From the NCBI GenBank assembly GCA_965261545.1, contig CBDHDF010000011.1, positions 160,001-224,000 on the forward strand: DNA of 64,000 nucleotides, given 5' to 3'. The position numbers and the translations under genes are program-made. The stretch comes from Bdellovibrionales bacterium. Its GTDB lineage: Bacteria > Bdellovibrionota > Bdellovibrionia > Bdellovibrionales > UBA1609. Of the stretch, positions 1 through 64,000 are shown piece by piece; position 1 is the first letter of the stretch; every line of letters begins with the position of its first letter. The notes beneath the pieces were generated by a model. The model ran no database searches. It saw only the letters and a list, made by a program, of their open reading frames with translations, and had not been told where the DNA came from.

Positions 1-19
1 CCATCCAGAGTTTGCCCAT

Positions 20-1267
20 ATGGTTCATGAAGACCTTGTTAAAGAAAAGAAAGATTCTGGTGATATTGGTATGACATCGGAGCAAGTTCTCAAGGTGGCT
101 ATTCTTAAATCCATAAGAGGTCTTTCCTATCGTGCGTTAGCCTTTAATCTTGTCGATTCAGTATCCACCAGAGCTTTTCTGGGCCTTGAATTGGAAGAAA
201 ATTACGCTCACTCCACCTTACAGGACTTGATTGTTCAAATAAGTGAAGAAACTTGGGGAATTATTAGCGCCTCTTTAGTTTCAGATGCAAGAGATCAAAA
301 GATTGAGCCGTGTAAGAAAATGAGATTGGACAGTACAGTGACGAAATCAAATATTCATCATCCAACGGATGCATCGCTTTTATATGACTGCATAAGAGTT
401 ACAGAAAGAGAATTTAAAAAAGTTCGTAAAAATGTCATGAAAGATTTTTGGCGACTTATTTCAAGAGAAGATCTTAAGAGAGCAAAAACCTTGCTTTACA
501 AAATTAATAATTCCAAAAATGATGCGGAAAGACTACCTTGCTATAAGGAGCTTTTAAAAATCGCTACCAAATTGAACAAAGGATTACCTGATACCATCAG
601 AAAGATAAAAAAAGAACAAAAATGTGTGAAGATGAATGCTTTGAAAAAGAGTCTAAAACAGTTAGAAAATGTTGCCTTCTACCTGGAAAAAATCATCTTT
701 CAAACTCAAAAAAGAGTTATTGAGGGGAAAAAAGTATCTTCTGAAAAAAAGGTCCTATCCATCTTTGAACCGCATACAGACATTATTGTAAAGGGGCAAA
801 GAGAAGTCGAGTTTGGGCATAAAATCTTTCTGACCTCAGGGCAAAGCAACATGATTTTAGATTGTCAGATCCCTGATGGCAACCCCGCAGACTCTGATAT
901 GTTTTTAAAAGTTATGAATTCAGTGACACAAACCTATGGGGCTTGCCCTGTAAAAGTAAGTGCAGATGGTGGGTTTGCTTCAAAAGAAAATCTTGAAGAG
1001 GCCAAAGAGATGGGGGCTAAAGATGTTTGCTTCCCAGAAAAAAAAGGAATGAAAATATTAAAGATGGTTAAAAGTGCTTGGGTCTTTAAAAATCTTCTCA
1101 ATTGGAGAGCCGGAATAGAGGCTGTTATTTCATTCCTTAAGAGATGTTTTGGTATGAGAGTTGCTTACTGGAAAGGGCATGATGGTTTTAAGAGGTATGT
1201 AAAGAATGCCGTTTGTGCCTATAATTTTGTTGTCTTGGCAAGACATGAATTATCAACTGTCACCTAA
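20..1267 (+). CDS. ISNCY/IS5-like DDE transposase (N-terminus MRHLKK... lies upstream of window; about 454 aa in full)
   Basis: Motifs LDSTV, SIFEPHT, EFGHK, ADGGF, RAGIEAVISFLKR. The N-terminus is visible in the copy starting at 6025. Confidence 0.85.
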   Translation: MVHEDLVKEKKDSGDIGMTSEQVLKVAILKSIRGLSYRALAFNLVDSVSTRAFLGLELEENYAHSTLQDLIVQISEETWGIISASLVSDARDQKIEPCKKMRLDSTVTKSNIHHPTDASLLYDCIRVTEREFKKVRKNVMKDFWRLISREDLKRAKTLLYKINNSKNDAERLPCYKELLKIATKLNKGLPDTIRKIKKEQKCVKMNALKKSLKQLENVAFYLEKIIFQTQKRVIEGKKVSSEKKVLSIFEPHTDIIVKGQREVEFGHKIFLTSGQSNMILDCQIPDGNPADSDMFLKVMNSVTQTYGACPVKVSADGGFASKENLEEAKEMGAKDVCFPEKKGMKILKMVKSAWVFKNLLNWRAGIEAVISFLKRCFGMRVAYWKGHDGFKRYVKNAVCAYNFVVLARHELSTVT

Positions 1268-1425
1268 ATTTATCCATTAGGAATAACAGCAATGGACCAG
1301 GTCGAAGGTGCTAAAATCTTCCAAAGGTAGGGGTGCGTCTTCAAATCGAAAAAACTAGGGCGCAAGTCGCTTAAAGACCTTTTTCCCCTTAATCTGTAGA
1401 GTTTGTGTGGCAAATCTCCAACTCT

Positions 1426-1464
1426 CACTCCCCCATTGAGGCATTGGGAGGCTCAATGGGGAGT
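1426..1464 (+). terminator. Stem-loop near right end of element A
   Basis: CACTCCCCCATTGAG...CTCAATGGGGAGTG inverted repeat downstream of the transposase; repeated in the copy ending at 20289. Confidence 0.45.
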
Positions 1465-1690
1465 GTCAGAGAACAAAAAATGGGCCTTTCTGGACAGAAA
1501 CTAACTAGATCAGGTTACAAAATAACAAGTGAATGTATCATTTTATAACATGATAAAAAAAGTGAATAATTGTTCATTTTCTGTCACTTCTCTTGACACC
1601 TTAAGTGCTCTAACATTGAGATGGAGTGGCATAGTTATTGAAGCATTTATTTGTATAAGAAATTTTTGATAAAAACGAAAGGGGTTTTTT

Positions 1691-2362
1691 ATGAATAAGA
1701 AGGGTTTACTTTATACCTATATATGCACGCTAATATTTAGCTTTTTGTCTCTTATATTAATAGTGGGTTGTGGAGGTAGAGAAAGGTCGGCCACAGGGGA
1801 TCGCAACATCCCCAAAGGCTGCGATGGGTCTGGTTGCGAAGAAACAGAAGCAGCCTCCTATCCCTATGTGAGAGGCTGGAGTCATGAACTTTACTTATCT
1901 AATTCTCAGGCTTATCGTAGTCTCTTGCAAGACTATCGCATATGTGATCCTCCGGGATGGATTCAGATTGGATTTCGCTGTAAAAATTGGGATAACCAAG
2001 GAACTTTTATTCTAGAGGTGGCGGAAGTGTCCTTTCCCACCAGTGGAGCTAGAGAAATTCGTGGGAAAGTGATTTTTAATGTGTTTCACGATTCGTTGGT
2101 ACAAAATCGATCCATTTCTATTGAGGGGAAAATCAGGCCATGGAATAGTGGTCAAGGTTTTGCCATGTGGTCAGAAAATGGTGCTTTAGATACAAATGAT
2201 TCTCATAGGGCCGGTCGCTTGAAAATTCAAGTGAAACAAGGTCTCCTGGATGATGATCAAATACATGTTCATATTTATTATAGAAACAAGAAGCTAGCTT
2301 CTTCTTGGGTCTATCTCGATTATGACCGTCGTGACGAGAATTCCACTGAATCATCTGAATAA
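1691..2362 (+). CDS. Hypothetical lipoprotein
   Basis: GGGG RBS; basic N-terminus, hydrophobic stretch and lipobox IVGC. Confidence 0.75.
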   Translation: MNKKGLLYTYICTLIFSFLSLILIVGCGGRERSATGDRNIPKGCDGSGCEETEAASYPYVRGWSHELYLSNSQAYRSLLQDYRICDPPGWIQIGFRCKNWDNQGTFILEVAEVSFPTSGAREIRGKVIFNVFHDSLVQNRSISIEGKIRPWNSGQGFAMWSENGALDTNDSHRAGRLKIQVKQGLLDDDQIHVHIYYRNKKLASSWVYLDYDRRDENSTESSE

Positions 2363-2659
2363 TTTGAATCATTTGAATCCTGCATCTCTATTGGTCCTGT
2401 TTTAGGCCACCCATGCCGGAAGCTTGCTTCTACCTTGCCCTTAGACCTACCAAGAGTCTAGAAATTGAAGCGACAGCCTATATTTCTCATAAAATCATTG
2501 GATAATCCCTAGAGTGTGTCGATATCTCCTAAAGGTGAGATATTTGGACATATGTCAAGAATATTTTATAAGAAATTTGGTCTATAATTTAAGAAATTAA
2601 GTTAATTACTAGGCTTCTTGGTCCGCTAGGATATTTTTTGGAGCTACGGAGGGTGCAGG

Positions 2660-4042
2660 TTGTTACGGAATAAGCTTATGGTATCTAATAGAATGAGATT
2701 TACAAAACGATTGAAAAGAAAATTTACAAATAGTTTTAAGTGGATTGAGGGATTTTTAATTGTATTTTTAATGGGGGCCATGGGTTGTGGGGACAATGTT
2801 TTTGAATCTATAGGTGATAGCGAGACATCACCCTTGTCCAAGGGGCAATTTGATCCCACACGATTTGCATTTATAGGAGAGGTTTCTAATTGTTTGCATG
2901 TCTCCGATGGTTGGACCAATGCTTGTATATTCAGAAAAAACCCTATAGCCGATCAGGGAGGTCGTCTTCCCTCCCCCCCCCCTCTTGTGAACGCAGGAAG
3001 TGTTTTGGAGGGTGAGACCAATGAGTTGATTGGTATTACAGATGTATCGCATCTACAAACAACAGCTGTTTATTTGCCTGGAAGTCAACTGGGAAACATG
3101 GACTTTGTTATCGATTACAGTGAAGTATTCGACCCTGTCCCTCTCATTGAACCTAATAGTGATGGAAATTGGAAGTATTCCTTTTACAACGAGGAGCATT
3201 TCAATGCTCTCAATGTTCATATATTTTTTTGGGCGAACTATCTTAAGCAAAGGGTTAAGGATATTACGGGGCACTTTTATCCAGAGGGCCAGGGTTTAAT
3301 TCTTATTCCCATATTTCCTTTTTATAAAAAGAAAGTTCTCATCAATGCCCTTTGGATTTATCATCTTAACTCTCTTGTCTTTGGTCTTTCTCCATCTGTA
3401 GGAGTGGACTCCGCAGGAAAGAGTACCCATGTTCCTTTGGGTTTTGATTCGGGAATTGTGGCCCATGAAATAGGTCATGCTATTCTTGACTATGCATCTG
3501 TGGCGAAGATTCAATTCAATAAAAGTTTAGAGATGAGGGACTGCGGTAGGAGAAGGAAAGCCGTGTGTTCTAAAGATTTTCATGGAAGCCCGCGTGCTAT
3601 TCATGAGGGAGTTGGAGATATCTTGGCTCTTTTTTTGTTTCCCAAGTCCACACCTTTTGCTGAGTTGCTTGAGTATAGCCCTGAGGGCTTGGACCACTGT
3701 GGAGTTTCGAGAAATGTACAAGAAATCAAGAGTCAGAAGATCACTGCTCGCCACCTTTTTGAAGCCTGTGGAGGTCGTGTAGAGGCACCAGGAGAAATTC
3801 ACGCCATGGGTTCCATTTATAGTACTATATGGTATGGATTATTTGAAAGTGCCTTTCAGAGAGGGGGAAAGGATGAACGAGATAGGGCTTATCATTTATT
3901 TTTTGAGCATTTAAAAAATATTACAAGCAATGACACCTTCCTGACGATGAAAAAGACAATTCAAATCATTGATCAGAATCTATTTGACGGACAATTTTCA
4001 GAAGATCTGGATAGAGAATATAGTTTGATGGGTTACCAATAA
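2660..4042 (+). CDS. Secreted/lipoprotein zinc metallopeptidase (M36/M4-like gluzincin)
   Basis: Lipobox MGC; VAHEIGH (HEXXH), downstream HEGVGD and GEIHAMG motifs. Exact start uncertain. Confidence 0.75.
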   Translation: MLRNKLMVSNRMRFTKRLKRKFTNSFKWIEGFLIVFLMGAMGCGDNVFESIGDSETSPLSKGQFDPTRFAFIGEVSNCLHVSDGWTNACIFRKNPIADQGGRLPSPPPLVNAGSVLEGETNELIGITDVSHLQTTAVYLPGSQLGNMDFVIDYSEVFDPVPLIEPNSDGNWKYSFYNEEHFNALNVHIFFWANYLKQRVKDITGHFYPEGQGLILIPIFPFYKKKVLINALWIYHLNSLVFGLSPSVGVDSAGKSTHVPLGFDSGIVAHEIGHAILDYASVAKIQFNKSLEMRDCGRRRKAVCSKDFHGSPRAIHEGVGDILALFLFPKSTPFAELLEYSPEGLDHCGVSRNVQEIKSQKITARHLFEACGGRVEAPGEIHAMGSIYSTIWYGLFESAFQRGGKDERDRAYHLFFEHLKNITSNDTFLTMKKTIQIIDQNLFDGQFSEDLDREYSLMGYQ

Positions 4043-4044
4043 GT

Positions 4045-5397
4045 ATGTCTATAGAAGACAGGAAGGTTCTTTGGTACAAGTTTCGTTCTATAGGTATTGT
4101 TGGTATTTTTAGTATTGTCATAGGTATATGTGTTGTATCTCTTCTTATCGCCTGTGGAAGAACTCCATTTGAAACACAATCGTCTTCATCCCAAGGAAGG
4201 ATCACTCAATTTAAGAGCTTAGGGAAGGTGCCCAACTGTTTGTATACATCAAATTCCCTCGTCAATGCTTGCATATTTGGTAAAAACCCTGTGGTTGATC
4301 AAGGAACTGTCCTTTCCAACCCACCTCTTGTCAATGCCGGTAGTGTTGCTTTGGGAAGAACCACTGAATTGATTGGAATCACAGATGTGTCATCTCTTCA
4401 AACTCATGGTGTTTATATTCCTGGAACAAAATTAAGCAACACTGATTTTAGTGTCAACTATGAAGGTATTTTCTCTCCTCTTCCTCTTATGGTTCCCAAT
4501 AGTGATGGCAATTGGAAATATACCTTTTACAATGAAGAAAACTTGAATGCTCTCAATGTTCATACGTTTTTTTGGGCGAATTATCTCAAAAAAAAGATTA
4601 AAGACCTCACAGGTAGTTTTTATCCAGAGAACCAAGGCTTGAATCTTGCCCCCATTCTTCCTTTTGATCGAAATGGGGTTATATCCAATGCATTTTGGAT
4701 TTCCAGCGTCAAATTGCTTGCTTTTGGCCTTTCTGCGCCTATAAGAAAGGACTCTATGGGTGGGGCCACTTATATCCCCCTAGGGTTTGATTCGGGAATT
4801 GTGTCCCATGAGATAGGGCATGCCATTCTCGATTATGCATCTTTTTCTGAACTTGGATTCAACTCAGACTTGGAGAACCACTGTGGTGAGAGCCAAAAAC
4901 AGGTTTGCTCTAAAACCATCCATGGAAGTCCTAGAGCTATTCACGAAGGAGTGGGAGATATCGTCAGTCTTTTTTTGTTCCCTGAATCTACGCCCATAGG
5001 CGAATTATTCTACAATGACCTTGAAGGTCTGTCCCATTGTACCGTTGGTGGAAGTGGAATTTCTAGGGATGTGAAGGTCATCAGAAGCCAAGGGTTGGTA
5101 GCCCAAGACTTTTTTGATGCTTGTGGAAAACACAGTCTTGAGGCATCTGGAGAGATCCATGCCATGGGCTCCATTTATAGTACGATATGGTATGGGGTTT
5201 TTCAAAAGGCTCTTGAGAGAGGAGGAGAGGGTGAGTGGGGAAGGGCGTATCAACTTTTCTTTGAGCATTTAAAAAATATTACAAGCATGGATACTTTTGA
5301 TACACTACAAACAACGATCAAAAATATTGATAACCAGCTTTTTGAAGGGGGTTTTTCAAGCGATTTAGATAGCGAGTATAAGCGTATGTATGAGTGA
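4045..5397 (+). CDS. Paralogous lipoprotein zinc metallopeptidase (tandem duplicate)
   Basis: Lipobox LIAC; VSHEIGH, HEGVGD and GEIHAMG motifs; aligns by eye end-to-end with the preceding gene. Confidence 0.75.
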   Translation: MSIEDRKVLWYKFRSIGIVGIFSIVIGICVVSLLIACGRTPFETQSSSSQGRITQFKSLGKVPNCLYTSNSLVNACIFGKNPVVDQGTVLSNPPLVNAGSVALGRTTELIGITDVSSLQTHGVYIPGTKLSNTDFSVNYEGIFSPLPLMVPNSDGNWKYTFYNEENLNALNVHTFFWANYLKKKIKDLTGSFYPENQGLNLAPILPFDRNGVISNAFWISSVKLLAFGLSAPIRKDSMGGATYIPLGFDSGIVSHEIGHAILDYASFSELGFNSDLENHCGESQKQVCSKTIHGSPRAIHEGVGDIVSLFLFPESTPIGELFYNDLEGLSHCTVGGSGISRDVKVIRSQGLVAQDFFDACGKHSLEASGEIHAMGSIYSTIWYGVFQKALERGGEGEWGRAYQLFFEHLKNITSMDTFDTLQTTIKNIDNQLFEGGFSSDLDSEYKRMYE

Positions 5398-6891
5398 CAG
5401 CATATAATATATAAAAGCGTAGTCCCAATGGATGGATCAAAACTGGCCATTTGTGGGAGGAAATAATTCTTATTTAGTTCCTGTCCAGGGAAGAAAGTTA
5501 AGTAGTTTTAAGTATTTACATGCCTTCCCTTTAGATTTTATGCTTTAAAATGGAGTCCATCAAACATAATCCGTGTAAATTCAGTTACTTACATAAAACG
5601 GAAAAATAAAATAAGTTCCCCCCCCCCTCTCTTGACGAACCTTTCACAGCCCCTCCCTTTCAGTGACTTATGTGGCTATCAACTGGTTACTTGATATGAG
5701 AGGAAGAGTTGGATCAACCTGTGTTTCCACCGTGGTGATTTCAAACCTCCTTCAGGGAAATAACATTACGTTGCGCATCAACTTCAAAAAATACTTGACG
5801 TGTTTTTTCAGAGAAATAATTTTTGATATTTTATTCTTCATTTATTTTTTATGTAGGTTTTAGGAGGCGTGGGAACCTCTCTATGAGGTAGAATTCTTAT
5901 CCATGTTCTCCGAGAACCTCTCTGATTTTTTTCTTCTTAAAAGACATCCTTGCTCACTTTTTTCCCTCAAAAAAACGTATGTTAATATAAAAATTAAAGA
6001 GAAACTTTCACCAAAGGGGGGACTATGCGCCATTTGAAGAAGACACAGTTGGGACTCTTTTCCCAATATCCTAACCACCAACTCAGTACAGAATTGCAGC
6101 AAATTAATAACATCATTGATCGCCATCCAGAGTTTGCCCATATGGTTCATGAAGCAATGCCGTTTCCTTAAGCCACCACACCCCTCTGCCTCTGCGTTAA
6201 GCTATTTCTTTTAAAAGAACTCCCAGCCCTTTTGATAGACCTTTCATAGCTTCTTTTGAAGTGCCTCCTCTTCTCCATTGAAATCTTCATCAGCAACTTT
6301 ATCTGCTTCCTAAATTTCTGATAGTGTTAGCTGACAATTAAAATGCCCCACCGTCGCCAATGAAAAGTGGCCACTTTTCAGAGGAGGACCTATGGTGATT
6401 TTTGGCATTGTCAACCGAGACGCATATAATCAATTGATATTACTCATAAAAAGGCTCCGAGCTGATAAGAACTCCTTTTGGGTTCTTGTCGACCTGGAAA
6501 GGGGCTCCGTGTTGGAGAGTCCTTCCATGACAGCCTATTCAGGTTCCATATTTGTCATTTGTAGACTGTTTCTGGATTTCAATGAGGTTAAATATATAGT
6601 CAAGAAAAGCCTGTTTAGGCTGTGCCCATTTTCTAAAGTATTTAAATTCCACAAGATTCCAACATTTGCCTCAATTTTCATGGAATTTCTTTCTGAAGAC
6701 AGGCTTCCCTTAAAGCCGTCGCCAATTAAAATGTCCCACTTTCAATATGGAGGTTGTCGCCAATGAAAAGTGACCAATCTTCAGGGAGTGTTCAAATACT
6801 AGACAATGAAGTCTCTTCTTCTGATATAGATACTAAGCTCACAGAGTCCCTCCCTTTTGCAACTCAAAAGGTTAGCAATGAGGAGGATCTT

Positions 6892-8358
6892 ATGATTAGT
6901 CAATACACTTTCGGCCGCATTCGTGACCTGAGTCACAGTGGTAAAAATAAGACAGAAATATCTCGTGAATTAGGGATCAATCGTAAGACGGTGCGCAAGT
7001 ACTGTGAGTCCAACACCCCACCGAAGTACAAGGCGAGGTCCAAAAGAACTCGCCCAGATCCCCTTAATGGATATATGGATCGGGTGAAGTACTTTTTGAA
7101 GTTGAACCCAAGTAACACCGCCCGTGAAATATATGAGCTATTAGTTGAGGAGGGTTATCGTGGGAGTGAGAGAACGGTTCAGAGAAGAGTTTGTGAGATT
7201 CTTGGTTCTCGCCCCAAGGAGCGTTTTTTCAGCCAAAGATATGATCCTGGAGAACAGGCTCAGTTTGATTTTAAGGAGAAGGTTGCTTTACCATTTGCCG
7301 ATGGTGTTCAGATCGTTCATCTCCATTTTGGAACATTGCCTTGTAGTGGCACCTGTTGGGTTCGTGCCTACCCCTTTCTTGTCTATGAGTGTTTCATCGA
7401 TGGGGTGCATGCTTTTTTTGAAAAGATAGGTGGGATGAGTGCGAACATCCGTATTGATAATTTATCTCCCTGTGTGAAGAAAGTTCTTAAAGGAAATCAG
7501 CGAATTTACACCCAATCTTTTGATCGAGCCATCCAATACTATGGATTTAAGGTTCTTCCCTGCCGCGCAGGGAAGGGCTCTGACAAGGGAGATGTGGAGC
7601 GTGATATTCGAACCTTCAGTTCTCGGATAAAAAATATTGTTAGAAACAAAGGAATTGTTTTTAAAGACTGGGATCATTTGAATCAGTTTTTAGAGTCTTA
7701 TATGGATCAGCATCAGAGTGACTCCACCAAATCTCGCTTTGAGGAGGAGGCCAAAGTTCTTAAGCCTTTGCCTCCACGAGATGAAGATATTCTCTGTAAG
7801 GTGAATATTTGTCAAAGTAATGGTTATGGGACTTTGAGAATAGGTAAAACCACATATTCCATACCTGATGAGGTGATCCAAGCTCCCTGTAAAACCGTAC
7901 AGGGTCCCTATCATGTCACGATCTATCGTGCAGGAGGGAAGCAAGAAATTGTCGCTCGCCATCAAAGAAAACCTGATGGGGAGCATAGTCTTCTTCTTGA
8001 ACATATCCTTCCCTCTTTAGTTCGTAAGCCGCAAGCCATGGTAAGATGGGCTCACCGATCCATTCTTTTTCCAACAAATGTGTTTGAAAATTTTTATCAA
8101 TACCTCAAGCAACAAGATTCAAGCCGTGCCGAGCATGAATATTTAAGAGTTATCAACTTGATTCAGCATGTGAGTTGGCAGGACTTATCTACAGCCATGG
8201 AGCTTCAATTAGAAAGTCGTGAGATTTTCGACTTTAAATCCATAAAAGATTTGCTCTTAGGCAATCCCACCAAAATTAATTTGAATGACCAACAAAAACC
8301 ACTTCAACCTAGATTGTCTCAATATGACAGTCTTGTTCCAAACATAGGAGGTTCTTAA
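6892..8358 (+). CDS. istA: IS21 transposase IstA (start re-set to MISQY after GAGGAGG RBS)
   Basis: N-terminal HTH (ISRELGINRKTVRKY), QAQFDF, IDN and KGDVER DDE motifs. Confidence 0.92.
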   Translation: MISQYTFGRIRDLSHSGKNKTEISRELGINRKTVRKYCESNTPPKYKARSKRTRPDPLNGYMDRVKYFLKLNPSNTAREIYELLVEEGYRGSERTVQRRVCEILGSRPKERFFSQRYDPGEQAQFDFKEKVALPFADGVQIVHLHFGTLPCSGTCWVRAYPFLVYECFIDGVHAFFEKIGGMSANIRIDNLSPCVKKVLKGNQRIYTQSFDRAIQYYGFKVLPCRAGKGSDKGDVERDIRTFSSRIKNIVRNKGIVFKDWDHLNQFLESYMDQHQSDSTKSRFEEEAKVLKPLPPRDEDILCKVNICQSNGYGTLRIGKTTYSIPDEVIQAPCKTVQGPYHVTIYRAGGKQEIVARHQRKPDGEHSLLLEHILPSLVRKPQAMVRWAHRSILFPTNVFENFYQYLKQQDSSRAEHEYLRVINLIQHVSWQDLSTAMELQLESREIFDFKSIKDLLLGNPTKINLNDQQKPLQPRLSQYDSLVPNIGGS

Positions 8359-9140
8359 TGAATCACGAAGAACTTATAGGTTCTCTTAAAAAACTCCGAC
8401 TTCCAGCGATGGCGGATGAATATGTTGCAACGGCTAGAGTTGCCGAAAAAACAAAAAAGACGTATGAACAGTATTTAGGTATACTCGTTCAAAATGAGCT
8501 TGCTGACAAGCATTCCCAGAGAGTGAAAAGATTGCTTAAGGGGGCCAAGCTTCCTCAACTTAAATCACTCCAAACTTATAACTTCCAGAAAAGAACGGGA
8601 GTGACAGCTCAGCAAATTAATTGGATGGCAGAGGGAGAGTGGGTCAGAAAAGCCTGTAATGTTGTGTTTTACGGAAGCTTTGGAATGGGGAAAAGTCATT
8701 TGGCCATGTCCCTAGTTCGTTCACTCTGTGAACAAGGCTATCGATGTTTATGGGTCACCACTCATGAACTTATTGAAACAATGCGTGAAAGCAAGAAAGA
8801 ACTCTCATTGAATGCTCTTTTTAAGAAATTAGACCGTTTTGATCTTATTGCTTGTGATGAACTTGGCTATACAGCTTCCTGCACAGAGGGTGCTGATCTT
8901 TTCTTTCAATTCATATCTCAGCGATATGAAAGGAAAAGTCTCATGATCACTACAAACTTAACTTACTCTGAATGGGATAAGGTGTTTCTTAACCCTATTA
9001 CCACCGCTGCTGCTGTTGATCGAATTATTCACAACTGTGAAACCCTCAACATTGAAGGAAAAGAAAGTTGGAGAACCGAATCGGCAAAAGCCAAGTCTAA
9101 ACAGAGCAAAGAGGAAAGTTCAACCAAAGAAGTTCATTAG
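8358..9140 (+). CDS. istB: IS21 helper ATPase IstB
   Basis: Walker A GSFGMGKS, DELGY, ITTN, DRIIH; TAATG overlap with istA. Confidence 0.93.
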   Translation: MNHEELIGSLKKLRLPAMADEYVATARVAEKTKKTYEQYLGILVQNELADKHSQRVKRLLKGAKLPQLKSLQTYNFQKRTGVTAQQINWMAEGEWVRKACNVVFYGSFGMGKSHLAMSLVRSLCEQGYRCLWVTTHELIETMRESKKELSLNALFKKLDRFDLIACDELGYTASCTEGADLFFQFISQRYERKSLMITTNLTYSEWDKVFLNPITTAAAVDRIIHNCETLNIEGKESWRTESAKAKSKQSKEESSTKEVH

Positions 9141-9167
9141 AGATCCCCACTTTTGGGGAAGGAACTC

Positions 9168-9265
9168 GCCAGTTATCCACAAAATTTATCCACAGCAGCA
9201 CTGCGTTGCTAGACATCGGGGTCACAGCCGCAGTGTCGCCATGGATAAATTTATGGATAACTGGC
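9168..9265. promoter_or_regulatory. Palindromic cassette with DnaA-box motifs downstream of istB (present in all C copies)
   Basis: TTATCCACA at 9173 and 9186; two near-match boxes in inverted orientation at 9241-9260; long imperfect hairpin. Confidence 0.6.
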
Positions 9266-9643
9266 TTTTACCGTACTATTTGCTCGTCACTCTCGCGGAG
9301 CTTTAGACATTAGCTGCGCCAAGGAATCCTGAAAAATACTCCATTTACCTCTGCCATAGGGCTGAAGGATGCATTTGGGGTCATGCCAAAAGTGGTGGGC
9401 AGAAAATCATTCCTCAGAATCTTGTGGCATAGTCCGAGTTAAATGATGAGCAAAATAAAGACACTTGACTAAACTCTGAACGAAGAATAACTAAATCAGT
9501 ACATCATCAACTGGCCGTTTTTCATTGGCGACGGCTTCTAAAAATGGCCAATTTTAATTGGCGCCTAACAGATAGAGCCCCGCAACAAAAAGGGGGATGC
9601 TATCCATTATGAAATCAAGAATCAGTTTAAAGTTAGGTTTTTT

Positions 9644-9888
9644 GGGTGTGCTAACGATATACTGTAGATTATATACCCACAGCGTCAATTTGTGCCCTCT
9701 TCAATCAGCATTTAGTCATAGGTTGAGCTCGACACTGTCGGTTTAAGGCCTTAAAATTTTCATCAATCCCTTAAAAGTTCAATACAAAGCACTTGCAGAG
9801 TCAATCTTGTGGGTAGATTCTTCTTAAACTGATAGTATTAAGTTAGACTAAAGGACGGTAATTTCTACAGTATATTATTAGCACACCC
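9644..9888. mobile_element. 245-bp MITE (ISKra4-like ends)
   Basis: 24-bp IR GGGTGTGCTAACGATATACTGTAG with 2 mismatches; 8-bp TSD GGTTTTTT; no transposase. Confidence 0.88.
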
Positions 9889-10971
9889 GGTTTTTTGTAG
9901 TCATTTTTTACCAACTGATTCACACTGTCTTCATCCTCATTTATGCTCATTTGATTCTTTGTATAATTGAAGAGCCAAAAATAAGAATACAGCTCTTGCA
10001 ATATTCCATTAAGGCTTGTTGAGTGCCACTGCTCCATTTTCATTGTCGATGTAAAATCACGAAATGTCGTTTCTATTTCCCAACGACGAGAGTAAAGAGC
10101 AACCATATCCTTCTTGTCCAAGGAGCCATGCGGAAGATTAGTGGCCAAAACAGAGAACTCCCCAGTCTTTGGGTTTTTATACTTATAGAGATGAATGACC
10201 ACCCCCTCAATAACCATTTGTGAATACCAACCTGGGCCATTAAATAAATTTACGATGGGGATAAAAGTAGAGCCTCGCTTACAACGCGCAATAAAGAAGT
10301 TACTGGCTTGAGCATGGGCCTTAATAATCTCTGTAGATAAATAAAGCCTATCGTAGAGAGTTATGCTATTACTCTCAAAACTACCTATCATTTGAATAGC
10401 ATTGGCGATTTCGTTGAGAGCGGGAGAAAAGCAAAGATTCTTTGTCACACCCGATAAAACGTCATAAGCATGAGATAGATACATACGTAAGAAATGAGTT
10501 TCCATCTCATTTGGGCAAGGGTACCCACAATAACCCTCCTTTAAAAGATCTTTAGAGCGAGGAAGTGCTAATTGGTCGCCATCTATGGCATAGATATAAA
10601 AGCCATGAAACGTTTTTCTCAATGGTTCGTAGTCTGTAATCAGAGATTCAAAGATATTTTTAAAAAATAGGTAAGAAATACTTTGACGTATCTTGCTGAG
10701 ACTGCTTTTGACTGGCATGAGAAGCAGGTCACCAAAATGAGTCCATACCGTCTTAAGAGCGATTTGGTAGCCTTCGTAATTTGTTCCGGAAATAAGATAG
10801 ATAATAGTAAAAAAGAAAATTTGAGGATTAAATTTTCGATTCCTTTTTTGTTTTTCTGGATCGACAAGGTGCTCTGGCTTGAAGGAAGAATCAAGTTTTG
10901 GTAGAATAAAATGGTCATCTGTGACGCGAACTCGTCATTTGGGGGCTTTCGAGATCAATATTGGATTGCAT
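9889..10971 (-). pseudogene. IS4 transposase of B, 5' part (3' part at 6168-6324 and 9571-9643)
   Basis: Near-identical to the intact ORF at 29766-30812; broken by the MITE and by C. Confidence 0.85.
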
Positions 10972-12123
10972 GTGACTTACTCCTTGGTTGAGGGTTGGGT
11001 GTAAAATAAAACAAGTCTTATTCTTGTCGATTTATCTAATAATTTCAAGAGATTTTTCTTAAGGAAACGGCATTGGTTCATGAAGACCTTGTTAAAGAAA
11101 AGAAAGATTCTGGTGATATTGGTATGACATCGGAGCAAGTTCTCAAGGTGGCTATTCTTAAATCCATAAGAGGTCTTTCCTATCGTGTTAGCTGACAATT
11201 AAAATGCCCCACCGTCGCCAATGAAAAGTGGCCACTTTTCAGAGGAGGACCTATGGTGATTTTTGGCATTGTCAACCGAGACGCATATAATCAATTGATA
11301 TTACTCATAAAAAGGCTCCGAGCTGATAAGAACTCCTTTTGGGTTCTTGTCGACCTGGAAAGGGGCTCCGTGTTGGAGAGTCCTTCCATGACAGCCTATT
11401 CAGGTTCCATATTTGTCATTTGTAGACTGTTTCTGGATTTCAATGAGGTTAAATATATAGTCAAGAAAAGCCTGTTTAGGCTGTGCCCATTTTCTAAAGT
11501 ATTTAAATTCCACAAGATTCCAACATTTGCCTCAATTTTCATGGAATTTCTTTTTGAAGACAGGCTTCCCTTAAAGCCGTCGCCAATTAAAATGTCCCAC
11601 TTTCAATATGGAGGTTGTCGCCAATGAAAAGTGACCAATCTTCAGGGAGTGTTCAAATACTAGACAATGAAGTCTCTTCTTCTGATATAGATACTAAGCT
11701 CACAGAGTCCCTCCCTTTTGCAACTCAAAAGGTTAGCAATGAGGAGGATCTTATGATTAGTCAATACACTTTCGGCCGCATTCGTGACCTGAGTCACAGT
11801 GGTAAAAATAAGACAGAAATATCTCGTGAATTAGGGATCAATCGTAAGACGGTGCGCAAGTACTGTGAGTCCAACACCCCACCGAAGTACAAGGCGAGGT
11901 CCAAAAGAACTCGCCCAGATCCCCTTAATGGATATATGGATCGGGTGCATAGGTGTTCGTGGTTTTTTTCTAATTTTAATTCCGAATTAATGGAAATACT
12001 TTTCAAGCCTCCTTTTTTACATAGAGGGAAGTGGGCGATTTATAAATATTTATAGATGGTATTTTGAGAAATGGACGCAGATTGACATTTGATATCCACG
12101 ACAAGCCATGTGTTTTAAGAGAC

Positions 12124-12255
12124 TTAATTGTGTAACGAAAGAACTGTGGACTTTTGGGAACAACAGAATTTAAATTTCTTTCCACTTCCGCATGGACAGG
12201 ATTGATTTCTTTCAATTTTTTCGCTTTGGTCATTTTTCTGCTGTGATGCCGACAT
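12124..12255 (-). CDS. SEC-C motif peptide (43 aa), probably the frameshifted C-terminus of the upstream membrane ORF
   Basis: Manual translation gives ERNQSCPCGSGKKFKFCC; not in the ORF track. Confidence 0.7.
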   Translation of the reverse strand: MSASQQKNDQSEKIERNQSCPCGSGKKFKFCCSQKSTVLSLHN

Positions 12256-12263
12256 ATCTTCAG

Positions 12264-12587
12264 TTACAATTTTTTTTTCTTTTCATCTTCCAAATCCTCA
12301 TCCAAATTATCAAAAAGAATATCTCCTAGATTCTGGTGAAAGTAACGATTTTTAAATTGAGATATGAGCATCATAAAAATACATGTAAGAACCAAAAGTG
12401 TGAGTGAAGCAAAAAACAAATAAGATGCTTGCATCTGAGTTAATGGGAGGATGAGTGCCAGTAAATAACCAAATCCAAATACCAATAAGGAAATAAAAAG
12501 AGATATAAAGGATCCCAAAGAAAGTAATATTAAAAGTCCAAAAATCATTGCTATTTTTTGCTCCTGTCGAATACAATGAATCCGCAT
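12264..12587 (-). CDS. Small membrane protein, passenger of D
   Basis: Two to three hydrophobic segments and an acidic tail; ends just after an A9 run. Confidence 0.6.
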   Translation of the reverse strand: MRIHCIRQEQKIAMIFGLLILLSLGSFISLFISLLVFGFGYLLALILPLTQMQASYLFFASLTLLVLTCIFMMLISQFKNRYFHQNLGDILFDNLDEDLEDEKKKKL

Positions 12588-12692
12588 AGATACAAGTGAG
12601 TTATCTACAGACTTAATGATTCTCGCGTTAGTATCTTAATAGGTCAAGATTAATTGGAGGAAATTTTTATTTTTTAAACGCAGGGGGCAAAT

Positions 12693-13937
12693 ATGAGCAC
12701 GGAAGCTCAAACACTTAAAACGATCAAAAAATGTTTCAAGAAAGTTATTCCTGAAAAGGACTCTCGGGCAACCATTCCACCTCTTGAGTTTATTGTGGCT
12801 CTTGTCTTGTCATTCCAGGGAGACTCTAAGACATATTCAATAGAGGGGATTAGGAGGTTTATGATAAGTCATTTAGGGTTAAGAATTGAAAGACACAGCT
12901 TCTGGGAAAGACTCTCTAGAAAAAGATTAAAAAAGCTTCTGAGTAAACTGGTTGAAATGCTCATGATAAAGCTATCTCATGGAGCTTTTCATGGAAGCAA
13001 AGCCATATTATTACAACTGGGAGTCTCAGACGTTCTTCTTGTTGACTCAAGCACAATAAGCCTTTGGGATGGAGCATCTGAGAATTTTCCAGGGACAAGA
13101 ACAAACGCAGGAATTAAATGGCACGCTTGTTTCAGTTTATTCAGTGGTATAATGACTTGGTTCGAATTAACTCCGTCTTCCACTAACGATAGGAAGTGCT
13201 TTCCTGATATAAAGGAACTCGTTGGAAAATTAGTCATCTTTGATTTGGGATATTGGGACTATGGCTTATTGTCATCTATTCATGAAGCTAAAGGATTTTT
13301 CTTGTCTAGAGTGAAGTCAAATGCCTCTATTCTTATTGATGCTGTTGTTGAAGGTTTGCCAGATTACTATGTTGGAAAAGAGTTCTCTGATATTAAACTC
13401 AAGAAAAAAAACGATGTTGTTGAATTTATAGGCAGTGTCTTGTCCAATGGTAAATGGGTAAGTTTGAGAATTGTAGGCTTCTGGAATTCCTCCGAAAAAC
13501 GCTATCATTGGTATTGCACGAATTTAGATGTGGCAGCGGAGTCCATATATCCAATTTATCGTTTACGTTGGCAATGTGAACTTATTTTCAAATCTTGTAA
13601 GAATTCTTTGAATGCAAATCAGATCACCTCAAACGATCAAAATATCATAGAGAGTCTTCTTCTTGCTTCATTAGCGGCTCACCTCACATCAAGTGTTGTT
13701 TTGAGGATAGGAAGAACTAAACTCAATAAGGAACAAAATGACTCCACATCGTTTCAAAGAGTTGCTAAGGTTACCGTCTTATTAGCCTCTGATTTTATCA
13801 AATATCTCCTAAGCTCATCTCAAAAGTATTTAAATATTTTGATAGAGAAGATCAAGATATTCTCCCATGAAATTTATGACACAAACTACCGACGGCGAAA
13901 AACATCAATGAATATGGCTAAAAAGGTCTTGCTATGA
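12693..13937 (+). CDS. IS4-family transposase
   Basis: VDSS, FDLGY and YRLRWQCELIFK (YREK signature). Confidence 0.92.
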   Translation: MSTEAQTLKTIKKCFKKVIPEKDSRATIPPLEFIVALVLSFQGDSKTYSIEGIRRFMISHLGLRIERHSFWERLSRKRLKKLLSKLVEMLMIKLSHGAFHGSKAILLQLGVSDVLLVDSSTISLWDGASENFPGTRTNAGIKWHACFSLFSGIMTWFELTPSSTNDRKCFPDIKELVGKLVIFDLGYWDYGLLSSIHEAKGFFLSRVKSNASILIDAVVEGLPDYYVGKEFSDIKLKKKNDVVEFIGSVLSNGKWVSLRIVGFWNSSEKRYHWYCTNLDVAAESIYPIYRLRWQCELIFKSCKNSLNANQITSNDQNIIESLLLASLAAHLTSSVVLRIGRTKLNKEQNDSTSFQRVAKVTVLLASDFIKYLLSSSQKYLNILIEKIKIFSHEIYDTNYRRRKTSMNMAKKVLL

Positions 13938-15245
13938 AAGAATAAAAAACCACGAACACCTATGGGATCGGGTGAAGTACTTTTTGAAGTTGAACCCAAG
14001 TAACACCGCCCGTGAAATATATGAGCTATTAGTTGAGGAGGGTTATCGTGGGAGTGAGAGAACGGTTCAGAGAAGAGTTTGTGAGATTCTTGGTTCTCGC
14101 CCCAAGGAGCGTTTTTTCAGCCAAAGATATGATCCTGGAGAACAGGCTCAGTTTGATTTTAAGGAGAAGGTTGCTTTACCATTTGCCGATGGTGTTCAGA
14201 TCGTTCATCTCCATTTTGGAACATTGCCTTGTAGTGGCACCTGTTGGGTTCGTGCCTACCCCTTTCTTGTCTATGAGTGTTTCATCGATGGGGTGCATGC
14301 TTTTTTTGAAAAGATAGGTGGGATGAGTGCGAACATCCGTATTGATAATTTATCTCCCTGTGTGAAGAAAGTTCTTAAAGGAAATCAGCGAATTTACACC
14401 CAATCTTTTGATCGAGCCATCCAATACTATGGATTTAAGGTTCTTCCCTGCCGCGCAGGGAAGGGCTCTGACAAGGGAGATGTGGAGCGTGATATTCGAA
14501 CCTTCAGTTCTCGGATAAAAAATATTGTTAGAAACAAAGGAATTGTTTTTAAAGACTGGGATCATTTGAATCAGTTTTTAGAGTCTTATATGGATCAGCA
14601 TCAGAGTGACTCCACCAAATCTCGCTTTGAGGAGGAGGCCAAAGTTCTTAAGCCTTTGCCTCCACGAGATGAAGATATTCTCTGTAAGGTGAATATTTGT
14701 CAAAGTAATGGTTATGGGACTTTGAGAATAGGTAAAACCACATATTCCATACCTGATGAGGTGATCCAAGCTCCCTGTAAAACCGTACAGGGTCCCTATC
14801 ATGTCACGATCTATCGTGCAGGAGGGAAGCAAGAAATTGTCGCTCGCCATCAAAGAAAACCTGATGGGGAGCATAGTCTTCTTCTTGAACATATCCTTCC
14901 TTCTTTAGTTCGTAAGCCGCAAGCCATGGTAAGATGGGCTCACCGATCCATTCTTTTTCCAACAAATGTGTTTGAAAATTTTTATCAATACCTCAAGCAA
15001 CAAGATTCAAGCCGTGCCGAGCATGAATATTTAAGAGTTATCAACTTGATTCAGCATGTGAGTTGGCAGGACTTATCTACAGCCATGGAGCTTCAATTAG
15101 AAAGTCGTGAGATTTTCGACTTTAAATCCATAAAAGATTTGCTCTTAGGCAATCCCACCAAAATTAATTTGAATGACCAACAAAAACCACTTCAACCTAG
15201 ATTGTCTCAATATGACAGTCTTGTTCCAAACATAGGAGGTTCTTA

Positions 15246-16028
15246 ATGAATCACGAAGAACTTATAGGTTCTCTTAAAAAACTCCGACTTCCAGCGATGG
15301 CGGATGAATATGTTGCAACGGCTAGAGTTGCCGAAAAAACAAAAAAGACGTATGAACAGTATTTAGGTATACTCGTTCAAAATGAGCTTGCTGACAAGCA
15401 TTCCCAGAGAGTGAAAAGATTGCTTAAGGGGGCCAAGCTTCCTCAACTTAAATCACTCCAAACTTATAACTTCCAGAAAAGAACGGGAGTGACAGCTCAG
15501 CAAATTAATTGGATGGCAGAGGGAGAGTGGGTCAGAAAAGCCTGTAATGTTGTGTTTTACGGAAGCTTTGGAATGGGGAAAAGTCATTTGGCCATGTCCC
15601 TAGTTCGTTCACTCTGTGAACAAGGCTATCGATGTTTATGGGTCACCACTCATGAACTTATTGAAACAATGCGTGAAAGCAAGAAAGAACTCTCATTGAA
15701 TGCTCTTTTTAAGAAATTAGACCGTTTTGATCTTATTGCTTGTGATGAACTTGGCTATACAGCTTCCTGCACAGAGGGGGCAGATCTTTTCTTTCAATTC
15801 ATATCTCAGCGATATGAAAGGAAAAGTCTCATGATCACTACAAACTTAACATACTCTGAATGGGATAAGGTGTTTCTTAACCCTATTACCACCGCTGCTG
15901 CTGTTGATCGAATCATTCACAACTGTGAAACCCTCAACATTGAAGGAAAAGAAAGTTGGAGAACCGAATCGGCAAAAGCCAAGTCTAAACAGAGCAAAGA
16001 GGAAAGTTCAACCAAAGAAGTTCATTAG
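15246..16028 (+). CDS. istB: IS21 helper ATPase IstB
   Basis: Same protein as 8358-9140. Confidence 0.93.
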   Translation: MNHEELIGSLKKLRLPAMADEYVATARVAEKTKKTYEQYLGILVQNELADKHSQRVKRLLKGAKLPQLKSLQTYNFQKRTGVTAQQINWMAEGEWVRKACNVVFYGSFGMGKSHLAMSLVRSLCEQGYRCLWVTTHELIETMRESKKELSLNALFKKLDRFDLIACDELGYTASCTEGADLFFQFISQRYERKSLMITTNLTYSEWDKVFLNPITTAAAVDRIIHNCETLNIEGKESWRTESAKAKSKQSKEESSTKEVH

Positions 16029-16682
16029 AGATCCCCACTTTTGGGGAAGGAACTCGCCAGTTATCCACAAAATTTATCCACAGCAGCACTGCGTTGCTAG
16101 ACATCGGGGTCACAGCCGCAGTGTCGCCATGGATAAATTTATGGATAACTGGCTTTTACCGTACTATTTGCTCGTCACTCTCGCGGAGCTTTAGACATTA
16201 GCTGCGCCAAGGAATCCTGAAAAATACTCCATTTACCTCTGCCATAGGGCTGAAGGATGCATTTGGGGTCATGCCAAAAGTGGTGGGCAGAAAATCATTC
16301 CTCAGAATCTTGTGGCATAGTCCGAGTTAAATGATGAGCAAAATAAAGACACTTGACTAAACTCTGAACGAAGAATAACTAAATCAGTACATCATCAACT
16401 GGCCGTTTTTCATTGGCGACGGCTTCTAAAAATGGCCAATTTTAATTGGCGCCTAACATATCGTGCGTTAGCCTTTAATCTTGTCGATTCAGTATCCACC
16501 AGAGCTTTTCTGGGCCTTGAATTGGAAGAAAATTACGCTCACTCCACCTTACAGGACTTGATTGTTCAAATAAGTGAAGAAACTTGGGGAATTATTAGCG
16601 CCTCTTTAGTTTCAGATGCAAGAGATCAAAAGATTGAGCCGTGTAAGAAAATGAGAGTGGACAGTACAGTGACGAAATCAAA

Positions 16683-17044
16683 CGAGTCCATTACTTAATA
16701 CCCCCGTCAACGACAGAGGTTTTAGAGAGCTAAGGGTCACGGACCCCTCCCATCCCCTTTATAGGAAGTCATTCAAGGTGATTTCCATACCTAAAAATCA
16801 GAAAAAATCTACTTTTGCTTTTGTTCAATACAAGAACCACATGACGCTACGCATACCATTGGCTTCTACCAATCTGAACCCCAATCTCTACGATAGGCAG
16901 GCCCCAAGCAAACTTGGTATAGTTGCAATTCAGGAGCTAATTTCACTGACTCAACAACTGGAAGAGCAACTATGTCAATTACACCAAAAGATGTCTGGCC
17001 AAGACTGCCAAAAGAAATTCAAAAGCAAGTCATCAAAGACTTAA
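16683..17044 (+). CDS. Small accessory protein of E (resembles DUF5372/Y4bD-type), lacking its start codon in the integrated state
   Basis: Frame is open to the left junction; the motif VTDPSHPLY lies upstream of the first usable start (GTG 16778). Confidence 0.6.
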
Positions 17045-17208
17045 CTTTAGCCATTGAGGAGATTATATATGAAAACATCGGAATTGATTACACCTATTCA
17101 CTTAAAGAGAAAAGCCATAATATACATCAGACAGTCGACCCCTCAGCAAGCCATCAAAAACAAAGAAAGTCTCGACCTTCAATACTCACTCAGGCAAAGA
17201 GCTACTGA
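16972..17208 (+). CDS. Small hypothetical protein overlapping the LSR start
   Basis: ATG with GAAGAG upstream; identical in both E copies. Confidence 0.35.
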   Translation: MSITPKDVWPRLPKEIQKQVIKDLTLAIEEIIYENIGIDYTYSLKEKSHNIHQTVDPSASHQKQRKSRPSILTQAKSY

Positions 17209-19114
17209 ATTAGGTTGGCAAGAAGATAGTATTGAAATTGTCGATGATGATTTGGGGATCACAGGAAGTAGTATACAGTTTAGAGAAGGCTTCAAGAATA
17301 TCCTTGCAGAAGTGACCTTGGAAAAAATTGGTATTATTCTATCGTACGATGTCACTCGTCTATCTAGAAACTGTACGGACTGGTACCAATTACTTGATCT
17401 GTGTGCTTTTAAGAATTGCCTCATTGCTGATAGAGAGTCTATTTATAACCCTTCTAATGTTAATGGAAGAATGTTACTCGGGTTTAAAGGTCAACTCTCA
17501 GAAATGGAATTATTTACGATACGCAATAGATTAACAGCAGGTCTTCTCAACAAAGCCAAGCGAGGAGATTTAGCTCTTAAATTACCAGTTGGTTTTATTC
17601 GAACAGAACAAGGTAAAGTGCTAAAAGATCCAAATAAAGATTTACAAGATCGCATAAATTTAGTATTTACTATATTCTTAAAACTGAAATCAGCCGGTAA
17701 GGTGTCGCGATTTTTTAACGATAACAACCTCTTACTTCCAAGAGTTGATTTTGTAAAAAGTATTCATTGGAAAAAAACATCCAAGGCAGCCATACTTTCT
17801 ATTTTGAAGAATCCAGCTTATAGCGGAACTTTTGTATATGGCAAAGCTGAATACCGTAGAAAAGACTTAGCTGGAAAACTTAAGCGTACAAAGCTTCCAC
17901 TTAATGAATGGAAAATTGTTGTGAAAGATAAATATCCTAAATATATCGATTGGAATACATTCTTAAAAATACAAGAAATTCTAAAAGACAACTACACTGA
18001 ATATACTCGTAATAAAACAAGAGGCATACCTCGCCCTGGTAAGGCCCTCTTACATGGGATAGTCTATTGTGGAGAATGTGGCCACAAAATGTCAGTGCAG
18101 TATAAAACAGCAACTCGATACTTATGCAACTATCTACGCCAACAACATCGGGAACCTACTTGCCAATTCATTCCTACAGATCCAATCGATGATTATGTAG
18201 TAAACACTTTTTTTAAGGTTCTTTCCCCTGTCGAGCTAGACTTGTATGCCAAGGCTTTAGAAAATAAGTCAAAAATTGACCAAGAGGTTTACAAATCACA
18301 CATTCAGCAAATTCAGCGTTTAAGGTATGAAGCTCAACTGGTAGAAAAGAGGTATCGCAAAGTAGACCCTGAGAATAGACTTGTTGCAGATGAATTAGAA
18401 ACACAATGGGAAGAGGCTTTAGTAATACTTAAAAAAGCCGAAGATCACCTAGAGAGGGTTAAGAATGAACAGCGTATTCCAACTGTGATCTCTCAAAAAA
18501 TGAAAAGAGAATTTTCAGATTTGAATCAAAAACTACCTTCGCTATGGGAGGATAAGATATTGACCAAAGACATGAAAAAGAAAATTCTTAGAACATTGGT
18601 TGAAAAGGTTGTCATTCACAGAAAGAAAAGAGATATGGTTGCACTGAGAATTGTTTGGATTGGAGGAGATACAACAGAAGCTAGCATTCCAATCAAAGTT
18701 GGATCTTTTGATGAACTGTCATCTTCTGAAACGATAAAGAAAATAATTGCGCAGCAGGTCAAGCTTGGGGTGTCTGATGAAGATATTGCCAAACTATTGA
18801 CCCAAAAAGGATTCAGATCACCAATGGATACCACTTTTCTCAGAAATACTGTGAAGTCCTATAGACTAAACAATAAAATCTATCGGAATCGAAAGCACTC
18901 TTTTCCGACCAAAGTCGAGGGAAGCCTCACAACATCTCAAATTGCAGCACTTATTGATGTTAAAGTTCATTGGATTTATCACCATATTAAACAAGGGAGG
19001 ATCATTGTCAAAAAACACGAGAAAACAAAGGCTTATCTCTTTCCAGATAAGAAAAAAACCATATCTGACTTTAAAAAACTTAAGTCCGGATCAATTAAAA
19101 AGCTACGTTACTAA
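17069..19114 (+). CDS. Large serine recombinase (resolvase + recombinase + Zn-ribbon + coiled coil + C-terminal HTH)
   Basis: Catalytic YIRQS, TRLSRN, ILKNPAYSG, CGECG...C...C; GAGGAG RBS before MKTS. Confidence 0.92.
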   Translation: MKTSELITPIHLKRKAIIYIRQSTPQQAIKNKESLDLQYSLRQRATELGWQEDSIEIVDDDLGITGSSIQFREGFKNILAEVTLEKIGIILSYDVTRLSRNCTDWYQLLDLCAFKNCLIADRESIYNPSNVNGRMLLGFKGQLSEMELFTIRNRLTAGLLNKAKRGDLALKLPVGFIRTEQGKVLKDPNKDLQDRINLVFTIFLKLKSAGKVSRFFNDNNLLLPRVDFVKSIHWKKTSKAAILSILKNPAYSGTFVYGKAEYRRKDLAGKLKRTKLPLNEWKIVVKDKYPKYIDWNTFLKIQEILKDNYTEYTRNKTRGIPRPGKALLHGIVYCGECGHKMSVQYKTATRYLCNYLRQQHREPTCQFIPTDPIDDYVVNTFFKVLSPVELDLYAKALENKSKIDQEVYKSHIQQIQRLRYEAQLVEKRYRKVDPENRLVADELETQWEEALVILKKAEDHLERVKNEQRIPTVISQKMKREFSDLNQKLPSLWEDKILTKDMKKKILRTLVEKVVIHRKKRDMVALRIVWIGGDTTEASIPIKVGSFDELSSSETIKKIIAQQVKLGVSDEDIAKLLTQKGFRSPMDTTFLRNTVKSYRLNNKIYRNRKHSFPTKVEGSLTTSQIAALIDVKVHWIYHHIKQGRIIVKKHEKTKAYLFPDKKKTISDFKKLKSGSIKKLRY

Positions 19115-20341
19115 GGGGGTATCAACATGAGTGATCAAATATTCATCATCCAACGGATGCATCGCTTTTATATGACTGCATAAGAGTTACAGAAAGAGAA
19201 TTTAAAAAAGTTCGTAAAAATGTCATGAAAGATTTTTGGCGACTTATTTCAAGAGAAGATCTTAAGAGAGCAAAAACCTTGCTTTACAAAATTAATAATT
19301 CCAAAAATGATGCGGAAAGACTACCTTGCTATAAGGAGCTTTTAAAAATCGCTACCAAATTGAACAAAGGATTACCTGATACCATCAGAAAGATAAAAAA
19401 AGAACAAAAATGTGTGAAGATGAATGCTTTGAAAAAGAGTCTAAAACAGTTAGAAAATGTTGCCTTCTACCTGGAAAAAATCATCTTTCAAACTCAAAAA
19501 AGAGTTATTGAGGGGAAAAAAGTATCTTCTGAAAAAAAGGTCCTATCCATCTTTGAACCGCATACAGACATTATTGTAAAGGGGCAAAGAGAAGTCGAGT
19601 TTGGGCATAAAATCTTTCTGACCTCAGGGCAAAGCAACATGATTTTAGATTGTCAGATCCCTGATGGCAACCCCGCAGACTCTGATATGTTTTTAAAAGT
19701 TATGAATTCAGTGACACAAACCTATGGGGCTTGCCCTGTAAAAGTAAGTGCAGATGGTGGGTTTGCTTCAAAAGAAAATCTTGAAGAGGCCAAAGAGATG
19801 GGGGCTAAAGATGTTTGCTTCCCAGAAAAAAAAGGAATGAAAATATTAAAGATGGTTAAAAGTGCTTGGGTCTTTAAAAATCTTCTCAATTGGAGAGCCG
19901 GAATAGAGGCTGTTATTTCATTCCTTAAGAGATGTTTTGGTATGAGAGTTGCTTACTGGAAAGGGCATGATGGTTTTAAGAGGTATGTAAAGAATGCCGT
20001 TTGTGCCTATAATTTTGTTGTCTTGGCAAGACATGAATTATCAACTGTCACCTAAATTTATCCATTAGGAATAACAGCAATGGACCAGGTCGAAGGTGCT
20101 AAAATCTTCCAAAGGTAGGGGTGCGTCTTCAAATCGAAAAAACTAGGGCGCAAGTCGCTTAAAGACCTTTTTCCCCTTAATCTGTAGAGTTTGTGTGGCA
20201 AATCTCCAACTCTCACTCCCCCATTGAGGCATTGGGAGGCTCAATGGGGAGTGTCAGAGAACAAAAAATGGGCCTTTCTGGACAGAAACTACTTAAAATT
20301 GCGACAAATCATGTAATATTAGTAGGACTTGATAGTATTAT

Positions 20342-21334
20342 ATGATACTATCAAACATGTCCAATTCACCGTTCACATACACAGGTAAAATCGTTGATTT
20401 ACTCTCTGAAATCACCTTTTTGTTAGGTAACGCCGAAACGAGAGGGCTAGAAGTTCCAGGCCCGCAATTAAGGAAATCAAATACGATTAAAACGATTCAG
20501 GCCACGCTCGCAATTGAGGGGAACACTCTATCTGAGAAACAAATTACAGCAATCCTTGAAGGTAAAAAGGTCCGAGGACGAGCGAATGAAATTCTTGAGG
20601 TCGAAAATGCGATTTCCTTATATGAGCAGATGGATTCTTTTGATTATACAAAAACTAAGGACTTTCTAAAGGCACATAGTTTTTTGATGAAGGGGCTAGT
20701 CAAAAGACCTGGAAAGTTTCGTGATCAAAATGTGGGGATATTAAAAGGAAAGAAAGTTGTTCACGCTGCACCTCAGCCTAAGATGGTTCCTCAATTGATG
20801 AAAAAGCACCTTGAGTGGTTGAAAAAAGACGATGAAGTTCATTTGATTATTAAGTCTTGCATCTCTCATTATGAAATTGAATTTATTCATCCCTTTATGG
20901 ATGGAAATGGAAGGATGGGAAGATTTTGGCAGACTCTTATTTTAAGCCAGATAAGTTTAGTATTCCGTTATTTACCAATAGAATCGATCATTAAAGAAAA
21001 ACAAAATGATTACTATAAATCTCTAGAGATGTCGGACAAAAAGGGGGAGCCGATCCCTTTTGTCGAATTTAGCCTTGGCGTATTAAAAGCTGGATTAGAA
21101 GAGCTCATTGAAAAAGCGCCCACTATAAACAGCACTCAAGAAAAAAGGCTAGAGCTTGCAAAATCAAAATTTAAAGACAAACCATTTTCAAGAAAAGAGT
21201 ACATGAACGCCGTTCTCGAAGTTTCAACAGCTACGGCCAGTAGAGACCTTGCTCAATGGTATGAGCAAGGGGAACTTAAGAAAGAGGGAAAGAATAATCA
21301 AACAAAATATTATTTTCACAAATTGGTCAAATAA
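20342..21334 (+). CDS. Fic family protein with C-terminal HTH
   Basis: Canonical HPFMDGNGRMGR motif; TLAIEGN motif. Confidence 0.92.
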   Translation: MILSNMSNSPFTYTGKIVDLLSEITFLLGNAETRGLEVPGPQLRKSNTIKTIQATLAIEGNTLSEKQITAILEGKKVRGRANEILEVENAISLYEQMDSFDYTKTKDFLKAHSFLMKGLVKRPGKFRDQNVGILKGKKVVHAAPQPKMVPQLMKKHLEWLKKDDEVHLIIKSCISHYEIEFIHPFMDGNGRMGRFWQTLILSQISLVFRYLPIESIIKEKQNDYYKSLEMSDKKGEPIPFVEFSLGVLKAGLEELIEKAPTINSTQEKRLELAKSKFKDKPFSRKEYMNAVLEVSTATASRDLAQWYEQGELKKEGKNNQTKYYFHKLVK

Positions 21335-21912
21335 AAAATGCCTGTGCTGGATACAAATTATAACCAATGCCGTTCGGTTAATTGGTGTGATCCAATACTT
21401 TATTTTGACGGACTTTTCATGGGTTCCTTTGACCTCGAAGCAATTTTTATGATTTTATCCTGACTGAGTTTAAGTTGTTGAGAGTGATATTTTGATTAGC
21501 AAGGTGTGTCGAGGTGAAGTGAGTGAAAAAAGGATGACTGATTCTCTCTGTTTGGTTTGCTCTCCCGCCTGGTGGCTCAAGAAATTAAGAGCACTTGAGA
21601 TTTCCAAGTTCTCTTGGGAGGATAATTTCGCTGTATTTGATTTGATGGATTATTTTTGGAAGCCTAGTTCCTGGCATTTAAAGCAGGAGATCCTCCCACA
21701 GGTGGTGGCTACTTGCTTGAATCGAACGCAACATCCTGTTGCGGATCTTTCAGTCTCGGGCTCCTGCCCTCGCCCCTCAGCCCCAGGGGGCTTTCGGGTA
21801 CGACTGAAAGATTCTTAGTCTCGATTCCACATTGAGAGGAGATTGAGAGGAGCCTCCTATCCAGTGGGACTTTATTTGGCCCCTCAGGGAGAATAACTAC
21901 CGACCATGTAGT

Positions 21913-22159
21913 TTAAATAAGTTCTGTGGCGGCTTGGCGAACATGTTCTTCTGTAATTTGTTCTTCAGAAGCTTTCATACATGCAATCAATGAACCTCTG
22001 GCAATCAAATTGGCTTTTCTTAGCAAGCCTCCAGAGCCCTGCCAAATGGCTGTGACAGCATTATCTGTCATGAGTTTATTCTTGATTCCAGAGATTTTAA
22101 GGTGATGATCTAGATAATTTCTCATATTTTCTTCATTAAGAGCTGGTAGGTGAGCGTGG
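21913..22159 (-). pseudogene. C-terminal fragment of an ExeA-like AAA ATPase (type found in transposons)
   Basis: YLDHHLKISG...AIWQGSGGLLRKANLIA pattern; truncated at a C-type end at 22160. Confidence 0.6.
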
Positions 22160-22166
22160 TGTTAGG

Positions 22167-22915
22167 CGCCAATGCTATTCAAATGATAGGTAGTTTTGAG
22201 AGTAATAGCATAACTCTCTACGATAGGCTTTATTTATCTACAGAGATTATTAAGGCCCATGCTCAAGCCAGTAACTTCTTTATTGCGCGTTGTAAGCGAG
22301 GCTCTACTTTTATCCCCATTGTAAATTTATTTAATGGTCCAGGTTGGTATTCACGAATGGTTATTGAGGGGGTGGTCATTCATCTCTATAAGTATAAAAA
22401 CCCAAAGACTGGGGAGTTCTCTGTTTTGGCCACTAATCTTCCGCATGGCTCCTTGGACAAGAAGGATATGGTTGCTCTTTACTCTCGTCGTTGGGAAATA
22501 GAAACGACATTCCGTGATTTTACATCGACAATGAAAATGGAGCAGTGGCACTCAACAAGCCTTAATGGAATATTGCAAGAGCTGTATTCTTATTTTTGGC
22601 TCTTCAATTATACAAAGATTCAAATGAGCATAAATGAGGATGAAGACAGTGTGAATCAGTTGGTAAAAAATGACTACAAAAAACCTAACTTTAAACTGAT
22701 TCTTGATTTCATAATGGATAGCATCCCTCTTTTTGTTGCGGGGCTCTATCAGAAATTTAGGAAGCAGATAAAGTTGCTGATGAAGATTTCAATGGAGAAG
22801 AGGAGGCACTTCAAAAGAAGCTATGAAAGGTCTATCAAAAGGGATGGGAGTTCTTTTAAAAGAAATAGCTTAACGCAGAGGCAGAGGGGTGTGGTGGCTT
22901 AAGGAAACGGCATTG
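22167..22915 (+). mobile_element. IS4 element B, 3' fragment
   Basis: Matches the 3' half of B and ends in CTTAAGGAAACGGCATTG. Confidence 0.88.
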
Positions 22916-23993
22916 CCCTTTGGATAGTTCAGATAGTTCAATAAGGAACAACAATTTAAAAATGAAGCACAACTATTTACATAAGATAGACTGGCTGGAT
23001 GGGGAGAAAGTTCGGCCTTATGTATTTTTTCGTCAAGGAAACGAAGTGAAAGACCCTGGAAGTCGCTTTCATTGTGACTGGTTTCCCTTTGAACCCATGG
23101 GTTTGGATTCTCTAAAGATAAGTAGCCTTGATTTCTCCGAACATATTCTCAATATGGAGCATAGAGCCTTTCGTAGCTCTCAAATGCCCATACCCCGGTG
23201 GGCCTTTTATGATTGTGCATTGATGCCGGGTTTTGTTTCGGGCTTTGCCCATAGAACCTCTATGTTATCCAAGGAATGGATAGAAGCCTTGGGAAATCGT
23301 TCTCAGATTGAGTGGACTCCCATTTCTCTTTTTATCATTATCCCCACCATGGGTGAGGGAGAGTGGATGGCTCATAATCTTTGCTCTATGAATACTTTGA
23401 TAAAGAAAGAAAGCCGTTACTATGGGTTGGGATTTTTAACCAAGGCTTTTGGTCTTTGGTATGCCAATGTTGAAACCTGTTGTGGTGTGACTCAGTGGAC
23501 TAGCCCCGCTCTTCGTCTCCATGCCCACTATGGAGATGGAAATTTTATCATCTTACACTCTAGTTCACGATTACGCTCATACCTTGTTAGGCGCCAATTA
23601 AAATTGGCCATTTTTAGAAGCCGTCGCCAATGAAAAACGGCCAGTTGATGATGTACTGATTTAGTTATTCTTCGTTCAGAGTTTAGTCAAGTGTCTTTAT
23701 TTTGCTCATCATTTAACTCGGACTATGCCACAAGATTCTGAGGAATGATTTTCTGCCCACCACTTTTGGCATGACCCCAAATGCATCCTTCAGCCCTATG
23801 GCAGAGGTAAATGGAGTATTTTTCAGGATTCCTTGGCGCAGCTAATGTCTAAAGCTCCGCGAGAGTGACGAGCAAATAGTACGGTAAAAGCCAGTTATCC
23901 ATAAATTTATCCATGGCGACACTGCGGCTGTGACCCCGATGTCTAGCAACGCAGTGCTGCTGTGGATAAATTTTGTGGATAACTGGCGAGTTC

Positions 23994-25892
23994 CCTGAAA
24001 TCCCTAAAAGTTGTAACTAGGTGTAGGACTTAAGTCCTGATTATTGTCTGAGAAGGCCTTCACTTTGATTAAGAGATTGTCATCTCTTCAAAAGCATAGT
24101 TACAATATTAACGATGTCATACACTTTTGAGCAAAAAAATAAGGGAAAAACCTATGTCTATAAAGTTGAAAGCTTTTGGGACAAGGAAAAAAAGCAGGCC
24201 AGGCAAAAACGCATCTACCTTGGAAGAAAGGATGAGTTTACAGGTCAAATTAAGACCAAAAGAAAAAAGATTCCCATAGGCTCCTATAATGTGGGAGCCT
24301 TATTTTTCTTAGAGAAAATATGCGAACAACTAAATCTTCTAAAAACATTGTCTAAAATTTATCCAGATAATTACGAACATTATTTGCATTTAGCTTTTTT
24401 TAAAATAATCAAAAGAGAGCCCTTTTATCTTTACGATATGTGGTGTCAAGAAGCTTATGTTTCAAAGAAAAATTTTATGTCGTCACAAAAAATAAGCAAT
24501 CTCTTATGTGATCTTGGGAGAGATCAAAAAAAGATAGAATCTTTCTTTAGCGAATGGATAAATCAAGTGAAGGGTTCTGGTACGGTAATGTTTGACATCA
24601 CATCCTTTTCTTCCTACTCTATGAATAATGAATTTTTAGAGAAAGGTTACAACAGAGATGGAGAGAATCTCGAACAAATAAACTTAGGTCTGATAAGTAG
24701 GAAATCTGAAGACAATAAAACTCATACGCCTATAGCGTACAGAATCTATCCTGGAAGTATACCGGATGTCAAAACTTTATCGAATATTATTGAGATCATA
24801 ACAAGTTATAAATTAGATTTAGATTGTTTAGTTATGGATAAGGGTTTTTCTAGTGTAGAAAATATTAAGGGACTGCATCGTAAGGAATTGAAGTATTTGA
24901 TACCCATGAGTTTTAGAACAAAACTCTCAAGAGAGCTTGCTGTGGCTTTAAATGAGAAAATAAAATCTCCATCATGCTCTTTTACTTTTAATGAGGAAAT
25001 TTATTCGCATTGCAAAGAATCAATAAAAATCGGAGGATTTGATTGTACGGCTCATATTTTCTTAGACAAAGAAAGAAGGGTTTATGAGGAATCTGTGTTA
25101 ATGAAAGAGTTGCTTGATTTTATGAAACTCTTTCTTGAGAAAGATTTGAAATCAGAAGAACAAGCTAGTTCCTATATGAAAGAAACTTTAGGAAATAAAA
25201 AAAGGTTTCTCAATATCTCTGATTGCACTCCATTTAAGATTTCTTTAAATGAAGAAAATATTAATGAAGAATCTTCTACGCTGGGTATTATGATATTAAT
25301 TACAAATAGTCATGATTTAAAGAAAACAAATATATTGAGTTTATATCGAAACAAAGATATCATTGAGAAAGTATTTTTCTCATTCAAGCATGATATTAAT
25401 GGAAGGAGAAGTCGAGTTCATTCTCTCATGAATATGAGGGGAAGCATCTTTATTAATTTTCTCTCTTTAATTTTAATTTCACATATTGATACTGTTATGA
25501 AAGATAAGAAGTTATATAAAAAAATGTCTAAAATAGAAATTTACAAAATGATGGACCGATTAAAATTTTATGAATTAGCTACAGGTGATCTGATGCTTGG
25601 AGAGCTGTCTAAAAAACAAAAGGATATTTTTTCAGCCTTCCAAATAGATGGGCTTCCCAAGACAAAATGATGTTTTTTATCTGTTTCAAATGTGACGGTG
25701 GCTGTGGCTACCACTATGCCTCATCTATCCAATGGGGACGAAGAGGACCTTTCGCAGCAAATTCTTATGAATCATATTAAATATATTAATACTATTAAAC
25801 CTCTCAAACCGTTGACAGCAGCCAATTCCATAGGAAGAGAGGAAAGTTAACGCAATACATTAAACCTAGTTACAACTTTTAGGGATTTCAGG
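23994..25892 (+). mobile_element. IS1634-family element F (1899 bp)
   Basis: Perfect 29-bp IR CCTGAAATCCCTAAAAGTTGTAACTAGGT; 6-bp TSD GAGTTC. Confidence 0.9.
24114..25670 (+). CDS. IS1634-family transposase
   Basis: KGKTYVY...IYLG N-terminus; FDITS, GYNRD, QINLGL, MDKGF and YRNKDIIEKVF motifs. Confidence 0.9.
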   Translation: MSYTFEQKNKGKTYVYKVESFWDKEKKQARQKRIYLGRKDEFTGQIKTKRKKIPIGSYNVGALFFLEKICEQLNLLKTLSKIYPDNYEHYLHLAFFKIIKREPFYLYDMWCQEAYVSKKNFMSSQKISNLLCDLGRDQKKIESFFSEWINQVKGSGTVMFDITSFSSYSMNNEFLEKGYNRDGENLEQINLGLISRKSEDNKTHTPIAYRIYPGSIPDVKTLSNIIEIITSYKLDLDCLVMDKGFSSVENIKGLHRKELKYLIPMSFRTKLSRELAVALNEKIKSPSCSFTFNEEIYSHCKESIKIGGFDCTAHIFLDKERRVYEESVLMKELLDFMKLFLEKDLKSEEQASSYMKETLGNKKRFLNISDCTPFKISLNEENINEESSTLGIMILITNSHDLKKTNILSLYRNKDIIEKVFFSFKHDINGRRSRVHSLMNMRGSIFINFLSLILISHIDTVMKDKKLYKKMSKIEIYKMMDRLKFYELATGDLMLGELSKKQKDIFSAFQIDGLPKTK

Positions 25893-25919
25893 GAGTTCCT
25901 TCCCCAAAAGTGGGGATCT

Positions 25920-26702
25920 CTAATGAACTTCTTTGGTTGAACTTTCCTCTTTGCTCTGTTTAGACTTGGCTTTTGCCGATTCGGTTCTCCAACTTTCTTT
26001 TCCTTCAATGTTGAGGGTTTCACAGTTGTGAATGATTCGATCAACAGCAGCAGCGGTGGTAATAGGGTTAAGAAACACCTTATCCCATTCAGAGTATGTT
26101 AAGTTTGTAGTGATCATGAGACTTTTCCTTTCATATCGCTGAGATATGAATTGAAAGAAAAGATCTGCCCCCTCTGTGCAGGAAGCTGTATAGCCAAGTT
26201 CATCACAAGCAATAAGATCAAAACGGTCTAATTTCTTAAAAAGAGCATTCAATGAGAGTTCTTTCTTGCTTTCACGCATTGTTTCAATAAGTTCATGAGT
26301 GGTGACCCATAAACATCGATAGCCTTGTTCACAGAGTGAACGAACTAGGGACATGGCCAAATGACTTTTCCCCATTCCAAAGCTTCCGTAAAACACAACA
26401 TTACAGGCTTTTCTGACCCACTCTCCCTCTGCCATCCAATTAATTTGCTGAGCTGTCACTCCCGTTCTTTTCTGGAAGTTATAAGTTTGGAGTGATTTAA
26501 GTTGAGGAAGCTTGGCCCCCTTAAGCAATCTTTTCACTCTCTGGGAATGCTTGTCAGCAAGCTCATTTTGAACGAGTATACCTAAATACTGTTCATACGT
26601 CTTTTTTGTTTTTTCGGCAACTCTAGCCGTTGCAACATATTCATCCGCCATCGCTGGAAGTCGGAGTTTTTTAAGAGAACCTATAAGTTCTTCGTGATTC
26701 AT
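25920..26702 (-). CDS. istB: IS21 helper ATPase IstB
   Basis: Same protein as the other C copies. Confidence 0.93.
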   Translation of the reverse strand: MNHEELIGSLKKLRLPAMADEYVATARVAEKTKKTYEQYLGILVQNELADKHSQRVKRLLKGAKLPQLKSLQTYNFQKRTGVTAQQINWMAEGEWVRKACNVVFYGSFGMGKSHLAMSLVRSLCEQGYRCLWVTTHELIETMRESKKELSLNALFKKLDRFDLIACDELGYTASCTEGADLFFQFISQRYERKSLMITTNLTYSEWDKVFLNPITTAAAVDRIIHNCETLNIEGKESWRTESAKAKSKQSKEESSTKEVH

Positions 26703-28168
26703 TAAGAACCTCCTATGTTTGGAACAAGACTGTCATATTGAGACAATCTAGGTTGAAGTGGTTTTTGTTGGTCATTCAAATTAATTTTGGTGGGATTTCC
26801 TAAGAGCAAATCTTTTATGGATTTAAAGTCGAAAATCTCACGACTTTCTAATTGAAGCTCCATGGCTGTAGATAAGTCCTGCCAACTCACATGCTGAATC
26901 AAGTTGATAACTCTTAAATATTCATGCTCGGCACGGCTTGAATCTTGTTGCTTGAGGTATTGATAAAAATTTTCAAACACATTTGTTGGAAAAAGAATGG
27001 ATCGGTGAGCCCATCTTACCATGGCTTGCGGCTTACGAACTAAAGAGGGAAGGATATGTTCAAGAAGAAGACTATGCTCCCCATCAGGTTTTCTTTGATG
27101 GCGAGCGACAATTTCTTGCTTCCCTCCTGCACGATAGATCGTGACATGATAGGGACCCTGTACGGTTTTACAGGGAGCTTGGATCACCTCATCAGGTATG
27201 GAATATGTGGTTTTACCTATTCTCAAAGTCCCATAACCATTACTTTGACAAATATTCACCTTACAGAGAATATCTTCATCTCGTGGAGGCAAAGGCTTAA
27301 GAACTTTGGCCTCCTCCTCAAAGCGAGATTTGGTGGAGTCACTCTGATGCTGATCCATATAAGACTCTAAAAACTGATTCAAATGATCCCAGTCTTTAAA
27401 AACAATTCCTTTGTTTCTAACAATATTTTTTATCCGAGAACTGAAGGTTCGAATATCACGCTCCACATCTCCCTTGTCAGAGCCCTTCCCTGCGCGGCAG
27501 GGAAGAACCTTAAATCCATAGTATTGGATGGCTCGATCAAAAGATTGGGTGTAAATTCGCTGATTTCCTTTAAGAACTTTCTTCACACAGGGAGATAAAT
27601 TATCAATACGGATGTTCGCACTCATCCCACCTATCTTTTCAAAAAAAGCATGCACCCCATCGATGAAACACTCATAGACAAGAAAGGGGTAGGCACGAAC
27701 CCAACAGGTGCCACTACAAGGCAATGTTCCAAAATGGAGATGAACGATCTGAACACCATCGGCAAATGGTAAAGCAACCTTCTCCTTAAAATCAAACTGA
27801 GCCTGTTCTCCAGGATCATATCTTTGGCTGAAAAAACGCTCCTTGGGGCGAGAACCAAGAATCTCACAAACTCTTCTCTGAACCGTTCTCTCACTCCCAC
27901 GATAACCCTCCTCAACTAATAGCTCATATATTTCACGGGCGGTGTTACTTGGGTTCAACTTCAAAAAGTACTTCACCCGATCCATATATCCATTAAGGGG
28001 ATCTGGGCGAGTTCTTTTGGACCTCGCCTTGTACTTCGGTGGGGTGTTGGACTCACAGTACTTGCGCACCGTCTTACGATTGATCCCTAATTCACGAGAT
28101 ATTTCTGTCTTATTTTTACCACTGTGACTCAGGTCACGAATGCGGCCGAAAGTGTATTGACTAATCAT
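26702..28168 (-). CDS. istA: IS21 transposase IstA
   Basis: Intact copy; start set at MISQY. Confidence 0.92.
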   Translation of the reverse strand: MISQYTFGRIRDLSHSGKNKTEISRELGINRKTVRKYCESNTPPKYKARSKRTRPDPLNGYMDRVKYFLKLNPSNTAREIYELLVEEGYRGSERTVQRRVCEILGSRPKERFFSQRYDPGEQAQFDFKEKVALPFADGVQIVHLHFGTLPCSGTCWVRAYPFLVYECFIDGVHAFFEKIGGMSANIRIDNLSPCVKKVLKGNQRIYTQSFDRAIQYYGFKVLPCRAGKGSDKGDVERDIRTFSSRIKNIVRNKGIVFKDWDHLNQFLESYMDQHQSDSTKSRFEEEAKVLKPLPPRDEDILCKVNICQSNGYGTLRIGKTTYSIPDEVIQAPCKTVQGPYHVTIYRAGGKQEIVARHQRKPDGEHSLLLEHILPSLVRKPQAMVRWAHRSILFPTNVFENFYQYLKQQDSSRAEHEYLRVINLIQHVSWQDLSTAMELQLESREIFDFKSIKDLLLGNPTKINLNDQQKPLQPRLSQYDSLVPNIGGS

Positions 28169-29408
28169 AAGATCCTCCTCATTGCTAACCTTTTGAGTTG
28201 CAAGAGGGAGGGACTCTGTGAGCTTAGTATCTATATCAGAAGAAGAGACTTCATTGTCTAGTATTTGAACACTCCCTGAAGATTGGTCACTTTTCATTGG
28301 CGACAACCTCCATATTGAAAGTGGGACATTTTAATTGGCGACGGCTTTAAGGGAAGCCTGTCTTTAGAAAGAAATTCCATGAAAATTGAGGCAAATGTTG
28401 GAATCTTGTGGAATTTAAATACTTTAGAAAATGGGCACACCTAAACAGGCTTTTCTTGACTATATATTTAACCTCATTGAAATCCAGAAACAGTCTACAA
28501 ATGACAAATATGGAACCTGAATAGGCTGTCATGGAAGGACTCTCCAACACGGAGCCCCTTTCCAGGTCGACAAGAACCCAAAAGGAGTTCTTATCAGCTC
28601 GGAGCCTTTTTATGAGTAATATCAATTGATTATATGCGTCTCGGTTGACAATGCCAAAAATCACCATAGGTCCTCCTCTGAAAAGTGGCCACTTTTCATT
28701 GGCGACGGTGGGGCATTTTAATTGTCAGCTAACATACCTTGACTTATCGCTTGAAGGTGAATGCAAACTATTGGGAGTCTTTTTTTACTGGCCAATTTCA
28801 TTCAGGTTTTACCAGAAAGTATCATAAACAGAATTTTGATCTAAACCATCAATCAGCGTCGAGTTTGATGAATCTTCAAGAAAAGATTGAGATGGGTGAG
28901 GGGCCTTTTTATCTCCATGCTTCAGACATGAGTCGCCATAAATTGGAGGGAGCACTCCCCCTTTATCAAATGGCATGAAAAAAAGCCCTATTGTGATTGT
29001 TCAGGTTGTAATTTCTTCTTAGAAGTGGAATCGAATTTTTTGTGGAAAAGAAATTTGGAAGGTACAGCCTTCCAATTACCAGTGTTTAGAGAAATTCTAT
29101 AGTCAGTAGGACATCCACCACGGCCTGTTCCTGCCACACGGTACAGCAAAGCCATCGCAAGATGAAATCTAGGACCCTGAAAATAATGAATTTCAATACT
29201 TTTATTTTCAGAAGGTGCAAATACATAAGGCTGAGAGGTACAGCGCCACCTCGGAGAATGAAGAGAGTCATCTTGGAGAATAGTCTTTCCGTCGAGAATA
29301 ACTCTCATTCCATCGTCAGAGACCATGGCAAACTCATAGGACTTTGATTTTGATCCATTGTTGGGCATAATAAATCCTGAAATACGCAATGAGAACCACT
29401 CATAGAGT

Positions 29409-30825
29409 CAATGCCGTTTCCTTAAGAAAAATCTCTTGAAATTATTAGATAAATCGACAAGAATAAGACTTGTTTTATTTTACACCCAACCCTCAACCAA
29501 GGAGTAAGTCACATGCAATCCAATATTGATCTCGAAAGCCCCCAAATGACGAGTTCGCGTCACAGATGACCATTTTATTCTACCAAAACTTGATTCTTCC
29601 TTCAAGCCAGAGCACCTTGTCGATCCAGAAAAACAAAAAAGGAATCGAAAATTTAATCCTCAAATTTTCTTTTTTACTATTATCTATCTTATTTCCGGAA
29701 CAAATTACGAAGGCTACCAAATCGCTCTTAAGACGGTATGGACTCATTTTGGTGACCTGCTTCTCATGCCAGTCAAAAGCAGTCTCAGCAAGATACGTCA
29801 AAGTATTTCTTACCTATTTTTTAAAAATATCTTTGAATCTCTGATTACAGACTACGAACCATTGAGAAAAACGTTTCATGGCTTTTATATCTATGCCATA
29901 GATGGCGACCAATTAGCACTTCCTCGCTCTAAAGATCTTTTAAAGGAGGGTTATTGTGGGTACCCTTGCCCAAATGAGATGGAAACTCATTTCTTACGTA
30001 TGTATCTATCTCATGCTTATGACGTTTTATCGGGTGTGACAAAGAATCTTTGCTTTTCTCCCGCTCTCAACGAAATCGCCAATGCTATTCAAATGATAGG
30101 TAGTTTTGAGAGTAATAGCATAACTCTCTACGATAGGCTTTATTTATCTACAGAGATTATTAAGGCCCATGCTCAAGCCAGTAACTTCTTTATTGCGCGT
30201 TGTAAGCGAGGCTCTACTTTTATCCCCATCGTAAATTTATTTAATGGCCCAGGTTGGTATTCACAAATGGTTATTGAGGGGGTGGTCATTCATCTCTATA
30301 AGTATAAAAACCCAAAGACTGGGGAGTTCTCTGTTTTGGCCACTAATCTTCCGCATGGCTCCTTGGACAAGAAGGATATGGTTGCTCTTTACTCTCGTCG
30401 TTGGGAAATAGAAACGACATTTCGTGATTTTACATCGACAATGAAAATGGAGCAGTGGCACTCAACAAGCCTTAATGGAATATTGCAAGAGCTGTATTCT
30501 TATTTTTGGCTCTTCAATTATACAAAGATTCAAATGAGCATAAATGAGGATGAAGACAGTGTGAATCAGTTGGTAAAAAATGACTACAAAAAACCTAACT
30601 TTAAACTGATTCTTGATTTCATAATGGATAGCATCCCCCTTTTTGTTGCGGGGCTCTATCAGAAATTTAGGAAGCAGATAAAGTTGCTGATGAAGATTTC
30701 AATGGAGAAGAGGAGGCACTTCAAAAGAAGCTATGAAAGGTCTATCAAAAGGGCTGGGAGTTCTTTTAAAAGAAATAGCTTAACGCAGAGGCAGAGGGGT
30801 GTGGTGGCTTAAGGAAACGGCATTG
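29409..30825 (+). mobile_element. IS4 element B, uninterrupted copy (1417 bp)
   Basis: 18-bp IRs; 11-bp TSD ACTCATAGAGT. Confidence 0.93.
29766..30812 (+). CDS. IS4-family transposase (frame open about 70 codons further upstream without a standard start)
   Basis: IDGD, YDRLY and YSRRWEIETTFR motifs. Confidence 0.85.
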   Translation: MPVKSSLSKIRQSISYLFFKNIFESLITDYEPLRKTFHGFYIYAIDGDQLALPRSKDLLKEGYCGYPCPNEMETHFLRMYLSHAYDVLSGVTKNLCFSPALNEIANAIQMIGSFESNSITLYDRLYLSTEIIKAHAQASNFFIARCKRGSTFIPIVNLFNGPGWYSQMVIEGVVIHLYKYKNPKTGEFSVLATNLPHGSLDKKDMVALYSRRWEIETTFRDFTSTMKMEQWHSTSLNGILQELYSYFWLFNYTKIQMSINEDEDSVNQLVKNDYKKPNFKLILDFIMDSIPLFVAGLYQKFRKQIKLLMKISMEKRRHFKRSYERSIKRAGSSFKRNSLTQRQRGVVA

Positions 30826-31226
30826 ACTCATAGAGTGTATCACCATTTAGGTCTTTAATAAGGGTTCCATCATTGGTTTGAAATCCGTCTTCAAAATATA
30901 GAAAAGGGGTATTGACTTGATTCAAATGGATAAGAGTTGGAATTCTCGTGCCATGTTTCAAATAGCCATCGAGTTTCTTATTATATTTGGTTTGAGAAGA
31001 ATTCAGGTAATATATATATCCAGCAAGTCCGTTGGATGAAGTGGAGCATTGTGAATTTTTAAATGGATTACAGATAATTTCCACGGTGTTTACGTTCCAA
31101 GAATGACTTTTTTTGCTGGTATCGCCATTGTTATCAACAGCTACGACATGAAAACTATGTGTTCCAACACGAAGATTTGTTAGAGTTTCTGAGTGGGATG
31201 CTTGGCAGCTCCTAGGCTCTTCGTCA

Positions 31227-33689
31227 TTTGATCACTCATGTTGATACCCCCTTAGTAACGTAGCTTTTTAATTGATCCGGACTTAAGTTTTTTAAAGTCA
31301 GATATGGTTTTTTTCTTATCTGGAAAGAGATAAGCCTTTGTTTTCTCGTGTTTTTTGACAATGATCCTCCCTTGTTTAATATGGTGATAAATCCAATGAA
31401 CTTTAACATCAATAAGTGCTGCAATTTGAGATGTTGTGAGGCTTCCCTCGACTTTGGTCGGAAAAGAGTGCTTTCGATTCCGATAGATTTTATTGTTTAG
31501 TCTATAGGACTTCACAGTATTTCTGAGAAAAGTGGTATCCATTGGTGATCTGAATCCTTTTTGGGTCAATAGTTTGGCAATATCTTCATCAGACACCCCA
31601 AGCTTGACCTGCTGCGCAATTATTTTCTTTATCGTTTCAGAAGATGACAGTTCATCAAAAGATCCAACTTTGATTGGAATGCTAGCTTCTGTTGTATCTC
31701 CTCCAATCCAAACAATTCTCAGTGCAACCATATCTCTTTTCTTTCTGTGAATGACAACCTTTTCAACCAATGTTCTAAGAATTTTCTTTTTCATGTCTTT
31801 GGTCAATATCTTATCCTCCCATAGCGAAGGTAGTTTTTGATTCAAATCTGAAAATTCTCTTTTCATTTTTTGAGAGATCACAGTTGGAATACGCTGTTCA
31901 TTCTTAACCCTCTCTAGGTGATCTTCGGCTTTTTTAAGTATTACTAAAGCCTCTTCCCATTGTGTTTCTAATTCATCTGCAACAAGTCTATTCTCAGGGT
32001 CTACTTTGCGATACCTCTTTTCTACCAGTTGAGCTTCATACCTTAAACGCTGAATTTGCTGAATGTGTGATTTGTAAACCTCTTGGTCAATTTTTGACTT
32101 ATTTTCTAAAGCCTTGGCATACAAGTCTAGCTCGACAGGGGAAAGAACCTTAAAAAAAGCGTTTACTACATAATCATCGATTGGATCTGTAGGAATGAAT
32201 TGGCAAGTAGGTTCCCGATGTTGTTGGCGTAGATAGTTGCATAAGTATCGAGTTGCTGTTTTATACTGCACTGACATTTTGTGGCCACATTCTCCACAAT
32301 AGACTATCCCATGTAAGAGGGCCTTACCAGGGCGAGGTATGCCTCTTGTTTTATTACGAGTATATTCAGTGTAGTTGTCTTTTAGAATTTCTTGTATTTT
32401 TAAGAATGTATTCCAATCGATATATTTAGGATATTTATCTTTCACAACAATTTTCCATTCATTAAGTGGAAGCTTTGTACGCTTAAGTTTTCCAGCTAAG
32501 TCTTTTCTACGGTATTCAGCTTTGCCATATACAAAAGTTCCGCTATAAGCTGGATTCTTCAAAATAGAAAGTATGGCTGCCTTGGATGTTTTTTTCCAAT
32601 GAATACTTTTTACAAAATCAACTCTTGGAAGTAAGAGGTTGTTATCGTTAAAAAATCGCGACACCTTACCGGCTGATTTCAGTTTTAAGAATATAGTAAA
32701 TACTAAATTTATGCGATCTTGTAAATCTTTATTTGGATCTTTTAGCACTTTACCTTGTTCTGTTCGAATAAAACCAACTGGTAATTTAAGAGCTAAATCT
32801 CCTCGCTTGGCTTTGTTGAGAAGACCTGCTGTTAATCTATTGCGTATCGTAAATAATTCCATTTCTGAGAGTTGACCTTTAAACCCGAGTAACATTCTTC
32901 CATTAACATTAGAAGGGTTATAAATAGACTCTCTATCAGCAATGAGGCAATTCTTAAAAGCACACAGATCAAGTAATTGGTACCAGTCCGTACAGTTTCT
33001 AGATAGACGAGTGACATCGTACGATAGAATAATACCAATTTTTTCCAAGGTCACTTCTGCAAGGATATTCTTGAAGCCTTCTCTAAACTGTATACTACTT
33101 CCTGTGATCCCCAAATCATCATCGACAATTTCAATACTATCTTCTTGCCAACCTAATTCAGTAGCTCTTTGCCTGAGTGAGTATTGAAGGTCGAGACTTT
33201 CTTTGTTTTTGATGGCTTGCTGAGGGGTCGACTGTCTGATGTATATTATGGCTTTTCTCTTTAAGTGAATAGGTGTAATCAATTCCGATGTTTTCATATA
33301 TAATCTCCTCAATGGCTAAAGTTAAGTCTTTGATGACTTGCTTTTGAATTTCTTTTGGCAGTCTTGGCCAGACATCTTTTGGTGTAATTGACATAGTTGC
33401 TCTTCCAGTTGTTGAGTCAGTGAAATTAGCTCCTGAATTGCAACTATACCAAGTTTGCTTGGGGCCTGCCTATCGTAGAGATTGGGGTTCAGATTGGTAG
33501 AAGCCAATGGTATGCGTAGCGTCATGTGGTTCTTGTATTGAACAAAAGCAAAAGTAGATTTTTTCTGATTTTTAGGTATGGAAATCACCTTGAATGACTT
33601 CCTATAAAGGGGATGGGAGGGGTCCGTGACCCTTAGCTCTCTAAAACCTCTGTCGTTGACGGGGGTATTAAGTAATGGACTCGTTTGAT
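31227..33689 (-). mobile_element. LSR element E copy 2
   Basis: Near-identical to copy 1; TTTGAT at both junctions; the two flanks come from different loci. Confidence 0.88.
31252..33297 (-). CDS. Large serine recombinase
   Basis: One visible substitution versus copy 1 (VNTFF/VNAFF). Confidence 0.92.
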   Translation of the reverse strand: MKTSELITPIHLKRKAIIYIRQSTPQQAIKNKESLDLQYSLRQRATELGWQEDSIEIVDDDLGITGSSIQFREGFKNILAEVTLEKIGIILSYDVTRLSRNCTDWYQLLDLCAFKNCLIADRESIYNPSNVNGRMLLGFKGQLSEMELFTIRNRLTAGLLNKAKRGDLALKLPVGFIRTEQGKVLKDPNKDLQDRINLVFTIFLKLKSAGKVSRFFNDNNLLLPRVDFVKSIHWKKTSKAAILSILKNPAYSGTFVYGKAEYRRKDLAGKLKRTKLPLNEWKIVVKDKYPKYIDWNTFLKIQEILKDNYTEYTRNKTRGIPRPGKALLHGIVYCGECGHKMSVQYKTATRYLCNYLRQQHREPTCQFIPTDPIDDYVVNAFFKVLSPVELDLYAKALENKSKIDQEVYKSHIQQIQRLRYEAQLVEKRYRKVDPENRLVADELETQWEEALVILKKAEDHLERVKNEQRIPTVISQKMKREFSDLNQKLPSLWEDKILTKDMKKKILRTLVEKVVIHRKKRDMVALRIVWIGGDTTEASIPIKVGSFDELSSSETIKKIIAQQVKLGVSDEDIAKLLTQKGFRSPMDTTFLRNTVKSYRLNNKIYRNRKHSFPTKVEGSLTTSQIAALIDVKVHWIYHHIKQGRIIVKKHEKTKAYLFPDKKKTISDFKKLKSGSIKKLRY

Positions 33690-34004
33690 TTCGTCACTGT
33701 ACTGTCCACTCTCATTTTCTTACACGGCTCAATCTTTTGATCTCTTGCATCTGAAACTAAAGAGGCGCTAATAATTCCCCAAGTTTCTTCACTTATTTGA
33801 ACAATCAAGTCCTGTAAGGTGGAGTGAGCGTAATTTTCTTCCAATTCAAGGCCCAGAAAAGCTCTGGTGGATACTGAATCGACAAGATTAAAGGCTAACG
33901 CACGATAGGAAAGACCTCTTATGGATTTAAGAATAGCCACCTTGAGAACTTGCTCCGATGTCATACCAATATCACCAGAATCTTTCTTTTCTTTAACAAT
34001 GCAA

Positions 34005-34100
34005 AATTTCACCTAGTTTGACCCACCCAATTTCACCTGGTTTGACCCACCCAATTTCACGAAGTTTGACCCACTGAATTTCACCAAACATTGACCCACT
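34005..34100 (+). repeat. Four 24-bp transposase-binding repeats at the left end of H
   Basis: AATTTCACnnnGTTTGACCCACnn x4; inverted copies at about 36940-36980. Confidence 0.85.
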
Positions 34101-34145
34101 TAGATCTTCATAGATATTCTTTCTGCGCTACGCATTAACGAGGAG

Positions 34146-35669
34146 GTGTCTATGGGCAAACAAGGTAAGAAAAAAGGAGCAAGAATGATCAACAATATTA
34201 AGAAATACATAGAGCTTGGACTCAGTTCGAGACAAATAGCTCGAGCTATGGGTGTTAGTCGGAACACTGTGAAGAAGTATGTGAAGGATAGTCCCGGAGG
34301 CCCTAACAGCCGCTCAAAGGGGTCGCATGGGCCCTACCAAGCCCCATGGTCATCCAAGGTGAATTGGACAGATGTTCGCCTCAAGCAAAGCCTAGGGACT
34401 CAATTGGCTCATTACTGGGAGCGACATATTCAGTCCGAGATTGACGGTGTGAGTTATCTTTCTTTTTGGAGAGAGTTTCGTCGGAGGCACCCAAGTATAA
34501 AGCTTGATATGCACCAGACATTCACCCCTGGTGAACGGAGTGAGTTTGACTATAAGGGAAAAGACTCTTGTTTTGGCTATACAGATGCCAAGACTGGGGA
34601 GTTCATCCCATGTCGATTATTTGGAATGATACTTCCATCGAGTCAGTTTTTCTTTCCATGCGCCACATTAACAGAGCAGCGGGAAGATGTTTTTTCCTCC
34701 ATAGCTTCTGGTTTTGAGTTTTTTGGTGGTGTGACCGGAACCATTGCTTTTGATAACGCAAAGGTTCAAGTGACAAGAGCTGATACTTATGACCCCGATA
34801 TTAACTCTGAGTTTCACCTCTTGTGTGATCACTACAATGTGGCTCCTTTGGCGATGAGGCCATCTCGCCCCAAAGACAAGAGTCTTATCGAAAATACCCT
34901 TGGAGTCTTTTGGCGCTGGTCTTGGCCCCAGATAAGAGAGCGGCAAATGTATTCTCTAGCAGACATCAACGCTGAGTTGAAGCATTTGGCAGCTATTTTC
35001 AATGATCGTATTCAAAAAAAGTATGGGTTGAGTCGTCGACAGAAGTTTGAATCTTTTGAGAAGTCAAAATTGAATCCTCTTCCTGAAAGACGCTATGAGA
35101 GTGGATTCTGGAAGCATTCCAAGGTTCATCCGGATTGTCACATTCAATATAACTACAATTTTTACTCTGTTCCTTATAAGCATCGCGGCAAGAAGTTAGA
35201 TATTCGTATTAGCCAACAATGCTTGGAGGTTTATTCAGAATTAGAGCGGGTGGCGATACATCACATCCCCCAGGGCAGTCGAGGGCGCTACTTTACGACA
35301 AAATCTCATCTCCCTGAGTCCCACCGGGCCATTTTAGAGCAAACGCCACAAAATGTACTTAAAGAGGCATCAAGCCTTGGAGAAAGTATTCACAAAGTTG
35401 CCGAGCGGCTTATCAAAGAGCCTCGCCATCCGCTTATGTATCTTCGTCGTGTTCAGGGGATACTCAATCTAAGAAAACGGTATTCAACAGCTTCTTTGGA
35501 GCAGGCTTGCTCATTTTTTGTAGATGCAGCTTTAAGTGACATTAGGGTTCGTGGAGTTGAGAAAGTTATTTCAGCAAAAAGTCATCGAAAAGAGGAGCCA
35601 AGAGTCTGCCGTCAACCTAATGAAAATTTAAGAGGTTCAGAGCACTGGGAGAATGCTTGCCGCCACTAA
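34146..35669 (+). CDS. istA: IS21 transposase IstA
   Basis: HTH IARAMGVSRNTVKKY; EFDY, FDNAK, PKDKSLIE and YSVP motifs. Confidence 0.92.
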   Translation: MSMGKQGKKKGARMINNIKKYIELGLSSRQIARAMGVSRNTVKKYVKDSPGGPNSRSKGSHGPYQAPWSSKVNWTDVRLKQSLGTQLAHYWERHIQSEIDGVSYLSFWREFRRRHPSIKLDMHQTFTPGERSEFDYKGKDSCFGYTDAKTGEFIPCRLFGMILPSSQFFFPCATLTEQREDVFSSIASGFEFFGGVTGTIAFDNAKVQVTRADTYDPDINSEFHLLCDHYNVAPLAMRPSRPKDKSLIENTLGVFWRWSWPQIRERQMYSLADINAELKHLAAIFNDRIQKKYGLSRRQKFESFEKSKLNPLPERRYESGFWKHSKVHPDCHIQYNYNFYSVPYKHRGKKLDIRISQQCLEVYSELERVAIHHIPQGSRGRYFTTKSHLPESHRAILEQTPQNVLKEASSLGESIHKVAERLIKEPRHPLMYLRRVQGILNLRKRYSTASLEQACSFFVDAALSDIRVRGVEKVISAKSHRKEEPRVCRQPNENLRGSEHWENACRH

Positions 35670-35750
35670 TCACATAGCCCCGGTGGGTGGTTCTCAACCA
35701 CCTAACGGGTCATTTTGACCTCCATAAGAGAGGTCGTATAGGAGAAGAAA

Positions 35751-36479
35751 ATGATTAAACAAACAGAAAATTTATTAGAGATATTAAAAATGAGGGGAGT
35801 TTTAGCAACCTTGAGCCAGAGGCTCAAAGAAGCTGAGGAGCAGGATCTTGGTTACGAGGACTTTCTAAATGTCATCTTTGAGGACGAAAAAATCCATCGT
35901 GAAAATCAGAAGGTCTCAAGACTTATCAAAAGAGCAGCTTTGCAGCAAAAAGCAAGCCTTGAGGCCTTTGAAACCAAATCCAACCGAGGAGTCGATCGAA
36001 GAGTTTTGAGTGATCTAGCCCTTATGAGATTTGCTCAAAGAGGTCAAAATATAATTATCTCTGGCCCAACGGGTGTTGGAAAGTCATATTTGGCTTGTGC
36101 CATAGGTAATCACGCCTGTCGCCAAGGTTTTTCCACTCAGTTCTTCAGAATGAATACTCTTGTTGAAAAATTCAACTTAGAAAGAGCCCAGGGGACATAT
36201 CTAAACTTCCTTAAAAGGCTAAAATCAGTCTCGATACTTGTGTTGGATGATTTTGGTATCAAGCCCCTTACCTCTAACCAATATCAAGACCTTTACGATG
36301 TGATTGATGAACGAGGCCCTGACCTGAGCCTCATTCTTACAACCCAACTTCCAATAAAAAATTGGAGTGAAGTCATTGAGGATCCCATCGTTTGTGAAGC
36401 TATTATGGATCGCATAACCTCTCAAGCTATCAAAATAGCCATGTCTGGAAGCTCATTTAGGCAGAGAAAGACGATTTAA
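35751..36479 (+). CDS. istB: IS21 helper ATPase IstB
   Basis: GPTGVGKS, LDDFG, TTQLP and DRI motifs. Confidence 0.93.
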   Translation: MIKQTENLLEILKMRGVLATLSQRLKEAEEQDLGYEDFLNVIFEDEKIHRENQKVSRLIKRAALQQKASLEAFETKSNRGVDRRVLSDLALMRFAQRGQNIIISGPTGVGKSYLACAIGNHACRQGFSTQFFRMNTLVEKFNLERAQGTYLNFLKRLKSVSILVLDDFGIKPLTSNQYQDLYDVIDERGPDLSLILTTQLPIKNWSEVIEDPIVCEAIMDRITSQAIKIAMSGSSFRQRKTI

Positions 36480-37663
36480 GGAGAATCCATGCAAAGGCAG
36501 ACCTTGGAAGACACCATCGGGAGACACTCCATCGGAACTATTGAATCATGTACCCGCCAGTTATCCACAAAATTTACCCACGGCAGCGCTGCGTTGATAG
36601 ACATCGGGGTCACAGACGCAGCGTCACCATGGATAAATTTGTGGATAACTGGCTCGCTATTCTCTGCCATTTTGAGCAATGGATTCAACATCCCCATTGA
36701 AAAACCCTCCATTGAAACCTCAGAAATGGGGAGGGTCGAGATTCTCAATGACAAAGTGGCCAATTTTAGTTGGCATCTAACATTCTGGCAAATAAGCCTT
36801 AACCCACCGTTGGGACATCGTGACATTGAGGGTGTAAAAGTTACTGAGTCAGCAGAAAAAAGAAGGTTTAAATTGACAAAGTTTGAGCCACCGTGAAATT
36901 CAAAATTGGACCTCAAATTGACTGACTGAGGGGTGGGTCAAACTTCGTGAAATTCAGTGGGTCAAACTCGTGAAATTCAGCAACAAGGTCTTCAACCATA
37001 TGGGCAAACTCTGGATGGCGATCAATGATGTTATTAATTTGCTGCAATTCTGTACTGAGTTGGTGGTTAGGATATTGGGAAAAGAGTCCCAACTGTGTCT
37101 TCTTCAAATGGCGCATAGTCCCCCCTTTGGTGAAAGTTTCTCTTTAATTTTTATATTAACATACGTTTTTTTGAGGGAAAAAAGTGAGCAAGGATGTCTT
37201 TTAAGAAGAAAAAAATCAGAGAGGTTCTCGGAGAACATGGATAAGAATTCTACCTCATAGAGAGGTTCCCACGCCTCCTAAAACCTACATAAAAAATAAA
37301 TGAAGAATAAAATATCAAAAATTATTTCTCTGAAAAAACACGTCAAGTATTTTTTGAAGTTGATGCGCAACGTAATGTTATTTCCCTGAAGGAGGTTTGA
37401 AATCACCACGGTGGAAACACAGGTTGATCCAACTCTTCCTCTCATATCAAGTAACCAGTTGATAGCCACATAAGTCACTGAAAGGGAGGGGCTGTGAAAG
37501 GTTCGTCAAGAGAGGGGGGGGGAACTTATTTTATTTTTCCGTTTTATGTAAGTAACTGAATTTACACGGATTATGTTTGATGGACTCCATTTTAAAGCAT
37601 AAAATCTAAAGGGAAGGCATGTAAATACTTAAAACTACTTAACTTTCTTCCCTGGACAGGAAC

Positions 37664-37897
37664 TAGCTATACAACCTGCTTCATTAAGGCCATCTCTTAT
37701 CATCTCTTCTGTCTTTAACATTGAACTGGATAATGGAATTATCAACTCAATAGTGACTGAGTTTGAACTACTTGATTTTAACTTTGCCTTTGGTTTTGAC
37801 ATAATACCCTCCTTGGTCGTAAGTCCAGCTAAAATAAAGTATCCCAAGGAATAAGGTATTTGTCTACAAATAATTACAGTATATCATTAGCACACCC
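37664..37897 (-). mobile_element. Left end and transposase N-terminus of an ISKra4-like element
   Basis: End GGGTGTGCTAATGATATACTGTA matches the MITE IR; MSKP...VTIELIIPLSSSMLKTEEMIRDGLNEAG after an AGGAGGG RBS. Confidence 0.65.
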
Positions 37898-38506
37898 CTT
37901 TTATCCCCATCGTAAATTTATTTAATGGCCCAGGTTGGTATTCACAAATGGTTATTGAGGGGGTGGTCATTCATCTCTATAAGTATAAAAACCCAAAGAC
38001 TGGGGAGTTCTCTGTTTTGGCCACTAATCTTCCGCATGGCTCCTTGGACAAGAAGGATATGGTTGCTCTTTACTCTCGTCGTTGGGAAATAGAAACGACA
38101 TTTCGTGATTTTACATCGACAATGAAAATGGAGCAGTGGCACTCAACAAGCCTTAATGGAATATTGCAAGAGCTGTATTCTTATTTTTGGCTCTTCAATT
38201 ATACAAAGATTCAAATGAGCATAAATGAGGATGAAGACAGTGTGAATCAGTTGGTAAAAAATGACTACAAAAAACCTAACTTTAAACTGATTCTTGATTT
38301 CATAATGGATAGCATCCCCCTTTTTGTTGCGGGGCTCTATCAGAAATTTAGGAAGCAGATAAAGTTGCTGATGAAGATTTCAATGGAGAAGAGGAGGCAC
38401 TTCAAAAGAAGCTATGAAAGGTCTATCAAAAGGGCTGGGAGTTCTTTTAAAAGAAATAGCTTAACGCAGAGGCAGAGGGGTGTGGTGGCTTAAGGAAACG
38501 GCATTG
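37898..38506 (+). mobile_element. IS4 element B, 3' fragment
   Basis: Matches the 3' part of B including the right IR. Confidence 0.88.
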
Positions 38507-38620
38507 AGTCAGTAATAGCGATAACTGAAGATGATTTCAGGGTTGACAGTAGCCAATTCCATAGGGAGAGAGGATTAACGCAATACATTAAATCCAATTA
38601 CAACTTTTAGGGATTTCAGG
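38507..38620 (+). mobile_element. Right-end remnant of a diverged relative of IS1634 element F
   Basis: ...TTACAACTTTTAGGGATTTCAGG and the preceding ~60 bp resemble 25810-25892. Confidence 0.75.
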
Positions 38621-38648
38621 TAATATGGTAAAGCAATCACCTAGTCAT

Positions 38649-39020
38649 GCCTCTGTGGCGGAATTGGTAGACGCGCCGGACTCAAAAAGTTCTCCGTCCA
38701 ACAGTGAAAGGGAATTTGCAAAGAGATAAAATGGTAGGCATTTCAGCGGCTTGCAATCTGTTTTTGCATCCATCTGAAAGCCTAAAAATAAGGAACGCAA
38801 CATATACGCAACAAGCCTCTGTGGCGGAATTGGTAGACGCGCCGGACTCAAAAAGTTCTCCGTCCAACAGTGAAAGGGAATTTGCAAAAGAGATAAAATG
38901 GTAGGCATTTCAGCGGCTTGCAATCTGTTTTTGCATCCATCTGAAAGCCTAAAAATAAGGAACGCAACATATACGCAACAAGCCTCTGTGGCGGAATTGG
39001 TAGACGCGCCGGACTCAAAA
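38649..39020 (+). repeat. Tandem 166/167-bp repeat, each unit starting with the 5' 39 nt of tRNA-Leu
   Basis: GCCTCTGTGGCGGAATTGGTAGACGCGCCGGACTCAAAA at 38649, 38815 and 38982. Confidence 0.92.
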
Positions 39021-39068
39021 TTCGGTTCTGGTAACAGAGTGGGAGTTCGATTCTCCCCGGAGGCACCA
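38982..39068 (+). tRNA. tRNA-Leu (CAA)
   Basis: Cloverleaf with GGTAGAC D-loop, CTCAAAA anticodon loop, long variable arm, GTTCGA T-loop and encoded CCA. Confidence 0.95.
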
Positions 39069-39091
39069 AATGTCACTTCACAGCATCCACT

Positions 39092-40432
39092 TCAATCTTC
39101 CATTTTCCACATTTTTTCATTGAGTATTTCTGCAATTCTTTTGGTATCCATCTTCGGTTTTCCACAGTAGTGATGCTCGTTGACATCTCGGCCATGGCCA
39201 AGAATGGATGCTCTTTCATCCAAAGACATGCCAGCTTCTTTGGCTGTCAGATTAAACCCTCGGCGCATATCATGCCTTGTGTAGGGCACGCTGTAGTCTT
39301 TCCGAACCTTTTTACCATCTTTATACTTCCTCGTCGCTGGGCTGGAACTCTCTTTAGCCTCTGCCAAACCAGCAGCAATAAATAAAGCTCCCCAGGCACC
39401 ACTTACAGAGTCTACTCTTCGATAGACAGGCTTTGGACTCTTGGTCGATAAACGACAATCTACCATTGTAAAGATAAATCGTGCATCCACTGGAACCAAT
39501 TTGCCTTGTTGGCTGGGAGCGTAACCCACAACCCGGTGCTTCATAGCTCTTTCCACCAAAGGTTTGAGCATATCCAAAACATCCGTAGGAATGATTGTCT
39601 CTCTGGTCTTTCCATATTTGGGTGACCATTGCATTCCATGCTTGGTGGGACACTCCTTGGGTTGAATCACCCAATGACCTGTCTCCCAATTGATATCATC
39701 CACTTCTAAATACAACCACTCCTTTGTTCGCGCCCCTGTACGAAAAAGCCCATAGGCAAATTCTTTGATAGGGAAGCCGTAGCGATGTGTGTAGTTTGCG
39801 GATAACAATTGAGGAAGAATGTTTTTTGAAGGGGCCACCGTTCTTGCCCTTTCTTCTTTGGGCACTGAAATGGCTTCCACATCCACCCAAGGGTTTTGAG
39901 GAATTAGTTTTCTCTTTTTAAGCCATTTAAACAAACGCTTTATGGCATTGAGATCATTAAAAGCAGTGACTCTTTTAATCTCTCCCGCCTTCACACGCTT
40001 AAGTAAATGTCTCCGAAAATTATAAGCCTCATATTCCGTAAGTTTGTGAACATAATTGACCTTAAACTTTTTCTCCAACACGGCAGCGACAGGAAGCATT
40101 CTCGTCTTTTCCGTGTGAAGATAATTGGGTGAAGCCCCTTCAATTTGAAGGTGCTCTAAATAGTCGTTGATAGCCATTTCAAAAGTTGAAAGCTTGCTAG
40201 AACTCTCTTGGAACTTTTCAAGTTCTTTTTCTGTAAAAAGACCCTTGGCAAGTTCCTTTTCTTTTTTACTGGCATTTTTTCTAGCTGATTTTTCATCGTT
40301 ACCAGGAGCACGACCATAAAACCACTTTCCATTGGGGAGTTTAAATTTCCAGTACCAACCCCATTTGCGTTGATGCACATAAACTCTTGGAGTGTATTCA
40401 AAAGATACTTCAAGTTGTACTAATTCGTTCAT
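39092..40432 (-). CDS. Tyrosine recombinase/integrase
   Basis: TGAR, HDMRR, LGH...HY catalytic residues. Confidence 0.9.
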   Translation of the reverse strand: MNELVQLEVSFEYTPRVYVHQRKWGWYWKFKLPNGKWFYGRAPGNDEKSARKNASKKEKELAKGLFTEKELEKFQESSSKLSTFEMAINDYLEHLQIEGASPNYLHTEKTRMLPVAAVLEKKFKVNYVHKLTEYEAYNFRRHLLKRVKAGEIKRVTAFNDLNAIKRLFKWLKKRKLIPQNPWVDVEAISVPKEERARTVAPSKNILPQLLSANYTHRYGFPIKEFAYGLFRTGARTKEWLYLEVDDINWETGHWVIQPKECPTKHGMQWSPKYGKTRETIIPTDVLDMLKPLVERAMKHRVVGYAPSQQGKLVPVDARFIFTMVDCRLSTKSPKPVYRRVDSVSGAWGALFIAAGLAEAKESSSPATRKYKDGKKVRKDYSVPYTRHDMRRGFNLTAKEAGMSLDERASILGHGRDVNEHHYCGKPKMDTKRIAEILNEKMWKMED

Positions 40433-40728
40433 AGTCTTTCTCCTTTAACCCGATCACTCTGTTTTCTAGAAAGTTGCAGAAATGAATCAAGGTCAGATTT
40501 TAGAAAGACTAGACCCTCCTTAGTAAAGTCACAAAAAGTCAGCCTCCTTGATCTCAGTGCATGATAGCGTATGCTATCAACGCTGCACCGACAGTAAAAG
40601 GCGGCTTCTTTTTCATTAAATACATGGTGATTAAACACCATTATTCTTTCTATTTGATTGTCAAAGAGCGAGTCTTCAGTAGACGCACAGGACGACGGAC
40701 CGATGACTTTTTTATTATCATAAAGCAT
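40429..40728 (-). CDS. HTH protein, excisionase-like
   Basis: FNEKEAAFYC...FLKSDLDSFL (HTH_17-like pattern); overlaps the integrase start. Confidence 0.65.
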   Translation of the reverse strand: MLYDNKKVIGPSSCASTEDSLFDNQIERIMVFNHHVFNEKEAAFYCRCSVDSIRYHALRSRRLTFCDFTKEGLVFLKSDLDSFLQLSRKQSDRVKGERL

Positions 40729-41224
40729 AGTATTTTCTCCTTAAAAGATCACGAAAAAGGTGAACGTTCGTCTAAAGATGAACGGCCGTATAAAAATGAG
40801 TGGCCGCATAAATCTGATAAACAATGAGCGCAAAAAGTGTTCTTCCCGAATTTTTTGTCATCGGACATAAATCTTTCTTAAAAAAGATATTAAAAAATTT
40901 CCTGAATGCTTCATGAATACCTCCTTATGGGTATAGTTTGGTTGGGTGAGCCATATAGCTCACCGGCGGGGAATTGTTAATGATTTGATGAATGTATCTG
41001 GTAGGTGTTTGTTGAATAGAATGATTGAATGTCGCCTTCATTTTTTACAGCACGAAGACGGAGAATGAGCCGTCCTGGGGGAAGTGAATACGAGGAGCCC
41101 CCCAATTTTGAGAATTTTTTGTTGACGACGGGCAAAAAAATCACTTTTAGCCCTTTTCAAAAAGGCCAAAAAGGATGTAGGCCATGGCCGTTCACAAAAA
41201 ATCCAAGCAAAGAAGGAGTCAGAA

Positions 41225-41503
41225 ATGGCAAAGTTTAAACACTTAACAAAAGAAAAACTAAATCATGTTCGCAATCGCCTTTTTGAAGTGTCCAGTGGCC
41301 TCAATGGTCTAGGCTCTTTGTTTGAGTCTCAATCAGTACACTTTTGCCCCTCACCAGATGAGCTTTACGGCATTGGACAGCTCTTGAAGCAACTCTCCCG
41401 TGAAGTTGAGGTTCAGGAAGACATCCTAAATTGTGGTTATGATAGTCAAGCCGTGAAGAAGAATTTGGGGGAGACACCAGTGTTAGACTCGAAGAAAAGT
41501 TGA
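41225..41503 (+). CDS. Hypothetical protein
   Basis: AAGGAG RBS with ATG; 92 aa. Confidence 0.65.
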   Translation: MAKFKHLTKEKLNHVRNRLFEVSSGLNGLGSLFESQSVHFCPSPDELYGIGQLLKQLSREVEVQEDILNCGYDSQAVKKNLGETPVLDSKKS

Positions 41504-41604
41504 AAAAAGGGAGGCAGAAATTATCTTGCCTCCTAGCCTTTCTCTTCCTTCTCATACCCTGCCACGTCCTGCCCTCTCATGAGATCATTACACCGAGGAC
41601 TTCA

Positions 41605-41781
41605 TTAGAAATCCAACTTCTTACCAGTCAGTTTTTCGGCGAACCGTTCCGATGAGGAAAGCCCCTTGGCAATCCGAGTGAGGGCCATTTTTTCTATCTT
41701 TGAAAAGATGGTGGGAGCCGCATAACCTGATCCTAAAAGCAATAAAATGGTGACAATAGCCTTAATAATACCTGTATTCAT
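41605..41781 (-). CDS. Small protein with N-terminal hydrophobic helix (58 aa, not in ORF track)
   Basis: AAGGAGG RBS; MNTGIIKAIVTILLLLGSGYAAP... Confidence 0.6.
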   Translation of the reverse strand: MNTGIIKAIVTILLLLGSGYAAPTIFSKIEKMALTRIAKGLSSSERFAEKLTGKKLDF

Positions 41782-42073
41782 TGGTCTTCCTCCTTTGGTA
41801 AAACCACCAGTGGTTGGTTTATGTTTATTTTCTATTTGGTTTTAAGCCCAGTTTTGGGCTTTGTTCATAGCAGTTTTCAAGCTGCCTTATCTTATGGCCA
41901 CCATGGAGCCGGCCGTTTTGTCAATATTTCTTGAATCATTATTTTGTGGAATGAACGGCCGCATAAACTTGAGCTTCATTTTTCTTGAGATTTTTTACCT
42001 TAGTATTTCCGGATATACCCGTATTTCCCACCAGAGAGTTTTATCTACTCTCAGTTCTTAAATGAAAAGGGTG

Positions 42074-43048
42074 TTAGACAACAATCAAATTTGGCCATTC
42101 CATCTGTGACTCTTGGCTCATTTGTAACTCTCGACTTACCCGTGGCCCTCGGATTTTGGGATAAGCCAAGTTTTGCTTATCTGGATTATTTTCCCTAAAG
42201 AGCCTGAAAAGTCTCTTGCTCTCTCTTTTGGTTTTTCCTAAAATATAGATGTATTTGTGCTTTCTGGGGATTCTACGATGCTGGCAGTGAGCTTGGTACA
42301 CCTTTGAAGCCTTTTTGAGTTGAGTGACAACATCCTTTGGAATTTGTTCCCAATAAATATGGTCACCCTTACTCCAGTCACTTCTCCAATGAATACCAAG
42401 ATCAAGGGCATATTTCTTATAACTGCTTATCTTTCTGAACCTGCGGTCACTAAACCAGCCCTTGTCAAAAGCATGAGGATCATAATACTCAAAGCGTGCC
42501 CCGAAATTTTGCCCTAGATAAATGAAATTACAAGATTGGTAAATAGTTCCCATCTCTAAGGCTTCGGGGTCGGAGTAGGCTGAAAAATAGCGGTAGGCAG
42601 TATTTTTTACCATCCAACGGACGGAAAACATGACAAGAGAGCTTGCAAGATTCTTAGGACTCCAAGAAATGCAGGCTCCCCGGCTGATGAGTTTTTCCTT
42701 GTCACGATTTTCTCTGCCTAAGAGGTGAGAAAATGCATTGGGTGTGGCCATCACAATAACACCGGCCAATTGTCCTTTGTAGGTCGCTACAAACCGGTGA
42801 GTGGGTCGATGAGGCATCTTGCCAAGCCACTCATGACGAAGAATAAAAGTTTTAATCTGTTCACACATTTTCTTATTTTCTTTGGAAATATAAGAAAATT
42901 CAAAGTGGGAGACTCGAAGATTAGACACTTCATTATAAGTCATTCCAGCGACCTCTAGGTCCTTGACGAGATTCTTTTTTCTCATTTCGTATTGCCAACA
43001 ATGGTTCTCATTAAAAAAGTCCTTTCCTAATATATTTTTGTTAAACAT
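42074..43048 (-). CDS. Mom-like (GNAT-fold) DNA modification protein
   Basis: FILRHEWLG, PKNLASSL, AYSDPEALEMGTIYQSCNFIYLG resemble the phage Mu Mom-family signature. Confidence 0.65.
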   Translation of the reverse strand: MFNKNILGKDFFNENHCWQYEMRKKNLVKDLEVAGMTYNEVSNLRVSHFEFSYISKENKKMCEQIKTFILRHEWLGKMPHRPTHRFVATYKGQLAGVIVMATPNAFSHLLGRENRDKEKLISRGACISWSPKNLASSLVMFSVRWMVKNTAYRYFSAYSDPEALEMGTIYQSCNFIYLGQNFGARFEYYDPHAFDKGWFSDRRFRKISSYKKYALDLGIHWRSDWSKGDHIYWEQIPKDVVTQLKKASKVYQAHCQHRRIPRKHKYIYILGKTKRESKRLFRLFRENNPDKQNLAYPKIRGPRVSRELQMSQESQMEWPNLIVV

Positions 43049-43964
43049 GAGCCTCTTTGAAAAAAGACATGACAAAAAATATTGAATGATTCATGAAATA
43101 CCTCCTTATGGGTATGGGTGGGATGGGATGAGTGGTCTGCATGATTCAAGTTAGTTTTGGATGATTGGAGAGGGGTGCTTCCGTGAGGTTTGAAGTTGGA
43201 AGACTCTCAGGAAATCCCTTCATTCTCAGAATTTTTTTTTGACGATGGGCGCAAAAATAAAGTTTAGTCCTTTTCAAAACGGCCAAAAAGGGTGTAGGCC
43301 ATGGCCGCTACGAACAAAAAAACAAATAGAAGGAGCTAAGAGCTGCTAGCCAATGTTTCTTATGATCTCAAAGCTTCCGAGACTCAATGAAGGCAAATGT
43401 TAGCTGACAATTAAAATGCCCCACCGTCGCCAATGAAAAGTGGCCACTTTTCAGAGGAGGACCTATGGTGATTTTTGGCATTGTCAACCGAGACGCATAT
43501 AATCAATTGATATTACTCATAAAAAGGCTCCGAGCTGATAAGAACTCCTTTTGGGTTCTTGTCGACCTGGAAAGGGGCTCCGTGTTGGAGAGTCCTTCCA
43601 TGACAGCCTATTCAGGTTCCATATTTGTCATTTGTAGACTGTTTCTGGATTTCAATGAGGTTAAATATATAGTCAAGAAAAGCCTGTTTAGGCTGTGCCC
43701 ATTTTCTAAAGTATTTAAATTCCACAAGATTCCAACATTTGCCTCAATTTTCATGGAATTTCTTTCTAAAGACAGGCTTCCCTTAAAGCCGTCGCCAATT
43801 AAAATGTCCCACTTTCAATATGGAGGTTGTCGCCAATGAAAAGTGACCAATCTTCAGGGAGTGTTCAAATACTAGACAATGAAGTCTCTTCTTCTGATAT
43901 AGATACTAAGCTCACAGAGTCCCTCCCTCTTGCAACTCAAAAGGTTAGCAATGAGGAGGATCTT

Positions 43965-45431
43965 ATGATTAGTCAATACACTTTCGGCCGCATTCGTGAC
44001 CTGAGTCACAGTGGTAAAAATAAGACAGAAATATCTCGTGAATTAGGGATCAATCGTAAGACGGTGCGCAAGTACTGTGAGTCCAACACCCCACCGAAGT
44101 ACAAGGCGAGGTCCAAAAGAACTCGCCCAGATCCCCTTAATGGATATATGGATCGGGTGAAGTACTTTTTGAAGTTGAACCCAAGTAACACCGCCCGTGA
44201 AATATATGAGCTATTAGTTGAGGAGGGTTATCGTGGGAGTGAGAGAACGGTTCAGAGAAGAGTTTGTGAGATTCTTGGTTCTCGCCCCAAGGAGCGTTTT
44301 TTCAGCCAAAGATATGATCCTGGAGAACAGGCTCAGTTTGATTTTAAGGAGAAGGTTGCTTTACCATTTGCCGATGGTGTTCAGATCGTTCATCTCCATT
44401 TTGGAACATTGCCTTGTAGTGGCACCTGTTGGGTTCGTGCCTACCCCTTTCTTGTCTATGAGTGTTTCATCGATGGGGTGCATGCTTTTTTTGAAAAGAT
44501 AGGTGGGATGAGTGCGAACATCCGTATTGATAATTTATCTCCCTGTGTGAAGAAAGTTCTTAAAGGAAATCAGCGAATTTACACCCAATCTTTTGATCGA
44601 GCCATCCAATACTATGGATTTAAGGTTCTTCCCTGCCGCGCAGGGAAGGGCTCTGACAAGGGAGATGTGGAGCGTGATATTCGAACCTTCAGTTCTCGGA
44701 TAAAAAATATTGTTAGAAACAAAGGAATTGTTTTTAAAGACTGGGATCATTTGAATCAGTTTTTAGAGTCTTATATGGATCAGCATCAGAGTGACTCCAC
44801 CAAATCTCGCTTTGAGGAGGAGGCCAAAGTTCTTAAGCCTTTGCCTCCACGAGATGAAGATATTCTCTGTAAGGTGAATATTTGTCAAAGTAATGGTTAT
44901 GGGACTTTGAGAATAGGTAAAACCACATATTCCATACCTGATGAGGTGATCCAATCTCCCTGTAAAACCGTACAGGGTCCCTATCATGTCACGATCTATC
45001 GTGCAGGAGGGAAGCAAGAAATTGTCGCTCGCCATCAAAGAAAACCTGATGGGGAGCATAGTCTTCTTCTTGAACATATCCTTCCCTCTTTAGTTCGTAA
45101 GCCGCAAGCCATGGTAAGATGGGCTCACCGATCCATTCTTTTTCCAACAAATGTGTTTGAAAATTTTTATCAATACCTCAAGCAACAAGATTCAAGCCGT
45201 GCCGAGCATGAATATTTAAGAGTTATCAACTTGATTCAGCATGTGAGTTGGCAGGACTTATCTACAGCCATGGAGCTTCAATTAGAAAGTCGTGAGATTT
45301 TCGACTTTAAATCCATAAAAGATTTGCTCTTAGGCAATCCCACCAAAATTAATTTGAATGACCAACAAAAACCACTTCAACCTAGATTGTCTCAATATGA
45401 CAGTCTTGTTCCAAACATAGGAGGTTCTTAA
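43965..45431 (+). CDS. istA: IS21 transposase IstA
   Basis: Intact copy; start set at MISQY. Confidence 0.92.
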   Translation: MISQYTFGRIRDLSHSGKNKTEISRELGINRKTVRKYCESNTPPKYKARSKRTRPDPLNGYMDRVKYFLKLNPSNTAREIYELLVEEGYRGSERTVQRRVCEILGSRPKERFFSQRYDPGEQAQFDFKEKVALPFADGVQIVHLHFGTLPCSGTCWVRAYPFLVYECFIDGVHAFFEKIGGMSANIRIDNLSPCVKKVLKGNQRIYTQSFDRAIQYYGFKVLPCRAGKGSDKGDVERDIRTFSSRIKNIVRNKGIVFKDWDHLNQFLESYMDQHQSDSTKSRFEEEAKVLKPLPPRDEDILCKVNICQSNGYGTLRIGKTTYSIPDEVIQSPCKTVQGPYHVTIYRAGGKQEIVARHQRKPDGEHSLLLEHILPSLVRKPQAMVRWAHRSILFPTNVFENFYQYLKQQDSSRAEHEYLRVINLIQHVSWQDLSTAMELQLESREIFDFKSIKDLLLGNPTKINLNDQQKPLQPRLSQYDSLVPNIGGS

Positions 45432-46213
45432 TGAATCACGAAGAACTTATAGGTTCTCTTAAAAAACTCCGACTTCCAGCGATGGCGGATGAATATGTTG
45501 CAACGGCTAGAGTTGCCGAAAAAACAAAAAAGACGTATGAACAGTATTTAGGTATACTCGTTCAAAATGAGCTTGCTGACAAGCATTCCCAGAGAGTGAA
45601 AAGATTGCTTAAGGGGGCCAAGCTTCCTCAACTTAAATCACTCCAAACTTATAACTTCCAGAAAAGAACGGGAGTGACAGCTCAGCAAATTAATTGGATG
45701 GCAGAGGGAGAGTGGGTCAGAAAAGCCTGTAATGTTGTGTTTTACGGAAGCTTTGGAATGGGGAAAAGTCATTTGGCCATGTCCCTAGTTCGTTCACTCT
45801 GTGAACAAGGCTATCGATGTTTATGGGTCACCACTCATGAACTTATTGAAACAATGCGTGAAAGCAAGAAAGAACTCTCATTGAATGCTCTTTTTAAGAA
45901 ATTAGACCGTTTTGATCTTATTGCTTGTGATGAACTTGGCTATACAGCTTCCTGCACAGAGGGGGCAGATCTTTTCTTTCAATTCATATCTCAGCGATAT
46001 GAAAGGAAAAGTCTCATGATCACTACAAACTTAACATACTCTGAATGGGATAAGGTGTTTCTTAACCCTATTACCACCGCTGCTGCTGTTGATCGAATCA
46101 TTCACAACTGTGAAACCCTCAACATTGAAGGAAAAGAAAGTTGGAGAACCGAATCGGCAAAAGCCAAGTCTAAACAGAGCAAAGAGGAAAGTTCAACCAA
46201 AGAAGTTCATTAG
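45431..46213 (+). CDS. istB: IS21 helper ATPase IstB
   Basis: Same protein as the other C copies. Confidence 0.93.
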   Translation: MNHEELIGSLKKLRLPAMADEYVATARVAEKTKKTYEQYLGILVQNELADKHSQRVKRLLKGAKLPQLKSLQTYNFQKRTGVTAQQINWMAEGEWVRKACNVVFYGSFGMGKSHLAMSLVRSLCEQGYRCLWVTTHELIETMRESKKELSLNALFKKLDRFDLIACDELGYTASCTEGADLFFQFISQRYERKSLMITTNLTYSEWDKVFLNPITTAAAVDRIIHNCETLNIEGKESWRTESAKAKSKQSKEESSTKEVH

Positions 46214-46698
46214 AGATCCCCACTTTTGGGGAAGGAACTCGCCAGTTATCCACAAAATTTATCCACAGCAGCACTGCGTTGCTAGACATCGGGGTCACAG
46301 CCGCAGTGTCGCCATGGATAAATTTATGGATAACTGGCTTTTACCGTACTATTTGCTCGTCACTCTCGCGGAGCTTTAGACATTAGCTGCGCCAAGGAAT
46401 CCTGAAAAATACTCCATTTACCTCTGCCATAGGGCTGAAGGATGCATTTGGGTTCATGCCAAAAGTGGTGGGCAGAAAATCATTCCTCAGAATCTTGTGG
46501 CATAGTCCGAGTTAAATGATGAGCAAAATAAAGACACTTGACTAAACTCTGAACGAAGAATAACTAAATCAGTACATCATCAACTGGCCGTTTTTCATTG
46601 GCGACGGCTTCTAAAAATGGCCAATTTTAATTGGCGCCTAACAGCAAAAATGGACACCAATCACAACCTTTTCAAATTGAAAAAGAAATGGGGAGTAT

Positions 46699-46950
46699 AT
46701 GAAGGATTCAAAAAACTTAAAGAATTCACAGTATTTTAATCTCTTAGCCATCACTCTTGATAAGAGTGTCCGCCCAAGAGCCAAAGAGCTTCTTCATGGC
46801 AAGATCATTCATCTTGATTTTGCAGAGAAACAAGAGATTGAAAAAATCCCTAGGAACAGGCTCGCCGAATCAAGTGCTGTCTGTGTGTTATGTGAAGTCA
46901 AGGGCCACATAAGGTTAGCTGTGTATGAAATGGTAAAGCCAGTCCAATAA
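46699..46950 (+). CDS. Hypothetical protein
   Basis: GGGGAG RBS; 83 aa. Confidence 0.5.
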   Translation: MKDSKNLKNSQYFNLLAITLDKSVRPRAKELLHGKIIHLDFAEKQEIEKIPRNRLAESSAVCVLCEVKGHIRLAVYEMVKPVQ

Positions 46951-47246
46951 AAGGCTCTTTGAATTTGCCCATCTTATGAGCCAGAGCTATGGACTAAAAC
47001 CCAGAAGAGGGAAACTTTAAGTCGATCACTCTAGGAAATCTTCCTGAAAGTATTCAACTAACAGCTCAGCCATCATTTTGGGAAGGGTGAGTCCTCCATT
47101 TCTCATTGGATCTGAAGTAGTCACCCCTTCCCTTATTTTGATTCTAGTCTTGATAATTTCCGTTACGAATGGGTCTTCTTATTCTCTGGAAAATCTCACT
47201 GTTACTGAACCACCTCTAGGCCACCTTGGCTTTCTTTCACAGCCTC

Positions 47247-48149
47247 TTATGGGCTAGGTCGGAGGCTGGGGTCTCTGATGATACTAAGGTCCACTTGGAA
47301 CCTTCTTTTCACTTCATAGGGAACTTCATGGAACTGTAAAGCCGTGGGTGGGCTGATCTGAAACTCCTCTTTTTTTCTGTTCGGGCAGTGGCTATAGTCC
47401 AAGAAGCCAACTCTTACCGTTCCGTCAGTTGTACTTATGGGCTGGAGGTAAAGCTCATTAGTTTCTTGAACCATTCCCTCAGTGATCTTCAAAGAGGCCG
47501 TGATAGAGGAGGTATCAGAAGAGCCCCCATGGGAGTTAATCTTGTCAGGACGGTAGGGCTTCCCTCCAAGGACGAATTGTATGGGGAAATAATCAAGCTC
47601 CCTTGCAAGCTCAACAATGGGAGAGTCAACCTCGCCAACATGGTTACGGCGAGAAATATTGCAGTCACCATATTCTTTAATTTTAATACAATCATACACC
47701 TTTCCACCTTGTTTCTGAGAAACGTCGATATGAGTGAGGCCACATTCAGATTTGACCCATGAAGAAGTGACCCTTTGCAAATAGGCTTCCGAGAACTTTG
47801 GTACTGTCTTGACGCCATTTTCAAGGCGAATGAGGACTTCATCTCCCACCTTCACATCATCTACAAAAGTATCTTGATCCACCAGCTTGTCTTCAAAGAC
47901 CACGTCAATGGTGATCTCCCTAGGCTCTTCCTCCGATTCTTGATTCTCTCCCTCTTTTGCACTTTCTGGGCTTTCTAGGTCCTCATCCGTGCCCTCTTGA
48001 GATTCCTTTCGTAATGGGTCTTGCTCTTCCGGTGGAACTTCATCCACCTCATGGATGACCCCCTTCCGAGGGCTATCTTCTTCTATGGTGTCACAGGCAG
48101 AAAGTATCATTGATATAAAAACAACAGTTAATAAAATAAATTTATCCAT
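47247..48149 (-). CDS. Acidic lipoprotein (start re-set to MDKFILL)
   Basis: AAGGAG RBS; lipobox LSAC. Confidence 0.7.
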   Translation of the reverse strand: MDKFILLTVVFISMILSACDTIEEDSPRKGVIHEVDEVPPEEQDPLRKESQEGTDEDLESPESAKEGENQESEEEPREITIDVVFEDKLVDQDTFVDDVKVGDEVLIRLENGVKTVPKFSEAYLQRVTSSWVKSECGLTHIDVSQKQGGKVYDCIKIKEYGDCNISRRNHVGEVDSPIVELARELDYFPIQFVLGGKPYRPDKINSHGGSSDTSSITASLKITEGMVQETNELYLQPISTTDGTVRVGFLDYSHCPNRKKEEFQISPPTALQFHEVPYEVKRRFQVDLSIIRDPSLRPSP

Positions 48150-48201
48150 TATATTGACTCCTTTATTTGAAATGTTCATTGTTAGATATTTAGATGAAAT
48201 G

Positions 48202-48651
48202 CTATTTTTTGAATCCATTAGATTCATTAGATATTTGACAGTCTTTACCTTTATTTTGACCGCCTCTGGTTTTTGATCTTCGTCTTGACTTTCCCTTTCC
48301 ATGGCTGACCTTTCCTAGATATGTCTCAATGGACCTGTCCAAGTCTTCATCAGAGACATTGTGAATGAGTTTCTTAAGGTAGCTCTTCTTATCGAAAAAT
48401 TCATGAACAAGGTGCTCATATTCGATAGATTCATACTTCTGAAAGAATATTTTTAAAATAGAATTTACAATTTTAGAAGTATCTGTTTTGCACGAGTCTT
48501 CCCTCAATCTCTCCATGAATTGAGCCAGAGAACCCGTAGACGTCTCATTTAAGAGAATCCTACAGGCCACACTCTTTTTCTTGCGTCCATGGGCACCTAC
48601 TATGTTTTCTTGTGGGCCTTCTTCCATGACTTCCTGGTAATTCTCCATCAT
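48202..48651 (-). CDS. Hypothetical protein
   Basis: CAGGAGG RBS; 149 aa with basic tail. Confidence 0.65.
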   Translation of the reverse strand: MMENYQEVMEEGPQENIVGAHGRKKKSVACRILLNETSTGSLAQFMERLREDSCKTDTSKIVNSILKIFFQKYESIEYEHLVHEFFDKKSYLKKLIHNVSDEDLDRSIETYLGKVSHGKGKSRRRSKTRGGQNKGKDCQISNESNGFKK

Positions 48652-48709
48652 TGATAAACCTCCTGTGACACTCTTTGATTTTGATGCACCTCTTTCCAGC
48701 TAGGTTTTG

Positions 48710-49240
48710 TTAACTTCGGAGAGCTAAAAGAATTAGGTGGTGTGGAGGGCTGACCTGAAGTTGGCAACCAAAAGGGCCGCCCATGGATGGTCCAAACACA
48801 GTGCTCTTCAAGAGCCTATTACCTTGAATTTCCCAATCAAGACAATTCTTATCAACTTCAGGAGATGCAACTTTGAAGTTTCTGATGCCTCTTTCTTTGG
48901 CACTTTGTTTTGGATTGTCTCCAGAACCTTCTTTAAAAGACATGGATGACATGAATTCATTAAAACGAAGTAAAGTTTCTTTCCTAATCTTCTCATCCCT
49001 TCTTTTCAGGGAATTGTGAATGGTGTACCCACTAAGACCTCCTATTGTGCCACCTATGGCGAGACCATATACAGCCCACTTTCCTCGACTCCTCTTATTG
49101 AGGATGGCTCCTGTAGCTGCACCCGTCGCCACTCCAGTGCCTACACCTATAAGCATGGATTGTTGAGTGGAAGCACAGGAAGATATCAATAGACTTCCCA
49201 TCATTAGACAATATATTGCAATTTTATTTTTAATAATAAT
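48710..49240 (-). CDS. Glycine-zipper lipoprotein, possibly TraV/VirB7-like with a C-terminal frameshift
   Basis: Lipobox ISSC; GxxxG repeats; an alternative frame after GNRL reads EEHCVWTIHGRPFW. Start uncertain. Confidence 0.5.
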   Translation of the reverse strand: MIIKNKIAIYCLMMGSLLISSCASTQQSMLIGVGTGVATGAATGAILNKRSRGKWAVYGLAIGGTIGGLSGYTIHNSLKRRDEKIRKETLLRFNEFMSSMSFKEGSGDNPKQSAKERGIRNFKVASPEVDKNCLDWEIQGNRLLKSTVFGPSMGGPFGCQLQVSPPHHLILLALRS

Positions 49241-49560
49241 CCTCCTTGTTAAAGTTAATACTTTCAGTTGAGACTTCGATCCACACAGATGCCCCTCCAA
49301 GGTGCTCTTGACTATGATATGAAATAAAATAGCCTTGATCCATGGCACGGCCATCTTAAATCGAAGCACAGCTCTAAAAGTGATTGATCGATACTTTTTA
49401 AACGACTCTTCTGAATGATTTTTATTCAAATGTGTGAAATCTGCTGATTACTTTTTCCTTTCAAAACAATATTTTTTGTGATTTCAATAGGTTACATATT
49501 TTTCCCTCCCTTCAACAAAGGGTGCTTGACGGTAGCTTCTGACGGGACCCATGGTTCCGC

Positions 49561-50406
49561 CTAAGAAATCTTAAAGACGTAACTATTAATATCTCTAAAT
49601 ATCAATTCCTCCTTGTCCGTAGTGATATCGTTAAGAAGTGCAAAGTACATCTTGGATGAACACTGATGCTTCTGAGAAATTTCCTGATCAATCTTATGAA
49701 GAACATTTAGGATATAGGAATTTTTACAAATATACAAAACTCCATGAACCTTTTGCTCCCAATAATAAGCATCTACCTTCTTTCTGTATCTCTCCTTAGA
49801 TTTTGTAGAAGAATCAAATTCAATGGCTAATTTTAAGGTGCCTATCTTGGTTTCAACAAGAGTCATTCCATCACTATTAAGATCAAGAAAAGCTTGGTAT
49901 TCCTCTTGAAATTCGGAGCAGCTTTGAAGAACATTTTCTGTATAGTAACTTTTTACAGAATGTCTATTCTCAAAGGCTTTTCTGATATCCACAAGAGCCA
50001 TATCATGCAAATAGGCATAACTTTTGTTGACTTTTCCATGAGTGATGTATGGCATAAAGGTTTTCACTCTATTGAGTCCTTCAAGTGTAAGTCTATACCC
50101 ATAAATAATCTTTTGATCTTTCTCAATGGGAGTTCTCCGAACAAGTCCAAAATCAAGTATCTTTTTAAGCCTGTCGTTAACAATGCTCCTATGGGTTCCA
50201 GTAAAGAAGTAGGACCTGATCTGATCTCGACTGACAAATTTATGTTCAAAGAGAAATTGGAGAACTTTTAAATCTCTCTGAGTGATAACAGTTCTTTTAC
50301 ATCGCCTTCTCCTAGTCTTCATTTTACTACGGTGACCTCCTCCTATGTGTTTTTGATTCGCCTGTATTTGCTGCCCTAGGGTTTCTTTTGATAATCTTTG
50401 GTTCAT
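49561..50406 (-). CDS. Replication-relaxation (Replic_Relax, MOBC-related) family protein
   Basis: ITQRD winged-helix start, HDMAL, and D...IEFD..TK...Y..KV..Y nuclease pattern. Confidence 0.75.
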   Translation of the reverse strand: MNQRLSKETLGQQIQANQKHIGGGHRSKMKTRRRRCKRTVITQRDLKVLQFLFEHKFVSRDQIRSYFFTGTHRSIVNDRLKKILDFGLVRRTPIEKDQKIIYGYRLTLEGLNRVKTFMPYITHGKVNKSYAYLHDMALVDIRKAFENRHSVKSYYTENVLQSCSEFQEEYQAFLDLNSDGMTLVETKIGTLKLAIEFDSSTKSKERYRKKVDAYYWEQKVHGVLYICKNSYILNVLHKIDQEISQKHQCSSKMYFALLNDITTDKEELIFRDINSYVFKIS

Positions 50407-50428
50407 TTTTTTGACTCTTGGCTTACTT

Positions 50429-51925
50429 TCATTTGTTCTTTCCCTCCATTTCTATGTGGGTTTTATTCTTAAGATCAGAACATCGTGCTTCAGAAATAAC
50501 CAACTCTTGATTCCTTTCTAAGAGAGGTTGGAAGTTCTTGCGAATGCCATCCGTAAATTCTTGTTGGATCATCTCAAGCTCTTGCTTAAGTGATTCATCA
50601 TCAATATAGGGTGCTTGCACTTCTTGGTGGTGGCTTCCGTGGGTCCATATGGCGCGGCCCTTAATGGCAGGGAGTGTTCTGGCAAGATTCCCACCCATGG
50701 CGACATTTGATGCCGCTGAGGATATCATGCGAAAGGTCATGCGTCCGGTGAGGTTGTCCAATGTCTCTGTGTCAATGGCATCTTTCACAGGTTTTTGCGT
50801 GGAAAGCACAAGGTGGATACCTGATGCCCTTGCAAGTCTTGCCAATTCGCCAATGTGCTTTCTTGCCAGTTCATTGGATTTATTTCCAAAAAGCGCTGCG
50901 GCTTCGTCAATTCCCACAACAATCAAGTCAAGTTTGTCCCGAGACGGGTCCACGCATTTGTGGCTATGGGTCTCTAGAAAGCTGTAACGCCGGTGCATTT
51001 CTTCCACCAAAGAATGCAAGATATTTGTGGCTCCCTGTTCGTCCTTGGCGGTTCTTACATTAGGGAGTTCCTCAAACTCCTTGACTTCAACCCCACGCTT
51101 GAGGTCCAGAAGATAGACTTGAAGGTGGGGAGAGTTTTTTAGAAGTGAAAGAATGGTGGAGCGAAAGAAAATAGATTTACCTCCCCCCGTAGCCCCTGAA
51201 ATAAGCAAGTGGGGCAAAGAGCAAAGAGGTTGAACCACAGCACCTTGTAAACTCTGGCCAATGACAAATGAGTAGGGCTCTTTGATATGGGCATAGATAT
51301 CGTGAAAGCCAGCCATCTTGGGCAAGTCGTGCTTGCAAAGATGAATGATGACCTTTCCCTTGTCTTGGTGGAGCATCATGCTCTCAACGGTTTGACGAAA
51401 ACCTGCGGTGAGACTATCTTTTTGAGCTTCAAACCTGTTTAAACCCACACCAAAGGTTTCAACAATGACCTTACAACGATATTCTCCCATCTCGACAATA
51501 GATTTTACTTGGGGAACTTCTCCAAGAGCTGTTTTGAGTCCCGATCTTTCAATGGCTTTTTGAAAAACCATCTTTCTACGGAAATATGGAAAACCCATAA
51601 CTGCGAGTCCAACCACAGTCAGGAAACCCAAGAGAGACCAATATTGATCCATGGGGCTCATTGTAAAAAAGAGGTGGAAGTAGAAATGAAGTGGCTTCCC
51701 CCATACAAATTCAATGGCATTTTTCAAATAATTGGGCTCTCCAATAATAAGAGCTGCCAAGAAACTGGCTATAGCGACAAAGCCACACAACATTTCAAGA
51801 CTCTCCTTGCGAGCCCTTTTTATTCCAAACCAACATATTTTCAAGAGAATAAAAACACCTTGTCCAAGAACCATGATAAAATCTTCAATTCCCTTCTGAT
51901 TTTTATGATTATATTTTTTTTTCAT
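50429..51925 (-). CDS. FtsK/SpoIIIE-domain ATPase (TcpA-like coupling protein)
   Basis: N-terminal TM segments; PHLLISGATGGGKS, LLDLK, IDE, ARASGIHLVLSTQKP, GRAI. Confidence 0.85.
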   Translation of the reverse strand: MKKKYNHKNQKGIEDFIMVLGQGVFILLKICWFGIKRARKESLEMLCGFVAIASFLAALIIGEPNYLKNAIEFVWGKPLHFYFHLFFTMSPMDQYWSLLGFLTVVGLAVMGFPYFRRKMVFQKAIERSGLKTALGEVPQVKSIVEMGEYRCKVIVETFGVGLNRFEAQKDSLTAGFRQTVESMMLHQDKGKVIIHLCKHDLPKMAGFHDIYAHIKEPYSFVIGQSLQGAVVQPLCSLPHLLISGATGGGKSIFFRSTILSLLKNSPHLQVYLLDLKRGVEVKEFEELPNVRTAKDEQGATNILHSLVEEMHRRYSFLETHSHKCVDPSRDKLDLIVVGIDEAAALFGNKSNELARKHIGELARLARASGIHLVLSTQKPVKDAIDTETLDNLTGRMTFRMISSAASNVAMGGNLARTLPAIKGRAIWTHGSHHQEVQAPYIDDESLKQELEMIQQEFTDGIRKNFQPLLERNQELVISEARCSDLKNKTHIEMEGKNK

Positions 51926-52473
51926 TTTTCACCATAATAAGTTGTTAAAAGGTTAACGATTATTTCCCGTCCTGCTGGCAGGGTGACATATTCGGACTGC
52001 TTCCCCATGTGAGTCACTCGCCTTTGAGCCTCCATTTCACTGGCCTTGGAAACTCCCTGATAAAAGGCATTTTTGGCTGTGGCTTTGGGCGTAAGATGAG
52101 CCCCTTGACCGTGGGACTCCTTTTTGGTTAGAGTCTCGGTCATGGTGGATAAAACACTAAGACCCAATGTGGAGACAATTTTCTTCATGGCTTGACCATG
52201 AAAGTCACCAACAAGACCTGGGGATTGATCTTTAGGACTCAGTGCTTGAGCATGGATTTTCGCTTCTTTGCCATTGGGAAGAAGTATCTTGGTAAATTCA
52301 ATAAATACCTTTCGCCCTTGCCCTGGGTATCTTATCGTTCCAAAGAGGACGGAATTTCTAGGAATGGAACCACCGTTTTTGTCTTTCCCGCCTTCAGGGA
52401 GTAACACTTTGTAAAGCTGTGTGGTCTCCCGTGTATCAATGGCTGTAAGAAGCTTGCCCTTGATATGAGTTCC

Positions 52474-54198
52474 CCTGAATTCATGGTTAAAAATATACAC
52501 CAGGATTATTCTTCTTCAAAAATTTTGAAAAAATCTCATTTTCAAAGGGAAAATTCAATTTTTTCTTAGATTTTAATAAAAAATCTATTTTCATTTTCTC
52601 AAAAATGGTGTATAAAATATACACCATGACAAAGGGGGTGAAATGAGTTTTATAAGAAGAATAAAGAAAAAGAACGGTCAAGTTTATTTAGCTGAGGTTG
52701 AAAATAAGTGGATTGATGGTAAGTCTGTGCAAAAACACATTCGTTATCTTGGCAAAGAAGTCGACGGTGAAACAGTAATTTCTCTTTCATCAAAAGATCT
52801 TCAAGTTGATAGTGTAAAAATTTATGGCCCACTTCTTGTATTTCATAGTATTGCGAAGAAGATTAATCTTCCAGATATTCTAGGAGAATATTCTAATGAA
52901 ATATTAAGTATGGTTTATGCTCATTGTATGGATTATAAGAGTGTTCACAAAATGCCATCATGGTATAAGCGTACAGATTTAAATCTTCTTTTAGGTTTAG
53001 ACAAGCTAACAGAAAATCGTTTAGTCTCAGCCATGGATAATCTAAATGAATCTAAGATACATGAATATCAAAGAAATATCTTTAACAATGTAAAGAAGAT
53101 ATATAAATTAAATTCAAAAGGAATTGTTTACGATGTAACAAATACTTATTTTCATGGAAAAACATGTGGTTTTGGAGAGAAAGGAAAGAGTAAAGATGGC
53201 AAACGTCAAAATGACCTCATACAAATAGGTTTAGCAACAACTCAAAAAGAAGGCATCCCAGTTTTTCATAAAAGTTTCAAGGGAAATATTCATGACAGTA
53301 GAACCTTAATGTCTCTTTCAGATAGTTTTAGTGAGTACCGATTGAATTCAGGTTTATTTGTATATGACCGAGGCATCACCTCTGAAAAAAACCTAAATTC
53401 TATAGGTAAAATGGGCTGGAAAACACTTTGTGGATTAACAATGAGAGAAAAAGAAAAGAATGCCATTAGAAAATTGTTGAAGAAGGGGTCTATGGATCAA
53501 TTTTCTAACATGGTTCAAATAAATGGAAATGTTATTTATGTCAAAGGAATTCCACACAAATTTGGATCGATTAAAGGAAAATTAGCCATTTGTTATAATG
53601 AGACTAAGAGAATAGAGATTAAAGAATCTAGAAGAAACAAAATTGTGGAAGCTCAGAAATTAATAAATGAAAATAAAGAAATTTTGATCGGTCTTGATAA
53701 ATATTTAACTTCTACAGGAAGATTAAGAGAATTCGTACTTCAAAATGCTGAAGAATTTGATGGATACTCATGTATTTTTTGTACTAAAAATATACCTGAT
53801 GAAGATATGGTAAGACTTTATTATGATAAAGATATTATAGAAAAAGCATTTCGTACTCTTAAGGGAGTATCAAAGTTAAGGCCTATTCGATTTAGATTAA
53901 AAAAACGTGTGGAGACTCACGTGTTTATATGCTATTTATCTTATCTTATACTATCAATTTTAAAATTAAACTTAAAATCTAAAGGCATAGATATATCGTC
54001 AGAAAAAGCAATTGAAGATTTAGAGGATATGTACAATGTTTATTTTTGTGATAATAAAAAGAAAAATAAATTTATTAGATCTGTGACTTTAAGTAAACAT
54101 CAAGAAAGAATATTACGATCAGTAGACTCAAATGTTCTCAAAAACCATGTGATACGCCCTTAAGAAACCTGGTGTATACTTCTGGGCAGAAATTCAGG
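52474..54198 (+). mobile_element. Second IS1634-family element I
   Basis: CCTGAAT...ATTCAGG ends; subterminal IR TATACACCAGG; duplication of GAGTTCC (5-7 bp depending on end choice). Confidence 0.85.
52643..54163 (+). CDS. IS1634-family transposase
   Basis: YDVTNTYF, GKSKD, QIGL, YDRG and IEKAFRTLK..LRPI motifs. Confidence 0.9.
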   Translation: MSFIRRIKKKNGQVYLAEVENKWIDGKSVQKHIRYLGKEVDGETVISLSSKDLQVDSVKIYGPLLVFHSIAKKINLPDILGEYSNEILSMVYAHCMDYKSVHKMPSWYKRTDLNLLLGLDKLTENRLVSAMDNLNESKIHEYQRNIFNNVKKIYKLNSKGIVYDVTNTYFHGKTCGFGEKGKSKDGKRQNDLIQIGLATTQKEGIPVFHKSFKGNIHDSRTLMSLSDSFSEYRLNSGLFVYDRGITSEKNLNSIGKMGWKTLCGLTMREKEKNAIRKLLKKGSMDQFSNMVQINGNVIYVKGIPHKFGSIKGKLAICYNETKRIEIKESRRNKIVEAQKLINENKEILIGLDKYLTSTGRLREFVLQNAEEFDGYSCIFCTKNIPDEDMVRLYYDKDIIEKAFRTLKGVSKLRPIRFRLKKRVETHVFICYLSYLILSILKLNLKSKGIDISSEKAIEDLEDMYNVYFCDNKKKNKFIRSVTLSKHQERILRSVDSNVLKNHVIRP

Positions 54199-54689
54199 GA
54201 GTTCCTAGGGGGATGCCAAAAACTCCCCCGTCGGTGACTTTTCGACGAATCACTTGGGGGGCTTTGTACTTAATGGCAGCAGCCTCCTGAATAAAACCCC
54301 CTTGATAAGTCACTCCTTGAGTGGAAAGATGAGAGGGTGTTTTTTGAGGAGACATTGTTGGAGAGGTTGTCATTTGCAAGTTCACCTGTTTCTCTTTGTT
54401 CATAGGGTTTCCTTTGTTCTCTGAAGATTTCAGCAATTGACTCACAATGGATGAACCCTTAGAGCCATGTGGATGGGGTGGTTGTACTTTCTGACTCTTT
54501 GTCAGTGCAGCCTGTGCCTTGGATTTATTCACCGTCATAAGCTGACTGGAATCTCTGTGAGCCTTGAAAAAGAAAGTCATGAAGGAACCCCCAACAACCA
54601 TCAGAATGACGACTATGGATGTCTTTTTTTTATTGAGCATATCCTTGCCCCCATCTTTTTTGATGAAACATGAACCCAACTTATGAATA

Positions 54690-54824
54690 ACCTCCATTGG
54701 AGGAACCTTCACCGAAGGAACCTTCACCGAAGGAACCTTCACCGAAGGAACCTTCACCGAAGGAGCCTTCATCGAAGGAACTTTCATCGAAGGAGCCTTC
54801 ACCAAAGGAACCTTCATCGAAGGA
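54690..54824. repeat. Nine 15-bp tandem repeats (ACCTTCACCGAAGGA consensus)
   Basis: Read directly; most units contain the palindrome CCTTC-N3-GAAGG. Confidence 0.92.
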
Positions 54825-55614
54825 ACTTTCCTTGGATGATAGCCTGTCCCTTCTTGTCTCCACAGGTCACATGGAGGGTAAAAGCCTTCTTCTCCTTGGA
54901 TGATATGAAGAGCCTGGCCTTGGAGCTTTCATGGTTCTCAAGCTTATCTTTACCCACCACATAACTTTGAGGAGCCAAAGGCTTGCCCTTTCTTGTCGCC
55001 AACACCTGAAGAGATTCGATATTTTCCCGTAAAACCCCTTTGTTTTTGATTTGAAGGTCTATGGTGCGCAATGAATGCTTGGGAGCCGCCATAGTTCTAC
55101 CAACTTTCACAAGCAACGAGTTTCCTACCACCAGTTCTAAATCAATGGAATAAAATCTCTGAGCTAGTTTCTTAGAATCCTTTTTTTGCTTTTGAGACGA
55201 GGGTAGGGAAAGCCTTAAGGAGTTGGGTTTCCATTTCACATGCAAAAAATCATCATATTGGCAGTGGTTACATACATCGAGGAGAAAACCATAGGTATGG
55301 TGGGGGGTATAAACAAAGAGGTTGGTTTTAACTCTGCCCAAGGGCTGGATAGTGATATCGTTGTCAATAAACTCAACGGAGTGGTAGTTTTGGTTTCCAA
55401 TGACTACCTTTTTCGGAGTCTCAGAAAAGCGCAAAACCGAAGCCCTTCCCATTCTTAATTGAATGGTTTGCATTTTCCTGTTATCCACTCTTATGGTTCT
55501 GATCTTATCTGGTAGGGAGTCAGAAGCCACCAAGATCAAAATAAGAATGGCAGCCAATCCTGAATTATAAATGATCCATTTTTTAGTCATAACATTTATA
55601 AATTTTAATCTCAT
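54814..55614 (-). CDS. VirB9/TrbG-like T4SS outer-core protein
   Basis: Signal anchor; TIQLRMGRASVLRF..P..VVIG...TNLFV motif; position upstream of virB10. Confidence 0.6.
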   Translation of the reverse strand: MRLKFINVMTKKWIIYNSGLAAILILILVASDSLPDKIRTIRVDNRKMQTIQLRMGRASVLRFSETPKKVVIGNQNYHSVEFIDNDITIQPLGRVKTNLFVYTPHHTYGFLLDVCNHCQYDDFLHVKWKPNSLRLSLPSSQKQKKDSKKLAQRFYSIDLELVVGNSLLVKVGRTMAAPKHSLRTIDLQIKNKGVLRENIESLQVLATRKGKPLAPQSYVVGKDKLENHESSKARLFISSKEKKAFTLHVTCGDKKGQAIIQGKFLR

Positions 55615-55756
55615 AAAATATCCTTTCTTTGACCTTTTTCTGGTCTCATGCAATTCAACCTCAACCCAAAAGACTTGCCGTGGGCAGAGTTTTTTTGGGA
55701 AAAACGCCTTCTCTATTTACAAATTGTCCATGAAATTGTTGATTCTCTTGATTGAA

Positions 55757-56329
55757 CTAATGCTCTAACATTTGATTGACCAAAAGACCCATGGGATTCC
55801 AAGCATTGGATTGATCTTGAACCAGCTTTATGGAAACCTTGGTGGGGACAGGTATGGGAAGCCCCTCTATTTTTAAAAGCTTGTCAAATTGGGCTGTCAC
55901 TTCTTTCTCTGTGACAGTCAACGAAAGGTTGACAATAGCTTGAGAAGTTTTTTTTCCTTTAAAGTCCTTTTCTTTCAGATGAGTCAAAAGCGTAAAAATC
56001 TTTGTGTTCAAGCCTTCAGTCACCAAGGGACTTAGGCTTGTGTGCATGGACTTGGGGTGAAGTTCTTCCCATTCGTAGCGGATGCGTAAAAAACCTTCAA
56101 CAAAGTCCTTGATATCTTCCTCTGAAAGGTTTATACGAGCCCTGTGGGCTCGCAAGTAACTATTCTTTCCTCCTTCCTTAATCACCACAATAGGATCATC
56201 AAAATAGAGAAGAGCCACTGTCAGTGCTTGAGTCATACAAATAACCATCAAACCAAGATTGATAAGCTTATGTGTTCTTAGTAGAGAGTGAATGTCTTTC
56301 CATGCGCTTATGCTTGTGGATGAACTCAT
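55757..56329 (-). CDS. VirB8/TraE-like T4SS protein
   Basis: Single TM; C-terminal NPMGLLV motif. Confidence 0.65.
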   Translation of the reverse strand: MSSSTSISAWKDIHSLLRTHKLINLGLMVICMTQALTVALLYFDDPIVVIKEGGKNSYLRAHRARINLSEEDIKDFVEGFLRIRYEWEELHPKSMHTSLSPLVTEGLNTKIFTLLTHLKEKDFKGKKTSQAIVNLSLTVTEKEVTAQFDKLLKIEGLPIPVPTKVSIKLVQDQSNAWNPMGLLVNQMLEH

Positions 56330-56583
56330 AATAAACCTACCTTCATAATCTTTTCTACAAAGGTTTTCATGATTTTCCCTATGCTTCTATCTGAATTTTT
56401 CCTGAATTTTTTCTCTATAATTTTTTTGTTGGCTGTCTTCATATTCTTTCCTTGATATCTCTCTACGACGACGATTTTTTCTTTACTTTCTTCCATGGAT
56501 TTTCCTTTATTTCTCTGTATAGTTTCTTTCATTTTACGTTCCATATCTTGACAGGTTTTTTCTATGATAGCTTCTATCATCAT
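56326..56583 (-). CDS. Hypothetical Lys-rich protein
   Basis: Overlaps both neighbours by 4 bp. Confidence 0.45.
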   Translation of the reverse strand: MMIEAIIEKTCQDMERKMKETIQRNKGKSMEESKEKIVVVERYQGKNMKTANKKIIEKKFRKNSDRSIGKIMKTFVEKIMKVGLL

Positions 56584-57605
56584 GCTTGAGGTCTCCCTTC
56601 ATCAATTTGAGGTGGTGGTTGTTCTCTGGCAGCGGCTATGTCTTGCATTGTAATTGGAACATCAGCTTGAACCCTTTCTCTGAGGTCATCGTCATTCATA
56701 GAAGATTTTGTTCTCACCTGAGCTATTCTGGCCATGCGATGGTCCAAGGGTTTCTTGATAGATTTTGCTAGGGGTTTTGCCATAAATTGTCCTACGGACT
56801 GCCCTGCTCCAAGGGTGTGTGCAAGCCCTTGCTTGGCCACTTTTTGGGTATAAAACTTGGCAGCAGCCACTGTAGCCATGGCTGGAGCCGAGGCTAAAGC
56901 AGACGCGGCACTTTCTAAACCATCATTAATCAGGGACCTTGTGGCCATTGGAATAAAGAGCATACTGAGTCCAATGCACAAGTTCATTACAATAGACATA
57001 AGAAAATCCTCCATACTGTGAAACTGAGGGTTCATGGCTAATTTCAGAAGCAAGACTCCAAGTACAGTCCACAAAATTTTCCAGATAACGACCTTAATAA
57101 GTCCCTTGTATAAGTTGGCAGTTATATGGGATGTGGACTTTGGGACATAGGCAAGAATCATCAGGGGAGAAATCGTAAACAACACCACCCACACAAAGTG
57201 GGTGAGAGCCTCAGCCACAAAAAATCCCAAAAGGGCTATAATGTAAGAGACCAAAGAGAGTACATAAAGAATATGCCCTCTCAGATCAAAGAGTCCTCCT
57301 GAAAGGTCCTTTTCGTTGGGTCCCATGTGTGCGAGTACATCCCATACATTGGCAATCTTATCTATTTTCCCAATAACTCCATCACCCACCATGCCGATCA
57401 CATGGATGATGTCATCAAAGGAAAATATCATAATCATAGATATCACCACACGCCTTAGAATATCAAAGATATCCACAGTGCTTCCCGAACCCTTAAGAAA
57501 CTCCAGGATAATAATCAAAAGGATTATGGGAGCCAAGAGGAACCAATAAATATCTAAAATTTCTGCCCGAACATCATTGGCAATCCCTGAAAGTGAATCA
57601 AACAT
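56580..57605 (-). CDS. VirB6/TrbL-like polytopic membrane protein
   Basis: Five to six TM segments, ISPLMIL motif, Ala-rich tail. Confidence 0.7.
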   Translation of the reverse strand: MFDSLSGIANDVRAEILDIYWFLLAPIILLIIILEFLKGSGSTVDIFDILRRVVISMIMIFSFDDIIHVIGMVGDGVIGKIDKIANVWDVLAHMGPNEKDLSGGLFDLRGHILYVLSLVSYIIALLGFFVAEALTHFVWVVLFTISPLMILAYVPKSTSHITANLYKGLIKVVIWKILWTVLGVLLLKLAMNPQFHSMEDFLMSIVMNLCIGLSMLFIPMATRSLINDGLESAASALASAPAMATVAAAKFYTQKVAKQGLAHTLGAGQSVGQFMAKPLAKSIKKPLDHRMARIAQVRTKSSMNDDDLRERVQADVPITMQDIAAAREQPPPQIDEGRPQA

Positions 57606-58400
57606 TTAAAATTTGATAAACTTATTGGATCGTGGAACGCTCTGAAATAATTTTCCTATTTTACCGTGCACTTTCTGATAGGACCTCACATCGGATTTAT
57701 CCTTCTTGTTTTGCATAGCCATCACTTCACTTTGAAGTTTAAGGCTCTGACTCTGAAGGCGAATCAACTGATTGATACTTTCAAGAATCATGGCATTAGA
57801 GACAGCCGTGGCTCTGGCAGCTCCCTTGGGGGAAGCCATGGACGCTTGCTGTATCAGCGAGTTTGAATTTGCCTCCTGTGCCTTGGAATAATCCTTGGAT
57901 AATGCAATCATCACAAGAGATTCAGCAATGCTTTCATCGTGGAGTTTATGAAGAACCTCTTCGGGGGATTTGGGAATCTTGCCATAAATTTGGTAAACCG
58001 TCTCAATGGAGTTGTTAAAACTCCGAAGATTTCCAAGAATCCCCTGATCCTTCAATGGCAGGCTGCTCATGAGCCCCGTGATATTTTCAATCCCATAGTG
58101 AATGGTTCGGAGATAGTCACTGGAATTTTGCGAATGATCCATCATCAACTTAAGTTGTTGGTAGCGTTTATGGTTCTCATCCAATATTTTGACCAAATAG
58201 GGTACTTGTGCCCAACCCGCACCAAGGTCACCAAAAATGGCATGGGCCGTGGGTGACGGAATTATGAAAAGAATAGATAAAAGCAAAGGCACTATTTTTA
58301 AGTAAAATTTCAAATTCCATTTTTTACTCTTGCTCTTATTCGTATTTTCAATCTCACTTTTATTCTGATTATCCTTAAAGATATGTATTTCAAAAAACAT
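57606..58400 (-). CDS. VirB5/TrbJ-like protein
   Basis: Signal peptide (AHA), Gln-rich helical body; lies between virB4 and virB6. Confidence 0.6.
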   Translation of the reverse strand: MFFEIHIFKDNQNKSEIENTNKSKSKKWNLKFYLKIVPLLLSILFIIPSPTAHAIFGDLGAGWAQVPYLVKILDENHKRYQQLKLMMDHSQNSSDYLRTIHYGIENITGLMSSLPLKDQGILGNLRSFNNSIETVYQIYGKIPKSPEEVLHKLHDESIAESLVMIALSKDYSKAQEANSNSLIQQASMASPKGAARATAVSNAMILESINQLIRLQSQSLKLQSEVMAMQNKKDKSDVRSYQKVHGKIGKLFQSVPRSNKFIKF

Positions 58401-58530
58401 AGAAACTCCCGTTGGTTGATTTTTATTCGATTGATATTTATTCGTATGCTTATGCTTCTTTTAGTCGAAATTATTTCTCATTATAATGATTGAACATTGA
58501 ACTTATGTTTCACCGCCTTCATCACCTTTG

Positions 58531-61050
58531 TTACTTTCGTTGATCCTTGGGAAAAGCTAAACATTCGAGAACATCAAGCTGACTCATCTCAGGAAATTTA
58601 GCTTCAGTATGGGAAATGCGAACCTTGTCGTTGGCATCGGATGTGGAAAACCAATGACTTAGGGGCTCTGGAATCAGTCGCAAGATGGTGTCTCTATCTC
58701 CTTGAAGATAATACAGTTCACTGTACTCTCCCTTGCAGATGGACAGGCTTTTAATGCGCTCCACTTGAACATCATTAAAATCAAAGGTCTTTTGAAAGTC
58801 ATTCCAGTCAATTTTTCTTTGAGGAAGAATAATGACATTGGTGGTATTAGTCATCAAAGCATCTTTAAGGGAGTCATCCATCATAAAGTCTTTATAGTTC
58901 TGACTTAGACACCAAATACCACTTTTAAACTTCCTCCAAGTGCGATAGCAGGTGATGACCACCTGCCTTGCTAACTCTGACTGCAAGAGCCTTTCGGCCT
59001 CGTCGATAATCAAAAGATACTCCCTTTCAATATCTGATGAAGCCACATCCTGAATGTAAGAAGTTAAAATCAAAAGTACGACATCTTTGAGTTCGGGATA
59101 ACTATTTAAATGACGAATCTCCACAGAGATGAGGTCCTTAGAGAGTTTCACGTTGGTGGGACCATCAAGCATTTGGCCATAGGCTGAAGACCCCGTCCAA
59201 CTGTAGAGGATTTCCCCAAACCCTCTCATCTTAGGATCATTGTGACCATCCAAGAGGGATTTAAAATCAGACAATATTGGCCATTTTTTTGATCCTTCTT
59301 TTGACCCTTCTTCCCCGTTATCCATATGGAGTTTATAGACTTTATAAATCTGTTCCTCTAAAAGAGCCTTTTCTCTCTTGCCAAGGGTTTTTTGGTTTTC
59401 ATCCTTGAGAATCATTTCAAGCACAGCCAAAATTGTGCGAACCCTGTCCGAACTGGGTTGGGTTTCTCCCTCCTTGAGGTCAAACACATTAAGACACAAA
59501 TCAGACTCCAAGCTAAAATCTACAAACTCACCATCTAGGATTTCAATAAGCCTTTTTGATGAGGCTCCATTGTCAATCCATACAATTCTTGGCCTGTGGG
59601 CTTGGCCCGAGGGACCATGGCTCACTTTTCCATAGAACATGGCCATGAGCTGGACGAGGGCGTAGCTTTTCCCACTTCCTGAGCTACCAAACACAATGCC
59701 ATTCCATGAGGGGAGATGTTCGGCGTAGGGGTCCAGTGAGAAGAGTTCTCCATCTCTTGTGGGAAGGAGGCACACAGGGCTTGAATTGCCTCGCCAATTG
59801 GCAAAGACCGGCATAAGGTGAACGGCATTGCTGGACTTCATTTTCTTGTGACGGAGCCCTTCACAGCACCCAGGCAGAGATTTAAGAAAAGCCACTTTTC
59901 CCGTAAGAGTTTCTTGCAAACCCTCAGCTTGGTTAAGAAGACGAAAGGTCTTAAGAATTTCATCCGTCTTGTCACCGAGTTCTTCTAGGGATTTTGCCCA
60001 AATCATCACATTGAAGTCTGAGGAAACTAATTTCTCTGAGCCCTCAATAAGGTGGGATAAAAGCCCTTCGATCTGCCCAAGTTTGTTCTCTGAATCGAGA
60101 TCACTGACGTTCTGACTTCCCGATGCCATGGAGTAAGCAATCCTTCTCTTTAACTCCAAGGAGGCTTTCTCTCCTCTCTGATTTAAGAGATGAATGGACT
60201 GGCTTATCCAAAAATGAAAGGGCACAGTAGAAAAGGCATTGACCATGGCGGCAAAGGTTTGCCCCTCCGGGAGCGTGGCAAGGCTTATCGTGCGAAATTG
60301 ATAGCCTCCCATAGATATAGCGTCTTTGTTCCATGTGAAGTCAGTGAGAGTCAGTTGCTCACTCACAGAGGGGTCAAAGAGGGCCTTGGGTTCTCGGTAG
60401 TGGGGAGAGCCCACTTTTTCCTTTCGTTCAAAGTTGAGGTGCTCAAAAATAAGTTGAAACCAAGCCTCAGAGTTCAGAGGCATAGGTTTGAGCCCTGCGG
60501 AGACAAGAAGAGATTCGACCCCATGGACGGAGCGCATGAATTTGTTTTTTCCCTGAGCAAAGTCTTTTTCTAACATCGAAGCAAAATACTGACTTGATGA
60601 AAAAAGCCCTTGCTTCTTCGTACCCAAGGATTGGCTGCGAATGAAAAAATAAATCTCAGGGAGAAAGTATTTCTTCTCATTTTGGTTTTTACGGTAAAAT
60701 GCAAGGCGAGCCTTGGCGATTCTCTGATAAGGCCCTTCTATGCTCTCAGACAGCTTGCGGTGATCCTCAATGAGATTGTCTACATTGGGCGAGAGCTTGT
60801 AAAGGACTTGAAACTTGAGGCCCTCTTGTGAAACTGTCATGAGGTCTTCAAGGTGTTGGGTCATCTGGTTGATCTGCTCATTTGTGGCACAGGTCATATC
60901 AAAGCCGGAAAGCTTAAAACCTGCCCCAAGGGACCCATCCTTAAAAACCATAAGATTCTTATCAAAATGCCAAAATTCCAATTCACTGGCAAGACACTCC
61001 ATGGAGTCTCCTTTCATAAATATTTCACTTTCATAGATATTTCCTTTCAT
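58531..61050 (-). CDS. virB4: VirB4/TraC-like conjugative ATPase
   Basis: About 830 aa; GSSGSGKS, IDNGAS, IIDEA, RTWRK, SQN motifs. Confidence 0.88.
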   Translation of the reverse strand: MKGNIYESEIFMKGDSMECLASELEFWHFDKNLMVFKDGSLGAGFKLSGFDMTCATNEQINQMTQHLEDLMTVSQEGLKFQVLYKLSPNVDNLIEDHRKLSESIEGPYQRIAKARLAFYRKNQNEKKYFLPEIYFFIRSQSLGTKKQGLFSSSQYFASMLEKDFAQGKNKFMRSVHGVESLLVSAGLKPMPLNSEAWFQLIFEHLNFERKEKVGSPHYREPKALFDPSVSEQLTLTDFTWNKDAISMGGYQFRTISLATLPEGQTFAAMVNAFSTVPFHFWISQSIHLLNQRGEKASLELKRRIAYSMASGSQNVSDLDSENKLGQIEGLLSHLIEGSEKLVSSDFNVMIWAKSLEELGDKTDEILKTFRLLNQAEGLQETLTGKVAFLKSLPGCCEGLRHKKMKSSNAVHLMPVFANWRGNSSPVCLLPTRDGELFSLDPYAEHLPSWNGIVFGSSGSGKSYALVQLMAMFYGKVSHGPSGQAHRPRIVWIDNGASSKRLIEILDGEFVDFSLESDLCLNVFDLKEGETQPSSDRVRTILAVLEMILKDENQKTLGKREKALLEEQIYKVYKLHMDNGEEGSKEGSKKWPILSDFKSLLDGHNDPKMRGFGEILYSWTGSSAYGQMLDGPTNVKLSKDLISVEIRHLNSYPELKDVVLLILTSYIQDVASSDIEREYLLIIDEAERLLQSELARQVVITCYRTWRKFKSGIWCLSQNYKDFMMDDSLKDALMTNTTNVIILPQRKIDWNDFQKTFDFNDVQVERIKSLSICKGEYSELYYLQGDRDTILRLIPEPLSHWFSTSDANDKVRISHTEAKFPEMSQLDVLECLAFPKDQRK

Positions 61051-61056
61051 AGGTTT

Positions 61057-61470
61057 TCAATTCTTATGCTCCTTCCATCCATCTTCACAATTTTTCATCC
61101 CCTGACTTGTGGTCTTTGCCATTGCCTCCTCTCCTTTTGGTGGAAAAGAAAGTGAGTTGTTACAAATTTTCTTTCTTACCCTGTGAGCCTCCCTTGGCTC
61201 TTGGCCCGCTGAAAAGAACCCCGGCTCAAGGTAAAAACGAAGAAAATCAAGCAAAAAACCTTCAGGCTTGCCCCTCTTTCCAAAGTACAAGATGGCGAGA
61301 ACCAAAAGGGGAGCCCCAAAGACAAGAGGAATTTCTAAAACTGTCCCAGAAAAACAAAGACTCATAAGGGCTCCAAGAATAAGAGAGACGAGAAGGTCGA
61401 GGGCCTCAAGCCCCCCAACCTTAAATTTAGCATCGAGATTTCGATGAACTTTCGATCTTTTGATATCCAC
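61057..61470 (-). CDS. VirB3/TraL-like protein
   Basis: Two TM segments, KRGKPEGFL motif; directly upstream of virB4. Confidence 0.65.
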   Translation of the reverse strand: MDIKRSKVHRNLDAKFKVGGLEALDLLVSLILGALMSLCFSGTVLEIPLVFGAPLLVLAILYFGKRGKPEGFLLDFLRFYLEPGFFSAGQEPREAHRVRKKICNNSLSFPPKGEEAMAKTTSQGMKNCEDGWKEHKN

Positions 61471-61684
61471 TATTTGACCCTCCTCATCGGGTATTCGCGA
61501 CTTAATGTACTCACCATCACCACCGCCGAACCTTCACCACTTGCAATGCGCCGGCCCCTGATAGGTGTCACCTGTGGTGCGCCCACCATGTGGGTTCACC
61601 TGTGGTGCCGTGCCACCATATGTAGGTGTCACTTGTGGCACCCATCACACCCATCCTCTGGCACCTATCCTTTGACATTTGACT

Positions 61685-62005
61685 TCACCCTCCCACTGCC
61701 GACTGAAACCAGCGGATAATCATAGGGGCGAGAAAACCAATCATGCTGGCAACAATCACCAGAAGCATACGTCTCTTTGCACCTTCATCACCCATGGCGG
61801 CTTGGATAGCTGCGTAGATTAGCCCCAAGATAGCAAAGGTTGGCAATATCACCGATATAAGGCTATTGGTGAGACTTTGGATGCGACTCTCAAAGCCGAG
61901 CCCACCCAATCCTGCCAAAGTGGGACTCATAGACAAAAGAAGAACAACAATGAACAGGCATATAAATCCTAAACCTCTCAGACTTATGGTTCTTTTAAAA
62001 CTCAT
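61685..62005 (-). CDS. VirB2/TrbC-like pilin
   Basis: Signal peptide plus two hydrophobic helices; 106 aa. Confidence 0.7.
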   Translation of the reverse strand: MSFKRTISLRGLGFICLFIVVLLLSMSPTLAGLGGLGFESRIQSLTNSLISVILPTFAILGLIYAAIQAAMGDEGAKRRMLLVIVASMIGFLAPMIIRWFQSAVGG

Positions 62006-62379
62006 GATTCGTCCTTCAGATAAAGCACAAGTGTTTTGAACTTGGACCCATAATCAATAAAGACATTCCCATAGGTCCTATGATTGCTATATCCTGAGCC
62101 AACAAGGTGACGCTTCAAGAATTGACCATTTCTACGCTTGATGACAAGCTCCATCCTGTAGTTGATGGACCCATCAGCATTGGACTCAAAAGGTTTTAGA
62201 AAGTATTGCTTTTCATTGGGCTCTTCATCCACCCTTAAAAGATATTCACCATAGGAGGAGTTATAAAAAGCCACTCCGGCGTGATGAACAGTATCATTTC
62301 TTGGATCCAACCATCCTAAAATGAAAGTTTCATTTTTTCTTTTTTCATAAGTGAAATTGTTGTTTTCTTTATGATTCAT
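62002..62379 (-). CDS. Hypothetical protein
   Basis: GGAGG RBS; overlaps the pilin start. Confidence 0.7.
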   Translation of the reverse strand: MNHKENNNFTYEKRKNETFILGWLDPRNDTVHHAGVAFYNSSYGEYLLRVDEEPNEKQYFLKPFESNADGSINYRMELVIKRRNGQFLKRHLVGSGYSNHRTYGNVFIDYGSKFKTLVLYLKDES

Positions 62380-62492
62380 ATCAATGCCTCCGTGACATCA
62401 TAGTCTTTAAAAAGGTTAAAAAAATAATCTGATGATAAAATAAATCTTGCTTGAGAGCTAAGCATCATAAATGCTTTCACTGCGTTTATTAG

Positions 62493-62508
62493 GGCAAGAG
62501 CATGGCCA
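62493..62508 (-). promoter_or_regulatory. Candidate sigma-54 (-24/-12) promoter of the tra operon
   Basis: TGGCCATGCTCTTGCC fits GG-N10-GC; about 115 bp upstream of the operon. Confidence 0.45.
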
Positions 62509-62595
62509 TGGCCATGAAATAAGATTTACAAATAATCAACATGGACCTCCAAGGGGGGACGCTAATCCCTTGGGGTCGTTTTATAGACTAGATCA

Positions 62596-63000
62596 CTAGG
62601 CAATTTCCACCATGGTTTCATAGTTTGTAGGGTCTATCGTACTTTTGGCCATAGAAGCCCAGACCGGTGACAACGGCGATAGATCGATGTAAACATCTGA
62701 GTTATCATAAAAATCCCACTCAAGGCGGATCAAACCCACATTAAGATCGTGCAAAAGGTAACCAACGCCCACTTTTTCTAAATCCTTTTTTTTGAGATCC
62801 TCATAAAATATGTTGTAGTCATGACCTTTGAGAATATTTTCTTCAACCTCAAGGATATAGTTTGAATCTCCATGTCCTTGGATTTTGATTTCACAAAATT
62901 CAGATTCTTCATCATAGTGAACATATCCTAATTTTCTGATTCTTTTCACTTTCCCATCTTTATTTCTTTGACCTTTAAAGATATTGAATACATTTACCAT
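62596..63000 (-). CDS. Hypothetical protein (start probably MVNV)
   Basis: GGAGGG RBS. Confidence 0.65.
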   Translation of the reverse strand: MVNVFNIFKGQRNKDGKVKRIRKLGYVHYDEESEFCEIKIQGHGDSNYILEVEENILKGHDYNIFYEDLKKKDLEKVGVGYLLHDLNVGLIRLEWDFYDNSDVYIDLSPLSPVWASMAKSTIDPTNYETMVEIA

Positions 63001-63269
63001 GAATAATTCCCTCCAAATATTTTTCCAAAAGAGTTCTTTGTAGGTCCTGAAAAAATTGGATGACCTAAACATCCGAACTTTATTTTCAATGACCCTCTTC
63101 TTAAAATCTTAGAAGCTTTCCTAGGTGTGACACCTAGGCTTATTGAAATTTCAGCTAAAGAACAATTCTTCCAAAATCGGAGAAAAATAGCCTTACGCTG
63201 TTGATAAGGCAGCTTTTTCACAAGCGACCTTACAATCAAATCATCTGCAATCAGAAATTTATCTTTCAT
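62994..63269 (-). CDS. Sigma-70 region-4 HTH protein
   Basis: LPYQQRKAIFLRFW...SLAEISISLGV. Confidence 0.75.
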   Translation of the reverse strand: MKDKFLIADDLIVRSLVKKLPYQQRKAIFLRFWKNCSLAEISISLGVTPRKASKILRRGSLKIKFGCLGHPIFSGPTKNSFGKIFGGNYSW

Positions 63270-63306
63270 AAGCTTATGACCTCCATCATATAAAAAAGAA
63301 CATGGT

Positions 63307-63813
63307 TTAAAGATTTATACATTTTTTGATTGATTCCTGTTTTTTGGTTATAGTTCCTTCCAAGCCTCGACTTCTCCTTGCAACTTCTTGTAACAAGAGC
63401 TTAGAAATTCTTTTCAGTGCACGGTCTTTTGTGGACTGTATGGCCATTCGTGTGACACAAAGTTTTTTCGCTATTTCGCTTAAATTTAGATCTTCCCAAA
63501 AAAGATAATTCAATACTTGCCTCTGATGGTCTGAGAGATTCTTGAAAATCTCTTGGAAGGCAGCTTCTAGGAATTTAAAATTCTTTTTATTTGAAGCCGA
63601 TGGGAATATGCTCTCATAATCTTTTTGAGAAATATTCTCCACAAGACTTGCTTCCTCCATGAGATTCTCTGTACGCTGCACATCCACAGTGGTTGAGAAA
63701 TATTCTTCCCACTCATCCATGGACCAATCATGACATATCTCTGATATTTCCTTATCAGACCTCAATTGACTCTTACCATTCATCCAAGGTTTATTTATCT
63801 TGTTCTTCTTCAT
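63307..63813 (-). CDS. Sigma-70 region-4 HTH protein
   Basis: LSDHQRQVL...LNLSEIAKKL...RALKRI. Confidence 0.75.
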   Translation of the reverse strand: MKKNKINKPWMNGKSQLRSDKEISEICHDWSMDEWEEYFSTTVDVQRTENLMEEASLVENISQKDYESIFPSASNKKNFKFLEAAFQEIFKNLSDHQRQVLNYLFWEDLNLSEIAKKLCVTRMAIQSTKDRALKRISKLLLQEVARRSRGLEGTITKKQESIKKCINL

Positions 63814-64000
63814 TGCAATCTCCACATCATGCCTCCAGTGTATGAAGGGTTAAGGTTTAGTTTTTTTGCGTTTTCCTCCTTTCTCTTTTTTGCCTTTTTT
63901 CTTCAGGACCCTGCTTCGCTCACTGGTGATTCCTGGTTTCCACTCATCCACCACTCAACCCATTGGCCCGTCATGTTTTGGGGGCTCCAAAGAGGTCGAT

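Follow-up and report, generated by a model that had tools for sequence, protein, structure and literature searches.

Can a mobile element carry a gene that has no start codon for as long as the element is integrated? The question is raised by a 2.46-kb element at positions 16677-19139 of a 64,000-nucleotide stretch of DNA from a Bdellovibrionales bacterium (hereafter the window; GCA_965261545.1 CBDHDF010000011.1:160001-224000). The element is bounded by the hexamer ATCAAA (16677-16682 and 19134-19139) and encodes, all on one strand, a startless frame (orfA), a small gene (orfB) and a 681-aa large serine recombinase. It interrupts an ISNCY transposase gene, of which a 5' fragment forming the left half of attB (16459-16676, + strand) is identical to 128-351 of an intact copy, and the 3' part, the right half, follows at 19140-20055 (+). 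The 5' fragment is itself cut short upstream by an IS21 element. The intact copy, whose transposase gene at 20-1267 of the window matches NF033593 (E=3e-116), has an empty site with a single ATCAAA at 346-351. The empty attB restores the target gene, with crossover at a central dinucleotide, as is characteristic of large serine recombinases. A second copy of the element (31227-33689, - strand) has the same layout and differs at one base; it is flanked by ISNCY on the left and by different sequence on the right. This genome holds eight full-length and three partial or interrupted copies, the target being the ISNCY transposase gene, and exact matches to the ISNCY flank number 10 for attL, 9 for attR and 46 for empty sites. 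Near-identical copies at so many sites imply recent movement.

Each end of the element holds one part of orfA. At the right end, the recombinase stop (19112-19114) is followed directly by GGGGGTATCAAC (19115-19126, +), which is Shine-Dalgarno-like, and by an ATG at 19127. Here orfA begins, its initiation codon and first four codons occupying 19127-19139 (+) and ending in the core ATCAAA of attR, with the putative crossover dinucleotide AA at 19138-19139. The body of the gene, DUF5372/Y4bD-like, lies at the left end (16682-17044, +) as a frame of 120 codons with neither a stop nor, when integrated, a start codon. In this state a TGA four codons upstream closes the left frame, whose first ATG, GTG or TTG is the GTG at 16778 (codon 33), downstream of the motif VTDPSHPLY; the ATG at 19127, for its part, reads merely 18 codons into the host gene. 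When the two ends are joined across the core by a script, a 124-aa frame without internal stop results. The original prediction had described this arrangement, from the RBS and ATG behind the recombinase stop to the left frame without a start until 16778, the in-frame junction and the motif lying before the first possible start, and had ascribed it to both copies in the window; every one of these particulars was reproduced. It had gone on to propose a recombination-gated switch that could control reintegration, directionality or circle maintenance. The part that stands is that the full protein would arise only from joined ends; circle maintenance gained no support. From the layout of the two ends it is strongly supported that the full OrfA protein can come only from their joining.

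Is the split frame a peculiarity of this copy or a property of a family? Single-sequence searches were poor, returning one match for orfA, none for the recombinase in the genome contigs and none in 300 other genomes of the phylum, so alignments were needed to find relatives. Alignment-based scans gave at least 80 genome loci and at least 80 metagenome loci from many phyla, and tblastn gave 658 plasmid records, 406 of them covering most of the recombinase. Anabaena azotica, Bradyrhizobium and Rhodobacter capsulatus are among the organisms that have relatives. A total of 174 loci were examined; 141 had orfA and both recombinase ends, 133 of these had enough flank and 121 were scored at both arms, using arm models that did not include the start codon and were tried at every offset. 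One locus with a deletion at its left end (L003; compare L010) fell outside the scored set.

The fusion was in frame and free of stops in 121 of the 121 elements with both ends scored, whereas loss of the fusion in homologues would have refuted the original prediction. Twelve more elements had been set aside for a weak arm; 11 are in frame, and the one that is not lies at a contig end. The result is unchanged by dereplication (67/67 at 70% and 28/28 at 50% identity). The start codon is ATG in 118 elements, GTG in two and ATA in one, and the spacers, of 38, 44, 47, 53, 56, 59 or 62 bases, all fall in one phase. Since the elements share ancestry, it is the six spacer lengths other than the modal one that count as independent evidence, rather than the 121 rows. 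Between crossover and motif, stops occur in 0 of 67 representatives in the orfA frame, against 27 and 66 in the other two frames, and changes in the linker are biased to third codon positions (548 versus 396 and 324). This pattern of change across relatives shows the fused orfA frame to be under selection. Homologous proteins might have aligned only from the GTG at 16778; instead, their alignments begin between residues 1 and 20 of the left frame, far ahead of that codon. The recombinase stop lies from 16 bases before to 5 bases after the ATG in 62/67 representatives. OrfA and recombinase identities correlate across relatives with a rho of 0.83, for which shared descent suffices as an explanation.

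The start of orfA lies in a place where another function is expected. Together the two ends of the element make up an inverted repeat whose outer motifs are separated by 24 bases; this interval opens with the ATG and has the crossover dinucleotide at its centre. At attL the core (16677-16682, +) is placed by the empty-site comparison and contains the putative crossover AA at 16681-16682, the centre of the attP inverted repeat. The left arm, or P' half-site (16683-16705, +), also encodes the start of the orfA body; in it CGA adjoins the core and CTTAATACCCCC forms the outer motif (16694-16705). Its symmetry with the right arm holds in 67 representatives, with TCG adjoining the core and a G-rich outer motif mirrored on both arms. 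The G-rich motif upstream of the ATG is Shine-Dalgarno-like in 64/67, and its presence on the other arm makes it at least partly a binding motif. GGGGGTATCAAC is thus both the candidate RBS and a predicted recombinase-binding arm of attP, and serves double use. That the RBS is part of the attP arm had been missed by the original prediction.

The ATG and RBS might be nothing other than by-products of the attP arm, with translation of orfA in the integrated element beginning at an internal or non-canonical codon and no gating at all. The mirrored G-rich motif is what this explanation expects; the two arms of an attP need not be symmetric; and some ATG, GTG or TTG occurs near the motif in 33/67 representatives, which makes leaky expression from the integrated element possible. 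An internal start with a Shine-Dalgarno-like site before the motif is found in only 5/67, and the copy studied here has no start of any kind before the conserved motif. The triplet itself is ATG in 66/67 on the orfA side and in 3/67 at the mirror position of the other arm, so recombinase binding does not explain it. ATG or GTG is kept in 120/121, against free variation at codon 2 and at the mirror triplet, the phase is preserved over all seven spacer lengths and no stop interrupts 67 of 67 frames. We consider the by-product explanation very improbable.

The crossover point on which the fusion depends was assessed from the host genes. Full flanks were available for 104 loci; for 74 of them a homologue covered the rejoined host, and the host gene was best restored at the predicted register in 62 of the 74. 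The dinucleotide is the same at both ends in 100/121 elements (permuted mean 38.6, maximum 51). Plain read-through of the host (71 versus 55 and 53 of 102) was not informative. A scan for sigma-70-like promoters performed at chance level, with 6 found versus 7.8 expected and no conserved position (14/67).

The insertion site is, as read from the flanks, a conserved motif in the gene of another mobile element, here the D-S-T-V of the ISNCY transposase. Targets of the relatives include group II intron reverse transcriptases, IS66 tnpB, other serine recombinases and IS3-type integrase. The 121 elements lie in reverse transcriptase (39), IS66 tnpB (40), serine recombinase (7), IS3-type (2) and ISNCY (1) genes, with 21 hosts unclassified and 11 flanks too short, and one Microvirga copy is inserted in dctP. 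The target class tracks the recombinase tree (62 representatives). In none of the 89 classed hosts is the host frame fused to orfA.

Does the layout reach beyond these clades? DUF5372 (PF17342)/Y4bD-Y4pK proteins adjoin 'recombinase family' genes and share with OrfA both motif and position; the y4bA-D element of NGR234 is presumably a Y4bD-type case. We read 15 elements from further away (about 30-36% identity in those measured), and in most of them an ATG lies at the recombinase stop or just past it. Among the eight whose motif allowed a test, two have their longest shared core in frame (the outer element of L002, and L187), an in-frame core at the expected position is one among several candidates in three (L184, L186 and L191), two gave no clear result (L021 and L192), and L019 yields no start once the filter is applied and, on inspection by eye, seems to carry a frameshift. 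The split layout probably extends, on this weaker evidence, across DUF5372/Y4bD elements.

OrfA meets the description of this family in its shared motif, its remote homology and its position before the recombinase. At the curated cut-off PF17342 assigned no family to OrfA of the window; relatives match it at E=0.034 (L001) and E=1e-26 (L021). The Pfam model begins at the motif valine, as expected if gene callers lacked the true start. Called starts of OrfA homologues in the databases are scattered, and some are listed by NCBI as 'Y4bD/Y4pK family protein, partial'.

We then asked whether the joined form is present in available sequences. No circle or intact attP was found in the genome assembly (11 contigs), and four contig sets of one source sample contain just the empty-site join and no junction. 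The attP junction was likewise not seen in 77 genomes or records, searched with a pattern that recovers 112 of the 121 computed attP sites, or in viral contigs. Assemblies and contig sets lose rare forms, which bears on the reading of these null results. An intact orfA was thus seen in none of the chromosomes searched, which fits a transient form without proving one. Four of 344 database proteins (P0046, P0088, P0094 and P0182) begin like the joined form, one of them on a 2600-base contig; this is a hint only and not proof, because R or Q at codon 4 also comes from attL, and the starts called for these proteins are scattered.

The remaining genes of the element are intact when integrated. The recombinase (17069-19114, +; PF00239, PF07508 and PF13408) has, from domain matches and a structural model, resolvase, recombinase, zinc-ribbon and coiled-coil parts and an extra C-terminal helical or HTH-like region, in which HTH_17 falls below the cut-off (E=0.005). 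Its YxRQS motif, which fits the YxRxS serine motif of the catalytic resolvase domain of large serine recombinases, and its zinc cysteines are invariant. The third conserved small gene, orfB (16972-17208, +), escaped the original prediction; it has its own ATG, overlaps orfA and the recombinase start, and has a conserved core of about 35 aa (PxDxWxxLxPxLRRQI). It is not recognisable in the clade inserted in other recombinase genes, where orfA is present. The element contains no replication gene or RNA family, and no Rfam match was obtained.

With a probability that we put at about 45%, the attP site splits an accessory gene that is made only from the circle and whose product binds the recombinase and acts in the integration phase. 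With its RBS, ATG and first four codons in attR and its body in attL, orfA would have its first codons spanned by attP. Excision would yield a circle in which the transcript of the recombinase gene runs across attP into orfA, and translation would restart right at the recombinase stop (coupled translation). OrfA would then bind the recombinase and either favour attP x attB recombination or block re-excision, and integration would destroy orfA, so that the switch would limit itself. The integrated element would be excised by the recombinase alone or together with OrfB, both of which are intact there.

Binding of OrfA to the recombinase was addressed by co-folding. OrfA with the full recombinase scored 0.60 versus 0.05 for the best of three controls, a result rated weak by the tool; contacts agreed to at least 83% and partner pLDDT was at least 66, with no interface returned. 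The tool's mark is passed by 116 of the 157 solved complexes and by 2 of the 215 mismatches, and passes at 0.60 or under comprise 18 of the 157 solved complexes and both passing mismatches. The model gives weak support to OrfA binding the recombinase. A small element-encoded protein with such a score may also be a classical recombination directionality factor, which under the same gating would be made from the first circle, keep that circle out and excise other copies in trans, a positive feedback leading to bursts of movement. Such factors have no common fold, according to the accessible text of one source (PMC11795197), and in the clade without a recognisable orfB the only separate candidate is orfA. 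A factor of this kind would, though, be absent exactly when excision must start, and a non-replicating circle that made an inhibitor of its own integration would be expected to be lost. Directionality factors are intact genes expressible when integrated, and here no start precedes the motif; the representatives with a start and Shine-Dalgarno-like site are the 5 of 67 counted above. We regard a directionality factor as rather doubtful.

The predicted structure leaves room for a role apart from direction. The OrfA body model (mean pLDDT 83) has a four-stranded SH3/KOW-like barrel (residues 14-65) and a helix (80-98). The nearest folds are SH3/KOW-like, including the KOW domains of NusG/Spt5, at Z 4.8 or less for what is a common arrangement, and the fold search returned no match at E 0.001 or Z 5. 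The top Atlas matches are DUF5372 proteins at 0.92-0.93, which have low recognition value, and no repressor family was matched. OrfA, gated in the same way, might be a regulator or protector of the circle state that damps recombinase expression or activity, binds OrfB, RNA polymerase or nucleic acid, or helps to find the target element. The resemblance of the barrel to NusG/Spt5 KOW domains and the weakness of the recombinase-binding prediction speak for such a role, against which stand the absence of a significant fold match and of any replication gene or RNA family in the element. It appears unlikely, more so than a directionality factor.

A role in integration is preferred because orfA is present precisely while attP is and is lost on integration, and because a circle that does not replicate would have no advantage in preventing its own return. 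In the available portion of one source (PMC12286644), the known cofactors of serine integrases promote excision rather than integration, so the direction proposed here is argued from selection only. A bolder extension of the integration-phase reading, possible although we hold it with some doubt, is a widespread and hitherto undescribed family of serine-recombinase insertion elements with reversed directionality. In it, excision would be the default activity of the recombinase (together with its additional C-terminal domains or with OrfB), and the DUF5372/Y4bD proteins would be integration factors encoded by a gene that only the circle contains, the recombination state writing and erasing the switch.

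Gating by the split gene would couple the making of a likely recombinase helper to the free circle. If true, it would also assign a function, and a genuine N-terminus, to DUF5372/Y4bD proteins, for which databases give scattered starts or the label 'partial'. For large serine recombinases, which are used for genome engineering, it suggests a directionality switch that is gated by a cofactor and perhaps reversed. The comparison also defines a 2.45-kb family over many phyla, each clade of which targets a conserved gene of another mobile element, and supplies more than 100 sets of recombinase, attP/attB and cofactor for direct testing, as well as a compact natural design for recombination-gated translation.

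How does this layout relate to known systems? In Tn4451/Tn4453, whose serine recombinase TnpX carries out excision with no separate factor, and in IS3, IS21 and IS110 elements, the circle junction turns on expression by forming a promoter. Unlike these junction promoters, the junction described here joins a translation start to a gene body. A search of the literature, mostly without subscription papers, yielded no relevant paper on DUF5372, y4bA-D, NGRIS-4 or y4pK, and no description of a start codon split off by the attP of a serine recombinase. The novelty originally claimed for the arrangement stands to that extent for serine recombinases; an att site that splits the element's own gene was already known elsewhere.

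As far as the accessible text of each source goes, three systems come closest. The 'suicidal' tyrosine integrases of SSV type, in archaeal viruses and plasmids, have their att site within the integrase gene, which is broken on integration and restored on excision (PMC7253208). The present element likewise has its att site inside a gene of its own that integration breaks and excision restores; unlike the SSV type, its serine recombinase is whole when integrated, an accessory gene is cut four codons past its start, and the RBS and ATG lie inside the attP arm. In mycobacteriophage BPs, attP lies in the repressor gene 33, giving integration-dependent immunity (PMC4557955), and recombination at attP decides which form of a protein arises, there a regulatory one. 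BPs loses a C-terminal tag and its integrated form is the active repressor (PMC4557955). OrfA instead loses its N-terminus, and its integrated form is predicted to be silent; there is also no phage and no repressor fold, and a protein of a barrel and one helix is split at codon 4-5. The element resembles large serine recombinases with their directionality factors in its recombinase domains, its short att sites with a central dinucleotide and its small co-encoded protein with weak predicted binding (PMC12286644, PMC10083194). Known directionality factors, in contrast, are intact genes in the integrated element, and the available portions of these two sources describe none as gated by attP assembly. 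An att site that splits the element's own gene is a known principle; in the layout described here, for which no description was found among serine recombinases, it is real and conserved.

Among the 89 related loci whose target gene could be assigned to a class, the crossover dinucleotide occupies codon positions 1 and 2 of the target gene in 88, and this placement holds for both orientations of insertion. In one clade of these DUF5372-type elements (loci L002, L013, L014, L015, L071 and L086), the target is itself the recombinase gene of a related DUF5372-type element, with insertion at the DG-x-Y motif, which produces nested elements. No recognisable orfB, the second small gene, was found when it was looked for in this clade.

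The window itself is a pile-up of mobile elements. It holds several IS21 copies (istA and istB, preceded by an unassigned 124-aa ORF) at 6392-9140, 13972-16028, 25920-28667 and 43465-46213, nested with pieces of IS4 and ISNCY. The right end of the second copy of the recombinase element adjoins non-ISNCY DNA (31100-31226), a sequence that recurs on another contig of the same genome (C7:145504-145803); this flank points to attR having been rearranged, or having received an insertion, at a later time. Elsewhere in the window, a 15-base tandem repeat lies within a coding region (54674-54838). A tRNA-like 5′ half is present in three tandem copies spaced by ∼167 bases (38646-39055), an arrangement suggesting that integration at a tRNA gene occurred repeatedly.

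The source genome also encodes a second multi-copy serine recombinase (∼548 aa, 23% identical), found at C11:547567-549162 and in eight further places, all outside the window. A search of its copies in this genome with the orfA profile revealed no orfA homologue. This recombinase sits in a repeat of ∼1.9-2 kb, some copies of which lie inside larger repeats.

Follow-up and report, generated by a model that had tools for sequence, protein, structure and literature searches.

Clostridial transposons such as Tn4451/Tn4453 (TnpX) and Tn5397 (TndX) are moved by one large serine recombinase via a circle, and in the Tn4451-type circle the recombinase gene receives a promoter from the joint. The y4bA-y4bD and y4pH-y4pK repeats of Sinorhizobium fredii NGR234, with four genes in about 3.5 kb, likewise encode a large serine recombinase next to small genes, one of them of the DUF5372 family. 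The element described here, termed E, differs from these repeats in having three genes in 2.46 kb. With Tn4451/TnpX it has in common that it is not a phage, that it relies on one large serine recombinase, presumably via a circle, and that the joint creates an expression signal. In contrast to Tn4451, the joint of E completes a reading frame, no sigma-70-like site was found across the joint by consensus scan (0/90 elements), there is no cargo, and the family of E targets genes of other mobile elements.

For the phage serine integrases (LI/A118, Bxb1, phiC31), passages of PMC3783163 place the outer (ZD) motif of attP at positions 16-24 and the attB motif 5 bp further in. As far as these passages go, E is similar to the phage enzymes in the domain order, the quasi-palindromic attP of about 48 bp and the 2-bp crossover; its outer arm (positions 16-23) agrees with the ZD motif. 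For the 5-bp shift there is a peak in only one of the two halves of its family's RT target. Unlike the phage integrases, E comes without phage genes, is only 2.46 kb long, is present in many copies, uses one att arm as RBS and carries a gene which is split across its ends.

Large serine recombinases (LSRs) are called multi-targeting if they have more than 3 target gene clusters per recombinase cluster, and DUF4368, which occurs in 63% of the multi-targeting clade, is typical for them and not required, according to passages of Durrant et al. 2022 (PMC10083194). These passages and eight supplement files contain no mention of RT genes as targets or of DUF5372. In the parts of PMC11376236, PMC9203015 and PMC10680173 that were consulted nothing bears on the element family, and a description of the family was not found in the literature outside subscription journals and bioRxiv supplements; members may be listed in the tables of the Durrant preprint or in IS databases.

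The window analysed here comprises 64 kb and is an IS-rich region adjoining a probable integrative conjugative element. E is a 2.5-kb mobile element, which is predicted to be moved by its own large serine recombinase. The source genome (G000) contains 11 E loci, of which eight are full-length, one is interrupted, one is a right part and one a left tip. The full-length copies are 99.8-100% identical to each other, and the two copies in the window differ at one of 2457 positions. The coordinates of all features are given in Table 1.

Table 1. Features of element E, its att sites and its targets (positions in the window).
Feature	Position	Strand	Remarks
Element E, copy 1	16683..19139	+	2457 bp
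Host element A (ISNCY transposase gene), left part	16459..16682	+	truncated upstream
Host element A, right part	19140..20291	+	ISNCY transposase gene
AA crossover dinucleotide, left junction (attL core)	16681..16682	+	core equal at both junctions in 96/100 family sites
P' half-site	16683..16705	+	outer 8-bp arm 16698-16705 = positions 16-23 from core; predicted zinc-ribbon-domain motif
DUF5372-like gene body, without own start	16685..17044	+	124 aa after end joining
Small ORF, 78 aa	16972..17208	+	overlaps recombinase start; conserved over about 35 residues at the N-terminus
Large serine recombinase, 680 aa	17072..19114	+	resolvase, recombinase and zinc-ribbon domains; a weak HTH at the C-terminus
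P half-site	19115..19137	+	outer arm 19115-19122 = Shine-Dalgarno site
AA crossover dinucleotide, right junction (attR core)	19138..19139	+	right end of copy 1
Empty attB in intact element A	327..374	+	AA core 350-351; transposase 20-1267
Element E, copy 2	31227..33683	-	joined to element A on the left and to an unrelated host gene on the right
Element A, left part	33684..33999	-	next to copy 2
1732-bp duplicate of G000 C7:144073-145804	22916..31226	-	three pieces, split by later IS insertions

The recombinase of E shows the catalytic N-terminus PF00239 (E 7e-20) with the motif YIRQS, in which Ser22 is invariant among 50 aligned homologues. PF07508 and PF13408, the recombinase and zinc-ribbon domains, exceed the cut-off, and all four zinc-ribbon cysteines are there (CxxC 333-336, Cys352, Cys364). 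A profile search for DUF4368 gave no match at E 0.1. The three genes are the whole content of E, without cargo and without phage genes. The small ORF that overlaps the recombinase start is found at the same place and in the same frame in 92 distinct sequences of relatives; it matched no family in profile searches and had no counterpart in the atlas.

Upon joining of the ends of E, GGGGGTAT (19115-19122) is followed by 32 bases and then by ATACCCCC (16698-16705). The latter is the exact reverse complement of GGGGGTAT, and the centre of the joint falls on the AA at 19138-19139. The 8-bp arms, the 32-bp spacer and the AA centre of the original prediction hold in all their coordinates. That one arm is at the same time the Shine-Dalgarno sequence was also borne out, as this arm lies directly 3' of the recombinase stop (19112-19114) and ahead of the ATG of the gated gene (19127-19129). 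Among 200,000 random joins of genome DNA, a control which permits seven registers, a symmetric run of at least 8 within 25 bases occurred 454 times. The ends of E recur in relatives. A perfect match of the arms (8/8) was found for E alone among 90 distinct elements, and 5 or 6 of the 8 positions match in 78 of the 90; perfect arms are thus ruled out as a requirement.

ATCAAA is present at all 10 right ends in the genome and, as had been proposed, at 346-351 of the empty attB in an intact element A. A target duplication of these six bases is ruled out, because the unrelated target at 31227 shares AA alone with the element end. At the A site the crossover could be placed only within 6 bp, and the same observation reduces this to the two central bases; E has a 2-bp crossover at the centre of attP without target duplication. 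In 100 sites of relatives, target and element end share 2 bases in 41 cases, 5 in 39 and 6 in 13, and for the remaining 7 sites the shared stretch is 0-7 bases. Of the 96 sites with an identical core on both sides, 93 have AA, and TC, GA and TT occur once each. Domains, junctions and the core of the off-target site all agree with the predicted large serine recombinase with defined att sites and an AA crossover.

The attP sites of the family show a conserved motif at positions 12-22 in both arms, the logo of the right arm being partly set by the search pattern used. If positions 15-19 of the attP arm are compared with one half of the RT target, the best agreement is reached when the two are offset by 5 bp (0.54, with 0.38 as the next value). 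For the other half there is no peak at this offset and the maximum lies elsewhere, and the inward shift by 5 bp is weak in E's own attB. Of 26 positions compared with attP, 10 agree in the attB of E, 8 in the off-target site, and 12 and 13 in two types of empty RT sites; 15% of random AA sites score as well as the attB of E. Since the empty RT site types score higher, likeness of the sequences does not account for the preference that E has for A.

The transposase of element A belongs to the ISNCY group (NF033593, 388.6 bits versus the NCBIfam cut-off of 325), and E interrupts it a few codons 3' of the conserved D-S-T motif. No match to element A was found among plasmids. The genome-wide junction map, which had been suggested as a check, places all 10 left junctions and 9 of the 10 right ones at a single position in the ISNCY transposase gene and the remaining one of the 20 at an unrelated site. 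The fixed ATCAAA right end expected from the prediction was found in this map, in contrast to the broad targeting, which is not seen with 19 of 20 junctions at a single site. With two target genes (one genome for the 90% cluster) and without DUF4368, E differs from the multi-targeting LSRs of Durrant et al. 2022 as described in the passages cited above, and this part of the prediction was not confirmed. E has one off-target junction; some of its relatives use several unrelated targets, and the label fits these better. In the source genome 48 sites in element A are empty and 10 are filled, and there is no E copy with both flanks outside A. The genome has 30 RT-domain matches; the 11 sites with the RT motif are all intact and fit the consensus of the family, and none of them contains E.

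The filled copies of A have four right-flank haplotypes, each of which is also found among the empty copies (the right flank assigned to C10:8482 is that of its neighbour and was left out of this count). One filled and one empty copy even have both the haplotype and the outer right flank in common. Several independent insertions are favoured by the haplotypes common to filled and empty copies. One left-flank allele is over-represented in the filled copies (5/10 versus 3/48 empty, p 0.002), which suggests that some copies spread as a composite of A and E or by recombination, so that the number of independent insertions is uncertain.

No homologues were detected at the thresholds used in 60 relatives or in 400 genomes of the phylum, the latter scan scoring at most two candidates per genome. 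The recombinase has at least 5000 homologous proteins at E 1e-50, with the closest relatives at 76-77% identity, and rhizobial plasmids encode many homologues of about 44-52% identity (448 records). For the comparison of elements the 80 best matches from each of two scans were sampled, related genomes included. The 163 loci retrieved contain a full recombinase in 147 cases. Together with E, 133 of 148 have a recognisable right end and 115 have both ends; these represent 109 distinct sites, 100 of them with flanks of at least 30 bases. The elements are 2426-2569 bp long and have the same three-gene layout.

A group II intron RT gene is present on both flanks of 78 of these 100 sites, on one flank of 8 and on neither of 14; the intron target was assigned from the RT protein alone. 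Of 74 strict-motif loci, 43 have long open left flanks, and 42 of these match a group II RT/maturase profile (best TIGR04416, from profile position 135), as half proteins below the cut-off for whole proteins. The insertions are antisense and lie in the Phe codon of the Phe-Asp pair in the motif D-I-x-x-x-F-D. The only sense insertion has the right core TT, which is what the dinucleotide rule predicts. Other targets are IS3 (two loci), ISAs1 (one), a methyltransferase-like flank and a dctP gene. Two relatives look promiscuous in target use. Of the three copies examined of an identical Microvirga element, one interrupts dctP, one an RT gene and one a sequence that is presumably the tail of an IS630 transposase, and in Wolbachia eight copies are found at varied sites, some with one flank in common. 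Two rhizobial copies lie among IS66 genes by annotation. RT targeting occurs in all subclades of a tree calculated from 91 proteins, and E is on a long branch together with two homologues (support 1.0). The RT gene may be the ancestral target of the family, as far as this can be read from a tree that was rooted at the midpoint and built from best hits, some of them from related genomes.

End joining provides the DUF5372-like gene with an RBS and a start, and 88 of the 90 distinct elements then have an ORF of at least 100 aa. A joint displaced by one or two bases gives no such ORF (0/90); the element ends were placed via symmetry and an end profile, independent of the reading frame. None of 81 gene bodies has an own ATG ahead of the conserved motif, and in 79 of 85 cases the distance of the gated gene's ATG from the recombinase stop is between -25 and +14. 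The gate is the physical split of the gene. According to the original prediction, recombinase bound to attP would sit over the RBS and the start of this gene. That is correct for the DNA and does not hold for the action of the RBS; as the RBS acts on the mRNA, bound recombinase would be at most a roadblock for transcription. Two other ways of control were considered and rejected. An mRNA hairpin hiding the Shine-Dalgarno sequence on the circle is present in E itself (0.83 paired versus 0.65 in the integrated form) but is not found family-wide, where pairing is 0.66 on the circle versus 0.70 with shuffled left ends. A promoter-like sequence inside E (16894-16923) does not stand out from chance, with 6 such sites counted where 7.8 are expected, and relatives do not conserve its extended -10.

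DUF5372 (PF17342) was matched at E 0.1 or better by 44 of 80 aligned relatives of the gated protein (best 1e-5), and not by the protein of E itself in the same profile search. In the atlas its top matches are DUF5372 clusters (score 0.93). The predicted fold is a small SH3/KOW-like beta-barrel with a helix (mean pLDDT 75). Structure matches are weak (best Z 5.0), Foldseek gave no match at E 0.001, and sequence searches gave no clear match.

Fixed ends, a quasi-palindromic joint centred on AA, an empty and a filled target and a split gene can be read directly from the DNA. In the mechanism that we propose the recombinase would excise E as a circle (attL x attR), by which the target is restored, and the circle with its attP would integrate at an attB having an AA core. 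Only on the circle, a transcript would run from the recombinase stop into the whole DUF5372-like gene, which would be translationally coupled. Since the gene is whole on the circle alone, its protein would report the excised state, and it most likely biases the enzyme toward integration. The small overlapping ORF would be made in both states and is the best candidate for an excision cofactor. The family seems to live mainly inside other mobile elements, and the lineage of E would have switched to the conserved ISNCY transposase motif. We regard this course, with excision as a circle, attP x attB integration at AA, a strong preference for the ISNCY site, rare off-targets and a circle-only protein favouring integration, as probable. 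In this reading E is a site-preferring element with rare use of other AA sites, and not multi-targeting in the published sense. In the contigs of four runs from one sample, where rare or low-depth forms are lost, only the skip joint was found, which is explained by empty A copies, and neither the circle joint nor the off-target junction was among them.

It seems unlikely that the enzyme is a relaxed, multi-targeting one which entered A only once or twice, with the A transposase spreading the composite and recombination shuffling the flanks afterwards. The enrichment of a single left allele among the filled A copies would fit such a history, and so would the Microvirga element in three targets, the Wolbachia copies at varied sites and an off-target site that is no more like the main attB than expected by chance. 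A relaxed enzyme, however, implies independent targets outside A about as often as in A, while one site holds almost all junctions, every E copy has at least one flank in A and the consensus-fitting RT sites remain empty. The four right-flank haplotypes common to empty copies and the pair of a filled and an empty copy with the same haplotype and outer flank also argue against it. The tenth right junction leads into a duplicate of a host gene region with an intact copy at G000 C7:145802. The 1732-bp duplicate begins at the off-target AA and stops at the end of an IS4-type element. In the intact copy AA stands just before the break, and one base further left there is a mismatch to E. The site agrees with the attB in A at 10 of 40 positions, a value which 62% of random AA sites reach, so that the claim of a dissimilar second target is upheld. 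Copy 2 still has A on its left side and there is no reciprocal junction, so that a further step must have led to the present arrangement, either a recombination between E copies or an IS-driven event.

That the junction at 31227 is altogether a mis-assembly or an IS-driven rearrangement which happened to end at the element tip, with E being strictly single-site, we consider unlikely. The left flank, the missing reciprocal junction, the intact host gene elsewhere and the end of the duplicated piece at an IS could all be explained in this way, and one-sided flanks also occur in 8 of 100 sites of relatives. On the other hand the break lies exactly at the predicted core, the donor has AA there (10% of all dinucleotides are AA), and the site begins with the TGA that also occurs in the P and B half-sites; IS elements have inserted into the duplicate itself, and this speaks against a simple chimera. 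The role of the DUF5372-like protein within the proposed mechanism is less firmly placed, and it is possible that it has nothing to do with directionality and instead serves target capture, shuts off transcription round the circle, or is an excision factor kept off to stabilise the insertion. An SH3/KOW-like fold with weak matches names no function and leaves room for these roles. However, the circle-only layout is kept in 88 of 90 elements, and if excision depended on a factor that is produced only afterwards, the factor would come too late.

Beyond the mechanism favoured here, with a site-preferring enzyme and a circle-only protein, we suggest only tentatively that E represents a widespread, undescribed class of minimal serine-recombinase elements. 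These may read the codons of catalytic motifs of other mobile elements, could be retargeted (group II intron RT, ISNCY, IS3, ISAs1) with the attP design unchanged, and may have their direction set by a circle-only protein. If this is true, the target choice of E would depend on more than the likeness of attP and attB, for example on one of the two small proteins.

E offers a natural and fully delimited set of recombinase, attP and attB, for which a single genome provides filled, empty and off-target sites. As the members of the family differ in target and have nearly the same attP, target choice and target switching of LSRs are testable by swaps. The elements are parasites of parasites that disrupt intron RT and transposase genes in a way which is in principle reversible, and they represent a type of switch in which the recombination itself completes a gene.

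The genome from which the window comes carries an extreme load of insertion sequences, with one IS4-type element present in about 115 copies and an IS21 element and the ISNCY element (element A, the usual host of the serine recombinase element E) in about 58 copies each. The right ends of several element A copies run into sequence that resembles the element's own end, and six copies share one flank after the right end, which suggests that element A inserts at the ends of insertion sequences or in a repeated target.

One copy of E (contig C11:318702-326874) is itself interrupted by an insert which sits 14 bases into its left end, immediately ahead of the 8-bp outer arm. The insert is a group II intron, with GTGCG at its start and a 3' end of the kind typical of such introns. 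The same intron start is found at three further places in the genome. As one of these is also preceded by ATTACTT, as in E, the entry of the intron was probably an ordinary target match.

A part of the window probably represents an integrative conjugative element that has tandem remnants of att sites (first two lines of the table).

Features of the window by position
Feature	Position	Context
tRNA-like 5' segment, three repeats	38646-39055	adjoining a tyrosine recombinase gene
FtsK-like, replication-relaxation, VirB9 and VirB4/TraC-like genes	within 39092-61470	following the repeats and the tyrosine recombinase gene
15-bp tandem repeat array, proline-rich	54674-54838	within a gene
Pair of paralogous metallopeptidase-like genes	1691-5397	block has a second, diverged copy on contig C2

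The host gene at the off-target junction of E (contig C7, near 146000) likewise contains a proline-rich tandem repeat array.

Among the relatives of E, the sister elements L038 and L041 are inserted in IS3 transposase genes, close to the same profile position and in opposite orientations, and their crossover cores, TC and GA, are reverse complements of each other. Eight copies of a relative in a Wolbachia genome (G428, L194-L204) are all equal in length, and in every one the matched frame contains a single stop codon. A left flank is common to three of them, and the right flanks of three are alike, which points to rearrangements between these copies.
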